DNA of 64,000 bases from an uncultured virus (IMG/VR IMGVR_UViG_3300027026_000009) (Duplodnaviria; Heunggongvirae; Uroviricota; Caudoviricetes): IMG/VR virus record IMGVR_UViG_3300027026_000009. One strand, given 5' to 3'. Below are positions 1-64,000 of this stretch, in pieces. The position numbers and the translations under genes were made by a program. Each line of letters opens with the position of its first letter. Position 1 is the first letter of the stretch. Below the pieces are notes generated by a model. The model made no database searches and was not told where the DNA came from. It saw only the letters and a program-made list of their open reading frames with translations.

Positions 1-268
1 CAGGTGGGCGGGGGGCAAACACATCACAAAAGACCAGTTCCCTTCCCATGAAAATTTTCTTTTTGTTTTGGTTTGGGATTGGTCTGATAGAAGTGGTTTG
101 GAATCTCATTCAATGCCGACATATCTCGTTGCTCTCGCCAGAACTAGACATGGAACGAATGGTAAGTCGTGAAAAAGAAGAAGTGCGCTTAGATGTCCTT
201 ATTTTAAATAATCGATTAACGGTATAATAAAAAAGATGTAGTTATTTCGTACAATGAAAGTTTTTTCT

Positions 269-290
269 TAACTTGCGATCGTAATCAAAA
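269..290 (+). promoter_or_regulatory. Early-class promoter (-7 box variant plus GTAATCAAAA leader)
   Basis: TAACTTGC-4nt-GTAATCAAAA, the same layout as at 7712, 10534, 12178 and 63263. Confidence 0.6.
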
Positions 291-294
291 CATT

Positions 295-519
295 TTGGAA
301 AAATCTAATCACATTACGGTAGAAGAAATGGAAGCGTTTTTTAAGGACGTTGACTTCACAGACGACATTATTGAACTAAATGAGTGTACTAATGTCATTA
401 ATCTAAAAAAGTTTGTTACATCGCATCTGGAAGCTTTAAAAGCAAATAAAGGGAAGCGAATATTTTTGCCCTATTACAATAGGCTAGTCCAAGTGTATAA
501 AATGTATAAAAATGAATAA
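295..519 (+). CDS. Small Bacteroidota-type phage protein (DUF6965-like)
   Basis: Motifs I.LN.C..V.NLKKFV.SHL and F.PYY.RL; lies just downstream of a promoter. Confidence 0.55.
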   Translation: MEKSNHITVEEMEAFFKDVDFTDDIIELNECTNVINLKKFVTSHLEALKANKGKRIFLPYYNRLVQVYKMYKNE

Positions 520-667
520 AAGTTTATTTAAAATCAAGACCTATTCAGATTCAATAGTATTCGATAAAGAAGAATATGTAGTTGCTGAAAGTTATTCTGC
601 GGTCGGAAAAAAATACCCAGAGGTGGATAGTATTGAGTTAATTCAAAAAGAAATAAAAATATTGTAA
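512..667 (+). CDS. Hypothetical 51-aa protein (not in ORF track)
   Basis: ATG 512 to TAA 667 (MNKSLFKIKT...), fills the gap between neighbours. Confidence 0.6.
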   Translation: MNKSLFKIKTYSDSIVFDKEEYVVAESYSAVGKKYPEVDSIELIQKEIKIL

Positions 668-669
668 TT

Positions 670-1065
670 ATGACAGAGTATCAAGCAAGAGAAATGGGAA
701 AGGCGTTTCTAAGAAAAGCACAAGAAGCCACTGGCGGTACATGGTATCTTAGAGTGTGGAATAATTGTGGTTGGCACTATCAATTATATAACGGTAGGCT
801 TAACCTAAGTGAGCGTAGAGAACGTGACACTGGTAAGTTCTATTATACCATCTTAATATCTAACGACAATGAAACTAAAACTGCGGGTGCGGGCTACTAT
901 CCTATACCTAAAGGTTATGACATTGCTGAAGTTGTCGCTATCGGTATCACTAAAGCTTTAGAAATCGAAAAGGAACGCTATGAGTTGGCGCAAGAAAACT
1001 TTGAGATTTTTGACGAACAAAAGCTAAAGGACACAATGTTTAAAATGTTAGAGAATGCTGAATAG
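670..1065 (+). CDS. Hypothetical protein
   Basis: Tightly packed operon ORF. Confidence 0.7.
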   Translation: MTEYQAREMGKAFLRKAQEATGGTWYLRVWNNCGWHYQLYNGRLNLSERRERDTGKFYYTILISNDNETKTAGAGYYPIPKGYDIAEVVAIGITKALEIEKERYELAQENFEIFDEQKLKDTMFKMLENAE

Positions 1066-1390
1066 AATTAAATCTCTGTTCTGCCGTCACCAATTTCAAT
1101 TGGACGGTAAACGACATTCGACCTATGACAAAGACACAAAGCGTCTGGTGCTATACACCAACAAAGTTTGTTCTAAATGTAATACCACTAAGAGGTTGAC
1201 AGTTGACAAAAGATTATTGGTTCTTGATTTTAACGATATTCTGGCGGTGCTTAGGAACTGTAAGACCAGAAATGACATTTTACGTGTAAGCAATTACATT
1301 GACTACACCATTGAAGCTTATAATGCTCAACAAGCAAGGCTACTGTTTACGATTATTACCCAACGATTAAACTTAATACGAAATGGATAA
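1055..1390 (+). CDS. Hypothetical protein with possible Zn site (C.H...CxxC)
   Basis: LFCRHQF ... CSKC; overlaps neighbours. Confidence 0.6.
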   Translation: MLNRIKSLFCRHQFQLDGKRHSTYDKDTKRLVLYTNKVCSKCNTTKRLTVDKRLLVLDFNDILAVLRNCKTRNDILRVSNYIDYTIEAYNAQQARLLFTIITQRLNLIRNG

Positions 1391-1760
1391 ATACAAGCAA
1401 TTTTTACAAGCACTGGAAGAACGGAAAAATCAAGACGTTCTTTCCAAAGATGAATTTGAAATGTTAGTTAAAATTGCCATCATGTCTGACAGCGACTTTA
1501 ACGAAATGTACAGTGCAATTCAAGAAGAAGATGGTGCATGGTCACTAACAGCTTTTGATAAGCACTGCGAACTAAGCGGAATCTACATAGATAAACGTGC
1601 AAGGTTTATAATTTTTTACGTGTGTGAATCCGCTATCGGTAAGATGGTAAAAGCTTTAAAAATAATAACGGACTATTGTGAAGCCGAAGGAATAAACAAA
1701 GTGACTTACGAAACTTTTTATCAAAAAATATTTGCCCATGGCTTCGACAGAATCAAATAA
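1383..1760 (+). CDS. Hypothetical protein
   Basis: Operon ORF. Confidence 0.65.
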   Translation: MDKYKQFLQALEERKNQDVLSKDEFEMLVKIAIMSDSDFNEMYSAIQEEDGAWSLTAFDKHCELSGIYIDKRARFIIFYVCESAIGKMVKALKIITDYCEAEGINKVTYETFYQKIFAHGFDRIK

Positions 1761-2055
1761 GTTACCGTGCATGAACAAACCGTGCGCTAATTGCCCTTTC
1801 AGAAAAGACACTTTAAAAGGTTGGCTAGGTGCTAGAAGAATGACTGAAATAATTAAAGCTGAATCTTTTGTTTGTCACAAAACAACTAGCGGAAAACAAA
1901 TCGAAAGAAAACAATGTGCGGGTCATATGCTTCTTTTAACGTACAATAATGAGTTTTATAGGTTGGCGAAGCGATTGTTACCTAATTTTAATTTAACTGG
2001 TAGAGAACTGGTTTTTGATAGTGTTACGGACGCAATAAAACATCATAGAAAATGA
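1732..2055 (+). CDS. Cys-rich phage protein (DUF6283-like)
   Basis: PCANCPFR, FVCH and QCAG motifs. Confidence 0.6.
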   Translation: MPMASTESNKLPCMNKPCANCPFRKDTLKGWLGARRMTEIIKAESFVCHKTTSGKQIERKQCAGHMLLLTYNNEFYRLAKRLLPNFNLTGRELVFDSVTDAIKHHRK

Positions 2056-2351
2056 AAATATTTGAATTTGATTGGGGCGATGAAACGGACTGGTGGTGTG
2101 ACCATGACCTAAAATCCGCTAAAGAACATTACATAAGTTTTACTGGCTGTAATGACCTTGATGGGTGTAAGGTTTCAGAAGTTACAGAAGAAGAATGTAA
2201 AAAAGCTGTCATAATCGATATTAATGATTATGATCCAGACCGTGAGGATGATGACGAACTTTATTTTGGTGGCTACAAAATCATACAATCCTTTAGTGAT
2301 TATTTAAAAACTGCAACCGTGCCAGATATGGTTGCCACAACAGCATTTTAA
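2052..2351 (+). CDS. Hypothetical acidic protein
   Basis: Operon ORF. Confidence 0.65.
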   Translation: MKIFEFDWGDETDWWCDHDLKSAKEHYISFTGCNDLDGCKVSEVTEEECKKAVIIDINDYDPDREDDDELYFGGYKIIQSFSDYLKTATVPDMVATTAF

Positions 2352-2362
2352 TTATAAAAGTT

Positions 2363-2866
2363 ATGACAATATTAATGTACCTCGTTCTAAGTTTTGGTGT
2401 CAGCCTAATATTTATTTTTTACTTCTTTGTTTATAGGAAGGATAAACAAAAGTCTAGTAAATCTTTCTTTGATCCAATTAACACTGGCGCACTTCCAGAG
2501 AGGGAAGCGCAAATGTTAAGGCTAATAAACCATTACCGTTTGCTAAACAAAAGAAGGGAATTATTGGCAGAAGCTAACCATCAGTATATGGCGGAAATGC
2601 GATATGATTTTCAATGTGAAAACCTCAACGGAATATCTCATAATCTTTTTTACTACCATGCCAAATACCTCTATCGTGTCGGTATAAAAAAATGTGCTGA
2701 AAATCTAGGATATGACTTTGCTAGTGTTGACAGTGCTTTTAGAGCGTTTAAAGAAAGTAAAAAGCATAACGCTAATATGCTAGATAAAAAATGGAAATAT
2801 GTCGGTATAGTATGCGACAAGAACAAAAAAGACAAGGAAATATACGTTCTGGTCTTTGGCTATTAA
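2363..2866 (+). CDS. Membrane-anchored CAP (SCP-like) domain protein
   Basis: N-terminal TM; LINHYR, ISH, AENLG, S..HNANML, VGI CAP motifs. Confidence 0.8.
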   Translation: MTILMYLVLSFGVSLIFIFYFFVYRKDKQKSSKSFFDPINTGALPEREAQMLRLINHYRLLNKRRELLAEANHQYMAEMRYDFQCENLNGISHNLFYYHAKYLYRVGIKKCAENLGYDFASVDSAFRAFKESKKHNANMLDKKWKYVGIVCDKNKKDKEIYVLVFGY

Positions 2867-2894
2867 AATTTATAAAACTCAATAATCTTAAATT

Positions 2895-3143
2895 ATGAAA
2901 AATCAAATGGACAATTCAATTGACACTAAAATCGTAAAATTTGGTAAGCGGGAAGCTGAAATACTTAAAGCTTTACGAGACGGATTAAGAAATAGGGAAA
3001 TTGCTAAACGTTTAGACATTAATCAAAAAACCGTTTCTACTTACATAGGTAGGGCAAAAGAAAAATTAGGTCTTTCAAAAAAGGACAACACTTATAAGCT
3101 AGTTGTATATGCTTTGCCTTCATTAGAAATTAACCATAAATAA
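2895..3143 (+). CDS. LuxR/GerE-type HTH regulator
   Basis: REAEIL..L.DGL.NREIAKRL.I.QKTV.TY..R..EKLGL. Confidence 0.85.
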   Translation: MKNQMDNSIDTKIVKFGKREAEILKALRDGLRNREIAKRLDINQKTVSTYIGRAKEKLGLSKKDNTYKLVVYALPSLEINHK

Positions 3144-3152
3144 AATAGAACC

Positions 3153-3707
3153 ATGAAAAAACTATTATTATCAATTGCGGTCTTGGTCATTGCGACCTCA
3201 ACCGTTTTTGGACAATCCAGAAAAAACAGACAGATAAATCCCCATAATTGGTTTATCGGTATAGGGCAAGACGTGAAAATGTCTTTTGAAGGTGCGCACG
3301 GTGCGGGCGGTCAGCTTAATCCAGAAATTGTAGGCGGTGTTGATTTTGAACACTGGCGATTTAGTATGAAGTACGAATGGTATTCGTCAATACAGTACCG
3401 TAAATGGACGGTTATTGCGGTTGACTATAAACCAAGGTTCTTGCTAGACGCTATTGGTTTTGGTAAGAATTGGGAAACATTAATAGGTGGTGAGTTCAAT
3501 GTCATCTACCGTTATGATTCAGTACCAGATATTTATGACGATAACTGGTCAGTAGGGGCGAATGCCGAGACAATCTACTGGTTTGGCGACCATTTGGGTC
3601 TTGGTGCGCAGTACAACGTCTTTACGGCTGAAGCTTATGATAATTTCGGTAACGAAATGAAGAACTGGCGACAAGATGTTAGGATTAACCTTTATTTTAA
3701 GTTTTAG
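3153..3707 (+). CDS. Outer-membrane beta-barrel protein
   Basis: Sec signal peptide, amphipathic beta strands, C-terminal LYFKF beta-signal. Confidence 0.7.
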   Translation: MKKLLLSIAVLVIATSTVFGQSRKNRQINPHNWFIGIGQDVKMSFEGAHGAGGQLNPEIVGGVDFEHWRFSMKYEWYSSIQYRKWTVIAVDYKPRFLLDAIGFGKNWETLIGGEFNVIYRYDSVPDIYDDNWSVGANAETIYWFGDHLGLGAQYNVFTAEAYDNFGNEMKNWRQDVRINLYFKF

Positions 3708-3711
3708 ATAT

Positions 3712-4098
3712 ATGTACGTATTTATTAAAACAGAACCGAAGCTATGGACGGTCGGACATTATGACGCAAAAGGAAACTGGTTTGCGGAAAGCGACCACGA
3801 AAGCCCAGAAGAAGCCAGTAAGCGGGTGTCGTTTTTAAACGGTAATAGCCAATCGGAAGCTATCGACTGGAAAAAGACAAGGATTCATTACATACATGAA
3901 ACGAATAGCGGTGTAGGTCTGGTAAAAGCCAATATCAGAATTGCCAAGCGGTATCTTGACCTTTACAAAAAAGAGCAAATCAATCTTAACACTTTAGTTG
4001 AAGAAATGGAAGAAAGTTTTAAACGTGCGCTCAATGGTGTCCAAAAGATAAAGGATAGCCAAGACTACATCTATACGAAAATAGAGAATTTAAAGTAA
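3712..4098 (+). CDS. Hypothetical phage protein
   Basis: Likely start at 3712 (MYVFIKTEPKLWTVGHY...ESDH). Confidence 0.65.
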   Translation: MYVFIKTEPKLWTVGHYDAKGNWFAESDHESPEEASKRVSFLNGNSQSEAIDWKKTRIHYIHETNSGVGLVKANIRIAKRYLDLYKKEQINLNTLVEEMEESFKRALNGVQKIKDSQDYIYTKIENLK

Positions 4099-4208
4099 TG
4101 GTAATTATATGCAAAAAGGTATAATTTTATTGAAACGACCATTAGTATATCTAAAAACATATAATCGGATTTTTTCCGATTAAGTAATTAAATTATAACA
4201 CTAAAATT

Positions 4209-4478
4209 ATGAGAAACCCAAAATTTGTCTTGAAAAAGACCAGTGACAATCAGTTCCATTTCACCTTGCAAGCAAAGAACGGTGAAACAGTTGCTCAAAG
4301 CGAAACTTACACCTCAAAACAGAATGCCATAAAAGGTATTCATTCCGTAGTTGAAACTTGCGTGTTTTTTAAGCTTATAGACCAATTGATGCCAAATTAT
4401 ACTGAAGAACAGTATGAACAAGAAACAGAGCCGTTAAACATGGACTATGTAAACCAATTTATTGAAGATTTAACGTAA
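4209..4478 (+). CDS. YegP/DUF1508-family protein
   Basis: F.LKK...QFHFTL.AKNGETVAQSETY.SK.NA.KGI.SV. Confidence 0.8.
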   Translation: MRNPKFVLKKTSDNQFHFTLQAKNGETVAQSETYTSKQNAIKGIHSVVETCVFFKLIDQLMPNYTEEQYEQETEPLNMDYVNQFIEDLT

Positions 4479-4486
4479 TAACAGTT

Positions 4487-4855
4487 ATGAACGAATATTT
4501 AAAAGGCAACCTTGTAATGTATAATGGCGTGATCCGTGTGGTTCACAGCACCGATAATGTTCATGCTGTCTATTTAAAAAGAAAAAATGGAAGGATTGAA
4601 AGGGCTAATTTAATAAATTGTAAGCCAGTTGGTATCAATGCCGATACGTGCGAAATGATAGGTATGAAATTGGATGACCAAGAGTGTTATTCCATATGGA
4701 TTAATGACCTCTTATATTCTTTTTACTTGCCAGACCATGAATTTTGCTTTGGGCAAGGTATGAACTTTAGCCAACCACTGCGTATTTACGAATTGCACCG
4801 CCTTCAGAACGCAATATATTTTTTAACCAATAAAATGTTGACATATGAGCAATAA
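4487..4855 (+). CDS. Hypothetical phage protein
   Basis: C-terminal YELHRLQNAIYFLT motif; operon ORF. Confidence 0.65.
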   Translation: MNEYLKGNLVMYNGVIRVVHSTDNVHAVYLKRKNGRIERANLINCKPVGINADTCEMIGMKLDDQECYSIWINDLLYSFYLPDHEFCFGQGMNFSQPLRIYELHRLQNAIYFLTNKMLTYEQ

Positions 4856-5126
4856 GATTCCAGTGCAAATGATAATCACCGAACTGGACGGTGTGCCAGA
4901 ACATATCGAGGTAAAAATCCACGAGGACAAACCTAGATACCCGAACGATTTAAAACTTGTGGATTATGATTACACCTTTTTGCAATTTGTAAATTCACCT
5001 TCCAAAGATGAATACAATGACGAGTGGTATGTGGAGAGAAATTGTCAGTATGACGCTTATTTAATCAATGGTAAGGTTGTAGCGGACGCTGTGGTGACTT
5101 TTAAACCTATTGACCAAGATGGATAA
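4845..5126 (+). CDS. Hypothetical protein
   Basis: Operon ORF. Confidence 0.6.
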   Translation: MSNKIPVQMIITELDGVPEHIEVKIHEDKPRYPNDLKLVDYDYTFLQFVNSPSKDEYNDEWYVERNCQYDAYLINGKVVADAVVTFKPIDQDG

Positions 5127-5352
5127 GCAAGTGACCAAGAAACAGCTAGAAGAAGCTTGTGCTTTGATTTTAAAGTATAAGCTAGGATCAACATCGCTTT
5201 TACAGCGTAAGATGAAATTAAGCTACCGTATGGCTTCGGCTATAATGCTAAAACTTGAACAGCTAAAAATAGTAAGTGAGTTTGGTGGTGGTAAGCCGAG
5301 AAAAATTCTTAAAAACGAAATCGAAATAAACGAAATCTTAAAGCAGTTATGA
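5119..5352 (+). CDS. Stand-alone FtsK gamma (winged-helix) domain
   Basis: GSTSLLQRKMKLSYRMA...LEQ..IVS...G.KPRKIL matches FtsK-gamma. Confidence 0.85.
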   Translation: MDKQVTKKQLEEACALILKYKLGSTSLLQRKMKLSYRMASAIMLKLEQLKIVSEFGGGKPRKILKNEIEINEILKQL

Positions 5353-5645
5353 AACTATTTAACAATACACTTAATAAACTTAGTCGGGATGCCTTTTACA
5401 AAAAAAGTTATAGCCAACTGGTTATTGACTTAATCGATGATGTTGAAGAACTATGTTCACTTGAAGAACTAGAGCATAGCCACGAAAATAACCTCAACGA
5501 ACGTTTGGGTGCAAAGATTTATTTAATCAACAATATTATTGAAGTGATAAATCCAAAAATGAAAGAGGATAAGTACGCCCTAAAGCTAATGGTTGAAATT
5601 TTAACTAAGCGACAAAAGACAGTAAATTTAATTTCTAAATATTAG
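5349..5645 (+). CDS. Hypothetical protein
   Basis: Operon ORF. Confidence 0.6.
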   Translation: MKLFNNTLNKLSRDAFYKKSYSQLVIDLIDDVEELCSLEELEHSHENNLNERLGAKIYLINNIIEVINPKMKEDKYALKLMVEILTKRQKTVNLISKY

Positions 5646-5812
5646 TTGCGGTTACAAAAATATTGTTGTAGAAATCGGGGATGAAAAATCGGTTTTAGAA
5701 ATTTACATCACCGATTTTATTGAAAAATATTTTTATAGCCTAGCGACAAAGGACGGTAAAGGTTGTTTGTAAATTTATATTACACTATAATTTTTTTTGC
5801 TATATTTGACTT

Positions 5813-5942
5813 CCGTTAAGTTTTTTTTCATGGTTATCGGAATTTGACATATAAACTAGAGTAGTTTATTTTGTTCATGGATTAATTGAATGGATTAATT
5901 AATTAGTAGAAGCGAGAATGAGGGTTCTCGCTTCTTTTTTTT
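5813..5942 (+). ncRNA. Candidate small RNA 3 (anti-start-codon seeds)
   Basis: TATATTTG at 5801-5808; no plausible ORF; three U-rich CAU motifs; terminator 5908-5942. Confidence 0.5.
5908..5942 (+). terminator. Rho-independent terminator
   Basis: AGAAGCGAGAA/TTCTCGCTTCT stem followed by a T-tract. Confidence 0.85.
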
Positions 5943-6008
5943 GCTATATGTCGGCATTGACCGTTGTAACTGTTTGATTTTTATTATTTTTATAGCAAAA
6001 TCAAAGAC

Positions 6009-6971
6009 ATGAAAAAACTAATTTTCCTTTTCGCACTAATTACAACCTCTCTTGTTACATCCCAAGTACAGCCAGTTTCAAACTTGGTTCGAGAAAAACT
6101 AAACATACAAGGCGAAATAAACCAAAAATTTGACCTCAACATCTTTCAGCAATTGGATGGTAACGACCAGTGGTTAAGGGGGCAGATAAGCCAATTGAAC
6201 GCTAACTACAATGCAATTTTGTTTACCCTTGAAGAAATGCAGTCGCAAATAGACAGTCTGCAAGTGGGCGGTTCTGGCAATGTAGATTCATCGGTATTGG
6301 CACGTCTGGCAGATCTGGAAGCGCAAAATCAAATAATACTGGACAGTCTTGATTCCTATAAGTTGCAGATAAGCAGTTTGCAGACACAAAATAATTTACA
6401 GTCCGAAGCTTTATGGAACTTACGTTATCGAGCCGACAGCGACAGTATAAAAATTTCGGTTATGAACAATCGTTTAGATAATGTTAACAACACTGTAAAT
6501 ACCATTCTTAGGGATGAAATAGAGGTCGTTTGCTCAAATTGCTCACAAAGCCAACAGCCAGTCAACCTAATAGACTTTGATTCCATTTCATATGCGAACG
6601 AAGGTTTTTCTTTTGCGAACAACGAGATTTTGTACGATGGAAGCGGTGCTGATTATGGTTACATAAACTTTAAGCTGAAGCAAAATTTAAAGGTAGGTAA
6701 TGAAGCGGTGTTTTTATTTGATTTAATGCCGACATCTGGAACTCCGACCGTCAGCCTATGGATGTACTATGACCCAGACGACCCAAATTCGGCAAATGTT
6801 GACAGCCCTAAGATTACTGGTGAAGAAAATTACTCTGGTGAAATTGTATTGCCATATACCGAAACTGGTGTTGATCGCAATAAGCTTGGAATTAGGGCTA
6901 GAAATACAGCCAATGGTGGCGGAAGCTTTGTGATAAAGAACCTTAGATTAGTAAAAACCAACAGTAATTGA
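6009..6971 (+). CDS. Secreted coiled-coil protein with C-terminal beta-sandwich (CBM-like) domain
   Basis: Signal peptide, long heptad region, CxxC, beta-rich C-terminus. Confidence 0.6.
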   Translation: MKKLIFLFALITTSLVTSQVQPVSNLVREKLNIQGEINQKFDLNIFQQLDGNDQWLRGQISQLNANYNAILFTLEEMQSQIDSLQVGGSGNVDSSVLARLADLEAQNQIILDSLDSYKLQISSLQTQNNLQSEALWNLRYRADSDSIKISVMNNRLDNVNNTVNTILRDEIEVVCSNCSQSQQPVNLIDFDSISYANEGFSFANNEILYDGSGADYGYINFKLKQNLKVGNEAVFLFDLMPTSGTPTVSLWMYYDPDDPNSANVDSPKITGEENYSGEIVLPYTETGVDRNKLGIRARNTANGGGSFVIKNLRLVKTNSN

Positions 6972-7013
6972 GATAAAATCGGTTAAGGTTGGTAAAACCC
7001 AACAGCAATTCAA

Positions 7014-7313
7014 ATGACAATAAATCAACGAAGGACAAAAATCAATAACTTTTTCAACAAATGTTTTAGGAAATGTTGGGATGTGAGCCATGCTCGTATC
7101 GAACGTTACTTTAAGGACGAAATCAACCGAACTATGGTAGAGATAGTTGCGGTTCGCAAATATGACAAAATTCATGGTGCTAGAATCAATTATAGGGAAT
7201 GCGCAGAACTATTGCTTGAAGCTATGGATAAAATAGAGCAAAAACCTAAAATAGAGCAAATACGTAAAGAGCAAGAAAAAGAACAATTAGAATTTAATGC
7301 TATATTTGAATAG
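7014..7313 (+). CDS. Hypothetical protein
   Basis: ORF. Confidence 0.55.
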   Translation: MTINQRRTKINNFFNKCFRKCWDVSHARIERYFKDEINRTMVEIVAVRKYDKIHGARINYRECAELLLEAMDKIEQKPKIEQIRKEQEKEQLEFNAIFE

Positions 7314-7336
7314 TATAATTACAAAACCTACTTATT

Positions 7337-7600
7337 ATGGATTTTTTTAAAGACCACACTGGTAAGCCAAGCATGAAAAGAAAACTTGCATGGCGTAGTT
7401 TTATTTCAGCGCAGATTTTAGTGGTAGTTTTTATTTTCGCTTATGTTTATGCGACATTATCGGATAAAGACTTTACAGTACCTAATATACTTGAAAATGT
7501 ATTCTACACCTTTGTAGGTGCATCACTTACTTTTGCGGGCATCAATATCTCGGAATATTTTAGTAAATTAGCTAATAACAAAGAGGACAGCCCCAAATAG
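7337..7600 (+). CDS. Two-TM holin-like membrane protein
   Basis: Two TM helices, N-terminal FF.D..GK.S.KR, charged tail. Confidence 0.5.
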   Translation: MDFFKDHTGKPSMKRKLAWRSFISAQILVVVFIFAYVYATLSDKDFTVPNILENVFYTFVGASLTFAGINISEYFSKLANNKEDSPK

Positions 7601-7651
7601 ACCAAAATATTTTCCCTCTGCGAAAGGGAAGCCTTGCCCCCTCTCTACAAG

Positions 7652-7680
7652 AACCCGACAGTACATGGTCGGGTTTTTTT
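7652..7680 (+). terminator. Rho-independent terminator
   Basis: AACCCGAC/GTCGGGTT stem plus T-tract. Confidence 0.8.
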
Positions 7681-7696
7681 ATATTTCTTTTGATTT

Positions 7697-7734
7697 GTCA
7701 TACTTTTGACCTATTTTAGCAATTGTAATCAAAA
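7697..7734 (+). promoter_or_regulatory. Early-class promoter
   Basis: GTCATAC-TTTTGACC-TATTTTAG-5nt-GTAATCAAAA; near-identical to 12163-12199. Confidence 0.75.
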
Positions 7735-7743
7735 ACTTATACG

Positions 7744-7995
7744 ATGACTAAAAGAGAATTGAACCGTGACATCAAGCGTCTTGCCAAAAAATTTGTTAAA
7801 TGGCAAGAAGGCGACAAAAGCATATTAGAAGCAGACCTAAATTTAGAATTTCGCAGACTTTACCATGCAGATCGTGAAATGACAAATTTAAACAGAACCA
7901 GTATTCTACTAATGCTTAGAATGCAAAAATCCTTGCAGGTCATCCCCAATCATATTTTTGGGCTTTTTATCGAAATAGAAAAACTAATTAAATAA
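7744..7995 (+). CDS. Hypothetical protein
   Basis: Directly after a promoter. Confidence 0.7.
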   Translation: MTKRELNRDIKRLAKKFVKWQEGDKSILEADLNLEFRRLYHADREMTNLNRTSILLMLRMQKSLQVIPNHIFGLFIEIEKLIK

Positions 7996-8006
7996 TTGTA
8001 GTAACC

Positions 8007-9347
8007 ATGAAAAGTTATAAGAGAAAAATAAAGTCAACCGTTCTTAAACCGACTTTAGAAGTTGTGGAAAAATATAGGGTAAAGGGGCAAAGGTTTTATC
8101 TAAAGCAATTAAAAAGGTCGCTGAAGGAAGAAGGCGGGTATGTCTCTATTGTAGAGCAATTGCTTTACGATAAGTACATCTATAATCACAACTATACAAA
8201 ATTCTATTCTTTTTCAGAGCCAAATAAGCAATTTACACCAGAACTTATTAAAAAGCTTATTTTGGATAAAAGGGCAAGACACCTTAATTCAGTCAACCTT
8301 AAAAGAAAGGAAAAAGAGCAAGCCAAAGACAGTAATGAGAAAATATTAAATCCCATCAACGTATGTAAATCTCTAAAAACGCTTGAAAAAAAGGGTGAAT
8401 TTACTGAAGCTGAAATGGAAACTATATTCCGTAGCAATAATGTTCCAGAAGCTTTAGGTTTCCTTTTACTACACAATAATTTCATCGATGTCAAAAACAA
8501 AGGTGTAAAGTGGATTCAAAAAATAGATGTCAATTTAAAGATGGTCAATGCACTAATTAAAAAATTGGACGATTTCAATAAAATGACAAGCTATGAACTA
8601 AAAAGTTTGGACAGTATTGTTGATACCTACAATCAACTTGGTAAAGTAAACAGAGAATTGACTAAGACCAAGAATGACTTAAAAACGACAGAAACACTTC
8701 TGAAAAATGCAAATGAAAAAATCCATCAGTTAAAAGATGTTCTGTCAAAATCTGAAACAAATAGTGATAATGTAAATGCTCAAATTAAAAGCTATCAAGA
8801 GCAAATAGAAAATCTAAAACATTCTACCTATGTTCTTAAAGGACAAGTCTCGTATTACAAAAACAACCTAGAGATTGCTGAAGAAGAAATCCACAAGCTT
8901 AAAAACGAAAATTTCAAGCCTTTTGATAGCAATACAAAAGAAAGGGATTATACGAAGCCTAATGTAGATAAAAATGAACTAGAAAGCGAACTAGGCGACC
9001 CTTTTGAAAATAAAGATATAGTTAATAGAGAAAATCCAGAAATAATTGAAATTTACCAGATCCACGAACAGATTAAAGAACTAAAGGACGAAAACCAAAA
9101 GCTAAAAGAAGAAATCAAATATAAAAACGATGAAATTGAAGAAGGTAAGCGTGTTGAACAAGACCTTCGCAACGAAGTAGCCAGAAAAAATTTAGAAAAA
9201 AAAGGCTTTAATGCAGTCGATACTGATAAAGAAAATATTGAATTTATGGTTATGGATGAATTTGATTCCAGAAATACAACGAAAACCAAAAGATACAAGC
9301 TTAGGTTGTTTGGAAAAACTATCTTTGAGCGTGAAATAGTTCGATAA
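8007..9347 (+). CDS. Long coiled-coil protein
   Basis: Heptad-rich; shares a ~30-aa motif with 42270..43310. Confidence 0.75.
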   Translation: MKSYKRKIKSTVLKPTLEVVEKYRVKGQRFYLKQLKRSLKEEGGYVSIVEQLLYDKYIYNHNYTKFYSFSEPNKQFTPELIKKLILDKRARHLNSVNLKRKEKEQAKDSNEKILNPINVCKSLKTLEKKGEFTEAEMETIFRSNNVPEALGFLLLHNNFIDVKNKGVKWIQKIDVNLKMVNALIKKLDDFNKMTSYELKSLDSIVDTYNQLGKVNRELTKTKNDLKTTETLLKNANEKIHQLKDVLSKSETNSDNVNAQIKSYQEQIENLKHSTYVLKGQVSYYKNNLEIAEEEIHKLKNENFKPFDSNTKERDYTKPNVDKNELESELGDPFENKDIVNRENPEIIEIYQIHEQIKELKDENQKLKEEIKYKNDEIEEGKRVEQDLRNEVARKNLEKKGFNAVDTDKENIEFMVMDEFDSRNTTKTKRYKLRLFGKTIFEREIVR

Positions 9348-9382
9348 TTGGTTCAGTTTGTGTACAAAGCGATAAAATAAGA

Positions 9383-9874
9383 ATGAAGGTCATTTACCAA
9401 TATTTTATTGAAAAAATCGATGTTCTACAACGTCTTATACAAGAACTGTATGATGAAATTGCCAGATGTCAACAGAATAATTTTAGGCTTAAATCAAACC
9501 TAAATGATTTGCGTAAACGATTACGTGACAAAGATTTTGAAATTGAACAGTTAAAGCACCATCTTAAATATCAAAAAAAAGAAGCTAGACGTAATATGGA
9601 AAATATTATAGATGAAAACATCGATTTAAAAAATAAGGTTGCTAATCTTAATGATAGAATTTTTCATGCTAAAGCCCAAGAAGAAGAAGCTATATGTTAT
9701 AAAGATAATCTTTTAGAAGAAAACATTGAATTAAAAAAGAGGGTTGCTAATCTTAATGATAGAATTTTTCATGCCAAAGTCCAAAAGGAAGGTTTGCTTT
9801 TCGACTTGCAATCTAAAGATTTAACCATTAAAGAACTAAAGAAAAAATTGCAATCAAATCACAAAAGATATTAA
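9383..9874 (+). CDS. Coiled-coil protein with 35-aa internal duplication
   Basis: VANLNDRIFHAK occurs twice. Confidence 0.65.
   Translation: MKVIYQYFIEKIDVLQRLIQELYDEIARCQQNNFRLKSNLNDLRKRLRDKDFEIEQLKHHLKYQKKEARRNMENIIDENIDLKNKVANLNDRIFHAKAQEEEAICYKDNLLEENIELKKRVANLNDRIFHAKVQKEGLLFDLQSKDLTIKELKKKLQSNHKRY
9637..9774. repeat. Direct repeat, 33-bp identical core, 105-bp period
   Basis: 9637-9669 equals 9742-9774. Confidence 0.9.
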
Positions 9875-9879
9875 GATAA

Positions 9880-10050
9880 ATGAAACCAAAATTGAGACAT
9901 AAACTTATTTTCTACTTTAAAATATTGGGTGTTATAGCAACCTTTATCGCTTTGTTCAAGGTCTATACAAAATCGTTCACGCCACTTGTCGTGACCGCTT
10001 TGCTGTTATTTTTAGTATCATTTTACATAGAACTTTTTACCAAGGATTAA
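9880..10050 (+). CDS. 56-aa two-TM membrane protein (not in ORF track)
   Basis: MKPKLRHKLIFYFKILGVIATFIALF...LVVTALLLFLVSFY. Confidence 0.6.
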   Translation: MKPKLRHKLIFYFKILGVIATFIALFKVYTKSFTPLVVTALLLFLVSFYIELFTKD

Positions 10051-10494
10051 TTGAAAGGACTTTTAAAAAGACCAGAAATTAAAAAGAAAAAGAATCTGCC
10101 CTTTGAAATTAGCAATGCTAAAAAAGAAGAAGGGCGTTATTGTTGTGCCTATGCTTGCCGTAATGCACCAGTACGGAAAAAGGGCGGTTTGTGCCATAAG
10201 CATTACGCTAGAAAATTACGCCATAAAGACCCGATTCAAGTAAGGTACAATCAGTTAAGAAGCAGTGCAAGGCAAAGAGGTCGAGAAGTCCGTTTCACCT
10301 TGGAAGAATTTAGGCAATGGTGTCATAGGCACGGTTATTTGACCATAAAGGGAAATCGGGGATATAACGCAACCTTGGACAGACGGTGCAATACGCAAGA
10401 TTACTACCTTTGGAACTTACAGCTTATGAGCCATAGAAGCAATGCCAGTAAAGGCAATAGAACCAATGGTGATAATTTTGAGTGTCCGTTTTAA
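10051..10494 (+). CDS. HNH-like endonuclease with N-terminal Zn finger
   Basis: C...C...GLC.KH; A..RG....FTLEEF; TLDR...Y...NLQ....N..K. Confidence 0.6.
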   Translation: MKGLLKRPEIKKKKNLPFEISNAKKEEGRYCCAYACRNAPVRKKGGLCHKHYARKLRHKDPIQVRYNQLRSSARQRGREVRFTLEEFRQWCHRHGYLTIKGNRGYNATLDRRCNTQDYYLWNLQLMSHRSNASKGNRTNGDNFECPF

Positions 10495-10510
10495 AAAAAA
10501 CACTTTTTTT

Positions 10511-10567
10511 GTCGTACTTTCGTCTTTTTTTCTTACATTTGTTCTGTAATCAAAAATGTTAGTTATG
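10511..10567 (+). promoter_or_regulatory. Early-class promoter
   Basis: GTCGTAC ... TACATTTG-4nt-GTAATCAAAA; 10532-10567 is identical to the reverse complement of 63230-63265. Confidence 0.8.
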
Positions 10568-11308
10568 ATAGTTCAAAACATGAAAAGCGGTCTTACTGTC
10601 GGTTTCGCTGAAGAATTTTATACGCTTTGGCACGTTGAAGCCCCAGATGAACATGGAAATCAAAGGGCTAATTATATTAAGAAAATTAGCAAGGACATCA
10701 ATAAGACCAAAGAACTTTACCCAAATGCTCATTATACCGATTTACGTGGCGAAAGTTGGCAAATCAATAGCCTACCTAAAATAGACCTTCCAGATGACGT
10801 TTTTCATTTTGGACGTTATTATGGGAAAAGATTTGCCGAAGTCAATGATCTGGATTACTTAAAATGGTATTACCGAACCGTTCCTAATGATATACTTAAA
10901 GATATTATCGTAAGTCATGGTCAGATTTTTTATGAAGGTTTGTTTTTTGACAACGAAAATGACCTCAATGAATTTAAGATTGAGCAAGAAGTCCAAAATA
11001 GACTAGAAAGCGATAAGGCTGTAAAAGTCGATGTTGAATTTTCAAGCAATCTTAGATTTGAACGTGATACCGAATTTGGTACGCTGTGTTCGGTTGCTGT
11101 GAATATTCTGGGATGTGATCGACATTATGCTATGTTTCCTTATGGTCAGAGGTTGTATTTTACAGATATGAATTTTGATATTGTTAAAAGGTCTTATGGC
11201 GGATATGTTTATTGTACGCCCGAGGGTTGGCGAACCATGAAGCGCAAAAGGTACACGGTAGAATATCACAAGAACCGATTTCTTAAAATTTTAAATCCAA
11301 TAAAATGA
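10565..11308 (+). CDS. Hypothetical protein with DUF3820/ExoX-C-like motif
   Basis: FHFGRYYGKRF.EV.DLDYLKWY. Confidence 0.6.
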   Translation: MIVQNMKSGLTVGFAEEFYTLWHVEAPDEHGNQRANYIKKISKDINKTKELYPNAHYTDLRGESWQINSLPKIDLPDDVFHFGRYYGKRFAEVNDLDYLKWYYRTVPNDILKDIIVSHGQIFYEGLFFDNENDLNEFKIEQEVQNRLESDKAVKVDVEFSSNLRFERDTEFGTLCSVAVNILGCDRHYAMFPYGQRLYFTDMNFDIVKRSYGGYVYCTPEGWRTMKRKRYTVEYHKNRFLKILNPIK

Positions 11309-11625
11309 GTAACTTAGTGCCATATAAAAATGCTAACGGCAATTTTCAAATATGTTTTAATAGCCCAATTTCAATCGATAACGGCTATACAAATGAGTTT
11401 CAAGGCAACTTTAAATCCACAATGGAACTATTTGTTGACAAAGATGGAAAACCATCAATGATCGAATGGGATGTGCCAGAACTTCAAACGACCGAGCATA
11501 TCGGATTGGAAATTACCCAAGGAATGATAACTGGCTATGATGGTGTTTTTGAAATTCCAAAAGAAGCGATTGTGCTTCTTGAATGTTGTGGCTATAAGGT
11601 TGATGATGATTTAAAAACCCTCTAA
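11305..11625 (+). CDS. Hypothetical protein
   Basis: Operon ORF. Confidence 0.65.
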   Translation: MSNLVPYKNANGNFQICFNSPISIDNGYTNEFQGNFKSTMELFVDKDGKPSMIEWDVPELQTTEHIGLEITQGMITGYDGVFEIPKEAIVLLECCGYKVDDDLKTL

Positions 11626-11626
11626 A

Positions 11627-12064
11627 ATGCAAAAAATTAAGAACGACCTAAAAAAAATTGGCTTTATAGACCCTATTAGGGCGCAAGACCTAGAAACTGG
11701 CGATTATTTCCACTTAACGCCAAAAGGTGAACTCTACCAAACCAAAAGTGTTGTATTTGACGAGACAAACCAAGTCTGCATTTATGCAATCGATGTTGAT
11801 ACTCAACACTCAAAGGAGTTTAGGATAGGTAAAAGCATATGGCTTGAAAAAGGTTGTCAGCCAGATCCAGATACGAACACTAGACAAATGACATTGCACA
11901 AGTGCATTGATAAGCTAATGGACTATTTTAATTCGCAAAACTGGAAAGTAGTCGATAGCAGTGGTCTTGTCGTATTAAGTGAAAAGATAAAGAAGGGTTA
12001 CACCTTCGATAAATTAGAACAATCTCAATCATTTGAACAAAAACAAATTAACCATGAACCATAA
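11627..12064 (+). CDS. Hypothetical protein
   Basis: Operon ORF. Confidence 0.65.
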   Translation: MQKIKNDLKKIGFIDPIRAQDLETGDYFHLTPKGELYQTKSVVFDETNQVCIYAIDVDTQHSKEFRIGKSIWLEKGCQPDPDTNTRQMTLHKCIDKLMDYFNSQNWKVVDSSGLVVLSEKIKKGYTFDKLEQSQSFEQKQINHEP

Positions 12065-12152
12065 AGACGACATAGACTTTGACTATTTATTTGCTTTTAT
12101 AGGATTAGTAGGAGTAGTAATTTTCATTATTCTTGCAGTATTAGCCCCATAA
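12054..12152 (+). CDS. 32-aa single-TM peptide (not in ORF track)
   Basis: MNHKDDIDFDYLFAFIGLVGVVIFIILAVLAP. Confidence 0.5.
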   Translation: MNHKDDIDFDYLFAFIGLVGVVIFIILAVLAP

Positions 12153-12162
12153 ATTTGCAAAA

Positions 12163-12199
12163 GTCATACTTTTGACCTATATTTGAATTGTAATCAAAA
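12163..12199 (+). promoter_or_regulatory. Early-class promoter
   Basis: GTCATAC-TTTTGACC-TATATTTG-4nt-GTAATCAAAA. Confidence 0.8.
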
Positions 12200-12208
12200 C
12201 TTTATATT

Positions 12209-12547
12209 ATGAATACCAAGAACTTAGCCACTTTGTTTGCGCTTTTGTTAGCGTTATTTTCGTGTGAACCAGAACCGATTGAACCGCCAGACCCCACTGG
12301 AAACAGTGATCTTTGCGAACATTCCGAGATTTATTGTGAATTTCCAGATGTAATGTCTAGGATTTTTGATGGCGATAGCGAGGATGATATAGGTAACTAT
12401 ATCACGACAAGAACCGTTTCGGATTTTTTCGATGAAGGAACTTATGAGGATTATGTAGGAACTACTATTGGTTTTTACCTTATTCCTACTGAAGAACAAG
12501 AAGAAGAAGGTGTGCCTATCGGATGGCTGTTTGTTGAAGTCAATTAA
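12209..12547 (+). CDS. Acidic lipoprotein
   Basis: Signal II-like LALLLALFS-C followed by acidic residues. Confidence 0.75.
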   Translation: MNTKNLATLFALLLALFSCEPEPIEPPDPTGNSDLCEHSEIYCEFPDVMSRIFDGDSEDDIGNYITTRTVSDFFDEGTYEDYVGTTIGFYLIPTEEQEEEGVPIGWLFVEVN

Positions 12548-12556
12548 TTACTTATT

Positions 12557-12928
12557 ATGGAAAGATTAACATGGTCATTTTTTAAGGACAATCTTGAACC
12601 GACCACTCTTGGTCACTTTAATAGATGTCCAGAAGGGCTTACCGAAATAGGTGAGGAACAGTTTATGTCAAACCTATTTTATTATTCTTTTGCACGAATG
12701 GAATTGCGCCAAGTCAGACAAGGAATAAACTTTAGGTTAAGAATGTTCCCGCTTTCAAGGTATGACCGTGCAAATATGGGATTTGCTATTTTGGAAGAAT
12801 GGCGTGACCTAGAGACAAGCGAACGTCTGAATAAGAGTAGGTTTCGCTATATGCGTTACGGCAAAGAAGAAGAATGGAACGCTTTCACAAAGCTTTTCAA
12901 TAGCCAATTTAAGGGCGATAACAGTTAA
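12557..12928 (+). CDS. Hypothetical protein
   Basis: Operon ORF. Confidence 0.65.
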   Translation: MERLTWSFFKDNLEPTTLGHFNRCPEGLTEIGEEQFMSNLFYYSFARMELRQVRQGINFRLRMFPLSRYDRANMGFAILEEWRDLETSERLNKSRFRYMRYGKEEEWNAFTKLFNSQFKGDNS

Positions 12929-12940
12929 TAATTAGAAATT

Positions 12941-13243
12941 ATGAGTACAGATTCGATTAAATTACCAGATTTCCTTCCAGACGATACAATCGTCTATGAA
13001 GGTGCGGAAGTTCATAACCCCTTTACGAAAGATGGGATTGAACTGACTTCGCTAGAAAGAACTATTTACCATGCGATACTTAAAGCAGAAAGCACAGCGC
13101 AAAAAATGGATAGAAAGTTTATTGAGACTATGGATCCTAATGACGCTAACCCAGACGCAGTTAAGTATTGGGAAATTGTCAGAAACGGCAGTGCATGGTT
13201 TAAAGAGAACAATGCCAAAGCTTACATGGTATTGATTGACTAA
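12941..13243 (+). CDS. Hypothetical phage protein
   Basis: C-terminal WFKENNAKAYMVLID; followed by a terminator. Confidence 0.65.
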   Translation: MSTDSIKLPDFLPDDTIVYEGAEVHNPFTKDGIELTSLERTIYHAILKAESTAQKMDRKFIETMDPNDANPDAVKYWEIVRNGSAWFKENNAKAYMVLID

Positions 13244-13261
13244 CTAACATTTAAAGTGAGC

Positions 13262-13294
13262 AAGGGAAGGGTGTTGAACCTTTCCCTTTTTTTT
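13262..13294 (+). terminator. Rho-independent terminator
   Basis: AAGGGAAGG/CCTTTCCCTT stem plus T-tract, followed by a TACCTTTG -7 box. Confidence 0.8.
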
Positions 13295-13308
13295 ATACCT
13301 TTGGAACT

Positions 13309-13959
13309 ATGACACTAAACAAATCTTTTTTTATTGGTATTCCTACCATAAATCGGGCAGACTTGCTCAATGACGCACTTGATAAATACGTGGATGACTT
13401 TCCGAATGTCGAAATTTTTATTGTTGACAATGGTAAACAAGATATTCCGCTTGAAAGACATGAAAGAGTTAATGTATGGCGATCGCAACAGAACTTAGGA
13501 GTTGCTAAATCTTGGAATCATATATTGTCCACTGGCTTTCTGGTAACGGATGCCGATCATGCACTGATCTTGAACGATGATATTTACTTGGGCTTGGATA
13601 AAAGCGCAATAGAAGATATGATAGGTGTAATGCTTACACAGAAAATAGATGTGCTTCAAGGCGAAAACCATTTTTGTTCTTTTATTATTAACCGTGACGT
13701 GTTTACAGCGTTGAACGGATTTGACGAGACTTTTTATCCCGCTTATTTTGAGGACAATGATTTTAGGTATAGGATGAAGCTTGCCAATAGGCACGTTGTC
13801 ACTACTTCAATGCTAACGCCAAAAGTTTACCGAAACAGCCAATCGATAGCCAAAGACCCGAACCTCAACCAAAGGTTTAATGTCAATAGAAATTACTATA
13901 TCCAGAAGTGGGGCGGTCAGCCAAATGAAGAAACCTATAAAACGCCATTTAATAAATAA
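13309..13959 (+). CDS. Glycosyltransferase family 2
   Basis: IGIPT.NR, IVDNG, NLGVAKSWN, LILNDD, GFDE.FYPAYFEDND. Confidence 0.9.
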   Translation: MTLNKSFFIGIPTINRADLLNDALDKYVDDFPNVEIFIVDNGKQDIPLERHERVNVWRSQQNLGVAKSWNHILSTGFLVTDADHALILNDDIYLGLDKSAIEDMIGVMLTQKIDVLQGENHFCSFIINRDVFTALNGFDETFYPAYFEDNDFRYRMKLANRHVVTTSMLTPKVYRNSQSIAKDPNLNQRFNVNRNYYIQKWGGQPNEETYKTPFNK

Positions 13960-13963
13960 CTAT

Positions 13964-14245
13964 ATGAAACCAATTGTTACAAAAGAGGTAATGGTAAAAC
14001 ATAAAGTCCTTTTTATGTCATCCCACATAGTCAATTCAATCATTCTTTTTATAAAGGATGTTGGTGAAAAATCATTTTTGCAAATGACTAGATATACGGA
14101 ACAAGATTTGTCAGATATGGTGAACTATTCCTATGAGTTTACCCTTGATGATATTGCACACCTATCAACTTTTTTAAATTTAGGTATAACGGTGATTACC
14201 AACTATGAATCACAACCAGTTAGTAATGAGCAAAAAGAAGAATAA
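13964..14245 (+). CDS. Small XRE-like HTH protein
   Basis: TEQDLSDMVN...FTLDDIAHL...L. Confidence 0.4.
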   Translation: MKPIVTKEVMVKHKVLFMSSHIVNSIILFIKDVGEKSFLQMTRYTEQDLSDMVNYSYEFTLDDIAHLSTFLNLGITVITNYESQPVSNEQKEE

Positions 14246-14972
14246 TTTTCCGCCAGACGACCTCACCGTGTTTATGGAAAAGTACCCTAATTTTAAGGAC
14301 TATCCAGAGCATATTTTAACGAGAATTGCAGAGAAAGAAATCGAAATGCGTGAAAACAATGACATTCATGCTACTGCAATAATCGGTGAATTTGTCGAAA
14401 TGGGCAAAGGCAATGTAATTGGGGCAAATACGATTATCGAAGGGTTTACGAAAATTGGCGACAATAACAAAATATCGTCCAATGCCGTTATAGGTACGCC
14501 ACCAGAACATAAAAAGTTCTGGAACAACAAACTCAATGCGGGAGTAAACATTGGTGACGGCTGTGTTATAAGGGAATTTACCACTATAAATGCGGGATGT
14601 CATTTACCTACAACCCTAGAGGATAGGGTAATAATGCTTCGTGGTTCGCACGTTGGTCACGATAGTAAAATCATGCGTGACGCTACGTTAAGCTGTAACG
14701 TGCTTATAGGCGGTCATAGCCTAATAGGTATTTTTACCAATTTTGGTCTTGGTGCTGTTTGCCATCAATATACAAGAATAGGTCATTACTCTATGGTTGG
14801 TATGAACGCTACAATAACAAAGTCCATACTGGATATGAAAAACACTAGCTTTTGTAAGTTTGTTGGAACGCCCGCAAAGGTTATAGGTAAGAACACCTTT
14901 TGGACGGACGAACTTGAACATAAGGATATTGCCCAAATAAGTAATCAATTCAATCACGAGGTATGGGAATAG
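14226..14972 (+). CDS. LpxA-like hexapeptide acyl/acetyltransferase
   Basis: Hexapeptide repeats; IREFTTINAG, HVGHD, VCHQY, FVGTPAK. Confidence 0.85.
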   Translation: MSKKKNNFPPDDLTVFMEKYPNFKDYPEHILTRIAEKEIEMRENNDIHATAIIGEFVEMGKGNVIGANTIIEGFTKIGDNNKISSNAVIGTPPEHKKFWNNKLNAGVNIGDGCVIREFTTINAGCHLPTTLEDRVIMLRGSHVGHDSKIMRDATLSCNVLIGGHSLIGIFTNFGLGAVCHQYTRIGHYSMVGMNATITKSILDMKNTSFCKFVGTPAKVIGKNTFWTDELEHKDIAQISNQFNHEVWE

Positions 14973-15625
14973 AGCGTTTTACGATTTTTGGCGAAAGATG
15001 TTCTGGCACTAACTTTTTAGCCCATGCCATGATGAACAATTTTGATATTCCTTTGACTTGGGATTTTGGCTATAAGCACTTCTTTGGTCACAATAGCTAT
15101 GAAGGTCAAGAAAACTGTCTGTTTTTGTGTATTGTGCGTAATCCGTTGGACTGGTTCAACAGTATGTACCGAACACCGCACCATTTTAGGTTTGAAATGC
15201 GACACCATCGCAATAATTTTTTGAACTTGCCAGTCATAAGTTACGAGCGTGTAACGCCTACGCATGAGATTAAGGACAAAGAGATTCTTCAAGACCGAAA
15301 TATGCACACTGGCGAACACTACAAGAACATATTTGAACTTAGAACCGTTAAGTTTGACTACCTTATTAACAGACTTCCAAAACTTGTTGATAACTGGCAT
15401 ATTCTTACCCTTGGCGAACTTCAGAGATACTATAAGAAGGAACTTGGCGAGATAACCGCTAAGTTTGACCTAAGCAAAAAACATGAACATTTTCACGGTG
15501 TACCGAACTACAAAGGCGGAAATGTTAGGTACAATCCCAATAGGGAACTACATAATGAGTTTAAAATCGAGGATATAAGGTACGGACTTGATCTAAGTAT
15601 TGAAACATTGCTTTTTGACCTATGA
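14963..15625 (+). CDS. Sulfotransferase-like protein
   Basis: 5'-PSB-like GERCSGTNFL; 3'-PB-like VRNPLDWFNS. Confidence 0.7.
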   Translation: MGIERFTIFGERCSGTNFLAHAMMNNFDIPLTWDFGYKHFFGHNSYEGQENCLFLCIVRNPLDWFNSMYRTPHHFRFEMRHHRNNFLNLPVISYERVTPTHEIKDKEILQDRNMHTGEHYKNIFELRTVKFDYLINRLPKLVDNWHILTLGELQRYYKKELGEITAKFDLSKKHEHFHGVPNYKGGNVRYNPNRELHNEFKIEDIRYGLDLSIETLLFDL

Positions 15626-16275
15626 TTGAACAACCTATTTTAAGACCCAGACTTACGGTAAGCGTACCTTGTTACGGCAGACCTCAACGAACAATTAGGG
15701 CGGTCGAGTGTATTGCCAAGCAAAAATCCTATAACTTTGAAGCTTTGGTCACTGGTGATGGGTGTCCAGTAATGCAAGACTTTATAAATAGTGGTGAATT
15801 TAACGATATGCAAAAAGAAATCGAGGGTAAGAACTCAAAATTGATTTTGCATAATATGGATAAAAACCATGGTGGAAGCGGTTATTACGTGACGAATTAT
15901 CACATTAAGAAGGCTACTGGAACTTACTTTATATTTTATGCCAATGACGATGTTATATTGGACAATCACTTTGAACACTATTTAAGCGAAATAGAGAACA
16001 CTGATTATGGCTTTGTCTATTTCAATTCATTTGTCAAGCCGTACCATCATATAAGGGTGTCTAGTTTAAAATTTGGAAGTATTGGACACAGTGAAATAAT
16101 AGTCCGTACCGATTTGATAAAGGCAATGCCAGAACATACGCCAGAATACGGTCACGATTGGAAGTTAATAGATAACCTTGTGCAAAGTGACTGTAAGTAT
16201 AAAAAGGCAAATTCAGCAATTCCCACTTATTATGTTATGAGCCTACCGAACCACAGAGAAAAAAATATAGATTAA
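15622..16275 (+). CDS. Glycosyltransferase family 2
   Basis: VSVPCYGR, V.GDGC, FYANDD, GHDW. Confidence 0.8.
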   Translation: MIEQPILRPRLTVSVPCYGRPQRTIRAVECIAKQKSYNFEALVTGDGCPVMQDFINSGEFNDMQKEIEGKNSKLILHNMDKNHGGSGYYVTNYHIKKATGTYFIFYANDDVILDNHFEHYLSEIENTDYGFVYFNSFVKPYHHIRVSSLKFGSIGHSEIIVRTDLIKAMPEHTPEYGHDWKLIDNLVQSDCKYKKANSAIPTYYVMSLPNHREKNID

Positions 16276-16276
16276 G

Positions 16277-16615
16277 ATGAAATTACAAGAAATTAAACTA
16301 AACGACATTAAAGATGGCGACATTATTTACGCTTACATTGATCCAGAATTAAATGATTTTATCGGTGACGACTATCTTTTAACCGATACAGATATGTTCT
16401 TAATTGTTGATGACGCATCCGCCTTGTCAACAAATAATGAAATTTTAACTAACGGTGGTTTTCTTGTATCTTTAAGACCCGATTTGCCAGTTTTTAAAAT
16501 AGGCACGTATGCTTCATTACTACGTGAAATTACGAAACTTTCTGGTGTTCTGGCGAGCGCAGAGCAATTAGCTGAATTGAGATTAAAAAGTATAGTTAAA
16601 AAGTCAAATCAATGA
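16277..16615 (+). CDS. Hypothetical protein
   Basis: Operon ORF. Confidence 0.6.
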   Translation: MKLQEIKLNDIKDGDIIYAYIDPELNDFIGDDYLLTDTDMFLIVDDASALSTNNEILTNGGFLVSLRPDLPVFKIGTYASLLREITKLSGVLASAEQLAELRLKSIVKKSNQ

Positions 16616-16821
16616 GATTTTTTTACAGATTTGTTTTTCTGTTAATTCCGAACCTTCCGTTTCTGCTTTTATATGCAGTATTTACAGCTACATACGCATA
16701 CGCAATAGACAGAGTTACAGAAGAATTTAAGGAAGAACTTATTGAATTTTACAGAGCAAAGATCAAGAATTTTGTAGCCATTGTTTTTTGGCTATGGTTA
16801 ACCCTAAATATAATATTCTGA
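16612..16821 (+). CDS. Small two-TM membrane protein
   Basis: Two hydrophobic segments. Confidence 0.6.
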   Translation: MRFFYRFVFLLIPNLPFLLLYAVFTATYAYAIDRVTEEFKEELIEFYRAKIKNFVAIVFWLWLTLNIIF

Positions 16822-16822
16822 A

Positions 16823-18169
16823 ATGACAAAAGACACTAAAAGAACACCAATGAAAGTAGTTAAAAACGACAAGAAGAAACCTTATGGGCTTACGGCTGAT
16901 GAAGCTATCAAGAACCTTCAATTATCGCTTTCGGAAAAGGATGAACTCAATAAGTACAAAACAGTATTGATTCATGCTGATTGGAATTGCGCCACTGGAT
17001 TCGGTATGGTAATGAAAAAGTTGATGGAACAATGGCTGAAGAACGAAAACTGGATATTTTTCATACTTGGAATAAACGACCCAACTGGAAAGGAATATGA
17101 AGAACATGAGCGTATCTATGTATTTCCCGCTTTGCCCAATGATGATAACAACGAACCTTTTGGGCGTATAAAGCTATTGCAGAAGCTTTATCTGCTAAAC
17201 GTTGACTACCTTTTTTGCCTTAATGACCCAGAAGTTCTAAATCCTATCGGTAAGGAACTTGACAAAATCAATAAAAAGAAGAAAAAGCAAGGTCGAAAAC
17301 AGTTCAAGTCGGTCGCTTATATGCCAGTTGACAGCGAGATTAGACCAGTAGATGCCGACAAGCTTGCTTGGTTCGATGAAATATGTACCTATACTCATTA
17401 TGCAAAGGTCAACTTCCAGAACGTCCTTAAAAAGTCAAAGGAAATTCACGTTGTACCACATGGTATGGATCCTAAAGATTTTTTCGAGGATAAGAAAGGT
17501 CGTGAAAAGGCTCGTAAAAAGCTATTGGGCAAAAATCACAACGACAAATTCCTTATTGGAACTGTCAACCGTAATCAACCTAGAAAGGACGTAGGAACGT
17601 TGCTTTTGTCGTTTAAAGAGTTTCTGAAGTCAGAACCCGAAGCTATTCTGTACCTTCACATGAACCCGACTGATAGTGTAGGTCTTAATATAGAAAGGGC
17701 TTGCAGTAGAATTGGTTTGAAATATAGAACCAATGTTTTAGTGCCAAAAGATTTTAACGAAAACGAAGGTGTAAGCTTGAAAGAGTTGAACGACATCTAT
17801 AATGCTATGGATTGTTTTGTTACCACTACAACGGCTGAAGGATGGGGATTGACCGTTACCGAAGCTATGGCGACAAAGACACCAGTTGTATGTCCATTGC
17901 ACACTAGCTTGCCAGAGGTCACTGGTCTTGGCAATGTTTTTGGATATACCAATCTCGAAGAAAGATTTTTTGTGCATGATTACGAGAAGGTGCGCTATGT
18001 AAGCGACCCTATGGTGGTTGCCCATAACATTTTTAAGGTTTATGAAATGCTGAACGGAAATAGCAAAGCAAAACAGAAGCTTTCTAAAAAGGTGCATGAA
18101 GCGCAAAAATTTATCTATAAACGACAATGGAAGCAAATTGCGGATTATATGTTTAACTTATTTAATTAG
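16823..18169 (+). CDS. Glycosyltransferase family 4 (GT-B)
   Basis: TGFG, VPHG.D, NRNQPRKD, EGWGL...EAMA (EX7E). Confidence 0.9.
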   Translation: MTKDTKRTPMKVVKNDKKKPYGLTADEAIKNLQLSLSEKDELNKYKTVLIHADWNCATGFGMVMKKLMEQWLKNENWIFFILGINDPTGKEYEEHERIYVFPALPNDDNNEPFGRIKLLQKLYLLNVDYLFCLNDPEVLNPIGKELDKINKKKKKQGRKQFKSVAYMPVDSEIRPVDADKLAWFDEICTYTHYAKVNFQNVLKKSKEIHVVPHGMDPKDFFEDKKGREKARKKLLGKNHNDKFLIGTVNRNQPRKDVGTLLLSFKEFLKSEPEAILYLHMNPTDSVGLNIERACSRIGLKYRTNVLVPKDFNENEGVSLKELNDIYNAMDCFVTTTTAEGWGLTVTEAMATKTPVVCPLHTSLPEVTGLGNVFGYTNLEERFFVHDYEKVRYVSDPMVVAHNIFKVYEMLNGNSKAKQKLSKKVHEAQKFIYKRQWKQIADYMFNLFN

Positions 18170-18174
18170 ATACT

Positions 18175-18657
18175 ATGGAATATTTATGGATTATAGCCAT
18201 ATTGATTGTTGCAGTTTTAATTTTCTTTCTGACCAGAAAAAAGAAAAAGGACATCAAGGATATAGATGTTCAATTTGAGCCAGTTAACGATAATGGCGGT
18301 TTAGAAGAATTTCTTGACGACCTTGATAATTGGGAAGGTGAAGGGAAATATCTATTGGAACGTTCGATAAATTTTGATTTATCTGAACAAGCCAATCAAA
18401 TGCCATTTACGGTTGCGACACATTCTGGAAATCGAAAAAAGAAACAGACTGAAATTATTTTGGCACATTTGAGGGCTAACGGTGTCATAGGGATAACAAA
18501 GCAAATGGCAAAGGATTATTATAGGATCAAGAACCTTTCTTCCCAGATTACCAAGCTTAGAAAAAGCGGATATGAAATAATTTTGGTGCATGACGATTAC
18601 ACAAAGGACGACAAACCTATTGGAAAAACACGATATGTAATGCTTTCGACCGTTTAA
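18175..18657 (+). CDS. Membrane-anchored winged-HTH protein
   Basis: N-terminal TM; Q...IL.HL...G.IT...A...Y.I..LS..I..LRK.GY.I. Confidence 0.7.
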   Translation: MEYLWIIAILIVAVLIFFLTRKKKKDIKDIDVQFEPVNDNGGLEEFLDDLDNWEGEGKYLLERSINFDLSEQANQMPFTVATHSGNRKKKQTEIILAHLRANGVIGITKQMAKDYYRIKNLSSQITKLRKSGYEIILVHDDYTKDDKPIGKTRYVMLSTV

Positions 18658-18701
18658 TTCTTTTGTCATTTTTTTTAGTTTTAATTGTTCATTTCGGTTA
18701 T

Positions 18702-18758
18702 AATTGCAGTTATATATCGTACTGACCGCCATATATTTGTGGCGGTTTTTTAATTTTG
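18702..18758 (+). promoter_or_regulatory. Late-class promoter (upstream box plus -7 box)
   Basis: AATTGCAG ends at 18709, TAATTTTG starts at 18751 (offset 42). Confidence 0.55.
18724..18751 (+). terminator. Rho-independent terminator
   Basis: ACCGCCA/TGGCGGT stem plus T-tract. Confidence 0.8.
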
Positions 18759-18786
18759 ATAATTAGAGTGAAAAATTTATTGCAAT

Positions 18787-19260
18787 ATGAAAAGAAAATA
18801 TATCTACATAGGTGCTATCGTTGCTTTGGGCGGGCTACTATATTGGAAGTTCGGCATAAAAGCCAAACAAAAGGAAGCGGGTCTTAATACCGCAAAAGAA
18901 CCTACAAAAAAGCCAAAAATTCCAAAAGGTGATGCGGTAATTACAAGAGATGAACCGCAAACACTAGATGCCCCCGAAATTCCAGATACGACTGGAACTG
19001 GTCAGCCAGACAATACCAATACAACACTTGTGGCTGTTTCAGACCCAGATGGCGGTATAAGGCTACTTGATCCACCTACATCCCCAACACCAACTAGAAC
19101 TAAAGAACCTATTACTATTGGTCTTTCAGCTACTCAACCTTCAACTGGTGGTGTTGCTGAATATCAGAATCCAGACGACACAAATGCTTTTGGTCTTGAC
19201 GACACCGTTAACACCAGAATTAGGACAATCGATAACACTCGAATAGGACTTAACCTATAA
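18787..19260 (+). CDS. Single-TM Pro/Thr-rich membrane protein
   Basis: N-terminal TM followed by a low-complexity region. Confidence 0.7.
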   Translation: MKRKYIYIGAIVALGGLLYWKFGIKAKQKEAGLNTAKEPTKKPKIPKGDAVITRDEPQTLDAPEIPDTTGTGQPDNTNTTLVAVSDPDGGIRLLDPPTSPTPTRTKEPITIGLSATQPSTGGVAEYQNPDDTNAFGLDDTVNTRIRTIDNTRIGLNL

Positions 19261-19760
19261 TGAGTTTTGGAATGTTCATATCTGGTCTGGCTATCGGCAT
19301 TGGCGGACTTGGAATCTATAACGGTCTGAAGAAGAAATCCGTTATGCTTTCTGGTGACGCTGAAGATGTCGTGGAATTTTTTTTGGACAACGGATTTACA
19401 CTTGAACAATCAATAGGAATTGCGGGAAACCTTCAAGAAGAAAGCCAATTTAAGACAACCGCACTTGGCGACAGTGGAACTGCGTTTGGGCTTGCGCAAT
19501 GGCGTGGTTCGAGACGTGACAACCTAGAAGCTTTTGCTAAAGACAGAAACAAGGATGTTAGGGATTTTTACCTACAACTTGAATTTATACTGCATGAGTT
19601 CCAGACAGATGAAAAAAGAGCATTTGAAAAATTATTGGCTTCAAACGACCTTGAAACGGCAACTTTGAATTTTGCAAAATATTACGAGCGTCCACAAGCT
19701 TCGACTTATCCAAAGCGAATTATGTACGCCAATCAAATCTATAATAACTTATCATTATGA
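19260..19760 (+). CDS. Membrane-anchored phage tail lysozyme-type (Phage_lysozyme2) muramidase
   Basis: GIAGNLQEES, GLAQW...R...L, QLEFI.HE, F..YYERP. Confidence 0.85.
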   Translation: MSFGMFISGLAIGIGGLGIYNGLKKKSVMLSGDAEDVVEFFLDNGFTLEQSIGIAGNLQEESQFKTTALGDSGTAFGLAQWRGSRRDNLEAFAKDRNKDVRDFYLQLEFILHEFQTDEKRAFEKLLASNDLETATLNFAKYYERPQASTYPKRIMYANQIYNNLSL

Positions 19761-20176
19761 CAACTAAGACAATACTTAAAGGTTTAGGTGGTTTTGCCCT
19801 TACTGCGGGCGTGGGCTACTTGCTTTACCAATTACTGAAAAAGCAACCTAGAAACTTCAGTGAAGTTATAGACGAAACAAAAAGAACCATACAATCAGTA
19901 CCTAAAGGTGTTCAGACCGTGGTTACTGGTAAATATCAAGAATGTGGATTCCCGCTTAAAAAATGGTGCGGTGGCGAAAACGTCAAGAAACTGCAACGTT
20001 GGTTGAACAACGAAGGTCGTTATGATCTGGTTGTCGATGGAAAATTTGGTATTCTTACGGAAAATGCTGTTATAGACAATCAAATGCCATTTACTGCGTT
20101 CAAGGATATGCACCCATACGCTGTAAAGGGTCAAGTTTCAGAGGAATTTTTCAACCTTTTCATAAAGAATGCTTAA
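19757..20176 (+). CDS. Membrane-anchored peptidoglycan-binding protein
   Basis: TM; PL...G.NVKKLQRWLN...VDGKFG..TE.AV. Confidence 0.8.
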   Translation: MTTKTILKGLGGFALTAGVGYLLYQLLKKQPRNFSEVIDETKRTIQSVPKGVQTVVTGKYQECGFPLKKWCGGENVKKLQRWLNNEGRYDLVVDGKFGILTENAVIDNQMPFTAFKDMHPYAVKGQVSEEFFNLFIKNA

Positions 20177-20855
20177 AAACCGTGTACATCAAGATTTGGT
20201 GATTTTCACAATAGGCGGTCTTTTGGGGCTAGTCGGCATTTACTTTGTCATTAGAAAGAAAAATCCAGTGGCAAACAAAGCCGTTAAGCTTGCAGAGGAC
20301 GAATGGAAGCTATGGGGAAATCAATCAATGAATGAGTACGGACGTATAACAAAGGAAGGGAAAAAAGAGTATGACCAAGGGTTTGCAGAACGAGTAGGCG
20401 ACTATTGGCGTGAAGCTTTGGGCTTGAACTACAATGGAAATAATCGTGATGTCGCTTGGTCGTCCGCTTTTATCTCTTGGCTTTGGAAAAAGGCGGGTGC
20501 GGGCAAAGACTTTAAATATTCCGCTTCGCATAGCAATTACATTTATGATTCGGTATTGAACCGTTGGGATAATGACCTCAAAGCACCTTTTGTGGCTTAC
20601 AGACCATATGAAGCAGTACCAGAGGTAGGCGATATGGTTTCGTATTCCAGACAAGACCAACAAGACTTATATGCAACTCCCGCACCTTACAAATCACATA
20701 CGGACTTAGTGGTTGACAAGGGCGATGGCTACATCGATGTCATTGGCGGAAATGTAAGTCAAGGCGTTACAAAAAGACGCTTACGAACCGATAGTAAAGG
20801 TTTCTTAGCTGATACTAGAAACAAATGGTTCGCTGTTATTAAGACAAATATTTAG
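20169..20855 (+). CDS. Membrane-anchored DUF2272 (CHAP-like) protein
   Basis: WSSAFISW, S.SH..YI, P.VGDMV, SHTDLVV, IGGNV. Confidence 0.75.
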   Translation: MLKNRVHQDLVIFTIGGLLGLVGIYFVIRKKNPVANKAVKLAEDEWKLWGNQSMNEYGRITKEGKKEYDQGFAERVGDYWREALGLNYNGNNRDVAWSSAFISWLWKKAGAGKDFKYSASHSNYIYDSVLNRWDNDLKAPFVAYRPYEAVPEVGDMVSYSRQDQQDLYATPAPYKSHTDLVVDKGDGYIDVIGGNVSQGVTKRRLRTDSKGFLADTRNKWFAVIKTNI

Positions 20856-20930
20856 TATTTTTTGGTGTTTCTAGAACTTAATCGTACCTTTAACCAGTAC
20901 AATCAAGTTTAATAATCAAAATCATTTTCT

Positions 20931-21227
20931 ATGGCACGACCTTTAGGAATAGGTAAGGACATCATATCCCTTAGATTGAAGGGTTACAACTACAATCAAA
21001 TTGCACGTGCGCTCGATTGCGCCAAAGGAACTGTCCAATATCATTGCGAAAAGCAAGGTCTTACCGATATTGGGTACAATAAAGGCAGAATATCACCAGA
21101 AATACAGAAAGCCATTTTTGAGTATGCACAGAAACATACCAAAAAAGAAACGGCTGAAAAGTTCATGGTGTCATTGAGTACCGTAAAGAAATATGCAAAA
21201 AAGAAGCCAGATGATACAATTAAGTAG
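20931..21227 (+). CDS. Tandem HTH DNA-binding protein
   Basis: GYNYNQIARALDCAKGTVQYH and TKKETAEKFMVSLSTVKKY. Confidence 0.8.
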   Translation: MARPLGIGKDIISLRLKGYNYNQIARALDCAKGTVQYHCEKQGLTDIGYNKGRISPEIQKAIFEYAQKHTKKETAEKFMVSLSTVKKYAKKKPDDTIK

Positions 21228-21296
21228 ATCTGGCTTTCAAGTTTGTAATCAAAAACATTATATGGCTCAACAGAACGTTGAGATATGAATGTAGAT
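21197..21296 (-). ncRNA. Candidate small RNA 1, antisense to the early leader
   Basis: Minus-strand TATATTTG at 21308-21301, CTCAAC/GTTGAG hairpin, seed UUUUUGAUUACA, terminator stem 21204-21236 plus U-tract. Confidence 0.6.
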
Positions 21297-21347
21297 GTTA
21301 CAAATATAACCTAAAATGATATAACTGACCTAATTTTATGATGTATA

Positions 21348-22247
21348 ATGTCTAAAAAGCCCAAAAATAACTTACCGCAGTACAACGGAACAAAGGTCTT
21401 TCAAAAGGTTGCCCAAAGGGTAAAAGAAGAAAGGTTAAAGCGTGAAGGGCGTGATAAACTTCGATGGGGCGAGTGGAACGAGATACAAAAGCTTGTTAAG
21501 CAACGTAAATTAGCAGAACCTTTTTATGGTACAAGTTACAAGAAAGTCGATGTCGCACTTGTTGACAGCTATATTGAAAACAAGGTACTTGAACCTACGC
21601 AAATAGACTGTGGAAACCCATTTGCACTTAATATAGTAGATTACACTGGTGTCGAATGGTACGATATAGATAATGTCGTAAAGGAACTTCCAGATAACCT
21701 TAACATAAACGTAAATTTTGGGTCGCTAGGTCAGCTTGGAATCAAAAAGAGGGCTTTTTACGATTATAGCGATATAAGGGGAATGTTTGAAGAACTAAGG
21801 GAAATAGCCAATAACCAGTCTGGTGAGTTTTTCTTTGACGCTACAATACGAAAAATAGACCCAAATAAGCCCGATGACGATCTTTGTAATCTTTTTGTTG
21901 AATTTGCATTAACGCAAGGCGGACAAGCCGTTCCATCGCAAGGTTCTGACGCTGATTTTGTCGTTCCGCTTTCGGATGAAGAAGTGAAGCAAGCTAAAAA
22001 ACGTGCTGAACTTATTAAGAAGCTAAAGAAAAAGCGTAAACCAAAAAAAGCCCCAAAGACAGAACCGAAGCCAGAACCAAAACCTAAACCTAGAACGGAC
22101 AGTGATAAAACGGCAAGGTTAAAAGCTTTTGATTCAATCCAGAAAAATGCACTGAAATCTTTTGAATTGGGCTTGATCAGCAAAGCGGAATACCGCAAAC
22201 TGATAAAAGACGCACAACGAAATCTTGAAAAAGGCGGACAAATATAA
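21348..22247 (+). CDS. Basic Lys/Pro-rich protein ending in LEKGGQI
   Basis: ORF; carries the GG motif of the giant proteins; adjacent to the PolB-like gene. Confidence 0.7.
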   Translation: MSKKPKNNLPQYNGTKVFQKVAQRVKEERLKREGRDKLRWGEWNEIQKLVKQRKLAEPFYGTSYKKVDVALVDSYIENKVLEPTQIDCGNPFALNIVDYTGVEWYDIDNVVKELPDNLNINVNFGSLGQLGIKKRAFYDYSDIRGMFEELREIANNQSGEFFFDATIRKIDPNKPDDDLCNLFVEFALTQGGQAVPSQGSDADFVVPLSDEEVKQAKKRAELIKKLKKKRKPKKAPKTEPKPEPKPKPRTDSDKTARLKAFDSIQKNALKSFELGLISKAEYRKLIKDAQRNLEKGGQI

Positions 22248-22284
22248 TGTTCATTGACACTGAACATCTTTAAATATTGAACTA

Positions 22285-23058
22285 ATGGAAGAAAACGATT
22301 GGCAAAAAGAACACCCTAATTTAGTGGTAAGGGAAACAAAGTTTAAGCACGTCAAGTTGGAATATTTCTTGGATGCGCTGAAAAAGAAGAACATTCCTTA
22401 TTACATGACCAAAAGCGAACAGATGGCTAAGGTCATAGCTAACGGAAAGGAACACGTATTTAGACTGAAAAAAACATTTCCCAACGATAAAATGTGGCTG
22501 TTTGCAAGGGTAAAGGCGGAAGCGGAAGCTTGGGTCGAGAAAAACCCAAACTTTATCGTTCCAGATTGGTTTAAACCTTCAGTACCGTTAAATGAGGACT
22601 ATTGCGATCCAGACGCAGAGGACGACCTAATAGGTCTGGACGTTAAACACGCTTTTTGGCGCATTGCCTTTACAAGCGGTATCATAAGCGAGAATACGTA
22701 CAAAGCGGGTACACGTGAGGATTGCAAGGCAATACGCTTGGCTTGTTTATCCGTTTTGGGTCGCCAAAAATCGTATCAACCTTATGTCAATGGTTACAAG
22801 TCTGGCGACAGAGTTGTGATAAGACCAGAGAACAAGCGTTTGCGGGAAGTTTTTCATTACATACGCCATAAATGTTACGGTTATATGTCCAATATAGCCG
22901 AAAGGTTAGGTGATGAATTTTATTCCTATCGGGTCGATGAAATCATCTTTAAAAACACCGATGAAAATTTAGAAATGGTGATGAAGTACCTTGATAGCAA
23001 GGATTTGATCTATGAACCAATGTACATAGACGATGAAGAAAATGACGAAGAAGAATAG
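22285..23058 (+). CDS. Minimal family-B DNA polymerase palm-like protein (no exonuclease)
   Basis: Degenerate motif A (IGLDVKHAFW), B (KAIRLACLSVLG) and C (YSYRVDEIIF) in the correct order. Confidence 0.45.
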   Translation: MEENDWQKEHPNLVVRETKFKHVKLEYFLDALKKKNIPYYMTKSEQMAKVIANGKEHVFRLKKTFPNDKMWLFARVKAEAEAWVEKNPNFIVPDWFKPSVPLNEDYCDPDAEDDLIGLDVKHAFWRIAFTSGIISENTYKAGTREDCKAIRLACLSVLGRQKSYQPYVNGYKSGDRVVIRPENKRLREVFHYIRHKCYGYMSNIAERLGDEFYSYRVDEIIFKNTDENLEMVMKYLDSKDLIYEPMYIDDEENDEEE

Positions 23059-23072
23059 CTAAAACCAAAAAT

Positions 23073-23381
23073 ATGACAACAATTGACGAAAAGGATTTAC
23101 AGCCTTTTGACCAAAAGGATAAAGAGAAAGATTATATCGTAAGCCACTTCAAGGAAAAGGGTAAGTATTATCTTTTTTTAAGTCCTAGAGAGGTAAAGCC
23201 CGAACTTAAAAGCAAAATGTACAGATTCGGTGTATTTATAGATTCAAAACCGTATTGGCTGAACGAAGGAAAATATGTTACCTATGACAGAGCCATTGCA
23301 AAGCAAACTTATCTTTCTTTGGTCGAAAAATACGGCAGAGAAGAAGATAAAAGCGTGGTTATTTTTATGGCAAAAAAATAA
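23073..23381 (+). CDS. Hypothetical protein
   Basis: ORF; N-terminal PFDQKDKEKDY. Confidence 0.65.
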   Translation: MTTIDEKDLQPFDQKDKEKDYIVSHFKEKGKYYLFLSPREVKPELKSKMYRFGVFIDSKPYWLNEGKYVTYDRAIAKQTYLSLVEKYGREEDKSVVIFMAKK

Positions 23382-23439
23382 GGAAGCCCGAAGGCTTCCC
23401 CACTACTAATGAAATTTCCAATTGACACTAAAATTGGTT
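23372..23439 (-). ncRNA. Candidate small RNA 2
   Basis: Minus-strand TATTTTTA at 23451-23444 with late box at 23493; hairpin loop UUAGUGUC; GGAAGCC-UUCG-GGCUUCC terminator. Confidence 0.6.
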
Positions 23440-23533
23440 ATGGTAAAAATAATTAGCATTTAGGGGATAAGGGCTTCTTTTTTTAAATTTAAGTACAATA
23501 AATGACACTTGTAGCACAAAATCTGCAAGAATT

Positions 23534-23824
23534 TTGATTATGAATAATTCTGGTAAGCTAAAACTATACAGATATTACTTTAGAAACGCTGATAAACCTA
23601 TCACGATGGAAGCTTACAGTTTCAACCAAGCTAATGCGATGATGAACGAACTAGCCTTAAAGTCAAACGGTAAGGTTGACCTAAACGAAATAAACAATTT
23701 CACGGTAGAAGTTCCTTTACGTGGTGTTTCAAAAAAAATATACAAAGGTATAGAATGGGTCTGGGTTGGTCTAGATAAAGCTGAAAAGGGTTGGATGCCG
23801 ACAAGTGAATTTAATAAGCTATAA
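23534..23824 (+). CDS. Hypothetical protein
   Basis: ORF. Confidence 0.6.
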   Translation: MIMNNSGKLKLYRYYFRNADKPITMEAYSFNQANAMMNELALKSNGKVDLNEINNFTVEVPLRGVSKKIYKGIEWVWVGLDKAEKGWMPTSEFNKL

Positions 23825-24048
23825 TGAGCAACGAAAGTTATGTTAAGCAACTTATAGAGATTACAAGGTCGGATATTGACTACTTTGTTGATTACCGAAA
23901 TAGGCTTGCTATGTATATTGTAAGCTTGAACGATAGGTACGCTTACAAAAGGGTAAATGCTGAAAAAATGCTGTCTTTACTTAAAGAACTTCAAGATATA
24001 ACGGTAAAAATCAATAATTTGCGCAGAAGTATTGGTGATTTTGAGTAA
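23824..24048 (+). CDS. Hypothetical protein
   Basis: Operon ORF. Confidence 0.6.
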   Translation: MSNESYVKQLIEITRSDIDYFVDYRNRLAMYIVSLNDRYAYKRVNAEKMLSLLKELQDITVKINNLRRSIGDFE

Positions 24049-24057
24049 ATTAGTGCT

Positions 24058-24375
24058 ATGAAAAAGAATTTAGATGTAATCCTATTACTAAGTGCGGTTG
24101 GTGCGACAGCTTTTTACGTTTTTTATCTTAAACCACGTCTAAAGCAACGTGAAAAAGAAAAAAGTGAAGAAAAATTTATGCAAGATGTACAAGATGTAAG
24201 GGATGGTAAAAAAACAGCTACCGAAGTATTTGGCGATAATTTTGCCCTCTACGGCTACACTAAAAGCGGGATGCCATGCTATGTACCGCCTTGTGGAATG
24301 TATGATGCTTATAGCAACTTACCCGCAAACCAAGAATTTTTAGATACATTAAAGAACAATGCGACCAATAGCTAA
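24058..24375 (+). CDS. Single-TM membrane protein with CxVPPC motif
   Basis: N-terminal TM; PCYVPPC. Confidence 0.65.
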   Translation: MKKNLDVILLLSAVGATAFYVFYLKPRLKQREKEKSEEKFMQDVQDVRDGKKTATEVFGDNFALYGYTKSGMPCYVPPCGMYDAYSNLPANQEFLDTLKNNATNS

Positions 24376-24664
24376 AATAGCGATAACGGTAGGTGTCGTT
24401 GGCGCAATTGGCGTTATCGACTACTATTATCCAGAGATAAAGAAATGGTGGGAAAAGCGTTCTATGGAACGTAAAAAAGCTATTGCGGGTAAAGTTTTGG
24501 ATGGCGAAATGGACTTTAAAGATATGCTTGATAACGGTGTCTCAATGATGATCCTAAACCAAGTCAAAAATGAGCGTGAACAAGCTGAAGCAAAAGCAAA
24601 GTTTGAATCTACGATAAAAAACGCTTTAGAAAATATTGATAGTTCCAGAACGGTCAAAGAATGA
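24359..24664 (+). CDS. Single-TM membrane protein
   Basis: N-terminal TM. Confidence 0.6.
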   Translation: MRPIAKIAITVGVVGAIGVIDYYYPEIKKWWEKRSMERKKAIAGKVLDGEMDFKDMLDNGVSMMILNQVKNEREQAEAKAKFESTIKNALENIDSSRTVKE

Positions 24665-24964
24665 CAAAAGTTCTGTGGCATAGATAAAATTACCGATAGT
24701 CCAATACCTACCTACGCCAGTTGTCTGTAAAAGTGCTACGACATCCTTTGTGCTTTTTGGATTACTGTTTGGAAAGTTGAAAGTGCCACTAGCGGTAGAA
24801 TATACCATGTTTGCGCCAGTGAACGGTTCGGCTGATAAATCCCATACTACCAAAACATTGCTTATTCTGGTGTTGTTGCCAGTAGCGGGCGACCCAAAAA
24901 TACTAACTGGTGCGTCAACGGTGCTATTGTTTATAAGCTTTAATGTAATTTCGTCCGAGTTCAT
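24626..24964 (-). CDS. Beta-rich virion protein candidate
   Basis: N-terminal ITLKLINNSTVDAPVSIFGS resembles the first strands of 40463..41161. Confidence 0.55.
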   Translation of the reverse strand: MNSDEITLKLINNSTVDAPVSIFGSPATGNNTRISNVLVVWDLSAEPFTGANMVYSTASGTFNFPNSNPKSTKDVVALLQTTGVGRYWTIGNFIYATELLSFFDRSGTINIF

Positions 24965-24965
24965 C

Positions 24966-25412
24966 CTATTTCTTTAATATCAAATATACGGCTGTTAAAG
25001 CCAAAGCACCAAATAGCCATTTATTGACTTGCGGTGAGGTCAAGTCCGTATCAAGTATCTTAGAAACCATATGTTCGCAGTTATTGTTAACTATATGGTA
25101 TTTTTTGTCCTTTAGGACATCCGCCATTTTACTGATGTCATCTTGGGTCAAGTCCGTGTTTTTTATTGATACGATTTCACGACCTTTTGCATACTTTTTA
25201 AAATCCTCGACAACTAGGTTGCCACCAAATACGTTCGATAAGCTTTGTTGGTTGTGGTAAAACAGAATTTCATCCCCGCTTCTTACGATAAAGCCATAAT
25301 GGTATATTATTGGCATTACGTCAGCCTTCAGCTTAACCAAATCACCAGTCTTTAGATTGGCTATGTGATTTTCTTTTACGGTAGATTTTAAAAGTTCTGT
25401 CTTTATGGTCAT
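24966..25412 (-). CDS. LRAT/HRASLS-like permuted papain-fold enzyme with C-terminal TM
   Basis: GDLV...YHYG...FYH...Y....NNCEH. Confidence 0.8.
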   Translation of the reverse strand: MTIKTELLKSTVKENHIANLKTGDLVKLKADVMPIIYHYGFIVRSGDEILFYHNQQSLSNVFGGNLVVEDFKKYAKGREIVSIKNTDLTQDDISKMADVLKDKKYHIVNNNCEHMVSKILDTDLTSPQVNKWLFGALALTAVYLILKK

Positions 25413-25414
25413 AA

Positions 25415-25900
25415 CTATTTTTTTGTAATATCAAGTTCGATTTTATCGTCATAGCCCTCGAAAAAACCATAGTCGTTCATAAAGTCGATCAAGTTCTGAT
25501 TAAGCTTGTCGTTCATAAAGTCGGCATTGTTTAATGTAAGAACGTTGAAAACCATATAAACACTACTGTTAGCCTTTACAAAGTAATCAATAGTTGTCCG
25601 TCCATTGAGTACATAATCATTACTGTCCATTTTTATATTCAGCGTTGACTGGTACTGTGTTGGGTCAACGGTCGGGATTACATCCTTGGCTTGTGCATTT
25701 CCGTTTACGTCAAATTTATAAAGTCGTAAGGTCTGTAAAATCTGGTCAACGTCATTGGCTTGTACGTATATTGACTTTACGGCATAGATATTTCCCGCCA
25801 TACTTTGCAGTATTTCTTCGTATGTCGTGCTGTCTTGCGAAACAATATCGACATACTTGTTATTTCCGAATAACTGATTTGTAGGTATATGCAGTGCCAT
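25415..25900 (-). CDS. Paralog of the putative major capsid protein (second/minor capsid protein)
   Basis: TYEEIL...YVQ...QILQTL....DVNGN.....IPTVDPTQYQST aligns with 40463..41161. Confidence 0.65.
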   Translation of the reverse strand: MALHIPTNQLFGNNKYVDIVSQDSTTYEEILQSMAGNIYAVKSIYVQANDVDQILQTLRLYKFDVNGNAQAKDVIPTVDPTQYQSTLNIKMDSNDYVLNGRTTIDYFVKANSSVYMVFNVLTLNNADFMNDKLNQNLIDFMNDYGFFEGYDDKIELDITKK

Positions 25901-26244
25901 TACTCATTCATTATTACTTTGTTCGTCTTTGGATCAACGGCTTGTAATTTTTTATCTTTCAATATGATTTTAACATTGTACTCTTTTAGCAATAGGTTCT
26001 GAAGCGCATTTGCGTCCTTTTGGGTTATATTGTCATCTAGACCTTTTCTCATGGCGTTAATTGCCGTTCTAGCGTTTGTCTTGGTCATTACGTCATTTTT
26101 ATCACCTTCCAACGGTTCTGAAGTTCTCATTGATTTTATGTCGTCAATAGTTCCAAAAATGCTAGAGTTCTTTGGTCTTAAAAAGAACAATAGGACTAAA
26201 CCTAATCCTAGAGTTATAAACAATGTTTTTTCTTGCTCGTCCAT
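25900..26244 (-). CDS. Single-TM membrane protein
   Basis: N-terminal TM. Confidence 0.7.
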   Translation of the reverse strand: MDEQEKTLFITLGLGLVLLFFLRPKNSSIFGTIDDIKSMRTSEPLEGDKNDVMTKTNARTAINAMRKGLDDNITQKDANALQNLLLKEYNVKIILKDKKLQAVDPKTNKVIMNE

Positions 26245-26245
26245 A

Positions 26246-26572
26246 TTATCTTTTTCTACTAATAAATATCAATACGCCAAAAACCACCACTGCCAAAGAT
26301 AGAACTACAACGGACTTTGACTTTTGTTTTGATGTCTCGACCTTTAATTGATTGTTTCTTTCAAGTGCCATTGCTTGAAACAATATACGCTGACGCTCTA
26401 TTTCGCTCTGTGCTTTTATCAATTGGCTTTCAAGCTTTCTAGCTTGTTCCAGTTCCAGTCTTGCGACAAATTGTTGCAATTGCTGTTGTTTCCTTGCATC
26501 GCTTTCACGGATCAAGGTCTGCCCTAGCATGGTAAGTCCTTGTGACGCTAAATTTGTAACATTAATTGCCAT
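26246..26572 (-). CDS. Coiled-coil protein with C-terminal TM
   Basis: TM plus basic tail. Confidence 0.7.
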   Translation of the reverse strand: MAINVTNLASQGLTMLGQTLIRESDARKQQQLQQFVARLELEQARKLESQLIKAQSEIERQRILFQAMALERNNQLKVETSKQKSKSVVVLSLAVVVFGVLIFISRKR

Positions 26573-26933
26573 TTCTCTCTAGTTTTTGGTTGATTTGATA
26601 CACTTGGTCACTGGTTCTGGTCTGAAGGTCTTTGTTGACGCTATCTATTTTATGTACGTGATTTCGGGTATCTCTTAAATCTTTTGTGTTCTGGTCTATT
26701 TTTTTTCCTTGCTCTACCATAAGCTTAACCAAGGTGTCCAACTGGTGTTGCTGTTTGTATTTTTCAACCTCGGTAGGTATATTCTGTGTTGCCTTTATGG
26801 TATCGACCTTTTGGTTTAAGTCATCAAATGTCAAGTTCCATTTGCTGAAAATTGCAAATAGACAAGCCACTAAAACGGAAGCACCGCTAATGTACCCTAT
26901 GATTTCGCCAAATGACCTTTTACCGTTGCTCAT
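26562..26933 (-). CDS. TM plus coiled-coil protein
   Basis: N-terminal TM. Confidence 0.7.
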   Translation of the reverse strand: MSNGKRSFGEIIGYISGASVLVACLFAIFSKWNLTFDDLNQKVDTIKATQNIPTEVEKYKQQHQLDTLVKLMVEQGKKIDQNTKDLRDTRNHVHKIDSVNKDLQTRTSDQVYQINQKLERNGN

Positions 26934-27463
26934 TACCCTTCTTTTATCAATACCGTACTACTGTAAATAATAGCTATTCCAAGCCCTATCGCTATCAAAT
27001 AGATATAAACGTTTTTTTGCCTTTCCGTGCTTTCGCCTTGTAGTGCCTTTCGATATTCCGTAAGACTGTTGGCTAAAATCCGTGTTCTTTCGGTTTCGCC
27101 CAACATTCGGATTTCTTCTTCCCCTAGCAAACGTTCCGTTTCAAGCTTTGCAAGCGTAATCCTCGCTTGAAGTTCCCTTTGCTTTTTTGCTTGCCTAGAA
27201 CCAATAATTGATGAAGCTAATGAAAGTGCGCCACCCACAACTGCGCCCGCAATATTATAGTCGGCATTGGCGTAAGCGGAATCAAAAGCTTCTATAAAAC
27301 TTTGGTCGCCACTTGCGATTGCATTTGCAGATTTATCTATAATTTCAGAAAGCGTTACCTTATCTGAAGTTCTGTAACCATTGTCATTCAAAATTTTGAC
27401 AACAACTTCTGGCTTATTGTAAATAAACCTAGAAAACCGCTCGATTTCTTGTGGTGCTTGCAT
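26933..27463 (-). CDS. Virion membrane protein (paralog family with 38786, 39392, 39986)
   Basis: Shared N-terminal V.K/R.IL...G helix, YANAD, C-terminal TM. Confidence 0.65.
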   Translation of the reverse strand: MQAPQEIERFSRFIYNKPEVVVKILNDNGYRTSDKVTLSEIIDKSANAIASGDQSFIEAFDSAYANADYNIAGAVVGGALSLASSIIGSRQAKKQRELQARITLAKLETERLLGEEEIRMLGETERTRILANSLTEYRKALQGESTERQKNVYIYLIAIGLGIAIIYSSTVLIKEG

Positions 27464-27481
27464 CCGAATAGTTTCTAAATG

Positions 27482-27555
27482 TAAAAATATTAAAAGCTTA
27501 AATGATATGTCTGTAAGACCAAGTTTTTAAGTGCAATAGTTTGTATTTGTTGCAC
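27482..27555 (-). promoter_or_regulatory. Late-class promoter with GTGCAA-N13-TTGCAC palindrome
   Basis: Palindrome 27531-27555; TATTTTTA 27489-27482 (offset 42). Confidence 0.65.
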
Positions 27556-27577
27556 TAACATTATCTTATTGTCTTTT

Positions 27578-28129
27578 TTATTCCGAAATTTTTCTTATTA
27601 GATAGTTGTACTCTGTCTTTATGAATCCTTTTGGGATATATTTATCATAAGGCGTAAACAAAAGTGAGCCTACCCTCATATTGCTTCCAACGTGACATAC
27701 GTATTCATAAAAACCGTCCTTGATAGGACGGTACATATAGATAAAATCAAAGCACCTATAAAAGCTATCTGGAAGGATTCTTATATCGGCACAATCGCAA
27801 TCGTATTCCGAAAGCAGTTCAAAAAATTTCGGTTCAAAATCTATTCCAGTGACTTGTGCGCCTAATTTTTTAGCAAACCTAAGGATCTGTCCAGTACCGC
27901 ACCCTAAGTCCAAGAATTTCATTTGCGGTTCGACATTGTTGTATATCGTTTTTAAATGGACGTAAGAACTAGGAAAATTGCCCCAAAAGGGCAAAAGTGA
28001 ATCTTTCTGAATAAAATTTTTAACTTCCAGATATTTAATGAAAAAACGGTAGTCATCGGTTAAAGACTTTAAGCTTGGCTTATAAACCTTATGGCAATGG
28101 CTCTGGTTCTCCGCCACCTTCACTTGCAT
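27578..28129 (-). CDS. Class I SAM-dependent methyltransferase
   Basis: FLDLGCGTG, VTGID, ADI, FDFIYMYRP; start uncertain. Confidence 0.85.
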   Translation of the reverse strand: MQVKVAENQSHCHKVYKPSLKSLTDDYRFFIKYLEVKNFIQKDSLLPFWGNFPSSYVHLKTIYNNVEPQMKFLDLGCGTGQILRFAKKLGAQVTGIDFEPKFFELLSEYDCDCADIRILPDSFYRCFDFIYMYRPIKDGFYEYVCHVGSNMRVGSLLFTPYDKYIPKGFIKTEYNYLIRKISE

Positions 28130-28613
28130 TCGGATTTTTGACTATCAACACTGGAAAAGGCACGTTAAATTGGTCAACTTGTGCGCCCAATTCACGGTCT
28201 ATACATCTAATGTTAAATACTGTGTCGCCACTCTTGTCTAAACCTACGGTAGCAACAATTATGTTAGTTGATCCGCTTGTTGCATTCGGGGCAAATAGAG
28301 CATAATCATTGGTTACGTCACCAGAACCGACAATCGTTCCCGAAATAACGCCAGTAGCTTTTGCCCAAGTAATATCAACGCCAAGCGTGTCTTTAAAAAC
28401 ACTAAATGTCAAAGCACCCACTTCTGGTATATCAGTAAATACGGCTATGTATTCGTCATTACCGCCACTTGGCAGATTTAATAGGTCTTGCAAAAGTATG
28501 GATTTACCTTCGCTGTCCTTTACTTTTAATGTGCCGTCTATATCAACGTACAACGCTAATTCATTGTCGCCTTTTTGGGGAACAAATCTTCCCTCTGTTC
28601 TTTTTAAAGCCAT
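28089..28613 (-). CDS. Spike/vertex-like structural protein
   Basis: N-terminus shared with the 29959-31660 trio; C-terminus similar to the 28640/29535 beta domain. Confidence 0.55.
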   Translation of the reverse strand: MALKRTEGRFVPQKGDNELALYVDIDGTLKVKDSEGKSILLQDLLNLPSGGNDEYIAVFTDIPEVGALTFSVFKDTLGVDITWAKATGVISGTIVGSGDVTNDYALFAPNATSGSTNIIVATVGLDKSGDTVFNIRCIDRELGAQVDQFNVPFPVLIVKNPNASEGGGEPEPLP

Positions 28614-28639
28614 GTCTTTATGTTTTATTAAATTTTATT

Positions 28640-29542
28640 TTAAACCTCATCTGGGAAATATACGATTTTTATTGCACTGTAAAATAAAACACCATTTAGG
28701 TTGCTAGGTGATGCAGTGCTTTCTTTTGTCTCTATAATAATTTCGGTGCGGTTGGTCAATATGTCAAGTTGTACAGTATATGTCGCCAGTAAATAATTTG
28801 TGAATGTCTGTACGCCATTTCCTAAAAATACGGCTAAATTTTCTGTAAAATCACCTTCTATGTCTGCGATTAGCTTATAAGTACCGACACCTTCATAGGT
28901 TACATCGAAATTAAAAGGAATACAGTTTTTGTTTACAAATAGTAACGGTACATTGGTATTTGTCTGTAATAACGTTCCAGTCAATTGGAAATAATTGTCC
29001 AAAAGACCGTTATAAACAGTTTGAAGATCATTCGCTTCTAAATTGACTAAGCCTTTGCCTTGGTTTAGAATGCGATATAGGTTGCCGTCCGAAACACCAG
29101 TTCTATAAATTTCTATACGAACACATGAATTATTAAGAACATTGTCTTGAAGTTCGCCAAAAGGTTCTGCGCTATTCCACACGCCAGTATAGACAAAAAC
29201 AAAGGTTGTGCTTCCGCTAGTGTTTACTGAAGTTGTAACATAAAACTTTTCAAAAGGATTTATATTGCTTTGATTTATAAAAACACCGATCTGCCATGGT
29301 TCTAAAACTCCTAGTATGGTTGCTCGGTACAATCCAGTAGAAACCCTAATCCATTGTATTTCAAAACCAGTGTTGTCAAAAAGCTGTGTAACCGATAGTG
29401 TAGTAGTTGAACTTGTAAGTTGCGCCATATGGCATTTTGTAGAAAGACCACCTTTCAAATCTTGAAGGTTTTCAGACCCTATATTCAACGTACCTTTTTC
29501 GGTATTAATTAATCTAAATTGCTTTTTTTGCATCTTACTCAA
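28640..29542 (-). CDS. Two-repeat beta-rich structural protein
   Basis: FRLINTEKGTLNI and YRILNQGKGLVNL repeats. Confidence 0.6.
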   Translation of the reverse strand: MSKMQKKQFRLINTEKGTLNIGSENLQDLKGGLSTKCHMAQLTSSTTTLSVTQLFDNTGFEIQWIRVSTGLYRATILGVLEPWQIGVFINQSNINPFEKFYVTTSVNTSGSTTFVFVYTGVWNSAEPFGELQDNVLNNSCVRIEIYRTGVSDGNLYRILNQGKGLVNLEANDLQTVYNGLLDNYFQLTGTLLQTNTNVPLLFVNKNCIPFNFDVTYEGVGTYKLIADIEGDFTENLAVFLGNGVQTFTNYLLATYTVQLDILTNRTEIIIETKESTASPSNLNGVLFYSAIKIVYFPDEV

Positions 29543-29957
29543 ATTTTATCAAGTACACTGGCAGATTTGTTAAATCATTTGTAAGGCTGTTCAAATCCAC
29601 GTCTGTTAATCTTATGCTTACCGTGGTCTGATCTTCAAGTGCGTCATAGAACAAATAATTTTCAACTAACACGTTTGCGCCACTGCTTTGATTTGGTATA
29701 AAAACATAAAATTTATCGACTATATTTCCAGTTCCCAAAATCAACCTAAATCTTCCAACAGAATCTATTACCATTGGAAAACTTAAATTTTCATCGTTTT
29801 TAAGTGCGTTTACATTAACAACTGACCCATCATAAGTGTACAGTCCAAAAAATTCCGTCTGCGTAGTTGTTTCACCTACAATCTCTAGGTTTTCTTCGCT
29901 TATGTTCACTGTACCCTTTGGTACGTTTACAAACCTATATAAAGCTTCACTACTCAT
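29535..29957 (-). CDS. Single-repeat paralog of 28640..29542
   Basis: YRFVNVPKGTVNI. Confidence 0.6.
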   Translation of the reverse strand: MSSEALYRFVNVPKGTVNISEENLEIVGETTTQTEFFGLYTYDGSVVNVNALKNDENLSFPMVIDSVGRFRLILGTGNIVDKFYVFIPNQSSGANVLVENYLFYDALEDQTTVSIRLTDVDLNSLTNDLTNLPVYLIKFE

Positions 29958-29958
29958 G

Positions 29959-30543
29959 TTATAAACAAATTATTTCAACAACAAAACCATTAGAATCAGT
30001 CCTTAAATAACCACCGCCAAAAGTCTGCCTTACCGTTCCAGAAGGTGTTACAAATTCGTTTTGGCTATTGTAATCTGTAAAAACTTGATCGCCCACTACT
30101 GGAAAATCACTTTCGCCATTATGGTAGAGTAATTCTTGGTAAGGGCTTAAATCTGGGCTATCGCAAGGGTCTAATTCGGAATCCCCGCTTGTAGCAAAAG
30201 GTGTTAAAAAATTACCGTCAACGGCTTGTGGATTTGTACTAAAAGCAACAAATATCTGGCACTGGATTTGTGTCTTGTTAAACCCTAACGAATTAACGTA
30301 AGAGACAAGACGTTGTTTTAAAGAACCTTCACCATTTCTAATCGGTTCATCAAAAGGGCTTGCTCGTAAAAAGGTTGCAATATTGTTTTGGTCGCCTTCA
30401 AGTGCGCCCAAAAGGTCAGCTAAACTTGCCACTGCGCCATTGCTGTCTTTTACAAGTGCTTGACCGTTCGGACTTATATAAATAGCAAATCCATTGCCCT
30501 CTATTACCTCTATGTCATTATTTTGACTTCTTTGGATTTCCAT
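29959..30543 (-). CDS. Spike-like protein, paralog 3
   Basis: GNGFAIY...LVKDSNG...GDQNNI; YHNG...PVVGDQVF. Confidence 0.6.
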   Translation of the reverse strand: MEIQRSQNNDIEVIEGNGFAIYISPNGQALVKDSNGAVASLADLLGALEGDQNNIATFLRASPFDEPIRNGEGSLKQRLVSYVNSLGFNKTQIQCQIFVAFSTNPQAVDGNFLTPFATSGDSELDPCDSPDLSPYQELLYHNGESDFPVVGDQVFTDYNSQNEFVTPSGTVRQTFGGGYLRTDSNGFVVEIICL

Positions 30544-31100
30544 TACCTACAAGTTATTATTATTCTAATTCCGCTTCCATCAGTATCTAAATACTCGGCA
30601 TTAGCCATTTGAAGAACTGCGCCAGTGTAAGGTATAGTTCCTTCAGCATCTTCAAAAACTTGGTCGCCAATAGCGGGAAAAGCACCTTCCCCATTATGAT
30701 ATAAAGTTATGTCATAAGGGCTTCCGTCTGGTTCTAAACAAGGGTCAGCACCGCCAAGACCACCGCTTAAAAAAGAAGTCAAGCTAACCGTGTTCGGAAT
30801 AATGTTAAAGAAATATTCACCATCGGTCGGGGCTTTAACTATTTCCGCATCATTAATGAATAAAGCTAGTTTTTCGACCGTTGATCCTTCATAAATATCC
30901 AAAGACTGTTCCTCTATACGAAGGCTTCTAGCGATGTTGTCTTGTTCGCCAACACCAACCGTTACCAAGTTCGATAAAAGTTCGGTCTGTCCGTTACTGT
31001 CCTTTAACATGACTTCGCCAGTTATCGCATCCTTGTACATTGCGAACCCATTACCTATAATGGTTCTAATATTGTTTGCCGTGCTTACTTGTATTGCCAT
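30543..31100 (-). CDS. Spike-like protein, paralog 2
   Basis: Start at 31100 (MAIQVST) by paralog alignment. Confidence 0.6.
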   Translation of the reverse strand: MAIQVSTANNIRTIIGNGFAMYKDAITGEVMLKDSNGQTELLSNLVTVGVGEQDNIARSLRIEEQSLDIYEGSTVEKLALFINDAEIVKAPTDGEYFFNIIPNTVSLTSFLSGGLGGADPCLEPDGSPYDITLYHNGEGAFPAIGDQVFEDAEGTIPYTGAVLQMANAEYLDTDGSGIRIIITCR

Positions 31101-31111
31101 AACCAAATTAA

Positions 31112-31660
31112 TTATCTTCCACCACCACCACATTCTATTTCTACTACAAATCCGCTTTCATCGGTAGCTATAAATTGCGGGTCAGATTGTGTAACTCTAG
31201 CTGATTCTTGTGGTGCGCTCAATGGTAATGTACCGCTTGCATCCAAAAATATTTGATCGCCTACAACTGGTAATGCGTTTGCGCCAGTGTGATAGGCTAC
31301 AATAAAATCCATAGGCTCTGGTAATAGACCGCATCCGTCATAGCCCAAGTCACTGATGGCAAATTCGGTCAATTGCGTAATTGTAACCCATTGCTCGGCA
31401 TCTGTCGGTTGCTTCACCAGTTCTGCTTCGTTAAGTGTAGTAGCTATTGAACTCTTTCTTTCCGAACCGCTTGAAGCTGAATCCAGTTCAAAAACTCGTC
31501 CAATATTATCTTGGTCGCCTTGAAAAAAATCTTGCAACGGTACAACCTTTCCGTTAGTGTCCTTTAGCATTAAAAGACCAGTAGTGCCGTCTTGGTAGAT
31601 GGCAAGACCATTTCCTACTATGGTCTGGATGTCTTGTGTTTGCGATTTTTGTAAAGCCAT
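31112..31660 (-). CDS. Spike-like protein, paralog 1
   Basis: GNGLAIY...MLKDTNG...GDQDNI; YHTG...PVVGDQIF. Confidence 0.6.
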   Translation of the reverse strand: MALQKSQTQDIQTIVGNGLAIYQDGTTGLLMLKDTNGKVVPLQDFFQGDQDNIGRVFELDSASSGSERKSSIATTLNEAELVKQPTDAEQWVTITQLTEFAISDLGYDGCGLLPEPMDFIVAYHTGANALPVVGDQIFLDASGTLPLSAPQESARVTQSDPQFIATDESGFVVEIECGGGGR

Positions 31661-31674
31661 AACCTAAATAAAGG

Positions 31675-31748
31675 TAAATTTATAAAATCCATATCAATTT
31701 AAAATATTACAGACCAACTCTAAGTGCTAAAACGATCGTTTTAGACAT
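31675..31748 (-). promoter_or_regulatory. Late-class promoter
   Basis: GTGCTAAA at 31724; TAAATTTA 31682-31675 (offset 42). Confidence 0.55.
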
Positions 31749-32456
31749 TTAGACTTTATTTTCAATGACTTGCACGACATTTGGAACTATAATAGCATCA
31801 TAAACCAACTTCATTCTAGTCTTTTCACGTTCTGTAAAAGGTCGATTCATATGCGTAGCAATACTTGAAAAAACCAAGAAATCGTCATCGCCATCAATAG
31901 GTCGTCTTGTTATTATAAAAATGATACTATGGGTCACACCTTCATCTTCATAAATTCGTTTCAGCATCCCATCTTCCATTTTTTTTGTTTCCAAAATGAC
32001 CATATCCTCATGCTCGGCTCGAATTAAGTAATTTCTGTAAACATCATCGATACCGATATTTTGGTACATGGTCATAGCACTTTCGTCACTATGTATTTTA
32101 TCTTTATGCTGTTCGTAATATACGCTTACCGTGTTAAACTTGCTACTTCCATTTATTGCACCAAGAATAAGAAAACGGTCTGCTTTTGTTTGGTTGAACA
32201 ACCGCTTTACGCCATTGGTTATATTGGTAAAGGCTACTAGATCTGAAAGCTGTTCAAAAAAGCTGTACTTTATTGCGTCTTGAAATTTTTCCTTTTGGGC
32301 AACTTTCAAATCGTTTTCAAGGGCTTCGTTTATAAGCTTTTGTTCTTTTATTTTTAGGCTATCCGCTTTACTCTTTTTGCGAAGTTCTAGCCACTTGTAT
32401 AAAAAGGTAAGAGTTGCGGGAATAGTCGCTACTAATGCTACAATGATTTCTGTCAT
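31749..32456 (-). CDS. TM plus GAF-like domain protein (possible holin)
   Basis: N-terminal TM, coiled coil, ADR motif and GAF-like alpha/beta pattern. Confidence 0.45.
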   Translation of the reverse strand: MTEIIVALVATIPATLTFLYKWLELRKKSKADSLKIKEQKLINEALENDLKVAQKEKFQDAIKYSFFEQLSDLVAFTNITNGVKRLFNQTKADRFLILGAINGSSKFNTVSVYYEQHKDKIHSDESAMTMYQNIGIDDVYRNYLIRAEHEDMVILETKKMEDGMLKRIYEDEGVTHSIIFIITRRPIDGDDDFLVFSSIATHMNRPFTEREKTRMKLVYDAIIVPNVVQVIENKV

Positions 32457-32499
32457 GTTTCATTTATTTATTCCCAAAGATGTCTTGTCGAGTAAATAG

Positions 32500-32898
32500 C
32501 TAATAACCAATAAGTGCCAAATGATTAGCTAATGATATATTAAAGACCGATTCGCTACCATCAAAAACCGCAAGCCCAACTTTTTCGTTGCGGTTGAATA
32601 GAAAAACACTTATATCCTCTTTTTTTATGTCGTGTTTTTCCATATAGTAAAGAAGTGACTGTTTTAAGACTGGCACTGAAAGTGCTTCAAGTCCTAGTAG
32701 GTCAAGCTTCTTGTTTAGTATGTACTTAAAGTCAACCTTTTTATAAGGTTGCCAACCGTGGCACATTTTATAAACCAAATCATTTGTGTCTGGCTTAAAA
32801 CTAATATTTATTTGAGCGTCCTCTGTCGGAATGTTCTGTTCATTTGCGAACTTTTGCATTCCGCCCAACATTATCTTTCTGGTCTTTGATTCAATCAT
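32500..32898 (-). CDS. Hypothetical protein
   Basis: ATG 32898 follows a TACATTTG box. Confidence 0.65.
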   Translation of the reverse strand: MIESKTRKIMLGGMQKFANEQNIPTEDAQINISFKPDTNDLVYKMCHGWQPYKKVDFKYILNKKLDLLGLEALSVPVLKQSLLYYMEKHDIKKEDISVFLFNRNEKVGLAVFDGSESVFNISLANHLALIGY

Positions 32899-32938
32899 GG
32901 AAATTTCATTTACCAACAAATGTAACAAAAAAGTCTGA

Positions 32939-33523
32939 CTAGATTTTTATTCCTACCTTAGAAAGTCCTTCTTTTAATTTATTGGTAAATTTATCAAACC
33001 CGCTTTCAAGGTTTAGATCTGCTAAAAGGTTATTGCTGTACGTTATCTTTTTTTGGTCAAGGCTTACGGTGTGTGTCGTTCCCATTAAACCAATGGTTAT
33101 AAATCCATCTATTTGAACGTTTATAGGCTCTTTGTTGTAAACATCCGTAACAAATGGTATTATACTGTCGGTTATTGATCTAAAGTTTATATTGCCAGTT
33201 GCATCTACATCAAACGAACTGTCAGCTTTTACCGTAAATGGTGTAACGCTTTGGGTCTGGGCAAAGGTGTTGCCGTCAAAGCTAAAAAACAGCGAATAAC
33301 TTTTTACCTTTACTTGAAAGGCACTATTGTTTTTTACCTCGATTACACAATCGACAATTGCGCCAGAAGAATCTAATGACCTTACGTTTAAATCCTTGAC
33401 TTTATAAGATAGGTTCATAGCTAACTGTAACTGGCGATTGAAATAATAAATAAGGCTGAAGGCAACCAAGCCAACACCCCCTATTATCAATGGCTTTTTC
33501 ATTACAGTTTCTTTATGACCCAA
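32939..33523 (-). CDS. Membrane-anchored LEA_2/WHy-domain protein
   Basis: TM; IEVKNNSAFQVKVKSY...DGN.FA. Confidence 0.7.
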   Translation of the reverse strand: MGHKETVMKKPLIIGGVGLVAFSLIYYFNRQLQLAMNLSYKVKDLNVRSLDSSGAIVDCVIEVKNNSAFQVKVKSYSLFFSFDGNTFAQTQSVTPFTVKADSSFDVDATGNINFRSITDSIIPFVTDVYNKEPINVQIDGFITIGLMGTTHTVSLDQKKITYSNNLLADLNLESGFDKFTNKLKEGLSKVGIKI

Positions 33524-33798
33524 TAAAGACCAAGACCAACGATAGCATAGTAAATGATACTATTTGAAACTGGACTGAACACCCTTTGTTTGGCGTTCAA
33601 GCGTTCCGTTGATTCCCGAAATTCATCTTTAATCTCTGGGGCTAAGGTTTTTGTTTCGTCAACTACGACATCTTTAAGCTGTTTAGCCTTATCGACCACT
33701 TTGCTTAAAACACCATCGCCTTGTTCTTTTTCGTCAGCGAAGGTCGGCTCTACCGAAACAGTGTCCTCATTGATAGTGTCAGTATTTAAGTTTACCAT
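33502..33798 (-). CDS. C-terminal TM membrane protein
   Basis: TM plus basic tail. Confidence 0.65.
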   Translation of the reverse strand: MVNLNTDTINEDTVSVEPTFADEKEQGDGVLSKVVDKAKQLKDVVVDETKTLAPEIKDEFRESTERLNAKQRVFSPVSNSIIYYAIVGLGLYWVIKKL

Positions 33799-33979
33799 CT
33801 TTAATGAATTTTAGAGTTAATACAAATAACGTTACACCTACGGCTATTACACCGTACTTCAGTGCGTTTTTCTGAAGGCTATTGGATTTAGCGTCCTCGG
33901 CATTTAAAATATCCCTTTGTTCTGCCAAAAGGTCATCAATCCTTTGCCTTTCGCCTAAATCATAAACTGCCCTTCCCAT
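33779..33979 (-). CDS. C-terminal TM membrane protein
   Basis: Start 33979 (MGRAVY). Confidence 0.6.
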   Translation of the reverse strand: MGRAVYDLGERQRIDDLLAEQRDILNAEDAKSNSLQKNALKYGVIAVGVTLFVLTLKFIKDGKLKY

Positions 33980-33980
33980 T

Positions 33981-34109
33981 TTAGGAGTTAGCTTTTTGCG
34001 TATAGTACATACTACCGCCAACCACTAAAAGAACACCGCCTATGATCATTGCCCACTGTTGCGGGGAATATTTTGTAGGTAGTCCTAATCTGTTGTTGTC
34101 TTGTGCCAT
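33981..34109 (-). CDS. 42-aa single-TM protein (not in ORF track)
   Basis: MAQDNNRLGLPTKYSPQQWAMIIGGVLLVVGGSMYYTQKANS. Confidence 0.6.
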   Translation of the reverse strand: MAQDNNRLGLPTKYSPQQWAMIIGGVLLVVGGSMYYTQKANS

Positions 34110-34117
34110 AATTTTTG

Positions 34118-34675
34118 TTATTTTAAGGCTATATAAAGCCCGATTAATAATGCGACCCCGCCACCTATTAAAAGTGCTGTCTGGGTCTTTTTTGAACGTT
34201 CCAAAATATCAACATCTGCTAAATCAAAGCCTTCACCCAATATTTCAGCGTTTTCCTTCTGCTTTTTTGCTTCAAAATAATCCTTGCATTTTCTTTGTGC
34301 AAAAGCCACTTCAAAACTAGCCCTTCTTTGTTTCAGTTCAAAAAGAACCAAGTCCTCAAAAGGCTTTAATCTGTTTCCCGCTTTTCTGGTCTGAAGGTCT
34401 TGAACCCTTCCATTAATATCGGTTATGTACCTATCAAGAACATAACAGTTATACATCATTTCGTATTCTTTGTCCAGAATACTTTTTATTTTTTGCTGAA
34501 CGGTAGGTTTTAACTGTTGTATGATTAAGGTGCTTATTGCACCGCTTCCATAATCCTTATTAACGATTGTCTGTAAATCGCTTCGTGCTTTGTCAATGAT
34601 TGCGCTTCTGTTAGCAAAGAAAGCATTTGCTTCAGCTAATTTACTACCTCTATTTACTAAATCAACCGTTGTCAT
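34118..34675 (-). CDS. Helical membrane protein, paralog of 34676..35092
   Basis: Similarly placed Cys, coiled coil and C-terminal TM. Confidence 0.65.
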   Translation of the reverse strand: MTTVDLVNRGSKLAEANAFFANRSAIIDKARSDLQTIVNKDYGSGAISTLIIQQLKPTVQQKIKSILDKEYEMMYNCYVLDRYITDINGRVQDLQTRKAGNRLKPFEDLVLFELKQRRASFEVAFAQRKCKDYFEAKKQKENAEILGEGFDLADVDILERSKKTQTALLIGGGVALLIGLYIALK

Positions 34676-35092
34676 TTATCTTTTTAGGATTATAAACAGT
34701 CCTACCATCATTATACTTGCGCCAATAAATATTACGGTTCTATTGGCTTTTTCCGTTTGCTTCTTTACCTTGACCTCATACTCCCTTGCTTCGCTCTCTA
34801 TAATATCGTTTAACGCATCAATACGTTTTATTTCTAACCTACGATCGCAATCTGCAAAACGCCATTTAGCTTGATGTTCGCCTATTAATCTGTCATAAGC
34901 TTCTGCCCAATCTGAAGCGGTTTGACTTCCGAACTCTAAAGCTTGATTTCTTTTTTCAGCCCTTTTAACCATAAGGGCTTCTATGTCGCCACCACAGCTT
35001 CTACTGTTGTTTGGCGGATATTGCTGTACCAGTTGAAGGTACTTTGACCATACACTAGGTCTTACATATTCCCTATCTATATTGGCGACCAT
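34676..35092 (-). CDS. Helical membrane protein
   Basis: C-terminal TM. Confidence 0.65.
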   Translation of the reverse strand: MVANIDREYVRPSVWSKYLQLVQQYPPNNSRSCGGDIEALMVKRAEKRNQALEFGSQTASDWAEAYDRLIGEHQAKWRFADCDRRLEIKRIDALNDIIESEAREYEVKVKKQTEKANRTVIFIGASIMMVGLFIILKR

Positions 35093-35569
35093 TTAAACAA
35101 TCCATTTGCGCTTTGCACGTGTCCATGAAGCATTTTCCTCAAATCCTTCTAGTCTAGCCTTTGCGATAATGTCATTCCAGTTGTTATATGTTACTTTACA
35201 AGCATAACCTATTCCGCAAGTAAAGTTCAATAAACCAAAGCCATTAGGTATGTTTTGTACGGCATCATAAGTTTCTTGACCAAATACGCCATCCACGGCA
35301 ATACCTTGACCTAATTTGTTCAATGCTTCTTGTAACACCCATACATTTGCGCCAGTGCTACCGACCTTTAAAGGATAACTGTCTTTGCCTTCTTTTCTTC
35401 CAGTGCTAGATAATTCATTCGGTGCAAGGGAATTTTCGCTTACTTTTGGTTTTTGGGCTGACTTTAACTTCTGTCTGGTCTGGTTTCCTTTGACCAAATC
35501 AAAAATAAAGTAGCCAGTAATAGCGGTGAGTACACCGCCCACAACGTAATATAATGTTCTATTCTTCAT
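35093..35569 (-). CDS. Membrane-anchored peptidoglycan-binding protein
   Basis: YPLKVGSTGANVWVLQEALN...VDGVFGQET..AV. Confidence 0.85.
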   Translation of the reverse strand: MKNRTLYYVVGGVLTAITGYFIFDLVKGNQTRQKLKSAQKPKVSENSLAPNELSSTGRKEGKDSYPLKVGSTGANVWVLQEALNKLGQGIAVDGVFGQETYDAVQNIPNGFGLLNFTCGIGYACKVTYNNWNDIIAKARLEGFEENASWTRAKRKWIV

Positions 35570-35573
35570 TCTT

Positions 35574-35804
35574 TTATACTATTGCTAAACCAATGTTTTC
35601 ATTCTTGCAAGGGTCTGGGCATGGTGGCACTAGACAGTTCACTGCAATTTTATCACAATCTGGTTTTGGTACGACTTTACTTTCTTCAGCTACTTCTGGC
35701 TCGGCATTTAAGGTTTCCTTTTTTCTCATAGAAAGTTTATAGACACCAAAACCAACAAGTGCTATTCCGCCAAATAATAAAAAAGGGTTTTTTACGCTAA
35801 CCAT
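35574..35804 (-). CDS. Single-TM Cys-rich protein
   Basis: CDKIAVNCLVPPCPDPC. Confidence 0.6.
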   Translation of the reverse strand: MVSVKNPFLLFGGIALVGFGVYKLSMRKKETLNAEPEVAEESKVVPKPDCDKIAVNCLVPPCPDPCKNENIGLAIV

Positions 35805-36262
35805 CTTACATCTGGTTTTAGTGACATGATACGATATACCTCATTTAATTCTGCCGAATCAAGTTCGCTGTTCATTCTTGCATTGAAATCCTCATTGTAA
35901 CGTGCGCTGTAATATGAAGCTACTTGGCTCAATGCAACCTTATCGTTCAAAGAGTTCATAACGCCAAAAATGGCATCTTCATCAGTTCCAAGTCCACTAA
36001 AAGCATTTCTTAAAGCTTCTGCATTTTCTTGTACTGACTTATCTTTTAGCTTTACAAAAGGCTTATCTGTATTTATTGCAGTATGATAGCTTCCCTTTAA
36101 GGCTTGGCTTACTTGACGGTTATCACTGTTGACGGCTTGTGCCTTTATGGTCGTTACCAAAGAATCATAAGTCTGTTTGCGCTTAATTGTCCTATATCCA
36201 AGGTATAGACCAGTTACACCTACCAGTGATCCAGATATAATCAAAATTTGCTTTCTAGTCAT
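35792..36262 (-). CDS. Membrane-anchored annexin-repeat protein
   Basis: AEALRNAFSGLGTDEDAIFGVM...Y..RY...F...MNSEL matches the annexin GxGT...E repeat. Confidence 0.75.
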   Translation of the reverse strand: MTRKQILIISGSLVGVTGLYLGYRTIKRKQTYDSLVTTIKAQAVNSDNRQVSQALKGSYHTAINTDKPFVKLKDKSVQENAEALRNAFSGLGTDEDAIFGVMNSLNDKVALSQVASYYSARYNEDFNARMNSELDSAELNEVYRIMSLKPDVRWLA

Positions 36263-36263
36263 C

Positions 36264-36695
36264 TTACTTAACTTTGTTCATTCCTCTAGTGGCGACCGTT
36301 GCGCCAATGTCAACAACTTCTTTTCGGACTTTGGGTTTTGTACCCAATTGCCAAAAGAAAACACCAAGGCTCACTGCGAAAACAGTTCCAAGCCCAAGGC
36401 TTATCCACTTATAATATTCAAAGATGTCACCGAAATAGCCCGCAGTCTTTTTTCCAAAATCTGCAAACGTACCAAGCACGTTACCGCTAATTTCTATTCC
36501 GTACTTTTCCATTTCCAACCTAAGTTCTGACGTGTTCGCATCAGAATTGGAAGCGTCTTGCGCTGACCAAGCCATTGCAAAAATGCTATTGGCTTGCTTT
36601 ACTGAAAGTGTTTTACGCAAGTCTTTGTACCAATTAATCCAAACGATGTCGTCTGAATTTCTGGTCGGTATGTTTTGTACAGATTGATAGGACAT
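36264..36695 (-). CDS. Membrane protein
   Basis: TM near the C-terminus. Confidence 0.7.
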   Translation of the reverse strand: MSYQSVQNIPTRNSDDIVWINWYKDLRKTLSVKQANSIFAMAWSAQDASNSDANTSELRLEMEKYGIEISGNVLGTFADFGKKTAGYFGDIFEYYKWISLGLGTVFAVSLGVFFWQLGTKPKVRKEVVDIGATVATRGMNKVK

Positions 36696-36703
36696 AATGC
36701 TTA

Positions 36704-36970
36704 TTATTTAGTGTTCATGCACTTTTTCATTTCATTTTGATAAAAGGCATCACGTTGTTCTGGCGATCCAAAACGCATTGTCATCATTAGCTTTCTTACG
36801 GCTTGGTCACAATTCATCTCCGCCTTTCCGTTTTCATTTTTTTTTTCGGTTGAAACTTCTTCAGCATCAACCTCTACATCTTCGCATCCGCAATCTTTGC
36901 CCCTCATTTTGTTCCATGCAAAGGCAAGTCCAAATCCAACGGCTAATCCTATTAATAAATCTCTTTTCAT
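36704..36970 (-). CDS. Single-TM protein with CGC motif
   Basis: N-terminal TM. Confidence 0.65.
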   Translation of the reverse strand: MKRDLLIGLAVGFGLAFAWNKMRGKDCGCEDVEVDAEEVSTEKKNENGKAEMNCDQAVRKLMMTMRFGSPEQRDAFYQNEMKKCMNTK

Positions 36971-36978
36971 AACTACTT

Positions 36979-37767
36979 TTAATTTAAAATCATTTTTTTG
37001 TTTTCAAAGTCACGGATAAATTTGTTTAAAATATCATACCGTTGTTTGTTCTGTGGTGACGGTGTGCCTTTAAAAACTTCTAAAAACGCTTGATAGGCTT
37101 CAATCCTTGGATAACCAAGAGAAAGGTATATCAATAATGCGTTTAAATCTGCTTCAATTTCGCTACTCTTTACCCTATTACGATAAAAGTGTGCGTATTC
37201 ATGCAGTAAAATTGCCATGCGCATAGGCACGGTATATTTATCAAATCCTTCTTTGGAAATCTGTATATGTCCGTTATATGCAGAGATCCTAGCGGGTGTT
37301 GCAAGTTTTTGACCAGTTCTATTGCTAGTTATATATGGAAGGTAGTCTATTAGGAATTTACCGTTCTGGCTCTTGTAAACCTCGTTTGTTTTAAGATAAC
37401 TAGAGTTAAACGCAAATCTTTGTGCTAGATCAACAAAATTTCTAACATCTACATCCCTTATGTCGCTGACATCAGTGCGCTTGACCAGTGGAAGTTTTTT
37501 AAGCTTTAGAACCTTAAAAGATGGGTCTTGCCCTTTTGAAAGGTTGCCGTTCGCTTCGTTATAGACTTCTACTATCGTGTACTTCCGAGACAACGGCATT
37601 CTAATAATGAACCTTTGCATACCATTTACCGTCATGTACCTATCGGTATAGACTGCTTTAGTTCTTTCTTCATCGTAAGCCTTTATGCGAATCCTTTGAG
37701 GTGAAGCTGTTCGTACAACCACCTCAATAATCAATTCTTCATAATTAGTCTTAACTCGAAGGTTCAT
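36979..37767 (-). CDS. Zincin metallopeptidase (candidate maturation protease)
   Basis: AILLHEYAH...EIEAD; lies within the virion gene block. Confidence 0.75.
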   Translation of the reverse strand: MNLRVKTNYEELIIEVVVRTASPQRIRIKAYDEERTKAVYTDRYMTVNGMQRFIIRMPLSRKYTIVEVYNEANGNLSKGQDPSFKVLKLKKLPLVKRTDVSDIRDVDVRNFVDLAQRFAFNSSYLKTNEVYKSQNGKFLIDYLPYITSNRTGQKLATPARISAYNGHIQISKEGFDKYTVPMRMAILLHEYAHFYRNRVKSSEIEADLNALLIYLSLGYPRIEAYQAFLEVFKGTPSPQNKQRYDILNKFIRDFENKKMILN

Positions 37768-38036
37768 TAATTATAATACTTATAGACAAGTGCGCCGACA
37801 ACCAATGCTATTCCGCCACCTATAACCCATTTTGGTACGCCAGTGCTGAAAGCACCTTCGTTACTAGGGGCTTTTGCTGTACTTACGTTTTGTTCCTTGT
37901 ACGGCTTTATCAAATCTTCTAAAGCTTGGTTCTTGATAAATTCACCTTTAGCTTTTTCTCTTTCAATCCAGTCAGCAAAGGACAATGATGTATTAGCCAG
38001 TTTATAGCGTTGGTTTGCGGTCAGTGTCTCACTCAT
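37767..38036 (-). CDS. C-terminal TM protein
   Basis: Start 38036 (MSETLT). Confidence 0.65.
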   Translation of the reverse strand: MSETLTANQRYKLANTSLSFADWIEREKAKGEFIKNQALEDLIKPYKEQNVSTAKAPSNEGAFSTGVPKWVIGGGIALVVGALVYKYYN

Positions 38037-38127
38037 TTTTGTCTTTTTTAAAATAACGATTGATGACGTAAGATAAACCACCTACGCTAACGGTCAAAAC
38101 AATAATGGCAAAAACTTGTTTTTTCAT
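38029..38127 (-). CDS. 32-aa single-TM peptide (not in ORF track)
   Basis: MKKQVFAIIVLTVSVGGLSYVINRYFKKDKNE; overlaps both neighbours. Confidence 0.55.
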   Translation of the reverse strand: MKKQVFAIIVLTVSVGGLSYVINRYFKKDKNE

Positions 38128-38258
38128 TATACTAGATCTTTCCCGCCTTTTCCTCTGTCAAGTCCACGACCGACAGACCATGCAATACCGTAAACAACTG
38201 CAAGCGAAACTGCAAGTCCGATTGCGCCAGTTACTAATTTGTTAACATCTGTTTTCAT
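38127..38258 (-). CDS. 43-aa single-TM protein (not in ORF track)
   Basis: MKTDVNKLVTGAIGLAVSLAVVYGIAWSVGRGLDRGKGGKDLV. Confidence 0.65.
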   Translation of the reverse strand: MKTDVNKLVTGAIGLAVSLAVVYGIAWSVGRGLDRGKGGKDLV

Positions 38259-38282
38259 ATGTCTCTATTTTTATTGATTATA

Positions 38283-38555
38283 CTACTTTTTATTTAAGCC
38301 TTTGTAAACTAAATATCCCGCAATGACAGCAAGTACCGTACCTACCGTAAAAGCCCTTTCTACTGCGGGAATAAAGCCGTCAGCTTTCGGCTCTTTTGGT
38401 TTGGATTCTGATTTTTGGTCATCCTCGGTAACATTTGTTACCGTTGCCGTAAGTTCTGGTTTACCTTCTGCGTCTTTTATAACATCACGTGTCAATGGCT
38501 TCGCTAAGTTAGTTATATCCAGTCCTATCTGTTCGTTTGATGGTTCTTTAATCAT
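38283..38555 (-). CDS. C-terminal TM protein
   Basis: TM plus KK tail. Confidence 0.65.
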   Translation of the reverse strand: MIKEPSNEQIGLDITNLAKPLTRDVIKDAEGKPELTATVTNVTEDDQKSESKPKEPKADGFIPAVERAFTVGTVLAVIAGYLVYKGLNKK

Positions 38556-38556
38556 T

Positions 38557-38784
38557 TTATTTTGATTTTACTGTCAATACGTTACTTATGAATGCGCCAA
38601 CCAAAATGCCCGCAAGCGTGGTGACGTAAATTTTTCTTTGCTTCTGCATTCCGTAAAGAAACCCAAAAGCACCGCCCATCAAAGCACCATTTAACGTGCT
38701 TCTCGTCTTTAAGGCAATGATACTTTCTTTTTTATCTGTTTTTCCAGTTACCTCACTGACAATTTCTTTTGGTGTCCTAGTCAT
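38557..38784 (-). CDS. Gly-zipper two-TM protein
   Basis: GALMGGAFG and LAGILVGAF. Confidence 0.7.
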   Translation of the reverse strand: MTRTPKEIVSEVTGKTDKKESIIALKTRSTLNGALMGGAFGFLYGMQKQRKIYVTTLAGILVGAFISNVLTVKSK

Positions 38785-38785
38785 T

Positions 38786-39388
38786 TTACTTACGCATTGC
38801 TATTACTAGCCCGCCAATAACAAGTACCGCCACCAGACCTAAACCGCCATAAAGCAATGTCTTGTTTGGTGCGCTTGCGCCTTGTTGGGCTTTAAGTTGT
38901 TCTAATCTTAAACGTTCAAGTTCTAACTGCTGATTTCCTAATGCTAGTTGATTCTGTGCATTTTGGGTCGCAATCTGCGCTTGTTGTTCTGCAAGCTTTT
39001 GTTGGGCTTCGTTATTCTTAATGGTCGTAAATATGTTTGCGCCCGCACCTAAGATGTCGCCCGCATTGAAACCACTAAAGAACCCACCGCTTCCATCAGC
39101 CGAATAGCTTCCGCTAAACGAACCATCGGCATTGAGCATTCTGTTTTTGCCCGCTTTTAGCTTTTTAACCAGTCTTGTGTTTTCAGCCAAAACCGCTTGG
39201 AACATTTTGAAAAACATTTCATCGCCAGATACAAGTTTCTGGATCAATGCTCGGTGTATTTCTCTGTTTGGCGTAAGATTGCTGACGTTCACACCGCTTC
39301 TATTTAAAATGCGTACCGCACCTTTTTTGTCAACGGCTGTAACGAACCCTACTGAACGACCTAATTGGTCAACTCTTTGCTTGCTCAT
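38786..39388 (-). CDS. Virion membrane protein with NADG/SADG motifs
   Basis: MLNADG, YSADG, Gln-rich helix, C-terminal TM. Confidence 0.7.
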   Translation of the reverse strand: MSKQRVDQLGRSVGFVTAVDKKGAVRILNRSGVNVSNLTPNREIHRALIQKLVSGDEMFFKMFQAVLAENTRLVKKLKAGKNRMLNADGSFSGSYSADGSGGFFSGFNAGDILGAGANIFTTIKNNEAQQKLAEQQAQIATQNAQNQLALGNQQLELERLRLEQLKAQQGASAPNKTLLYGGLGLVAVLVIGGLVIAMRK

Positions 39389-39391
39389 TTT

Positions 39392-39976
39392 TTACTTCTT
39401 TTTGGCAAAATAAACTATCGTTCCAATCGCCAATAAACCCACTACTGCCATTGAAGCATATAGCACGGTATTGTTGGATTGGGATTGTGGTTGTAGTTTG
39501 ATTTTGTCACGTTCAACGTCAACGGCTGAAGTTATCGCATCCCTTTCGTTCTTCGATACTTCAATATCTCGTTGTATTTCTAATACACCTACTGTGGTGT
39601 TTATAAGGTCTGCTAGTGTCAATCCATCAAAAAAACCACCTTTTCCACTGTCTGAAGAAGTGGGTGAAGAAGTTGTGGTTTGCTGTGGAATATTTACTGG
39701 ATTTATACCTACTGGCTGAAGGACATTCACCGTAGAAACTGGTTCTCGCCCAGACGCATTAAAGTTTTCCCTCTTTGCTTGTATGTACTTACCAAATTCA
39801 ATTCCTAGTCTCTTTGACTTTGCAAGGGCTTCGATAAAAACCTTTGTAAGTTGGTTTTTGCCTATTACTAAAGCTGTATCTACACCATTGCGTTTCAATA
39901 GCTGTCTTACGCCATTTTCATCTTTTTGGATTGCGTGGGCAATAACCTTAACTGCGGATTTTTTGTTTTTACTCAT
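39392..39976 (-). CDS. Virion membrane protein with NASG motif
   Basis: Paralog of 38786 (shared GGFF.G....D.I segment). Confidence 0.7.
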   Translation of the reverse strand: MSKNKKSAVKVIAHAIQKDENGVRQLLKRNGVDTALVIGKNQLTKVFIEALAKSKRLGIEFGKYIQAKRENFNASGREPVSTVNVLQPVGINPVNIPQQTTTSSPTSSDSGKGGFFDGLTLADLINTTVGVLEIQRDIEVSKNERDAITSAVDVERDKIKLQPQSQSNNTVLYASMAVVGLLAIGTIVYFAKKK

Positions 39977-39985
39977 AGCCTTTAT

Positions 39986-40375
39986 TTATTTTTTTAGGAT
40001 TGCCAATGAAATCATCATTGCGCCCGCTAGGAAAATTAAACTAAAATTATCTTGTGTCTTTTTTGCTTCGCTCTCTTGACTTCTTGTTATGCCAAAACCA
40101 CCGTCAGCATTATAAAAAGGTTGGTTAGCTTTTAGAAATTGGTCTATGTCAGAAGTGCCGTCCGCACTTAATTCTGGTGCGCACATTTCCAGTATCAATT
40201 CTTTGTCTGGGTGATTATCGACTATTGCCTTTAAAGCGGGTTCGCCTTCAGAAGCCACTAACTTACGTAAGCTAAGTGACCAATTATTGTTGGTAGCTTG
40301 ATAGCCGAACTCGTTTAAAATCCTTTTAGCGACCGTTGGGTTTGAACCCACATAGTCATATATAGTTACTGACAT
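39986..40375 (-). CDS. Virion membrane protein with SADG/NADG motifs
   Basis: LSADG, FYNADG, C-terminal TM. Confidence 0.7.
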   Translation of the reverse strand: MSVTIYDYVGSNPTVAKRILNEFGYQATNNNWSLSLRKLVASEGEPALKAIVDNHPDKELILEMCAPELSADGTSDIDQFLKANQPFYNADGGFGITRSQESEAKKTQDNFSLIFLAGAMMISLAILKK

Positions 40376-40389
40376 AATTCTTTTTTAAG

Positions 40390-40424
40390 AAAAAAAGGGC
40401 GGATGGAAAACATCTGCCCTTCTT
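40390..40424 (-). terminator. Terminator after the putative capsid gene
   Basis: AAGGGCAGATG/CATCCGCCCTT stem plus U-tract on the minus strand. Confidence 0.85.
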
Positions 40425-40462
40425 TAAGATTTAACTTTTCCATCGTCATTAATGGATGCCGA

Positions 40463-41161
40463 TTACTTCAATTTGATAGTCTGCGACTTAACAATTTGAG
40501 GGTTGGCAAATCCTCTATTAACGTTCTTACCGCTTAAACCACGTGCAAGGTTAATGTTGTCAGATGGATATAAGTAAAGTTTCACAGTTGCGTTCGCAAG
40601 GATCTGACGGATAATGATTTTTGTAAAACCATCTATACGGTACGCATATCGCATTGCAACGATCGTAGATTGTTGCTGATATGGGTCGATAGTTGGTACA
40701 AAAGTCTTTTGCGCCAAGTTACCGTTTGCGTCTCTTGTGTTCACTGAAAGTGTTTCAAGGACTTGGTTTGCGGTTGCAGACTGGATGTACGTTAATCCTA
40801 CACTGAAAGGCGTAGTTGCGAACTGGTTCAACATTTCACGATATGTAATTCCAGATACACCAGAACTAATCGTTACTGAACCGTCCACATAGTCACCGTT
40901 CGCTTGGAAGTTTGCACTTTGAGCGTATTGGTACGAACCAAGAACTTCAAAGTTAGACACAGCAGAACCCGAAGTGGATGTTACTGTGATTATATAAGGT
41001 TGTGACGTTGGTGCTGAACCACCGCCCATAGGCTGACCACTAGCACCAAAGAAATCATCCCCAGTGAAAGACAAGTCATCGTCGATAAAGCCATCAGCAC
41101 CTAGAAAGCTTTCGTTAGCTTCTCTTTGCGCATTAGCTAAATATTTGGCTACATTACTCAT
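40463..41161 (-). CDS. Putative single jelly-roll major capsid protein
   Basis: Beta-rich, no TM, near the packaging ATPase, own promoter and terminator, has a paralog; fold is inferred. Confidence 0.6.
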   Translation of the reverse strand: MSNVAKYLANAQREANESFLGADGFIDDDLSFTGDDFFGASGQPMGGGSAPTSQPYIITVTSTSGSAVSNFEVLGSYQYAQSANFQANGDYVDGSVTISSGVSGITYREMLNQFATTPFSVGLTYIQSATANQVLETLSVNTRDANGNLAQKTFVPTIDPYQQQSTIVAMRYAYRIDGFTKIIIRQILANATVKLYLYPSDNINLARGLSGKNVNRGFANPQIVKSQTIKLK

Positions 41162-41180
41162 AGCAATTTGAATTTAAAAA

Positions 41181-41318
41181 TTATACGTTTTCTTTTACTG
41201 CCTTTGGTACACTTGTCCTAGCTTTGTTGAACTGGTCATTTGCAACCGTAAAGATTGTCGAACCTACAACTACTGCCAAAACTGATGTCCAAAAGGACTT
41301 GTCGGTGAAAATGTTCAT
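41181..41318 (-). CDS. 45-aa membrane protein upstream of the capsid gene
   Basis: MNIFTDKSFWTSVLAVVVGSTIFTVAN. Confidence 0.7.
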   Translation of the reverse strand: MNIFTDKSFWTSVLAVVVGSTIFTVANDQFNKARTSVPKAVKENV

Positions 41319-41369
41319 CACAGAATGATTTTTTCGGTAACACCGATTACAGAATCGATAATTACAATT

Positions 41370-41443
41370 CAAATATATTGTATGTGCAAGCTTATTTGTG
41401 GGAAAATAGAATGTTTATGTGCAATAATCGTGGATAATTGCAC
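41370..41443 (-). promoter_or_regulatory. Late-class capsid-operon promoter
   Basis: GTGCAA-N13-TTGCAC 41419-41443; TATATTTG 41377-41370 (offset 42). Confidence 0.75.
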
Positions 41444-42268
41444 TTAAACTATAAAATCTCGTAAAATTCTTTCCCGTACGGCTTGGTAAGCTGTTTCTGC
41501 CGTGTATTTTTTTTCACCAGTCTTGGTAATTTGCTGAAGCATTGGATTGATAATAGTGCGATAGTTTCGGCTTATGTATTCTTCGATAGCCACTTCTACA
41601 TCCTCTTTGGTGAATGCACCACGCAATTTTTCGTTGTCAATATCTACCCATAAGAAAAACCTTCTGTCGCCATTGGAGTATTTTTTATTGACGATCAATT
41701 CCGCAATCTTTAGGTATTCGTATTTGTCCTCGAATTTATGGCGGTGCTTATCAACGCTATCGGTGTTCTTGTGAAAGCGTATCATATTTAGGTTTTGCCA
41801 GATTTTTGAGGTCACACGTCCAATAGACTGAAAGTGCATTATAATATCTAGGTCGTTGTGACGGTTCGTACATATTGCACCAATTACGTCATTTGGAAGC
41901 ATATCAGAAATATACTTATTAATGTCCTCAATCAATAAAAGACCGCCACTATAATTTTGTAAGATATGGAAAAGGCATTCTTGAATGTCACGCATGGTCA
42001 TTTTGCGACCAGTATCTTCACGGAACGGTCTTATCCTTCGGGCTTCGATTTTTGGGTGGGCTGAAAATTTAAGTACGTCTCTAAGGCTTAAAGCCTTGAC
42101 ATGAGTAAACTCGTCATTTACGTCAAGTATCAAAACCTTTCGACCTTTTACGCCCTTTGAAGGGTTGCCTATCATGTAATCTCGGAACTGTTCGTTTGTT
42201 TCCCAAGTTTTACCTACACCCTTTTTTCCTACTGCGACTACAAGTAATGGTTCTCTAAATTCTGACAT
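41444..42268 (-). CDS. FtsK/HerA-superfamily genome packaging ATPase (A32/P9-like)
   Basis: Walker A GKKGVGKT, Walker B LLLIED, Arg finger NRH, IIMHFQ motif, compact 274 aa. Confidence 0.8.
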   Translation of the reverse strand: MSEFREPLLVVAVGKKGVGKTWETNEQFRDYMIGNPSKGVKGRKVLILDVNDEFTHVKALSLRDVLKFSAHPKIEARRIRPFREDTGRKMTMRDIQECLFHILQNYSGGLLLIEDINKYISDMLPNDVIGAICTNRHNDLDIIMHFQSIGRVTSKIWQNLNMIRFHKNTDSVDKHRHKFEDKYEYLKIAELIVNKKYSNGDRRFFLWVDIDNEKLRGAFTKEDVEVAIEEYISRNYRTIINPMLQQITKTGEKKYTAETAYQAVRERILRDFIV

Positions 42269-42269
42269 A

Positions 42270-43310
42270 CTAACTGTTTTTTGCTACATCGTCCATATGT
42301 TTTAAAGCTTTTTCATCACCAAGTTTAGGCATATTGTCTGGAACTTCGGCATCCTCAAAAGTAGAATCTGTTTCAATTTCTATTTCTTCAAATGATGTTG
42401 TTTCTGGCGCACTTGATTCTTCATATTCAGAAAATTCATCTACCACTGGCTCATTTGGTGTTGGCTGAATGTCTGGCGAACCGTCACCATCTGGTGATGG
42501 TTTTGGCGGTGGTGTTGATTGATCGCTAGAACTGCTTTTAGGCTGACCGCCCGACCTCATGTATTCAGTCTGCGCCCTCATTTCGCTTAAAATCATATTA
42601 CTATTTCTTTTAAGGGCAAAAGCGGTTGCACCTTTTTGTACCAAGTCCGTACCAAAATAATAAGCCAACAATTGTTCATCGGTCATTCCGACACCTCGTT
42701 TTTTGAATACACGAACCAATGGCGGTTTTACTTTATCGATAAATTCCTTATCAGTCTCAAAGGCTTCTTTAGTTTCTTTATTGTACTCATTGACCCAAGT
42801 ACGTATGTTTGCCGAATTACCGTTCTGGTCTATCGGCATTTGAATATCTGGATTTATGTTACCGTCAGCGATTTCCCTTTCAAGTGCTGTTTCATTTATT
42901 TCGCAAACCTTACCTAGAAGGTTTCCTAGCTTTGAGTAACCGTCCAAAGCAACATCCGCCATCATTTCAGCACCTACTGTTTTGTCCTTGTCGCTTAAAT
43001 CGTGAAATTCTTGATTGAACTTAGGTGATTCATCGTCTTGTTTTTGGTACGACTTTTCTTGACTGTTTGACTGATTACTATTGCTAGGGCTTCCGCCAGT
43101 AGGGTCGTTTTCCATAGAAAAACTGTCAAGGTCTGGCATTTTAAAAGTAGGTTCGGCTATTTCGGCTTCCAAAGTGCTAGGGTCAATATTTGGTTTAGTG
43201 TATTCCCTATCTTTGGGTTGTGCATCAAAAGGCGACCAGTTCTCTTGCTCTATTTGCTCAAAATCAACCGTTGCTTCCTTGTCTTTGCTATTTTTATTTT
43301 TCTTTGCCAT
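42270..43310 (-). CDS. Acidic low-complexity protein adjacent to the ATPase
   Basis: ORF; shares a motif with 8007..9347. Confidence 0.7.
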   Translation of the reverse strand: MAKKNKNSKDKEATVDFEQIEQENWSPFDAQPKDREYTKPNIDPSTLEAEIAEPTFKMPDLDSFSMENDPTGGSPSNSNQSNSQEKSYQKQDDESPKFNQEFHDLSDKDKTVGAEMMADVALDGYSKLGNLLGKVCEINETALEREIADGNINPDIQMPIDQNGNSANIRTWVNEYNKETKEAFETDKEFIDKVKPPLVRVFKKRGVGMTDEQLLAYYFGTDLVQKGATAFALKRNSNMILSEMRAQTEYMRSGGQPKSSSSDQSTPPPKPSPDGDGSPDIQPTPNEPVVDEFSEYEESSAPETTSFEEIEIETDSTFEDAEVPDNMPKLGDEKALKHMDDVAKNS

Positions 43311-43890
43311 TGTAGTTTAGTATAAAGTCAATTAGTAATTCCTTAGCTTTTAAGTGTTTCTTAAAAATGCTGTTTTCCCTTGGGTGCTTAAAATCCAATT
43401 TTAGTATCTTATTCTTATGTCTGGATATTGCCCAAGTATTCTTTTTTGTCAATTTATTAATATCTGCGACCGAAAAGTTTAAATAGGTAATCATTAAATG
43501 GATTACAGAACCACTCGCATAAATACGCTTGCCGTCACGGTTCTTGTCATCTAAAATTACTTGTCTGGGAAGGTCATAAAGACGTTCGACAATTTGAAAT
43601 ATCTTTTCGGTAACAATTTCAGATTTATCTATCCAGTTGAAGTCATTGTATAAATAATTGGTATCACACTGCAATAAATAAACCGCTTGGTCAATATTTT
43701 TATGGTCTATAAACTTCACGCATTTATCAAAAGCTTCTTTTACCGTTCCCTCAATTCCGCATCTGTGATCCAAATGTTCGGTAAGCCCTTTTTCAGACAA
43801 GTTGTAATAACTTAACATGAAAGAAACGGTATCAATGCCAAATTGCTTAATGTTTTCATTCAATACATTAAATAGTTTCTCATTGCTCAT
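43294..43890 (-). CDS. Protein with DnaA C-terminal-like HTH
   Basis: IFQIVERLY.L....IL...R...R.YA......L......S..DI...TKKN..AI. Confidence 0.5.
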   Translation of the reverse strand: MSNEKLFNVLNENIKQFGIDTVSFMLSYYNLSEKGLTEHLDHRCGIEGTVKEAFDKCVKFIDHKNIDQAVYLLQCDTNYLYNDFNWIDKSEIVTEKIFQIVERLYDLPRQVILDDKNRDGKRIYASGSVIHLMITYLNFSVADINKLTKKNTWAISRHKNKILKLDFKHPRENSIFKKHLKAKELLIDFILNYNGKEK

Positions 43891-44540
43891 TAGATATTGT
43901 ATTTTTTGAGAAACTCTTTGTTCGATATAATCCTATCAGCGACCTTTTCTGCAAATGCAATGTCGGATTGGTAATTATTGCCAAGATATAGACGGCTATT
44001 CTTTATAGCTTCCTTTATTTGCATAAACTTTTCGTAATCGTCTGGAATTAAATTACCTAAAACCTCACAGAATACACACCCTAGTACCACAGTTCTACTT
44101 GGATATGATGGTGTGTCGTTTCTGTAATTGCTTATTGGGAATAACTTAACTTTTGTGTTGGAAGCAAACTGGTTTGGGCGTATTCGCTTAAAATAATATT
44201 TAAGCTTTACGATGATCGGGTCGATGTCATCTGCTAATTGCTGTATCTTTCCCATAACATCCACTCGTGGTGATTTTGCCGTGTTGTAGAACCACTGCTC
44301 AAAGTTACGGTCAATCTTACTGTACATTAACAAAGCTTCTTCATTCTCGCTAAGTTGTATGTCGGTCAGCCTAACTATGGTGTCATTTACTTCTTGTATG
44401 GCTTTTTCGCCAGAAGGATAATTATAATCATCTTTAGCGAAATCAATAAAAACACTATCTAGGTAGTTGTTCTTCTGTATTAATTTCTGTTCGGCATAAG
44501 ATGGGTTTCCAAATTTTAGTGTGTCAATATTTAATTTCAT
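43890..44540 (-). CDS. Degenerate PAP2/haloperoxidase-fold phosphatase
   Basis: K.YFKRIRP, PSYPSRT, SRLYLGNNYQSD. Confidence 0.75.
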   Translation of the reverse strand: MKLNIDTLKFGNPSYAEQKLIQKNNYLDSVFIDFAKDDYNYPSGEKAIQEVNDTIVRLTDIQLSENEEALLMYSKIDRNFEQWFYNTAKSPRVDVMGKIQQLADDIDPIIVKLKYYFKRIRPNQFASNTKVKLFPISNYRNDTPSYPSRTVVLGCVFCEVLGNLIPDDYEKFMQIKEAIKNSRLYLGNNYQSDIAFAEKVADRIISNKEFLKKYNI

Positions 44541-44543
44541 TTT

Positions 44544-44786
44544 TTATTTGTACAAAGCATTCAACAAAGCACGATTTGTCCGAATGTTGTAAATCATACC
44601 TACAAAAATTAAAATACCAAGACCATAATTTACAATAGTAAAGTCATTGGGTAAATTAATCTTTCCGCCATCTGCCATAGTTTGTGATGGGTTGGGCGTA
44701 GGTGTAGGCTCTGGTATAGGCGTACCTTCTGGGGCAACTGGTGGAGTTGCGGGTGCGGGTGGTGTTGGGTTTATATTAGGATTCAT
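44544..44786 (-). CDS. Pro-rich single-TM protein with MADGG motif
   Basis: TM; MADGGKI. Confidence 0.65.
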   Translation of the reverse strand: MNPNINPTPPAPATPPVAPEGTPIPEPTPTPNPSQTMADGGKINLPNDFTIVNYGLGILIFVGMIYNIRTNRALLNALYK

Positions 44787-45171
44787 AATGTTTCCATAAA
44801 ACTAAGCCAATGAGACTGATTGCCAGTCCACCGCTTATGATTAATACTTTTTTATTAAATTCTTTGTTGTCATTTATAACTGGCTGTTTTTTTGGTGCTG
44901 TAATTACCACTTCATCCAGTTGCTCAAATGATTCTTCCAAAACAATTTCAGTGTCTTGCACATCGGAAGCTTTTAAGAATTTAGGTTTAAATCCTAAATA
45001 TGATATTTTTATGGTTGTGTCTGGGTCAATCTCATTAGATTCTAGGGCAAAAGTTCCGTCATTTAGTACAACTGTTCCAATACCAAAGCTTTTCCCATTT
45101 CGTAAAGGAATCACATTCGCCATTTCTAGCGGTGTATTCATAATATCGGTGACAGTTCCACTTATTCTCAT
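44776..45171 (-). CDS. CarboxypepD_reg-like (SusC N-terminal extension) domain with C-terminal TM
   Basis: ISGTVTD...PLE.ANV...GT....DG.F.L...ISYLGFK...QLDEVVITA. Confidence 0.85.
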   Translation of the reverse strand: MRISGTVTDIMNTPLEMANVIPLRNGKSFGIGTVVLNDGTFALESNEIDPDTTIKISYLGFKPKFLKASDVQDTEIVLEESFEQLDEVVITAPKKQPVINDNKEFNKKVLIISGGLAISLIGLVLWKHYES

Positions 45172-45329
45172 TTCATCAATCTTAATTGCTTGTAAGCTAA
45201 AATTCCTTGTAGCAAACTAGCCATTGCCAAAGCCACGAAAAAGGCTATTTCTGCATTTTTCTTTGCACGTTCCTTGTAATCCGTGGTTTGTTTTTTTTCT
45301 TCTACCGCTTTTTCAATATCATTAATCAT
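45168..45329 (-). CDS. 53-aa single-TM protein (not in ORF track)
   Basis: MINDIEKAVEEKKQ...IAFFVALAMASLLQGILAY. Confidence 0.6.
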   Translation of the reverse strand: MINDIEKAVEEKKQTTDYKERAKKNAEIAFFVALAMASLLQGILAYKQLRLMK

Positions 45330-45330
45330 C

Positions 45331-45885
45331 TTAATTCTTTTTATACATTATAGCACCAAAGGTTACAACCGTAAGACCAACAGCTATAATTGCGCCCAAT
45401 AAACCCTTGCTTGATTTTGCGCTTTCTGAAGGTGGTTGGTTTTGCGTTCTGGGCTGTGGTTCGTTGCCCTCTTGCTTGCCTTCTTGACCGCCCTCTTGCT
45501 TGCCTTCTTGACCGCCCTCTTGACCGTTGTTTTGGGCTTGGGCTTGTGATTGCGCTTGGGCTTCCGCTTGTTTTCTTTTCCTTTCTTCTTCCTTTTCAGC
45601 TTCCTTTTGCTGACGCTTTTGTAAGTCCTTATATTCAAGGTCTAACAATTCGTTGAAGCTTACGGCTTCTTGATAAAGGTCAGCTTCAAGTTCTTGAAGA
45701 TTTTCTTGATTCAATTCAATTTCTTCTTCATCCATGTCCTCAAAACTCTCCTTTAGGTCGGCTATTCGGTTCTGAAGTCCTTTTATCTTATTGTATTCAC
45801 GCACAGCATGACTACTTAGGTTTTCCCTTTTTATCTTACCGATTAAAGTAAGCATTTCGTTTAGTGTCGAGTTTAATTTCTTCAT
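45331..45885 (-). CDS. Coiled-coil protein with QEGG/QEGK repeats and C-terminal TM
   Basis: ORF; repeats at about 45466-45524. Confidence 0.7.
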   Translation of the reverse strand: MKKLNSTLNEMLTLIGKIKRENLSSHAVREYNKIKGLQNRIADLKESFEDMDEEEIELNQENLQELEADLYQEAVSFNELLDLEYKDLQKRQQKEAEKEEERKRKQAEAQAQSQAQAQNNGQEGGQEGKQEGGQEGKQEGNEPQPRTQNQPPSESAKSSKGLLGAIIAVGLTVVTFGAIMYKKN

Positions 45886-45942
45886 TAGATATTACTTTTT
45901 AACAAATATATAAATTTTTGGCTTCAATGCCGAGTTATTCTC

Positions 45943-46311
45943 TTACGTGTTTAAATGTGACCAGTCCAGAGGTCGTGGCGCATTAAATCCAGTCCAATCA
46001 ACATTGGACAGATTTTGTCCAATCTGTTTTGTCGGGTCAAACTTGAATTTATCAAGGTCTGCTTTTATTTTATCCAAGTCCGCATCGCTAAAATCTACTG
46101 GTATGCCACCAGACTGCATGATTTTAAGGTCATTATATAAACGTTCTTGCTTCAGTAAACGTGCTTGACGTTCTTCTGGCGTTTCAGTCTCTTGGTATTC
46201 CAAAAGCGTCACGTCAACTTTTGAAGGTGCGCTTTTAGTTAGCTGTCTTATAAGAAATACACCACCAACCAAAAAACCGACACCAAGGGCTAATTTAGTT
46301 CCTTGTCTCAT
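45943..46311 (-). CDS. Single-TM membrane protein
   Basis: N-terminal TM. Confidence 0.65.
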   Translation of the reverse strand: MRQGTKLALGVGFLVGGVFLIRQLTKSAPSKVDVTLLEYQETETPEERQARLLKQERLYNDLKIMQSGGIPVDFSDADLDKIKADLDKFKFDPTKQIGQNLSNVDWTGFNAPRPLDWSHLNT

Positions 46312-49300
46312 ATGTTATGTTTTTTTCGCCATTTTTCATAGTCGTCTTTGTACTTTTTGAAGGCAGATGAAACGTGACCGTCTTTTTCTTTGTCATATAC
46401 CAAAGCTGTAAACTTAGTGTGCAAGCCTAGCAAGTTGTCTTTGTTCTTAACTATGTTAGGGCTGACCTCGTACCATTTTAATCGCTTTTTGTGCTTTGGT
46501 ACTACCTTATACATCTTACCAGTATAGTTAAAGCCAATATCATCATCATTGAGTTTACCGCCTTTCTTAAATTTTCTGAAATAAGCTTCAAAATCTTTTT
46601 GGCTAACCGTTGTTTCCTTACCTAGTTTATCACCTTTATCATCTAGTTCTATAATGGTGTACCTATTAGGCTTGGATTGGTGCGATACTATTCTAAATTC
46701 ACCGCCTTTAAACATACCTTCTTCACCTACAATATATTTAAAGGTTTGTGCGCCTTTTTCTTTTTTGTCCGTTGTAGGTACGACTTTAGACGCTTTTTTA
46801 TCTTCGGCTATGTTTTCCATGATTTCCTTTAATTCCTCGTCATATAAATCGCTCATGTCTGTATAGTCTTTTGAAAATTTAAGTCTAACATTAGACGGTT
46901 TATCTAAGAAATCAATACTTATTTTGGTTGGAATACCAAATTTATCCCTTTTTACCTTTAAGTATTTTTTAGACTTATTAACTATGACGATAGGCGCAAT
47001 ACTTTCATTCCTTTCTTCGGAATAATGTTTGGCAATCTTATTAAGATTTTCTTTTTGATTTTCTTTAAAAGCGGGAAGAAAGTCATTCTCTATTAATCCA
47101 GATACATCGTATAACTTACCGCCTTTTTCCTTTTTAGCGGTTTTTGATTTTACCTTGGATATTGGTTTTCCAAGTTTTGAATACTCACGCTTGGAAGGTA
47201 ATTTCATTCCGCCACGTTCAATTACTTCATAATCATTAGAGCCGTCCACGACCATATAACCATCAACGTCATCTTTTATTCTATTCAATGAGGATTTTCC
47301 TTGTTTAAAAAATGAATCTATAACTTCCATTGGTACGAACCTTCCGCTTTCTTTATAGCGGTTTAGCGCACGTCTCTTTATTTCTTCTTTCGGAACATTG
47401 TCAATAAATACAATGAATATTTTGTAGCCTAAAGACTTTAAAAGTTTGATTAGCTTCTCGTATTTTTCAACTGAAGTCATAGTTCCATCATAGATAATAT
47501 CGGTCTTACAAGGCAACCCAATAACTCTGTCGCTTAACAATACCCTAACTATGTCTTGCGTTTCCCTATGGGTAATTGGTGCGTTCCATCCTTGATATTC
47601 TGGCAATTTAGCCCTTATGTCATCGGCATCAATTTTTAAAATTTCATCCTTTAACAGATATGGTGCTGACTTTTTTAAGAATGTCGATTTACCGCTTGCG
47701 GGAGATCCGCCCATTAAGATAGCAATTGGTTGGTCATGCTCAATACACCTTAAACCGCTTTTTACATCGTTGATGATTTTTTTATGCAATTTTTGTCGCT
47801 GTGGTGTGTATTCGCCTTTAGTGCTATTGTAATACTTATCTTTTGTTTGATTAAGTGACAAATTATAATCAGTCAGCAACTGAATACTTTTTGTATCAGT
47901 CTTAGGTTTTCCATCCTTGTCAAGTATCTTGCGTTTCATTTCATCGCTCATTGATGAATTAACTATACCACCTTCTAAATAATAATTAGCCCAATCTACC
48001 TCGCCACGTTTCATTAGACCACCATTTTTTGCCTTTTTTATAGGTTTTATACGGTCGTCAAATTTTGGTGCTAATTCCTTAACTTTTTCATCTAAAGATA
48101 AGTAAATTACATCTGCGCTTGCACGTTCAAATTTTATATTATCTGGGTCAACATCTTCCACCATAAAATACACTCGTCCATTATCTATGTTTACTTTAAC
48201 AAGTGGCATTTCGTCAAATAGCATATTGTCGGTTTCCATTCGTAAAAGAACTTCGCCTTTTTTTATTGGAATGTATTTTAACTCTTTCTTATCAAAATCA
48301 TCTAGTGGATATAGATAGTAGTCGCCTACATATTTGCCGTTCAATCTATGCGCAAAAGAGCCTACTGATTTTTGACCAAGTTTACTTTTTCGGCTTTCCC
48401 ATATTTTTAAAGGTGATTTCGGGTTTTTTGTATCTACAAAAATAACCTCACCACCTTTTGCAAATGGCTTAACGTCATCGTCTGGTGCATCTTCAAAACC
48501 TTTTATTTGGTTAAGATTTACGCCTTTTTTTCTTAGACCAAATGGTTCATTATCAAGTCCGTAATCAAAAGTATATCCTTTCTTTTCTACTTTTTCTAAC
48601 AAAGCTTTGGTGTCATTATAGTCCACCATACCTTCGTCAAACTTCTCTAAATAATCTTCAATCATTGGTCTAATAGAAGAAGGTATGTTTTCGTAGTCCT
48701 CAAATAAATCACGCTGTAATTCACCGCCTTTTTCCATGTACCGTTTACGGTTCTTAGTTTTGCGTTTAGCGTAACGCACCTCGTAATCTTCATCGACATT
48801 AAGGTACTTGCGGTCACGCATCAATGCGGATTTTATGCGACCACCTTTTTTATAGATTGCCGTTTCTTTTCTTAATTCGTCTTTAAATTGATTTATAAAA
48901 TTCCATTTTTTAAATTCTTTGGATTGATTAGAAATGGCTGTAAAGTAATTATCAAGTGGTCTAGCTAGGCTATGGTAATTTACATCCGATAGGCTTTTTG
49001 CGTATTTTTTTAAATCTTCATCCGAAGTGTTTTCGTCTATTGTTTCACCATATTTAAGCATTCCTTCGTAATCAAAATCTTTTGAATATGTGTCACCTAG
49101 CTTGTATTTTTTTAGCGCACCGCCTTTTTCAGCTTTTTGATATAGTTCTAAAGATTTTACTAATTTAGATTGATTGCCTAAATTTATAAATGCTTTTATT
49201 TCTGCAAGATTTTCACCTTTGTATTTTCCTAATTTTATAATTTGTCGAAATTGATATATAAAATCTTTCGTTTGGGTTTTTCTAAACTTTATCTCTTTGT

Positions 49301-52300
49301 GTTTATTGATTTCACCACTATTATTTATCGTTTCAACTAATATGGAGTATGTTATTTTTTTATTTTCTTTTTCGGCTTTTTTTATTAGTGCTTTTAAATT
49401 TTCGTCTAATTTAAACATTAAAGCATTTTTTAGACTACCACCTTTTTCCATGTACCGTTTACGGTTCTTAGTTCTGCCTTTAGCGTAACGCACCTCGTAA
49501 TCTTCATCGACATTAAGGTACTTGCGGTCACGCATCAATGCGGATTTTGGTCGGTTGATCTTACCGCCCTTCTCAAAGAAACGAAATTCTTGCTCTTTCA
49601 TTCCCTTGTCTGACATCACCGACAATAAGCTTTGCTTTTTCTTAGGAAGCTTCAGCATATCTATCAGTTTCTTTTTTGCATCATAAAGACTGTCGGCATT
49701 GACTACATGACGTTTACCATCTATAAATCCAAAATAACGGTCTTTAACTTTGCCAACTACACCGCCTTCTTCTTTTTTGTCAACCGTAATCATGTCTTTT
49801 AGACGCTCACTGTCAGCAAAAAGTTCATCTACCTCTTTTTGTGCGGTCTTATCACCTTTGTCAGCCTTCTCAATTAATTTTGAAACTTTTAGATTGCCTT
49901 CTGGCGACAATGTTCCGTCCTTGTAAAATTCGTGCGAGATTTCATTTAACTTTTTTACACGTTCAGTCTTAACTTGAATCTCAACTGGCATACCGTTTTT
50001 TACAACAATGTAATGGTAAGCTGTATAACCGCCTAAAGGGTTTTTGTAATAGTCATCAAAATCTATAACCTCACCAAAAGTTCCGCTTTCTACGGTTTTA
50101 CGAATTTTTTCAAGGTCGTCACGGTTTGCAACCACTAATGTAGTACCGATTAAGTCCGTAAGCCCCTTTTTAGGGTCTGTCATTCGCTTATCAATAAGCT
50201 TTTTGATAATGGAATATGGCGTTTTGGTTCTGGCATAGATTTTAGCGTCCTTTGGTGCTTTTTTATCCATGTCACCTATAACGTCATCCATTACAACATC
50301 TAGCTTTTCTTTTGTATCTAAAAGCTTTTCAAATGACTTACGTAATTCGACTTGCTCAACTTGACCTTGGTTCTTTTTGTTCAAAGGATCCTTGTCGTCA
50401 ATATTGGCTCGACCGTCCTTATCATAGTCTTGGAAAACAGCTTTATATTTATCTTTATCAAAGGTTGTACCTTCGTTAACGATAAAGATTTCACGTCCAG
50501 TTTCACCGCCATATTTATAAATCTTACGCTTACAGTAGCCACCGTCAGCCATAAGCTTTTTTCTCTTTTTTTCTTTACGTGCTTTTAACTGCTCGTCAAT
50601 TTTTTTGTAACGTTCCCTTTTTTTACCTTTTGCATACCTTTCTTCATAGTCCTCGCTTTTGTTGACGTATTTGTGTTCTCTAGTATGTGCGCTTTTGGCA
50701 CTACCAGTCAACCCGCCTTTTTCGTACTTTCTACGCTGAATGGATTTGATTATTTTTTCAAAAGTTTCGGCTTCTTCGTTACTGTTAAATCGATAAATAC
50801 GTTCAACACCGCGATCCTTTACATAAACTATTTTATTTGTACCACGAAGGTCTTTTGCTACGTATTTTAGTTCTTTTAAATAGCCACGAATGCTTTTTTC
50901 TATATCTTCTCTAGTTGAATCTGATGTTGCGGGAAAATACTTGGTTAAGGCAAGCTTTCCGTCTATGGTTATTTTTAATAGCCCCGCATAGACTTTTTTA
51001 TCTGTCTTTTCAATTGTATTTTCAATTATTCTAGCTTCAACACCTTTTGGCACTTTGCCCCTTAAAATTCTAGGGCTTGCCTTTGGGCTTATTTTCTTAA
51101 AACGACCAGAAGCAACCGCTTCATCTACAAGTTTTTGTTGTTTGTCGCTTTTGAACCAAATACCATTATAAAGCTTATTGCCTTTTATAGTACCGTCATC
51201 ATACGTTTCAACAAAGTCAATGTTATAGTTTGGAATGTAAACAGCGTGTTTTGGTAATTTTCCGCCTTTTTCAAACAGCGATAATTGCTCGTCATTATTT
51301 TCAGACTGTTTTTTGATGGGTGTTTCGGAAATGTAAAGACCAGAAAGAAATTCAAAATCATCTGTGTAATCAATTACCTTACCGTCTTTGGTAACTACGC
51401 TTAGGATTTCGGTCGGGCGTAAATACTCGGCATCTAATCTTCCCCCTTTTTCAAACGGCAAAGCGGGTTCAATCTTTAATTCCTTGAAACTTTCTTTAGC
51501 CTTAGCAAATGCTTCAGCGACCTTTTCGGCTTCTATTTTTGTCAAACCTTCATTATTGACCAATTTCCAAGGAGTATCTTCATCCCATTTTACAACGACA
51601 TCATAAAGTGGTGCTTTTATCTTACCGCCTTTTTTAAGCTTTATTAGCTTATTGTAAGGTTCGACTGTTGTGACTGTTTGACCAGAATCATTTTTATATT
51701 CTACTTTTGCGCCAAGATTGGTAAGTTCCAATACTTTTCCTTTGTATTCTAGGTGAGATTCAAAATATGGAAATTTTAATTTTACTTCATCACCTACTTT
51801 AAAGTCCTTTAGTTTTCCGCCTTTTTCTAGCTTTGGTGCGCCCTTTGGATAATTAGGTGCTAAACGGTCGGTTCGGTTCTCACGGTTTTCGTAATATGTT
51901 CTTCCGCCTTTGGAAGCACCATATTGATTTTTCCAACCTTTTCTAGAAACCCTCTTGCCACGTGGCGAAGCTTTCCGACCCGCATCACGTGTCAAAGATT
52001 TTGTTCTACCGCTTGAACCAGTGTTAAAGCCTTTTAATTTTGGAAAATCCTTAACAAGTTGGCTTAAACTGTCCGCAACCTCTTGAACATCTTCACGTTC
52101 TTCAGCTTCTTCTTCTTTTTGATCTTTTGCACGTTCTTCAGCTTCAGCTTTAGTTTCATTTTCCTTTTTTATTTTTTCGGCACGTTCCTTTATTGTGTCG
52201 TCTGGATCTGGTTCGCCTTTGGGTGCTTTGGTGTCTGGTTTTGTTGCAGACCCTTTAACCTTAATAATAAGTTCGGGTCTTTTTACTTTTAGATTAGAAA

Positions 52301-52457
52301 TTACTTTGTCAAGACTTTGCTCGGCAATCTTCATTAATTTATCATCGTCTGATTCAAAATTATTTGTTTTTTCTTTTAGTTTTTTTAAGCCATTTTTTAG
52401 CTTAGATGGCAACTTATCTATGGCAATACTTTTATACTTTTTCTGCAATGTGTTCAT
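46308..52457 (-). CDS. 2049-aa polyvalent protein with RelA/SpoT-type synthetase and zeta-toxin kinase domains
   Basis: SAS motifs (RTK..YS..KK, DLIG, DY...P.GGY.AYH, VEIQVKT); zeta motifs (GGSPASGKST, IDADDIR, YDGT, R...R..ESGRFVP); about 20 xxGG motifs. Confidence 0.85.
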   Translation of the reverse strand: MNTLQKKYKSIAIDKLPSKLKNGLKKLKEKTNNFESDDDKLMKIAEQSLDKVISNLKVKRPELIIKVKGSATKPDTKAPKGEPDPDDTIKERAEKIKKENETKAEAEERAKDQKEEEAEEREDVQEVADSLSQLVKDFPKLKGFNTGSSGRTKSLTRDAGRKASPRGKRVSRKGWKNQYGASKGGRTYYENRENRTDRLAPNYPKGAPKLEKGGKLKDFKVGDEVKLKFPYFESHLEYKGKVLELTNLGAKVEYKNDSGQTVTTVEPYNKLIKLKKGGKIKAPLYDVVVKWDEDTPWKLVNNEGLTKIEAEKVAEAFAKAKESFKELKIEPALPFEKGGRLDAEYLRPTEILSVVTKDGKVIDYTDDFEFLSGLYISETPIKKQSENNDEQLSLFEKGGKLPKHAVYIPNYNIDFVETYDDGTIKGNKLYNGIWFKSDKQQKLVDEAVASGRFKKISPKASPRILRGKVPKGVEARIIENTIEKTDKKVYAGLLKITIDGKLALTKYFPATSDSTREDIEKSIRGYLKELKYVAKDLRGTNKIVYVKDRGVERIYRFNSNEEAETFEKIIKSIQRRKYEKGGLTGSAKSAHTREHKYVNKSEDYEERYAKGKKRERYKKIDEQLKARKEKKRKKLMADGGYCKRKIYKYGGETGREIFIVNEGTTFDKDKYKAVFQDYDKDGRANIDDKDPLNKKNQGQVEQVELRKSFEKLLDTKEKLDVVMDDVIGDMDKKAPKDAKIYARTKTPYSIIKKLIDKRMTDPKKGLTDLIGTTLVVANRDDLEKIRKTVESGTFGEVIDFDDYYKNPLGGYTAYHYIVVKNGMPVEIQVKTERVKKLNEISHEFYKDGTLSPEGNLKVSKLIEKADKGDKTAQKEVDELFADSERLKDMITVDKKEEGGVVGKVKDRYFGFIDGKRHVVNADSLYDAKKKLIDMLKLPKKKQSLLSVMSDKGMKEQEFRFFEKGGKINRPKSALMRDRKYLNVDEDYEVRYAKGRTKNRKRYMEKGGSLKNALMFKLDENLKALIKKAEKENKKITYSILVETINNSGEINKHKEIKFRKTQTKDFIYQFRQIIKLGKYKGENLAEIKAFINLGNQSKLVKSLELYQKAEKGGALKKYKLGDTYSKDFDYEGMLKYGETIDENTSDEDLKKYAKSLSDVNYHSLARPLDNYFTAISNQSKEFKKWNFINQFKDELRKETAIYKKGGRIKSALMRDRKYLNVDEDYEVRYAKRKTKNRKRYMEKGGELQRDLFEDYENIPSSIRPMIEDYLEKFDEGMVDYNDTKALLEKVEKKGYTFDYGLDNEPFGLRKKGVNLNQIKGFEDAPDDDVKPFAKGGEVIFVDTKNPKSPLKIWESRKSKLGQKSVGSFAHRLNGKYVGDYYLYPLDDFDKKELKYIPIKKGEVLLRMETDNMLFDEMPLVKVNIDNGRVYFMVEDVDPDNIKFERASADVIYLSLDEKVKELAPKFDDRIKPIKKAKNGGLMKRGEVDWANYYLEGGIVNSSMSDEMKRKILDKDGKPKTDTKSIQLLTDYNLSLNQTKDKYYNSTKGEYTPQRQKLHKKIINDVKSGLRCIEHDQPIAILMGGSPASGKSTFLKKSAPYLLKDEILKIDADDIRAKLPEYQGWNAPITHRETQDIVRVLLSDRVIGLPCKTDIIYDGTMTSVEKYEKLIKLLKSLGYKIFIVFIDNVPKEEIKRRALNRYKESGRFVPMEVIDSFFKQGKSSLNRIKDDVDGYMVVDGSNDYEVIERGGMKLPSKREYSKLGKPISKVKSKTAKKEKGGKLYDVSGLIENDFLPAFKENQKENLNKIAKHYSEERNESIAPIVIVNKSKKYLKVKRDKFGIPTKISIDFLDKPSNVRLKFSKDYTDMSDLYDEELKEIMENIAEDKKASKVVPTTDKKEKGAQTFKYIVGEEGMFKGGEFRIVSHQSKPNRYTIIELDDKGDKLGKETTVSQKDFEAYFRKFKKGGKLNDDDIGFNYTGKMYKVVPKHKKRLKWYEVSPNIVKNKDNLLGLHTKFTALVYDKEKDGHVSSAFKKYKDDYEKWRKKHNI
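48727..49548. repeat. 108-bp intragenic direct repeat (2 copies, 2 mismatches)
   Basis: 48727-48834 vs 49441-49548, encoding KSALMRDRKYLNVDEDYEVRYAK..TKNRKRYMEKG. Confidence 0.95.
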
Positions 52458-52471
52458 AGCAACTTAATTTA

Positions 52472-53548
52472 TTAATCTAATTCGTCCAAGCCTTCGTCTA
52501 TCATTTCTTCAAAGTCAAGTTCATCAAGACCTTCATCTATCAGTTCTTCAAAGTTAATCATTTCTTCGACATCATCTTCTTCGGGCTTACTGAATTGTAG
52601 TTTTTTGGTAGCTTCCAAATCTATATCCTCGACTGGTACGTACTGAATGGATTTTGAATTATAGTCTTGGTTTTCCAGAACTGAATTTATAAATTCGGGT
52701 TCGGTTAAGATTTCATCCGTCTCGTGGTTTGCCCAACCTACCTCGCCAGTTTTTGTAAATACTTGGTTGTATTTTGTACCTCTATAATCAAAAGGTATTA
52801 AATCTTTTGTATTCCCTTTTTTATCAACATAGACATCTGTTACTGGTTCATCAATTGTACGCTTGGATATACCTATGGAATCATTTTCAATCCCTAATTT
52901 GACGGTTTCTACTGTAAGCTTCATTAAGGCATTTCTTAGCTTTTCATTTTTTATTTCGCCAAGTTCATCCATATTGAATAAACTTAGGGCTGAATCCGTT
53001 AGTTCTTCGACACTACCAGTTTTAAGCCTAGTTATAGCAAGAGGTGTAACAAGCTTGCGTCTTGGGTTTGGTTCGCTTACGACATCAATGATAATATTTT
53101 TATCGCTTTCATAGATAAATTCAGTAAAAGATTGTACAAACCGAGAACTTGCCGTAAAATCTGGATTGTTTTGTTTTATGTATTCATTCAGCCCATCTAC
53201 ATCGATTAGGAATGGTCGCAAAAGGTATTTATCGCCTATTAAATTTACCTTATTAATACTTGCTAATATCCAATTTTTATCGTCATAGAAAACGGTTGAA
53301 CCAGTATCAACACCATAAACTCGTAAGCGTTCTTCACTAGCATATCGTTCATTCAGTGTTTTTACGCTTGAAGGGTTTTCCAATTTGTAAACTACAATGA
53401 TGTTATTGTAAAAAATTTGGTCGCCAATACGCACCATTGCCGTTACAACTTTTTCACTATCTACATAAATTACGGTTTGACTGAAACCATAATCAACATC
53501 GTTGTCGAAAATAAAATTATCTCCTATTTTTGGCGTGTACTTTAACAT
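52472..53548 (-). CDS. Hypothetical protein with acidic repeated tail
   Basis: FEE(L/M)IDEGLDELD occurs twice. Confidence 0.7.
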   Translation of the reverse strand: MLKYTPKIGDNFIFDNDVDYGFSQTVIYVDSEKVVTAMVRIGDQIFYNNIIVVYKLENPSSVKTLNERYASEERLRVYGVDTGSTVFYDDKNWILASINKVNLIGDKYLLRPFLIDVDGLNEYIKQNNPDFTASSRFVQSFTEFIYESDKNIIIDVVSEPNPRRKLVTPLAITRLKTGSVEELTDSALSLFNMDELGEIKNEKLRNALMKLTVETVKLGIENDSIGISKRTIDEPVTDVYVDKKGNTKDLIPFDYRGTKYNQVFTKTGEVGWANHETDEILTEPEFINSVLENQDYNSKSIQYVPVEDIDLEATKKLQFSKPEEDDVEEMINFEELIDEGLDELDFEEMIDEGLDELD

Positions 53549-53874
53549 TACTTCTTTAGTATTACTTCGCTAACATCAAATTTGGTTTTGGTACAATCTT
53601 TAAGAAATCCTTCCATTTGCCTATTGGTCATTGAGTTACTAATCGCTATCCAACCCGCATCACGTGTAAACATTTCTATTTGATTATATTTACCTATTTC
53701 ATTTTCAAGAACTAGATCATACTTTACATGAATCAAAAAGCTTTCTGGCAATGCTTCATGTTCCAAAACCTCTATTTTATAAAAGTTAGCATCATTTTCG
53801 TTTTTGCTTATGTCGGCATAAAACTTAATTCGCTCGTTCGTCAATTTCTCTAAATCTTTTGGTGTCAAATTCAT
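53548..53874 (-). CDS. Hypothetical protein
   Basis: Operon ORF. Confidence 0.65.
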   Translation of the reverse strand: MNLTPKDLEKLTNERIKFYADISKNENDANFYKIEVLEHEALPESFLIHVKYDLVLENEIGKYNQIEMFTRDAGWIAISNSMTNRQMEGFLKDCTKTKFDVSEVILKK

Positions 53875-55385
53875 GCTTCATTAATTAAGGTTATCAATTC
53901 ATCCACTGCTTCTCGTGTTCTTTGTGCTATTTCTGGCGGAGTAGCAAACATTTTTAAATCGTCCGAAATAGGCGGTAGAATTTGTGTGTTTTTTTGAATC
54001 AATGCTTTTAAATCTCTTTTTATTTCCTCTTTTGTGCTGTTACCTTGCTCTAATCTTCTGTCTATTATTCTATTAACAAACCCACGTTTGTTTTTAGATA
54101 CCATCATTCCAATATAGTCTAAAATATCGTAAACTTCATTTTTTGCATTTTCCTCTACCTCTTGCCTTTGCGTATTTATGTTAAATAAGGATGCCCCGCC
54201 TATAATCATTAAGTTTGGGTCTAAGATCTTAGTGTTAGTGTCGAAAGAACCTTTTTTGTTGAAAATCCAGTTACGGTATGTGTTCCATACTGGTCTAAAA
54301 TAGCTACTATTTGGCTCAATGGCACTGCCTAAACCAGTGCGTTCATACTGCCTTTGCGTATAATTTTTCCTTTCAGCCATTCTAGCAATACTTTGTAAAT
54401 ACGCTTGTGTTCTTATAAACCTTTGCTCTGAAGTGAGTGCCGTAATTTTATTCAAATCAAAAGTCTCACCATATTCTTTTACGGCATAAGCCATTACATA
54501 TCCAGAATTGCCACGTACCCTAGTGAAATCAATTCCGTTCACTCTGGTTTTAATTCCAGAGGATTCAAGAATATCCGCTACGATTAATACTGGTAGGTTT
54601 TGAGAAATCATGTTCGCTGAACTATTATTTCCGTTAAAAGAAACTGGTATGTATAAATCTACATAATCGGAAAGACCGCCACCAAGTTTGTCTCGGTACA
54701 TATACACCTTTTTTATACTTGTAGCAAATTCCAATTTTATTTTTTCACGTTTATCATTATATGTGTCACAACTGGTCACAATTTTATCGCCTTTTATTGG
54801 AACGAACATTTTAGCGGTTTCACTATACTTTATTGGTACTTGACAACTCTTGCTAACCTCAAAGCTACCTTTCTGCTGTTTTCTTACTTCTCTTTCGCCT
54901 TGTGGTGTATTATAGTAGAAAATCTTTCTACCGTTTTCCAGTTTGGTTCTAACAAGCTTATCATTAACAACTATTTTCCGTTCTTCATCAAAATACTCCG
55001 TTAATCTGTAAAGACCTTTACTTGCTAACCCAAAGCTAAAAACACCTCTCGGAATACTACTGAATTTTAATCTGCTTTGTTCAAAATCACCACCTAAATC
55101 AATATCTGCTTCAACTTGTCTTTTTATACCTAAAGCATCATCTAAAAGTTGTTGGTCTTGAAACCTAGATAAGTTTTCATAACTAGACCACTCATTAAAT
55201 TCATTTATATTGTCACTAGCACCGTCATACCCACCGAACCGATCACGCATAGCTAAATCTAAATATTGCTGTTCAGTGTAAAACTTATTTGTATTAGGCA
55301 AGTCTTTATTGTCCTCATACAATTCCCTAGCCGAATCAAATAAGCTGAAGTCAAAATTTCTTGCAATTTCTTCAAGTATAGTCAT
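53871..55385 (-). CDS. Putative VWA-like partner of the MoxR ATPase
   Basis: Downstream of the AAA gene; VDLYIPVS...LIVADILESSGIKTRV; fold inferred. Confidence 0.45.
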   Translation of the reverse strand: MTILEEIARNFDFSLFDSARELYEDNKDLPNTNKFYTEQQYLDLAMRDRFGGYDGASDNINEFNEWSSYENLSRFQDQQLLDDALGIKRQVEADIDLGGDFEQSRLKFSSIPRGVFSFGLASKGLYRLTEYFDEERKIVVNDKLVRTKLENGRKIFYYNTPQGEREVRKQQKGSFEVSKSCQVPIKYSETAKMFVPIKGDKIVTSCDTYNDKREKIKLEFATSIKKVYMYRDKLGGGLSDYVDLYIPVSFNGNNSSANMISQNLPVLIVADILESSGIKTRVNGIDFTRVRGNSGYVMAYAVKEYGETFDLNKITALTSEQRFIRTQAYLQSIARMAERKNYTQRQYERTGLGSAIEPNSSYFRPVWNTYRNWIFNKKGSFDTNTKILDPNLMIIGGASLFNINTQRQEVEENAKNEVYDILDYIGMMVSKNKRGFVNRIIDRRLEQGNSTKEEIKRDLKALIQKNTQILPPISDDLKMFATPPEIAQRTREAVDELITLINEA

Positions 55386-56716
55386 TACAATTCAAGGGCT
55401 TGTTTTGCTTTTTGTTTTCTTTCCGCTTCTTCAATTATAGCTTCGGCAAGTGCTGTCTCTTTAGCTGTCGCTTTTTTGAGTTCGGTTACACTAGCTTCTT
55501 GTTTCTTTTCGGCAGTTGCTAAAAAGTCATCGTATTCCTTTTGCATACTTTTGATTAAACCGTCTCTTTGTTCTTCACTAAATAAGCTTAAAAAAGAAGC
55601 AGTCGCATCTGCTAAAGTTTTAGGCTTAATAATTTTTCTGGTCTGTCTGTTTTCAATATAGGCATTAAAAGTGTCACGATAAGAAACCATTAACCTCGTA
55701 GATACAAAAGCAACGCCATTTAAGTTTGCTTCATTTATCTTTTGTCGTAAGACGGCTAGGAAATTAAAGACAAATGTTAGATTGTATTTGAATTTTGATA
55801 AAAGTTCGTATTCAAATCTATAATTGTAAGTAACCCTATAACAGCTACCCGCAAACCTATCTTGTAACGAGAGGTCTTGCTTAAAGTTGGCTTCATAGTC
55901 TTTATTAGCTTCGTTCAATAAACTGTTACCAGTTGCTATAACGTAAAGATTCTTTAATTCAAATTGTTCGCCACGACCATTTGTAATTCTGGGTTTGTAT
56001 TTTTTCTTTTCGCCAGTAGCACAATTTGTACCGTCTTTGTCACCATCTTTAATTTTTGAGAGTGCATCATTTAAAAGACCCGCAGTATTAGGGTCTAGCT
56101 TAGGTAATTCATCTAATAAAAGTAATGCACCGTCATAAGGTTTACAATCTTTGTTCTCACCTAAATTTAGGTTTGCCCAAGCTTCAATTAAACGCCCTTC
56201 TTGATAGCCTTCAATGGTCTGTCCGCCAATAATGTCGGTTGGTGATGTAAATTGATTACAGTTTAGCGTTATCAATTTATAATTAATAGCATCAGCTATT
56301 TGACCCGCCATGTAAGTTTTACCAGTTCCCGCTTCACCATAGAGATAGGAATTTAACCTTGCTTTTTGGTCGGACAAAAGAACAAAGAACAATCGCCTTT
56401 TATCTTTAAAAGTGCCACTGTAAACTACTTCATCATCCCTAGTAATGTCATAGGTTACATTTTCGCTTGCGCTTGATAGGTTTAAAGACTTTATGCGTTC
56501 ATCTATAAGTTTGTTAACTTCTGTCTTATTAACACCGCCAGAATCAACCTTTTTTGCTTCTTCTATTAGCTTGTTAACATCGTTAATCAACTCACTGAAA
56601 TCGGCAGATTTTGACACAGCTTTTGCTTCGTCTCTTTGCCTTAATAGTTCAATCGCCTTTTGTCGAATACCTTCTGATGGGCTTTGCGTCAGTTTTATTA
56701 AATCTTCTCTAGTCAT
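55385..56716 (-). CDS. MoxR/CbbQ/CobS-type AAA+ ATPase
   Basis: LYGEAGTGKT, LLLLDE, VIATGN, QD.S.QDRF, VSTR. Confidence 0.85.
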   Translation of the reverse strand: MTREDLIKLTQSPSEGIRQKAIELLRQRDEAKAVSKSADFSELINDVNKLIEEAKKVDSGGVNKTEVNKLIDERIKSLNLSSASENVTYDITRDDEVVYSGTFKDKRRLFFVLLSDQKARLNSYLYGEAGTGKTYMAGQIADAINYKLITLNCNQFTSPTDIIGGQTIEGYQEGRLIEAWANLNLGENKDCKPYDGALLLLDELPKLDPNTAGLLNDALSKIKDGDKDGTNCATGEKKKYKPRITNGRGEQFELKNLYVIATGNSLLNEANKDYEANFKQDLSLQDRFAGSCYRVTYNYRFEYELLSKFKYNLTFVFNFLAVLRQKINEANLNGVAFVSTRLMVSYRDTFNAYIENRQTRKIIKPKTLADATASFLSLFSEEQRDGLIKSMQKEYDDFLATAEKKQEASVTELKKATAKETALAEAIIEEAERKQKAKQALEL

Positions 56717-58127
56717 AATCTTCTATTATAAGTTCTGGGTCGTTTAGCACCTCGGTTAAATCAAAATTATTGTCGTTTTGACTGAAGCCGTCTTGATTTA
56801 TTAAATAAGTGTCGATATTTTCTTCTATATTTTCTTCTAAAATGTCAAACCTATCATTGAGTGCTTGTTTTTCTAAATTTTCTTCTATTTGGTTAAAAGT
56901 ATTCAAAAAGTTTTTAGGATCTGAATTTGAATCTCTTAATGGTCTTGCTTTGATAGTGTTTGGTTTAGTGTCTAGCTTAAAGGTGACTTCAACTATGTTA
57001 TTTATTATTTCAATTTTTACAATGTCTTTTTTTGATAAAAACAAATCTGGAATTACATCTTGAACTCTGTCATAAGACGACTTTAAGATATTGTTCCATA
57101 TTCTTTGAACAATTAATTTGTTACGTTTGGTAACATCATCTGTACCTTGACCGACTTGTTTCATTACAGTTTCCATAAATTTTTGTGAATCACGATTTAC
57201 CCAAAAAGGTAACTCATATTCGATAGTAGCGTCACCAAATTGAATAGCCCTTTGCATTATATTTTCTTGCGTTTCCAAAAAGTCAATGTACGCTTCAAAA
57301 TTGTCACCAGTATCTAAATCTTTAAGCCTTTGTGCTTGCGATTTTACAATTGCAATTTGACGTTCTAAACTGTCATTTTGTTCATTGTTTTGGTTTTCAC
57401 TTTCGCCCTCACCTTCGCCATCACCTTCAGCTTGACCTTCGCCATCGCCTTCGCCTTGACCTTCACCATCGCCTTCGCCTTGATCCTCACCTTCACCCTC
57501 GCCTTGACCTTCGCCTTCATCCTCACCTTCACCTTGACCTTCGCCTTCATCCTCACCTTCACCTTGACCTTCACCATCGCCTTCGCCTTCGCCTTGACCT
57601 TCACCCTCACCTTCGCCTTCGCCTTGACCTTCACCATCGCCTTCGCCTTCGCCTTGACCTTCGCCCTCGCCAATTTCATCATTGTCTGGGTCTTGCGATG
57701 AAGGACTACTACCAAATAAGTCATCTGCGTTCATGTCGCCATCAACGTTTTCCATTGCATTTGCTATCGCATCCTCGATTTCGTCTGGATTACCTTCAAT
57801 TTCTGCTATCCCGCTATCAATATCACCAAACAGTTCATTGTCGGCATCTATTTCGCCAATCGCTTCGGTATCTATGCCAGAGAAATCATTTTCAACCTTG
57901 TCAACCCTTTCAAATCTGTTATACATACCTAAAAGCCTTTTTCGGCTTTCTACCGTTTCTTCAATATCTGCATCTTCATCTAGGTCAAATATTTTGTCTA
58001 TTTCGGCACTGGTTAAATCCCTTACCTTATCCTTAAACTGACTTTCAGTAACAAGGTAGCTTTTAAAATCTGCATCAACTCCGCCAGTGACACTTAAAAA
58101 TCTCTCTAAAATTTCTTTATCTGTCAT
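56709..58127 (-). CDS. Acidic protein with long Gly-Glu repeat
   Basis: About 90-aa GEGQGEGE tract. Confidence 0.75.
   Translation of the reverse strand: MTDKEILERFLSVTGGVDADFKSYLVTESQFKDKVRDLTSAEIDKIFDLDEDADIEETVESRKRLLGMYNRFERVDKVENDFSGIDTEAIGEIDADNELFGDIDSGIAEIEGNPDEIEDAIANAMENVDGDMNADDLFGSSPSSQDPDNDEIGEGEGQGEGEGDGEGQGEGEGEGEGQGEGEGDGEGQGEGEDEGEGQGEGEDEGEGQGEGEGEDQGEGDGEGQGEGDGEGQAEGDGEGEGESENQNNEQNDSLERQIAIVKSQAQRLKDLDTGDNFEAYIDFLETQENIMQRAIQFGDATIEYELPFWVNRDSQKFMETVMKQVGQGTDDVTKRNKLIVQRIWNNILKSSYDRVQDVIPDLFLSKKDIVKIEIINNIVEVTFKLDTKPNTIKARPLRDSNSDPKNFLNTFNQIEENLEKQALNDRFDILEENIEENIDTYLINQDGFSQNDNNFDLTEVLNDPELIIEDYD
57404..57672. repeat. Low-complexity tandem repeat (24-30-bp units)
   Basis: Iterated CCTTGACCTTC(G/A)CC. 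Confidence 0.9.
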
Positions 58128-61100
58128 GTTGATTAGTTTTTAATTTACCACCAAGTTCAAACCTAAAGTCATCTAGTATAGGATTAAACATTGTTGCATT
58201 TTTTAACTTAACTTGATTACTGTTAAAAATTGCACAAGCCTTGGTAATGTTTTCTTTACCATTAATTATGTCGCTAGGGTTGTTTTCCATATAAAAATAG
58301 CCATCATATTGGGTGTTTAGGCGTATGTGTCTATTAAGTTTTGGATATTGCCTTATAAGTTGCCAAGCACGTATTTTAAATTTAGTCATGTTTCCTTCAA
58401 GAATAGGTGCTTTGATTTTGCTCGGTAGGAAATCATAAATGTTTGACGATGGATAAAATGTAGCAATATATCTTACGATTTCAGCAAAATCATATTGGTC
58501 GGTCTTAAAAGGTGTAAGATCAATAGGGTTCTTTATGTCCACAAAGGTTTCCATAAGATATTTGCCTTCAGCATTAGGGCTTTGGGCGTTTTGAGCAAAC
58601 CATAAGGCGTAACTTCTATTTTCGGCTAGATAAAAAACACCGTTTGAGGTTTGTCTATAACTGTACTTTCGTCTCGCTGATCCGTTATAATAAATCTGTG
58701 GCATACCGTTTTTATCGACCGCTTTTGAAACACCTTCATTATTTCCTTTTTTTATTGCACGTTCCCAATCACCAAACCACTTTTTAAATTTTTCAGTATA
58801 AATAACATCTTTGTCAAAAACATTATTACCGATAACTTGTACTCCGTCCTTTTCTTCATAAACTTCGCCTTTATGCAATCGTTCAAGAATACGGTAGATA
58901 ACCCCTATTTCACCGCCTTGTTGGGTAAAGTAAATCTTATATTTTTGTTGTTGAAGTTCTTTTAACTCATTTAGTAAATCCAGTCTCAACGACCCTTCGT
59001 ATTCTATTGGATCAAGCTGAAGTTGTATCTGTTTTTCTGCAATCAGTTCATTTATAAATTTAAGTGTGAGTTCATACTCATTCTTACTTAATTTAAAGGA
59101 TTCTGACATGGCGTTATTTATGTTAACCAACGCTTCGTTTGTTATTGTTGAATATGCGCTATCCTCGGCATCTGAATTAAATTCAATCGGTCTTGGGTCA
59201 CTTTTTATATAAAAATCTTTCTCGACATCAATTTCATCATCTGTTATAGTTACCTTTCTGTCTGAAGTAAGATCTTCTAGCGTATATTCATTGCCTTTCC
59301 AACTTGACTTTATAATGCTTTTAACTTTGTAAGTTTTATAAACGTTATCTACTGGTATGTACTCATAAAAAAGGTCATTTGCTTCCAGTCTATATTTAAT
59401 ACCGAAGTCCACCCAACTGTCAACATTATAAACTTTACCACTGTCCAGTTCCATTTTTAAAACATTGTTCTGGAAGTAAACACGCTCAACTTTATCATCA
59501 CCGCCAGCAAATTTTATTGTGTCATATTTTTTGGGTACAACCTTAGAAGGCATTAATTGATACGGCTGACCTTTTGTAAAATTTCTAGGCGAACCGTTCA
59601 CCAAATTAATTCCATCCCATGATCCGTCATTCTTGACATTAGTTACTTTGTATATTCTAGCACCTATTCTTACAACCTCAAACTGTTTAGGAGTATCTGT
59701 CTTTTGTGGTTCACTATTTGTTTCAGTTTCATTATTGTTTATGGTTTCATAATTAAGCGGTCTTAGAATCATAAAATCGTTACTGGCTCTATTCCAAGGT
59801 TGGCTGTTTGAAAAAGTTTCAGTTGAGTTTCCAGATTGAGCAGTAATTTCGACCGTTGTAGTTCTAGGCGTATTACCACTAAATTTTACGTCTGTTATAT
59901 TCCATAGATTTATAGTGCTGTATTCATAGCCGTTACGTTTCGCTAATAAAGCACCTCTTTTGATTAATGGTAAAACATATCTTACCCTACGTCCGTTTGT
60001 TTTAAAAGCATCGCCATCTTTTGCTCTTACGGTATATATAAACTCACCATTGATACGTTCAACTTTTTCAACTTTTAATTGTGTTTCATCTGTATCTAAA
60101 ATTATAGTGTCGTTTTTTCTTATTAGTTGTTGGTCTAATAAAGAAAAATTAGAAACCTCTTGCCAAAGCTTTAATTGCCCACTGACAATGTTAACAAAAA
60201 ATACTTTATCGCTCGATGTCTTAAAAACACGCCAAATATTTACTGTATCATTATCTAAAAAATAAATTTGCCCAATCGTAAAGTCTTTTTCATAAACTGT
60301 ACTTATATCTTTAAATACTTCATTTGTTTCTTCCGTATTTTGTGATTGTTCTGAAGTTGATGTTAAATTGTTTGAAACTAAACTATCGGGTGCAACGGTA
60401 TAATTTGGGTGATTTTTGAAAATATATTTTCTCTGTTCTGGTTTTATTTTAAGATAGTTTCCTTTTAAGAATTTTTCCCAATTAACCAGATTAGCCCAAT
60501 AGCTTTTCTTTATGTACTTAAAAAACCTATCAACCTTTTCGGCTTCCGACATTTGATAGTAATTGTCTATATTGATTTGTTTAGACGTATTTCTTTTTGA
60601 GCCGTCAACTGTTCTAAACCCCCAAACAACCCTTTCATTTTCCACATATATATAAGCGACCCTTCTTGGTTCGGTCAGTTCGTCAAGCTTTATAATTAAA
60701 GAGGACATAGTTTCAACAGCTTGCCTTTCGCCAAGAGAAATAAATCCCGCACACTGCAACATAGGATTAACCGTACTAAAAAGCTTTGGGTACTTTTCCA
60801 TGGTTTCATTTGCTGTTGTGCTTAAAACGGATGTAACGTCAATACACCAAAACCAATCTGACGGATTTGTGTCTGCTTTTATAAATTCTGTCCAGTCATA
60901 ATTTTTAGCGTAAGGGATGGTTTTTATAATAGTTTTTAAAAAAAACGACAATCCATTATTAACACTTCCAACTGGATTATAGAGTAAAAGTGCATCGTAA
61001 TTCCAATTACCGCTAATGTTATTCCATGAAATTACGACCGCTTTTTCTGCATTTACAGCAGTCCTCATTTCCATTTTATTGAAATTGTTACTTCTAATGG

Positions 61101-61737
61101 TTCTAAAAAATGCTAAAAACTCTTTATAGCTATTTATTTTAATGCTTATTTTTTCATTTTCAAAAACCATGTATTGAACCTTTGGATGGTAGCTTTGAAA
61201 AAGGTCTGCCACACCATCTTCGTTGTCTCGTATGATTTCATCAAGACGTGCGATAGGGTCATTCAATACTCCACCATCCGCAAAAGTAATGGTGTTTTTC
61301 TCATCTTTACTGTCTGGTTTATCTTCAGTATGCTCACACCCGCATTTGGACATTTCGTACAGTAAATGATCGGCATCTACCGTTTTGCCCCCAAACTCGT
61401 ATTCGCCTTGCTCAACCTCAATTTCAAAATCCTCTGGAATTTCACCACCATCCGCAAAAGATACACCGCCACCGCTTACGTTTATTGCGCTCAATATTTC
61501 ACGGTTGGTCATCATCTTGCCGTTAAAGCTTCTTTTTGTTTTGTCGCTTACAGCGTTTCTGGTTATAACAACTTCACCACCTTCCATTTCCAAGGGCTGA
61601 CCAGTGCTTTTGTTTATAGCCTTAATCCCGCCAGAAGAATGTCTTTTTCCCACTAACATTCCGCCCGCAGAACCGCTTTTGTGTACTATCTTTCCTTTTA
61701 AGTCTGGATTGTCTGGATTGAAATTACCTTTGCTCAT
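58117..61737 (-). CDS. 1206-aa polyvalent protein with C-terminal ART-PolyVal-like domain
   Basis: FKKWFGDWE...SKAVDKNG.P.IYYNGS...G.FY....YA...FVDIKNPIDL; FADGG twice, YEFGG, FELGG. Confidence 0.75.
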   Translation of the reverse strand: MSKGNFNPDNPDLKGKIVHKSGSAGGMLVGKRHSSGGIKAINKSTGQPLEMEGGEVVITRNAVSDKTKRSFNGKMMTNREILSAINVSGGGVSFADGGEIPEDFEIEVEQGEYEFGGKTVDADHLLYEMSKCGCEHTEDKPDSKDEKNTITFADGGVLNDPIARLDEIIRDNEDGVADLFQSYHPKVQYMVFENEKISIKINSYKEFLAFFRTIRSNNFNKMEMRTAVNAEKAVVISWNNISGNWNYDALLLYNPVGSVNNGLSFFLKTIIKTIPYAKNYDWTEFIKADTNPSDWFWCIDVTSVLSTTANETMEKYPKLFSTVNPMLQCAGFISLGERQAVETMSSLIIKLDELTEPRRVAYIYVENERVVWGFRTVDGSKRNTSKQINIDNYYQMSEAEKVDRFFKYIKKSYWANLVNWEKFLKGNYLKIKPEQRKYIFKNHPNYTVAPDSLVSNNLTSTSEQSQNTEETNEVFKDISTVYEKDFTIGQIYFLDNDTVNIWRVFKTSSDKVFFVNIVSGQLKLWQEVSNFSLLDQQLIRKNDTIILDTDETQLKVEKVERINGEFIYTVRAKDGDAFKTNGRRVRYVLPLIKRGALLAKRNGYEYSTINLWNITDVKFSGNTPRTTTVEITAQSGNSTETFSNSQPWNRASNDFMILRPLNYETINNNETETNSEPQKTDTPKQFEVVRIGARIYKVTNVKNDGSWDGINLVNGSPRNFTKGQPYQLMPSKVVPKKYDTIKFAGGDDKVERVYFQNNVLKMELDSGKVYNVDSWVDFGIKYRLEANDLFYEYIPVDNVYKTYKVKSIIKSSWKGNEYTLEDLTSDRKVTITDDEIDVEKDFYIKSDPRPIEFNSDAEDSAYSTITNEALVNINNAMSESFKLSKNEYELTLKFINELIAEKQIQLQLDPIEYEGSLRLDLLNELKELQQQKYKIYFTQQGGEIGVIYRILERLHKGEVYEEKDGVQVIGNNVFDKDVIYTEKFKKWFGDWERAIKKGNNEGVSKAVDKNGMPQIYYNGSARRKYSYRQTSNGVFYLAENRSYALWFAQNAQSPNAEGKYLMETFVDIKNPIDLTPFKTDQYDFAEIVRYIATFYPSSNIYDFLPSKIKAPILEGNMTKFKIRAWQLIRQYPKLNRHIRLNTQYDGYFYMENNPSDIINGKENITKACAIFNSNQVKLKNATMFNPILDDFRFELGGKLKTNQHDR

Positions 61738-61756
61738 TAGCTGAATTTTATCATCG

Positions 61757-61890
61757 CTAAATTATTAAAAATCGGATTATTACCTTTCGGTAATTGCATA
61801 AATAAGCACAATAAATCGCTATATGTGTATTTAATTGCAATTTTTCGGCTTTTTGGTGCTTAAAAATATCAAATTTTACCTATAAAATTG
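61757..61890. promoter_or_regulatory. Divergent late-class promoters
   Basis: Minus: TAATTTAG 61764-61757 with GCACAATA at 61806 (offset 42). Plus: AATTGCAA ends 61840, TAAAATTG starts 61883 (offset 43). Confidence 0.55.
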
Positions 61891-61947
61891 TGAAAACGCT
61901 AGTTTTGTTAAATAAGAATTGTCAATTCATTAAAAAACAATATTGTT

Positions 61948-62067
61948 ATGAAAGATTTATTAGACATCAAAAGTCCTAACTTTTTAGGCGGGAACAACGT
62001 TCACAATTTAATCACTATCGGTCTTTTAACGGCTGTGGCTTGGAAATGTGGTGTGTTCAAAAAATAA
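61948..62067 (+). CDS. 39-aa single-TM protein in its own transcription unit (not in ORF track)
   Basis: MKDLLDIKSPNFLGGNNVHNLITIGLLTAVAWKCGVFKK; A-rich leader; terminator downstream. Confidence 0.65.
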   Translation: MKDLLDIKSPNFLGGNNVHNLITIGLLTAVAWKCGVFKK

Positions 62068-62090
62068 GCATTTGCTTTGAAAGAGAAAAT

Positions 62091-62123
62091 AAAAAAGGCT
62101 ACCAGATCGGTAGCCATTTTTTT
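62091..62123. terminator. Bidirectional terminator
   Basis: A-tract, GGCTACC/GGTAGCC stem, T-tract, between convergent genes. Confidence 0.8.
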
Positions 62124-62139
62124 TGGAGGAATTTTACAT

Positions 62140-62412
62140 TTAAGACTTAGGTAATAAGCCAAAACGTTTAACGGTGATTGCAAGATCGCCTTTTGCGTAA
62201 CCTACATAACCGTCTTTACTAATATACATAAAATAATTTACCGAATTTGGTCTTTGCTCATTTTGCAAGGTTATTTTTATTTTCTCGTTCGGCTTGCCTT
62301 TGCGCACAAGTCGTTTTGACTTGACTTTAAGCACCACTTCGTTTCCTTTCGCCATTGCACTATCAAAAAGTATTTTCACTCGGTCGTTGCGTTTTAAATT
62401 TTCTACTTTCAT
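62140..62412 (-). CDS. Basic SH3-like hypothetical protein
   Basis: Operon ORF. Confidence 0.6.
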   Translation of the reverse strand: MKVENLKRNDRVKILFDSAMAKGNEVVLKVKSKRLVRKGKPNEKIKITLQNEQRPNSVNYFMYISKDGYVGYAKGDLAITVKRFGLLPKS

Positions 62413-62603
62413 GCTCTCTTAATGATTTTGACGATTTTTCTGTCAGTTTCGCTTAAAGCGTTCATCCATTCTTCTGTAACTTCTGAAATGTGAACCGCTT
62501 CGCTAATATCAGCACTTGCGCTTCCGTCTGCGGATAATGGGTAAGTATTGCCACAGCAAGGGCAAATTGAACATCCTACGCTTTCTAATTTAATTAGGTT
62601 CAT
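62409..62603 (-). CDS. Small Cys-containing protein
   Basis: Likely start MNLIKLES; CSICPCCG. Confidence 0.5.
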   Translation of the reverse strand: MNLIKLESVGCSICPCCGNTYPLSADGSASADISEAVHISEVTEEWMNALSETDRKIVKIIKRA

Positions 62604-62605
62604 AA

Positions 62606-62845
62606 CTATATCTTTTGGTTTGTTATTTGTTCTAAAACAACATGAAGGTCTGCGCCCGCATTTACTGGGTGGCTTGACCCGCTTTCCCACTCGCTAGTGG
62701 TCATGTTCCATGTCTTGATGAAATAATCCTTGGAAAGATTATAATATCGATGGACTAGCATAAATAGATTGCTTGCTACAATGTGTTCGACAAAATAATC
62801 ATTTGTCTTTAGGTTAATTCCATCAATTATTAAACAAATTGCCAT
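62606..62845 (-). CDS. Hypothetical protein
   Basis: Operon ORF. Confidence 0.55.
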   Translation of the reverse strand: MAICLIIDGINLKTNDYFVEHIVASNLFMLVHRYYNLSKDYFIKTWNMTTSEWESGSSHPVNAGADLHVVLEQITNQKI

Positions 62846-62857
62846 ATCTAATTTTTT

Positions 62858-63232
62858 TTAAAGGTCAAAGATTGAAACTGCGCCACTGTTATTTGACTTG
62901 ATAAATGACTTACCTACCGCTTCACCCGCAGTGGACATTATTTGGCTCTTAATCACTTTCCAGTCATCTTCGGCAAACTCAACTTCAGTAAGCTTGTCAA
63001 TTTGTAGGTGAAGGAAGTAAGCACCGCCACTATGAGGTCGTGACATTTTGCCTTTGCCATTAACATCAATCCTAGCAATTCTAGTGCTACTTTGAATAGT
63101 GATGTTTTTGGCATCTTCGTCAATAGGATAAACAATGAAGTCTTGGGGCTTTCTCATTCCTTGGGCTTTCATTTCAATAGAAATTGTACCCATGATGTTT
63201 TTCTTAATACTTAAAACTTGAACTGGTTGCAT
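62858..63232 (-). CDS. Hypothetical phage protein
   Basis: Follows an early-class promoter. Confidence 0.7.
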   Translation of the reverse strand: MQPVQVLSIKKNIMGTISIEMKAQGMRKPQDFIVYPIDEDAKNITIQSSTRIARIDVNGKGKMSRPHSGGAYFLHLQIDKLTEVEFAEDDWKVIKSQIMSTAGEAVGKSFIKSNNSGAVSIFDL

Positions 63233-63278
63233 AACTAACATTTTTGATTACAGAACAAATGTAAGCTTTAAGTACGAC
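63230..63278 (-). promoter_or_regulatory. Early-class promoter
   Basis: GTCGTAC-8nt-TACATTTG-4nt-GTAATCAAAA. Confidence 0.8.
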
Positions 63279-63319
63279 TTATCCAAATAAAATTTATTTT
63301 TTTTTCGTACATTAGCCGT

Positions 63320-63392
63320 GTTGTAACTTATAGGGTATAACGTATCATGGTTGGTTAAACAAAAGAGGAAGCTTTCGGGCTTCCTTTTTTTT
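63320..63392 (+). ncRNA. Candidate small RNA 4
   Basis: TACATTAG 63308-63315; seed UCAUGGUU; GGAAGCU-UUCG-GGCUUCC terminator. Confidence 0.45.
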
Positions 63393-63406
63393 GTCAATTT
63401 AAAAAG

Positions 63407-63442
63407 TGAGAACTTTTGAGAACTTTTGAGAACTTTTGAGAA
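63407..63442. repeat. 10-bp tandem repeat (TGAGAACTTT x3.6)
   Basis: Directly visible, intergenic. Confidence 0.9.
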
Positions 63443-63448
63443 TCACTT

Positions 63449-63955
63449 TTAAAATAGGCTTAATATTGCTACTATAATTGCACCAACGGTAGTTCCTAAC
63501 AAGAAAGCTGTAAACTTGCCTTTAGCTTTTTCTTTGTAGTATAGAATTTCGTTTTCGTGAATCAATTTGTTGTTGTCAAATTGTTCATCCTTTATTGCTT
63601 TGATTGTTTCAAGTTGCCTTAGTTCGTTTTGAAGTTTTTCACGCACCACTTCACCAGAAGCAATTTTATTTTCCTTTAAGGTTATTTGCAATTTCAGACT
63701 TTCTATTTTGCTTTCAAGGATTTGGAAACGTAAATATTTTAAGTTTATGCTGTCCATGTGCGTTTCACTAATGAGTACCGCATTCAAACCGTTTAAATTT
63801 GCTTTTATCGGTTTTATAAGATTAAACTTTTCGGTCTTTAAAATAATCGTGCTATCTGTCGTTCGGAATTGTGTGTGAATCGGTGACAAACTTTGTGAAT
63901 GTAATAAAGTTTGGAACAAAATCACCAGAAGTATAGTCCTTAAAAGCGTCCTCAT
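63449..63955 (-). CDS. Signal peptide plus coiled coil plus C-terminal TM (spanin-like architecture)
   Basis: Hydrophobic ends with a heptad-rich middle. Confidence 0.5.
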   Translation of the reverse strand: MRTLLRTILLVILFQTLLHSQSLSPIHTQFRTTDSTIILKTEKFNLIKPIKANLNGLNAVLISETHMDSINLKYLRFQILESKIESLKLQITLKENKIASGEVVREKLQNELRQLETIKAIKDEQFDNNKLIHENEILYYKEKAKGKFTAFLLGTTVGAIIVAILSLF

Positions 63956-64000
63956 ATAATCTCAATTTATAATTGGCATAATCGACACGCTTTTGTATTC

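Follow-up and report, generated by a model that had tools for sequence, protein, structure and literature searches.

What is a terminator for minus-strand transcription doing in an intergenic gap whose neighboring genes are both read from the plus strand? The question is raised by the gap at 23382-23533 of a 64,000-nucleotide stretch of viral DNA (hereafter the window, meaning the whole of the stretch analyzed), which lies between plus-strand genes 23073..23381 and 23534/23540..23824. Coding scores are 0.35-0.49 per codon for the plus-strand ORFs flanking the locus and -0.15 to -0.25 for the minus-strand ORFs there. A canonical minus-strand terminator where no minus-strand gene exists favors the reading of the locus as the source of an RNA.

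The window contains densely packed small ORFs, mostly family-less, in a plus-strand block from 1 to 24664 and a minus-strand block from 24626 to 64000. The two blocks are convergent and overlap at 24626-24664, where no terminator is present. Gene starts were taken from our own longest-ORF caller. Shine-Dalgarno (SD) sequences are absent from the genes, several of which are preceded by a Bacteroidota-type promoter, TTTG-N19-22-TAnnTTTG, followed by a common leader, GTAATCAAAA; the promoter consensus used here is the one given in PMC7366714. The AAA ATPase of the window has relatives at 50-52% identity in six IMG/VR viral contigs, and three of those contigs (73-102 kb, rated complete) have 19-25 of the window's 107 ORFs in common with it, which indicates that the window derives from a phage. 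The sequence was detected in two marine metagenome runs, from which it may originate. Searches of phage records with DNA and protein gave no match, and neither a tRNA nor a tmRNA was found in the window. For the proteins of 23073..23381, 23534..23824, and 22285..23058 no close relative was found in IMG/VR, for that of 22285..23058 none among metagenome contigs, and for that of 21348..22247 none among GTDB genomes. Gene 2895..3143 encodes an 82-aa protein with a GerE-type HTH match (2e-13), hereafter the GerE/LuxR-type protein, and a double-HTH protein is encoded at 20931..21227.

Read on the minus strand, the gap contains a small hairpin, a linker, and a terminator hairpin with its U-tract (Table 1). 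The CCAAUU/AAUUGG stem with loop UUAGUGUC that the earlier note had described is present at 23437->23418, as is the UUCG terminator, which is followed by a U7 tract. The loop UUAGUGUC is the mirror of a tag, ACACUAAA, that is associated with gene starts, and a 13-nt segment, UGGAAAUUUCAUU, to which the linker and the 3′ arm of that hairpin both contribute, matches the start region of gene 32500..32898. The 6-bp seed hairpin is weak when taken alone, with a computed energy of -2.9 kcal/mol. A GC-rich stem, a short loop, and a U-tract, as expected of an intrinsic terminator, are all found on the minus strand; the scanning tool assigns the stem 12 pairs (23404..23377) and our own scan gives it -13.9 kcal/mol. 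The U-tract extends into the 3′ end of the plus-strand gene 23073..23381, covering its last codons and its TAA stop (23379-23381). On the plus strand, the same hairpin is followed by CCACUACUAAUG, with an A-run upstream and no U-run downstream, and thus the hairpin at 23382-23399 would be a terminator for minus-strand transcription only. The same terminator module is repeated at 63364-63398.

A 69-nt RNA running from 23440 to 23372 folds at -21.3 kcal/mol (z = -3.88), an energy matched by 0 of 200 shuffles, and its predicted fold consists of the seed hairpin, the linker, and the terminator. Across five 5′ ends the anti-tag, UUUAGUGU, has a predicted mean unpaired probability of 0.81-0.84, and the folding model thus places it in an open loop of the RNA, where it would be exposed. 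A longer fold is also possible, in which 23382-23401 pairs with 23463-23477 in a closing stem that is followed by a U-run on both strands; these long-stem folds have minimum free energies of -28.5 and -29.7 kcal/mol and z of about -2. A search of the 64-kb window against Rfam at gathering scores, the C4 antisense RNA family included, gave 0 matches, and a relaxed search gave subthreshold matches only, the best (22.7 bits against a cut-off of 58.7 bits) being to an unrelated family.

Table 1. Features of the locus, sites complementary to the putative RNA, and differences from a close relative
Feature	Position	Strand	Description
Seed hairpin	23418..23437	minus	CCAAUU (23437->23432), loop UUAGUGUC (8 nt, 23431->23424), AAUUGG (23423->23418)
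Linker	23405..23417	minus	13 nt, AU-rich, predicted single-stranded, with CAU = anti-AUG
Terminator hairpin	23382..23404	minus	GGGGAAGCC-UUCG-GGCUUCC (23401->23382); core GGAAGCC/UUCG/GGCUUCC 23399->23382
Terminator U-tract (U7)	23372..23381	minus	UUAUUUUUUU
Long-stem partner	23463..23484	either	GGGGA-UAA-GGGCUUC + T7; complementary to 23382-23401
TATTTTTA box	23444..23451	minus	7/8 match to Bacteroidota -7 box TAnnTTTG; final G absent; no -33 TTTG
Mini-ORF	23409..23456	+	15 codons; ATG-to-tag spacing as at 2907 and 44540
Complement, 16 nt	2917..2932	+	5′ end of the 82-aa GerE/LuxR-type HTH gene; duplex -18.6 kcal/mol
Complement, 11 nt	4198..4208	+	Abuts ATG 4209 of DUF1508 (YegP-like) gene
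Complement, 10 nt	13310..13319	+	Over GT2 gene start codon
Complement, 10 nt	16832..16841	+	+9..+18 of GT4 gene
Complement to linker segment, 13 nt	32898..32910	minus	-12..+1 of ATG 32898, gene 32500..32898
Complement, 11 nt, newly found	44512..44522	minus	+18..+28 of gene 43890..44540
Complement, 9 nt, newly found	45860..45868	minus	+17..+25 of gene 45331..45885
Core tag, 8 nt, newly found	36707..36714	minus	-19..-12 of gene 36264..36695
Full consensus promoter, second unit	21394->21362	minus	Same gene block as locus
Terminator, second unit	21236->21197	minus	Orphan
Differences from close relative	most of 20000-28000		6.5-8.6%
Differences from close relative	gene left of unit		83/646 (12.8%)
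Differences from close relative	gene right of unit		45/328 (13.7%)
Differences from close relative	unit 23344-23510		7/167 (4.2%), no indel

The five complementary sites claimed from the first inspection (16, 11, 10, 10, and 13 nt) all proved exact, and exhaustive searches of the window added three further sites near starts. Most of the duplexes consist of 8-11 AU-rich pairs, at -6.7 to -11.2 kcal/mol. The tag lies at positions from -19 to +28 relative to the start codons, in 5 of 7 cases within the first ten codons. Folding of the RNA against start windows as long sequences gave meaningless long-loop structures, in which starts were not separated from controls.

How far this arrangement departs from chance depends on the comparison. 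GACACTAAA occurs 6 times in the window against 0.71 expected, a number reached in 0 of 100 shuffles. Apart from the locus itself, the 8-mer core, ACACTAAA, is found at 11 places, 10 of which are oriented like the genes around them; 7 of the 10 non-self sense copies fall within ±30 nt of a start, for which the baseline among sense positions is 10.1%. Because start regions here are A-rich and G-poor, letter permutations were chosen as the control: ACACTAAA is at the top of the 168 when set against its 167 other permutations, 16.7% of whose copies are near starts (binomial P = 2.7e-4). The claimed clustering at translation starts is thus borne out, and a random placement of the seed relative to starts is not what the window-wide count shows. 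Among 4741 8-mers ACACTAAA ranks 6th, a rank that is worth ~0.1 after Bonferroni correction, and the 8-mers with a better rank either include an ATG or are parts of upstream leader motifs. When one mismatch is tolerated, TGACACTAAAA has 7 neighbors near starts, and of 119,584 distinct 11-mers only 11 reach at least 7, the remaining ten being A-runs or ATG-containing words. The 66-nt core of the RNA has a perfect complement of at least 10 nt in 7 of 106 start windows, compared with a mean of 1.72 in 500 dinucleotide shuffles (P = 0.002), while an RNA from the opposite (plus) strand has such a complement in 0 of the 106. As good a result is given by 448 of 127,920 41-nt segments (0.35%), mostly gene starts or low-complexity runs, and a stricter test, in which the best 20-nt segment per 80-nt region antisense to its gene block was taken, gave P ~0.03. 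The start-bias signal is modest to good, depending on the null, and the complementarity to start regions is strand-specific and non-random.

Because the tag is read in two frames where it is coding (GAC-ACU-AAA and ACA-CUA-AAx) and is also found in noncoding leaders, the signal lies in the nucleotides and not in an encoded peptide. Paralogy as the source of the shared 5′ ends was rejected, as the proteins starting at 44540 and 45885 give no BLASTP alignment. Complementarity to the minus-strand RNA is, in itself, likeness to the plus strand, and the data could therefore also be accounted for by an RNA-binding protein or by what is left of a gene start. A variant of the tag, GACACCAAAA, is present at +8 of two more genes, and its pairing with the RNA would leave a C-A mismatch in the middle of the seed. 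The variant sites are not G-U compatible in the wobble-tolerance test, which is mildly against pairing, and because the mismatch sits at the seed center, the reader that defines the tag may not be the RNA but another factor.

Such a reader could be a phage or host RNA-binding protein, RegA/RegB-like, for which ACACUAAA on the plus strand would serve as a translational operator or cleavage site, an explanation that we regard as quite unlikely. The intergenic copy could then be a plus-strand element of the polycistronic mRNA, held in a stronger hairpin and acting as a decoy or processing site. The layout of the plus strand is in keeping with this: an ATG, 9 nt, and then ATTGACAC and the tag follow one another exactly as at gene starts 2907 and 44540 (the ATG is 12 nt upstream in all three), the locus copy is oriented like all tagged genes, and the likeness to gene start 44540 extends over ~34 nt, ATG included. 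The GACACCAAAA variants, being at +8 of additional genes, also point to a protein reader, as does the precedent of the start-associated sequences (SAS) of Cluster K mycobacteriophages, whose reader is given as "RNA or protein" in PMC3203893. However, the scan of the window ORFs turned up no candidate RNA-binding protein, and the A-run that makes the hairpin a terminator on the minus strand only would be left unexplained. In a variant of the protein explanation, the mini-ORF would be a 15-codon leader ORF in the loop of the long stem, its translation deciding read-through into genes 23540-24664, and folding does make it possible that the plus-strand long stem is a terminator with the mini-ORF in its loop, that is, an attenuator. 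The long-range plus-strand stem with its U7 is favored by energy over local folds (-29.7 vs -21.0 kcal/mol), but the local hairpin would form first and compete with it. The start context of ATG 23409 is also poor, with a score of -2.35 that is at the 3rd percentile of true starts (below 97% of them), and on this ground the mini-ORF was rejected as a real gene.

If the minus strand is transcribed, where would the RNA begin? The earlier note had placed a late-class promoter at the locus with its box at offset 42. The TATTTTTA box in fact lies at 23451->23444, 66 nt from 23517, and TATTTTTA is commonplace, with 22 copies in the window, 3 of them within 40 nt upstream of a same-strand start; for this reason the box is not in itself evidence of a promoter. 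Full matches to TTTG-N17-23-TAnnTTTG number 10 in the window, all elsewhere, and there are none on the minus strand near the locus. TATTTTTA is a possible but unproven promoter, from which transcription would start near 23439-23441. Nothing in the analysis bears on timing. Of the late-expressed, multi-target repressor RNA that had been proposed, the terminator, the predicted exposed anti-tag, and the complementarity to starts are supported, but the promoter and the word "late" are not.

A second origin for the RNA is suggested by the gene layout. The last leftward gene has a consensus promoter (25013->24981) that points towards the locus, and no other minus-strand terminator is found between 24626, the end of the leftward block, and 23404. 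Since the overlap at 24626-24664 contains no terminator, the one at the locus is the first that leftward read-through would meet, and the terminator at 23372-23404 could instead serve to stop read-through from the leftward gene block. On these grounds the unit could be a plain terminator, for leftward read-through or stray antisense transcripts, joined to a relic of a truncated or recombined gene 5′ end and with no regulatory link to the tagged genes, which we consider fairly unlikely. The convergent genes overlap such that a terminator has no room there, and the terminator module recurs elsewhere in the window, as this explanation would have it. In addition, exact matches of 13 nt and 16 nt to the 5′ ends of other genes together cover a 27-nt core of the locus, a pattern expected of recombination at gene boundaries. 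Orphan antisense-oriented terminator-like hairpins in intergenic gaps number 3 in the window and 1, 5, and 2 in three related phages; such hairpins were therefore rejected as proof of small RNA (sRNA) genes, and their presence in the relatives favors the relic. What a relic does not account for is the 6-bp stem that frames exactly the tag core, which would have to be a coincidence. Even a transcript produced by read-through could yield a 3′-end fragment that regulates as an RNA, and for this reason the 5′ end of the RNA is left open in the explanation that we prefer.

Comparison with relatives bears on the relic as well. A relative of ~90% identity, represented by contigs in two runs of one sample, was compared with the window over 20000-28000 (Table 1). 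A neutral relic would be expected to diverge at least as much as its flanks, but the unit differs at 7 of 167 positions compared with 13-14% for the genes on either side, which points to constraint on the intergenic unit. The contig piece of the relative that contains the unit has about half the depth of its neighbors, and the conserved piece may therefore represent just one of a pair of variants. In three related phages whose base composition is similar, the 8-mer is found in 6, 6, and 5 copies, of which 0, 1, and 1 are near starts, and a general start-region bias of the phage group was rejected as the source of the tag, these three being without the pattern. Consistent with this, the tagged GT2, GT4, and 44540 genes have orthologs in the relatives whose N termini are different, shorter for the most part, and devoid of the tag; the GT4 site at 16832-16841 falls in an N-terminal stretch that is absent from them. 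The distant relatives have neither the genes that neighbor the unit nor the tag pattern. By these comparisons the tag is specific to the lineage of the window phage, and a relic would leave that lineage-specific start bias unexplained. Exact matches to the 20-mer of the hairpin were found at 5 loci, two of which (L001 and L003) are one 36,785-nt contig range in two collections. The matches at L001 and L002 are inside long ORFs and the other two loci resemble the window over 20-26 nt only; all read as chance, and they were rejected as related units.

The hairpin can also be viewed as DNA. Here the 20-bp inverted repeat CCAATT-N8-AATTGG would be an operator bound by a small phage HTH protein, the copies at starts being weaker operators at which transcription is blocked, an explanation that we hold to be very improbable. 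Its perfect 6-bp arms and 8-bp spacing are like the sites of dimeric HTH proteins, and there are two candidates in the window for binding it, the GerE/LuxR-type protein, which has the best second site in its own gene, and the double-HTH protein. The former scores well as a GerE-type HTH, and the location of the 16-nt match inside its gene fits autoregulation. However, both arms are present only at the locus, and the core common to the other sites is asymmetric, with 10 of 11 copies in the direction of the genes. In addition, many of the tagged starts are inside operons, with no promoter nearby, and sites scattered between -19 and +28 are more like a ribosome footprint than a promoter.

The plus-strand gene block also contains a second minus-strand unit, at 21394->21197, with a full consensus promoter and an orphan terminator. 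This unit includes the exact mirror of the common early leader GTAATCAAAA, and has matches of 10-14 nt to the leaders of genes 295, 7744, 10556, 12209, and 63241. Of the 10 consensus promoter matches in the window, some 6 have the look of chance occurrences, and on that basis we estimate at <1% the probability that a promoter would correctly face an orphan terminator from no more than 160 nt upstream, so that a coincidence is unlikely. The combination of promoter, terminator, and leader mirror raises the prior for the phage making such RNAs; the second unit suggests that it uses antisense RNAs of this kind, and is not independent proof for 23372-23440. Intergenic DNA of the window is enriched in leader-like sequence anyway.

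The explanation that we prefer, tentatively, is that the locus encodes a minus-strand RNA that pairs, through its exposed loop and its linker, with the start regions of about seven phage mRNAs. It builds on features drawn from the sequence: the hairpin and the terminator, a loop predicted to be exposed, complementary sites that are exact and biased towards starts, and a tag specific to the lineage. The minus strand of the gap at 23382-23533 would give rise to a small RNA that ends at the UUCG-loop terminator, with its 3′ end at ~23372-23378. The RNA would either be a primary transcript of ~65-70 nt that starts near 23439-23441, just after the weak -7-like box, or be the 3′ end of leftward transcripts running through from the minus-strand gene block. 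Its body would be the mirror of a typical start region of the phage: the loop UUAGUGUC and the adjacent stem bases would pair with the tag ACACUAAA, and the linker would supply an anti-AUG. The targets would be at least seven phage genes that have the tag between -19 and +28 of their start codons. Pairing over 8-16 nt would block 30S binding and lower the translation of this gene set, in hosts that would be SD-less, Hfq-less Bacteroidota-type cells. Transcription of the minus strand here, the stability of the RNA, its pairing, and its repressive effect are steps that we infer.

Taken with the second unit, the locus may belong to a set of "anti-start" RNAs made opposite to the genes as part of the expression program, each mirroring the tag of one regulon, though this extension is doubtful. 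In such a set, the RNA from 23440->23372 would act against the ACACUAAA tag, at no fewer than seven starts, and one from ~21355->21197 against the early-gene leader GUAAUCAAAA. If true, this would be an RNA-only translational switch in a system without SD pairing and Hfq.

The c4 RNA of phages P1 and P7 displays complementary segments that pair with the ribosome-binding region of a phage mRNA and block its translation. It is excised from a precursor RNA and has a single target, an operon lying downstream of the c4 gene. The P1/P7 c4 antisense RNA is named, along with the P4 CI RNA, in the review PMC12197685. Like c4, the RNA proposed here would be a phage-encoded small RNA directed against the phage's own genes; unlike c4, its candidate targets are at least seven dispersed genes on both strands, it has no Rfam match, and the host phylum is a different one. 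The same review describes λ OOP and P22 sar as short RNAs that run against the direction of an operon and have their own intrinsic terminator. The candidate similarly opposes the surrounding operon, with its own terminator overlapping the 3′ end of the neighboring gene. However, OOP and sar act in cis by long perfect pairing, whereas the candidate would act in trans with seeds of 8-16 nt, and the OOP promoter is documented, whereas the candidate unit has the 7/8 TATTTTTA box only. GibS of Bacteroides thetaiotaomicron, as described in PMC7366714, is an Hfq-independent sRNA that represses several SD-less mRNAs across their start codons, a precedent within the phylum that favors the RNA reading. 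The candidate is like GibS in being intergenic, in having an intrinsic terminator, in its predicted pairing with start regions, and in its Bacteroidota setting. In contrast, GibS is host encoded, ~145 nt long, and has an extended single-stranded 5′ seed and a mapped transcription start site, and the two share no sequence or Rfam relation.

Proteins provide another comparison. The RegA translational repressor and the RegB endoribonuclease of phage T4 act on the start regions of many phage mRNAs. Both are covered in the review PMC3014915. The likeness is that one phage factor would face many start regions and shut off a class of genes; the difference is that RegA and RegB are proteins, with no homolog found in a scan of the 106 distinct window ORFs. 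The SAS and ESAS of Cluster K mycobacteriophages are, by PMC3203893, 13 bp long and GC-rich, with an SD-like AGGAG, and located 3-7 bp upstream of the ATG. Like them, the tag is a short asymmetric repeat, nearly always in one orientation, at the starts of a subset of unrelated genes. Unlike them, it is 8-11 nt long, AU-rich, and spread from -19 to +28, often in the first codons, and is not fixed in the slot of the ribosome-binding site. The unit is, from its sequence features, a candidate that resembles known phage antisense RNAs.

Phage sRNAs that control the phage's own genes are a feature of a handful of enterobacterial phages (P1 c4, λ OOP, and P22 sar), and in a check of the literature that was not exhaustive we know of none in a Bacteroidota phage. 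Translation in Bacteroidota proceeds without SD pairing, and the candidate would address the question of how a phage times the translation of sets of genes in a phylum of this kind. If the proposed RNA is real, it would provide a simple and testable answer, as well as a portable gene-silencing tool for Bacteroidota. It would also be a candidate reader for start-associated sequences, the function of which has lacked an explanation since 2011. Should the reader instead be a protein, the tag would still be a new start-associated signal worth following.

An early promoter-leader cassette is common to five sites in the window (228-294, 7601-7743, 10495-10555, 12065-12208, and 63242-63448), in each of which a Bacteroidota-type promoter, TTTG-N19-22-TAnnTTTG, is followed after 4-6 nt by the leader GTAATCAAAA and, 0-10 nt further on, by the ATG. 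A leader-like copy at 21243-21258 lacks a proper −7 box.

A second small unit on the minus strand lies within the plus-strand gene block, at 21197-21394, and harbors a full consensus promoter, an intrinsic terminator, and a 6-bp hairpin, CUCAAC/GUUGAG. The unit also holds an exact mirror of the common early leader, which matches 10-14 nt in the leaders of genes 295, 7744, 10556, 12209, and 63241. As a candidate sRNA, this unit is better defined than the candidate antisense sRNA under study (23440->23372).

Two very small HTH proteins are also encoded in the window, the shorter of which carries a 16-nt copy of the tag, the word complementary to the loop of the candidate RNA under study, within the 5' end of its own gene.

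Features of the second minus-strand unit and the small HTH protein genes
Feature	Coordinates	Strand
Full consensus promoter of second unit	21394->21362	minus
Intrinsic terminator of second unit	21236->21197	minus
82-aa HTH protein, GerE/LuxR and sigma region-4 type	2895-3143	
98-aa protein, two HTH motifs	20931-21227	

A near-identical terminator module occurs twice in the window, at 63364-63398 and 23372-23399, as an A-run leading into GGAAGCCCGAA[A/G]GCTTCC; the former copy is bidirectional. Just upstream of this copy, the intergenic gap contains a perfect tandem repeat (63407-63442; 3.6 copies of a 10-nt period, TGAGAACTTT on the plus strand). Besides those of the unit under study and of the second minus-strand unit, a third antisense-oriented terminator lies on the plus strand at 31661-31765, where the minus-strand block leaves a gap; its stem is palindromic around AAAACGATCGTTTT, with UUUAUUUU coming next (−14.6 kcal/mol).

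In two distant related phages, a conserved antisense-oriented hairpin and U-run (G002 at 55589, locus L018; G003 at 45688, locus L024) separates the orthologues of two window genes, 42270..43310 and 41444..42268, that directly abut each other in the window itself.

The minus-strand ORF at 46308-52457 encodes 2049 aa, with a RelA/SpoT domain (E = 3.6e-14) and a Zeta-toxin/AAA_33 kinase domain (E = 2e-25), and resembles the proteins termed "polyvalent" in phages and conjugative elements. Its relatives in the three related phages (G001-G003) match over only ~300 residues.

The two gene blocks converge at 24626-24664, where their last genes share 39 nt. No terminator was found at this overlap on either strand, and the convergent transcripts should overlap by several hundred bases or longer.

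Follow-up and report, generated by a model that had tools for sequence, protein, structure and literature searches.

Polyvalent proteins of the phage type were described by Iyer, Burroughs, Anand, de Souza and Aravind in 2017; the accessible part of their text names RelA/SpoT and predicts that zincin-like peptidases process such proteins (PMC5512222). The protein treated here (P0001) is encoded in the window, the whole 64,000-nt stretch of uncultured-virus DNA that was analysed. It resembles the polyvalent proteins in joining unrelated enzyme domains (RelA_SpoT and Zeta_toxin/AAA_33) in one chain. By Pfam it has no ART-PolyVal, LPD or MuF domain of its own, and no portal-linked domain was found, but among its homologues, whose domains are heavily shuffled, ART-PolyVal, RadC/JAB, NUDIX, Eco57I methylase and SNF2 domains occur. 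It differs in two ways: the candidate peptidase is not a domain of the chain but the product of its own core gene, and its modules are set apart by a Gly-Gly junction peptide, for which the classical proteins (ART-PolyVal, LPD, MuF_C) show 0–1 matches per at least 2,000 aa. The polyvalent architecture is already known; the junction peptide in such a protein is not described in that paper, where 'glycine', 'GG motif' and 'linker' do not occur in the accessible text (PMC5512222). We found no description of the peptide in the literature, that paper included.

Three groups of virion proteins that are cut at short peptides also bear comparison. Adenain and the ASFV protease pS273R cut virion core proteins and polyproteins at Gly-Gly sites, releasing small basic peptides among the products, and the adenain consensus has a hydrophobic residue two positions before GG. 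The present host is a bacterium, and in P0001 the hydrophobic residue lies three before GG with A/E and K between, which makes it P5 and not P4 if the cut follows GG. For T4 capsid-targeting and for head proteins of phiKZ and SPN3US, an N-terminal leader loads the cargo and a head protease, recognisably of the S77 type, cuts at a short consensus ending in Glu; neither such sites nor such an enzyme is seen here. The T5 tape measure pb2 is reported to be cut after R1127 to give pb2* and pb2C (PMC10038345), and lambda gpH to be cut in its glycine-rich C-terminal region to give gpH* and gpHC, by an enzyme that the accessible part of the source leaves unknown (PMC12617516). These are long virion proteins ejected into the host and cut beside a Gly-Gly peptide, whereas cutting of P0001 is predicted, and each has one cut against about a dozen junctions here. 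The residues directly after R1127 are AEGG, a likeness limited to four residues (−2.1 on the position matrix introduced below), and the lambda region contains GYATGGYVG (5.5) and FHFATGGFTG. Beyond this short peptide, no sequence relationship of P0001 to pb2C or gpHC was found.

P0001 occupies 46308..52457 on the minus strand, an open frame of 2,049 aa. Its sequence marks it as a polyvalent protein of phage, in which a conserved carrier at the N-terminus precedes variable cargo of at least 12 modules. Relatives come from IMG/VR viral contigs of 40–101 kb, one complete relative has tail-fibre genes and the window encodes a phage tail lysozyme domain. The chain holds 23 GG dipeptides where 9.4 are expected (mean 9.2, maximum 19 in 2,000 shuffles) and 15 KGG where 1.6 are expected (maximum 6 in 2,000 shuffles); 15 of the 20 KGG in all window ORFs of at least 80 aa sit in this protein. 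The earlier note had listed 19 pentapeptides, all of which were found in the order given. The four remaining GG are ASKGG at 184, NPLGG at 809, the Walker-A ILMGG at 1583 and MFKGG at 1918. Not all GG are junctions: those at 809, 1583 and 1749 are intradomain and about six more are weak variants of the motif. On a position matrix derived from homologues, 12 of the 23 score at least 5, one of the 12 being the kinase P-loop.

The carrier, aa 1–216 (51810..52457; this and all modules below on the minus strand), is closed by the first junction, LEKGG. According to a structural model and the invariant columns it is helical and then forms a basic beta segment (...GKRVSxxG...GGRTYYENRxNRxDR...). Matching sequences occur in 190 representative clusters and are always N-terminal, in proteins of 161–2,311 aa. 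A 64-aa beta module follows between LEKGG and LKKGG (aa 215–278, 51624..51815). The RelA/SpoT-type nucleotidyltransferase module (aa 651–899, 49761..50507) stands between YKYGG and KEEGG. Its Pfam RelA_SpoT match covers aa 743–846 (E 3.6e-14, 53.4 bits against a gathering score of 27), flanked by GG 650 and GG 898. The nearest solved relative, the E. coli long RelA, is found only at E 5.8e-5; in the alignment EIQVKT pairs with EIQIRT of RelA, a stretch we take to be catalytic. By score and conserved stretch the module is a RelA/SpoT-homologue synthetase domain, of predicted activity.

A zeta/PNK-type P-loop kinase module (aa 1498–1780, 47118..47966) lies between YLEGG and KEKGG. Pfam Zeta_toxin matches aa 1571–1741 (E 2e-25, 89.8 bits, gathering score 22.3), with GG 1496 and GG 1779 on either side and the Walker A sequence GGSPASGKST at aa 1583–1592; NCBIfam gives weak adenylate kinase matches. 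Both domain types had been proposed in the earlier note and Pfam bears them out. The note had also taken it as established that zeta kinases block peptidoglycan synthesis. The P-loop/Zeta_toxin domain stands, but such a block is not established for this module because, among solved relatives, the polynucleotide kinase Pnkp1 (2.5e-7) and PezT (3e-7) are equally close to it. Three basic mini-modules were read from the sequence: one of about 42 aa with GG at both ends (aa 966–1007, 49437..49562), a near-identical copy (aa 1207–1245, 48723–48839) and a diverged copy (aa 583–640, about 50538–50711). The module at aa 1246–1336 (48450..48722) matches phrog_37263 and also a gene of 175 aa that stands by itself in Cellulophaga phages phi17:2 and phi4:1. 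Apart from the two enzymes and three mini-modules, the modules are small domains without a recognised family.

Across the family the junction is a 7-residue peptide, [YFM]-[AE]-x-G-G-x-[VILT]. Among 2,089 GG sites in 101 proteins, Y/F/M at −3 is enriched 4–6 fold and A at −2 6 fold, with V/L/I enriched at +2. In an independent set of 146 relatives, found solely through the N-terminal module, 990 strong sites occur in 129,060 aa (7.7 per 1,000 aa; 0.04 after shuffling), the median spacing is 70 aa and every one of the 104 proteins of at least 600 aa has at least one strong site. The aromatic residue or Met at −3 and the aliphatic residue at +2 are retained among relatives of 23–60% identity. 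The motif also falls at borders. Of 306 internal ends of BLAST blocks, 61% have a GG no more than 10 aa away, as against 21% for random placement of the sites, and 0 of 2,000 random placements reached the observed value. In 70 homologues of the zeta module, the motif stands at the start in 51 and 11–30 aa past the end in 40. In an AlphaFold model of aa 1–420, GG 213, 277 and 338 are in segments with pLDDT below 50 and GG 398 is in a block of pLDDT 51–52. The earlier proposal that a Gly-Gly motif punctuates the chain at module borders is supported, and the outcome that the note said would count against it, loss of the motif from the borders in homologues, did not appear: the block ends and the zeta-module flanks keep it. 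The motif is conserved as protein across a whole uncultured phage lineage. It is probably the place at which the string is cut or otherwise handled.

Our preferred reading, held tentatively and at somewhat less than an even chance, is that the junction is a processing signal: a string borne by its carrier would be cut into effectors and basic peptides, with P0103 (described below) the likeliest enzyme encoded in the window. The effectors would be made as a single chain and probably loaded in the particle through the N-terminal carrier. Cutting at or beside the junctions, during particle maturation or after delivery, would yield separate effectors and basic peptides, and the repeated motif-coding DNA would double as a breakpoint for module gain and loss. 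We count in favour of processing the motif statistics, the border positions, selection at the protein level, the tags on separately encoded proteins, the module exchange, the core gene of P0103 and the precedents in polyvalent proteins and tape measures. Scans near the gene, across the window and in the covered parts of the complete relative recognised no capsid, portal, terminase or head protease gene, so the proposed carriage in the virion is argued solely from analogy and from co-orientation with the tail-fibre genes of a relative.

The likeliest window-encoded cutter would be P0103 (36979..37767, minus strand), a core protein of 262 aa. Its N-terminal part is a beta-sandwich, and its C-terminal domain carries HExxH and has a tentatively M48-like fold. 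A protease of the host, or some other that was not recognised, would be nearly as likely. H189, E190, H193 and E223 do not vary among 37 sequences, and we infer that E223 is the third ligand. The model has a pLDDT of 90.7. Its C-terminal half superposes on BepA, an M48 protease (Z 7.9, rmsd 4.2, 120 residues aligned), a score of the kind that, by the tool's own account, models without clear relatives often reach, and P0103 matches 3c37 with Z 6.7. No match to the model came from Foldseek with E up to 0.001, and none to the protein from Pfam or NCBIfam; its language-model neighbours, metallopeptidase clusters (0.80–0.85), offer no more than a lead. The gene occurs in 5/5, 16/24 and 6/6 (at least 90% complete) related records. 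In a second record set it occurs in 6 of 44; all records there with at least two strong sites in a protein have it, and the sixth P0103 record has one strong site, as do several records that lack P0103. This co-occurrence is confounded, because the sampled motif phages are one lineage and any core gene of one lineage would co-occur. The enzyme at 36979, which the earlier note had suggested for co-expression, is, as an HExxH core gene, a reasonable candidate.

An unlikely alternative, though the strongest of the rivals, is that the chain stays intact and the peptide is a docking or address tag bound by a particle component (capsid interior, portal or tail lumen) or by the beta-sandwich of P0103. 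Targeting peptides attach encapsulin cargo, and many copies would give multivalent attachment of the cargo string. The distribution of the motif outside P0001 agrees with such a tag, since it occurs at extreme C-termini and near N-termini of separately encoded proteins (3–11 aa from C-termini or 10–15 aa from N-termini). Three further window proteins have it. In the first, of 1,206 aa (58117..61737, minus strand), the sites at aa 97 and 155 are strong and those at roughly aa 53 and 116 weaker, and FRFELGGKLKT lies 11 residues from the C-terminus; the syntenic proteins of related phages combine a C-terminal tag with zeta and ART-PolyVal domains. The second, of 80 aa (44544..44786, minus strand), has a Pro/Ala/Thr-rich leader, then QTMADGG and then a single hydrophobic helix, and small proteins resembling it are encoded at 20 related loci. 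The third, of 299 aa and no known family (21348..22247, plus strand), ends in ...NLEKGGQI. Trimming seems pointless at C-terminal tags such as KGGQI and KGGKI, with 2–3 residues after them, and these look more like a docking tag. Both flanks of GG are conserved, hydrophobic at −3 and +2, and conservation out to +2 past GG is as compatible with binding of the peptide as with its cutting; tandem doublets also occur, 6 aa apart. Against a tag, one or two copies would suffice, yet nearly every border has one at the median spacing given above. The 40-aa basic mini-modules with tags on both sides are easier to understand as released peptides, and no binding partner was identified.

Rather less likely still, the junction might be a structural seam and recombination joint only, a flexible Gly-Gly hinge whose flanks cap the domains; no protein would read the peptide, and the motif would be kept because repeated coding microhomology allows modules to be shuffled. 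The relative P0002, 93% identical to P0001, differs from it by two indels of 64 and 106 aa with breakpoints exactly at GG, the 64-aa beta module being missing from P0002. This bears out the earlier idea that modules are gained and lost at the motif, and it is what a seam would produce. So are block ends at the motif, the poorly ordered linkers of the model and the roughly 10 nt (AAAAAGGCGG) common to two junctions of 46308..52457. But 310 strong sites are encoded by 170 distinct 12-nt words, so DNA is not the conserved thing; among the sites of 46308..52457, the motif codons make no GGAGG. The residues kept at −3 and +2 across diverged relatives also speak against a seam. The peptide is found at protein ends and after the leader of a small hydrophobic protein, where nothing is joined, and classical polyvalent proteins shuffle their modules with almost no such sites.

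The earlier note had pointed to di-glycine cleavage by adenain and the ASFV protease and had named the enzyme at 24966 for co-expression; the corresponding rival is processing after GG by a papain-fold cysteine protease, PPPDE/DeSI-like or adenain-like. PPPDE/DeSI enzymes, adenain and the ASFV protease cut after Gly-Gly. The window candidate is a 148-aa PPPDE/LRAT-like protein (24966..25412, minus strand) with a His ... NCEH arrangement, which scores above the Pfam cut-off for Peptidase_C97/PPPDE (31.4 bits, cut-off 29.2; LRAT 21.7 bits). Its NCEH box and C-terminal hydrophobic membrane anchor point to the LRAT/PLAAT acyltransferases, of which we take both to be typical. This route is very improbable and the enzyme a poor candidate because its gene is in 1/5 related records (1/3 of those at least 90% complete), all of which carry the motif; that complete genomes with the motif lack it speaks against a general role. 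Nor is the adenain/ASFV-type scheme supported: the hydrophobic residue is one position further from GG, and Pfam found no clan CE family (Peptidase_C5, C48, C57, C63) among the 95 window ORFs (E limits of 0.001 for the 46 on the minus strand and 0.01 for the remaining 49), a scan that a very divergent member could escape. P0103 is the better candidate for reading or cutting the motif.

The processing reading can be extended, with a chance that we put on the low side, to a 7-residue 'junction code' at every module border and at the ends of unrelated late proteins, read by a dedicated core metallopeptidase that would dice polyproteins into effectors and small basic peptides. Among 50,697 cultured phage records, T5 and lambda included, no relative of P0103 was found; T5 and lambda, in whose tape measures the nearest motif-like sites occur, must therefore use something else, which weakens P0103 as a universal reader. 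If true, the junction code would be the bacterial-virus counterpart of the maturation of adenovirus and ASFV polyproteins, and the same signal could account for the cleavage of the tape measures of T5 and lambda, which has long lacked an explanation.

The ORF at 46308..52457 (−) is open for 2,049 aa and encodes the protein P0001, in which Pfam places RelA_SpoT at aa 743–846 (E 3.6e-14) and Zeta_toxin at aa 1571–1741 (E 2e-25), both above the gathering score. AAA_33 covers the same stretch as Zeta_toxin, and PHROGs matches an ATPase family across the kinase and phrog_37263 across aa 1241–1310. Among solved structures the RelA/SpoT module comes closest to E. coli RelA (E 5.8e-5), in an alignment that includes the EIQVKT stretch; sequence alone does not identify its product. 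For the kinase module, the polynucleotide kinase Pnkp1 (2.5e-7) and PezT (3e-7) are equally near relatives, so that ‘Zeta toxin’ serves here as a family label and not as a substrate assignment.

P0001 contains 23 GG dipeptides against 9.4 expected (2,000 shuffles gave a mean of 9.2 and a maximum of 19) and 15 KGG against 1.6 expected (at most 6 in shuffles); counted across every window ORF of at least 80 aa, the KGG total is 20, including these 15. The earlier note had listed 19 GG-ending pentapeptides and named pairs of them on either side of both enzyme domains; all 19 are found, the pairs lie as described, and the observation is confirmed and extended by what follows. Three GG are not part of the 7-residue module-border peptide that we term the junction: those at aa 809 (within the RelA/SpoT domain), 1583 (the kinase P-loop) and 1749 (conserved, within the kinase module).

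A search of 5.8 billion proteins yielded 100 relatives of P0001, of 1,126–3,586 aa, and in nearly all of them the GG number is 2–3 times that expected. The five SNF2-containing relatives lack the excess; a viral contig was sought for the SNF2-type homologue P0058 as a negative control and none was found. From 2,089 GG sites we derived the consensus [YFM]-[AE]-x-G-G-x-[VILT], with Y, F or M enriched 4–6 fold at position −3, A enriched 6 fold at −2, K commonest at −1 and V, L or I enriched 2–4 fold at +2. A position matrix was trained on the relatives, leaving out P0001 and its close relative P0002, and sites scoring high on it are termed strong. The independent test set comprised 146 proteins that a profile-free scan of 1.84 billion representatives retrieved solely by their homology with residues 1–216 of P0001. 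Its 129,060 aa hold 990 strong sites, or 7.7 per 1,000 against 0.04 per 1,000 when shuffled, with at least one in each of the 104 proteins of at least 600 aa and a median spacing of 70 aa. In the window and 24 related loci, 310 strong sites are encoded by 170 different 12-nt words, so the constraint acts on protein and not on DNA. A Shine-Dalgarno-like pause or internal start is ruled out, the P0001 gene having no GGAGG because the first Gly codon of its 23 GG is never GGA (GGC 16, GGT 6, GGG 1, GGA 0).

The junctions coincide with module borders. The BLAST blocks shared by P0001 and its relatives have 306 internal ends, and a GG is no more than 10 aa away from 61% of them, against 21% for randomly placed sites (0 of 2,000 placements reach 61%), a descriptive result since block ends are mutually dependent. 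The motif lies within −4 to +9 aa of the kinase module start in 51 of 70 homologues and 11–30 aa after its end in 40 of 70, while 20 of 70 have no downstream motif. An AlphaFold model of aa 1–420 (26-row alignment, mean pLDDT 65) consists of small folded units with segments of pLDDT < 50 between them; GG 213, 277 and 338 sit in such segments, and GG 398 in a block averaging 51–52.

P0001 and its relatives belong to the polyvalent-protein class of Iyer et al. (2017), whose main text names RelA/SpoT within these proteins and proposes that zincin-like peptidases process them. The first 216 residues of P0001 are a conserved carrier, for which AlphaFold predicts helices and then a short basic beta segment; 190 representative clusters matched it, always at the N-terminus, in proteins ranging from 161 to 2,311 aa, and a junction follows it directly in 126 of 146 proteins. 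Domains found in relatives include ART-PolyVal, RadC/JAB, NUDIX, GNAT, Eco57I methylase, SNF2 and several DUFs. Classical polyvalent proteins of other phages (ART-PolyVal with LPD, MuF_C or InPase) differ in having 0–1 strong sites in > 2,000 aa, which makes the junction peptide an addition specific to this lineage within an already known kind of protein. The words ‘glycine’, ‘GG motif’ and ‘linker’ do not occur in the main text of Iyer et al. (2017), whose supplement may include alignments with the motif; a literature search for YAKGG returned no phage paper, and among the top-ranked titles and abstract openings on polyvalent proteins, cargo/crAss and virion proteolysis the peptide is not described. 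The conserved Gly-Gly junction peptide that joins the modules of this polyvalent protein appears to be undescribed. Among 50,697 cultured phage records there was no match for the DNA of the ORF, for the 1,206-aa protein or for a 472-aa protein, and P0001 itself matched only via its kinase module and one small module.

The motif is not confined to P0001. Matrix matches occur in a 1,206-aa protein (58117..61737), close to its N-terminus and again 11 residues before its end, in an 80-aa protein (44544..44786), between a Pro/Ala/Thr-rich leader and a single hydrophobic helix, and in the last eight residues of a 299-aa protein (21348..22247). In the 24 related viral loci, pieces encoded as separate genes carry motifs 10–15 aa after their starts and 3–11 aa before their ends, and some motifs form tandem doublets with a 6-aa spacing (GGMMADGG). 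Gene order is conserved: a large tagged protein, a variable gene, an AAA_5 (MoxR-type) ATPase, a DUF7192 protein, one to four tagged polyvalent genes, small genes, a small tagged hydrophobic protein, a protein with a PAP2 phosphatase signature, four further conserved genes and then an HExxH protein. The AAA_5 (MoxR/CobS-like) ATPase at 55385–56716 (−) and the DUF7192 protein at 53871–55385 (−) lie between two large tagged proteins, a placement seen in 18–19 of 25 sources (24 loci and the window), and may aid in folding, unfolding or loading cargo strings.

With PHROGs and Pfam, no capsid, portal, terminase or head protease was recognised among 95 window ORFs, nor any of these with PHROGs in 60 ORFs of a 100%-complete 84.7-kb relative, whose 15001–38999 were covered by motif and synteny scans only; matches returned were only tail-fibre, lysozyme, RecT, glycosyl- and methyltransferase. 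Virion packaging of P0001 is for this reason an analogy and not a result. Collagen-like and T4-type tail-fibre genes lie further along the same strand of the complete relative. The 216-aa product of 43890..44540 (−), a protein conserved in 19 related loci, was rejected as a head protease on account of its PAP2/class A acid phosphatase signature (K..RP, PSGH, SR....H...D); it has a weak NCBIfam PhoC match and no Pfam match at E up to 0.001. A phosphatase acting on lipids or sugar phosphates would not be expected in this gene block.

Elsewhere in the window, 42270–43310 (−) encodes a conserved 346-aa protein that includes a low-complexity, Pro-rich stretch and ends in an AT-hook-like RGRPRKK, and the adjacent 41444–42268 has a weak PHROG match to the nuclease half of large terminase (E 1.9e-4). 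A wall-active trio at 19260–20855 (+) comprises Phage_lysozyme2 (E 1.5e-33), a PG_binding_1 protein and a DUF2272/CHAP-like protein; 35093–35569 (−) encodes another PG_binding_1 protein. A glycosyltransferase cluster (GT2 twice, GT1/GT4) with a hexapeptide acyltransferase occupies 13309–18169 (+), and several genes for glycosyl- and methyltransferases are likewise found in the complete relative; a role in modifying DNA or the surface is possible. Pfam matches unusual for a phage are a CAP/cysteine-rich secretory domain at 2363–2866 (+) (2.7e-7), LEA_2 at 32939–33523 (−) (5.3e-7) and an annexin repeat at 35792–36262 (−) (7.2e-6). Low GC and a CarboxypepD_reg-like domain hint, tentatively, at hosts among the Bacteroidota. 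IMG/VR lists inverted terminal repeats for four related records (G011, G023, G024 and G051; loci L011, L024, L025 and L072), which would fit protein-primed replication, without an identified polymerase.

As to the role of the junction peptide, we tentatively favour a processing signal. Two phage tape-measure proteins offer a suggestive lead that cutting may happen at such peptides. T5 pb2 is cut after R1127 (Linares et al. 2023), where the T5 record reads ...VPR then AEGGMMYP; the site has A-E-G-G as in the motif, yet scores −2.1 on the matrix. Lambda gpH is cut in its glycine-rich C-terminal region, with site and catalysis called unknown in 2025 (PMC12617516); there GYATGGYVG scores 5.5 and FHFATGGFTG 2.0, the chance expectation for a match of the former type being about 0.03 in 853 aa, from the shuffled rate of the independent set. 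Neither pb2 nor gpH was found with a profile built on the N-terminal domain conserved in the 1,206-aa protein, and a resemblance noted by eye (GE-x-V-x-T, then F/Y-A-x-GG) had no statistical support in that search.

A reader, that is, a protein that would cut or bind the motif, may be P0103, the HExxH protein at 36979..37767 (−) (262 aa). It was present in 5 of 5 related records and then in 16 of 24, including all 6 that are at least 90% complete; the 8 without it are at most 50% complete. It has more than 950 relatives, and H189, E190, H193 and E223 are invariant in 37 sequences. The model (pLDDT 90.7) combines a beta-sandwich at the N-terminus with a helical domain at the C-terminus; the helical domain superposes on the M48 protease BepA (Z 7.9, rmsd 4.2 over 120 residues) and on a putative Zn peptidase (Z 6.7). 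Foldseek on the model gave no match at E up to 0.001, and the language-model neighbours are metallopeptidase clusters at 0.80–0.85, under the level at which the tool counts a match as more than a lead. In a second set of 44 records reached via the ART-PolyVal domain, P0103 occurs in 6: every record with at least 2 strong sites (L036, L072, L074, L084, L101) and L087, which has 1, as do several records without P0103. This co-occurrence fits a reader enzyme and would be expected just as much of every core gene in a single lineage. A DNA-pattern search for the GGMMADGG doublet returned 10 stretches, mostly on contigs already sampled; P0103 was found in 0 of 5 new fragments (7–47% complete), an uninformative outcome. 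No P0103 relative was found in the 50,697 cultured phage records, nor in T5 and lambda, and the tape-measure comparison argues against P0103 as the only possible enzyme. JAB/JAMM enzymes cut after Gly-Gly in ubiquitin-like systems. Some tagged polyvalent relatives (P0090, P0101) carry a RadC-like JAB domain within the chain, a possible in-cis reader.

That the peptide is instead a docking tag, recognised and left uncut, we think unlikely. A complex prediction of P0103 with aa 1312–1352 of P0001 (score 0.00, mark 0.32, run without controls) speaks neither for nor against binding.

Slightly less likely still is a seam or recombination joint that has no reader. Module exchange at the junctions bears on this reading and on the favoured one alike. 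P0002 is 93–98% identical to P0001 across shared blocks, and a 64-aa module (aa 215–278) and a 106-aa module (aa 1008–1113) are each present in one and missing from the other, with breakpoints exactly at GG; a third difference, from GG 1779 to GG 1966, is more complex. The module at aa 1246–1336 exists as a gene on its own in Cellulophaga phages phi17:2 and phi4:1, and a basic mini-module of ~40 aa occurs in three copies in P0001, each with GG on both sides. The earlier note had placed the motif at module borders and had inferred that modules are gained and lost there; the kinase flanks and block ends bear out the first, the two exact indels the second. A joint without a reader has also to accommodate motifs close to the ends of separately encoded pieces.

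Cutting by a papain-fold protease, proposed at the outset for the product of 24966..25412 (−), is very improbable: this 148-aa protein passes the Pfam cut-off for PPPDE and has a papain fold, a His ... NCEH box and a C-terminal hydrophobic anchor, but resembles an LRAT/PLAAT-type acyltransferase or phospholipase more closely than it does a peptidase, and as a general reader it is rejected, occurring in only 1 of 5 related records, which leaves P0103 the better candidate. The four readings together leave part of the probability unassigned.

Phages are thought to fire polyvalent proteins into the cell as their first weapons, and a lineage-wide junction peptide is a concrete, testable handle on how a dozen unrelated activities are packed, delivered and activated. 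Were it only a seam, it would still show that phage effector modules are swapped at fixed breakpoints. If, as we favour, it is a cutting signal, sequence alone would reveal the module borders of thousands of proteins from uncultured phages, any module could be tested by itself, and there would be a lead on the enzyme and signal behind T5 and lambda tape-measure cleavage.
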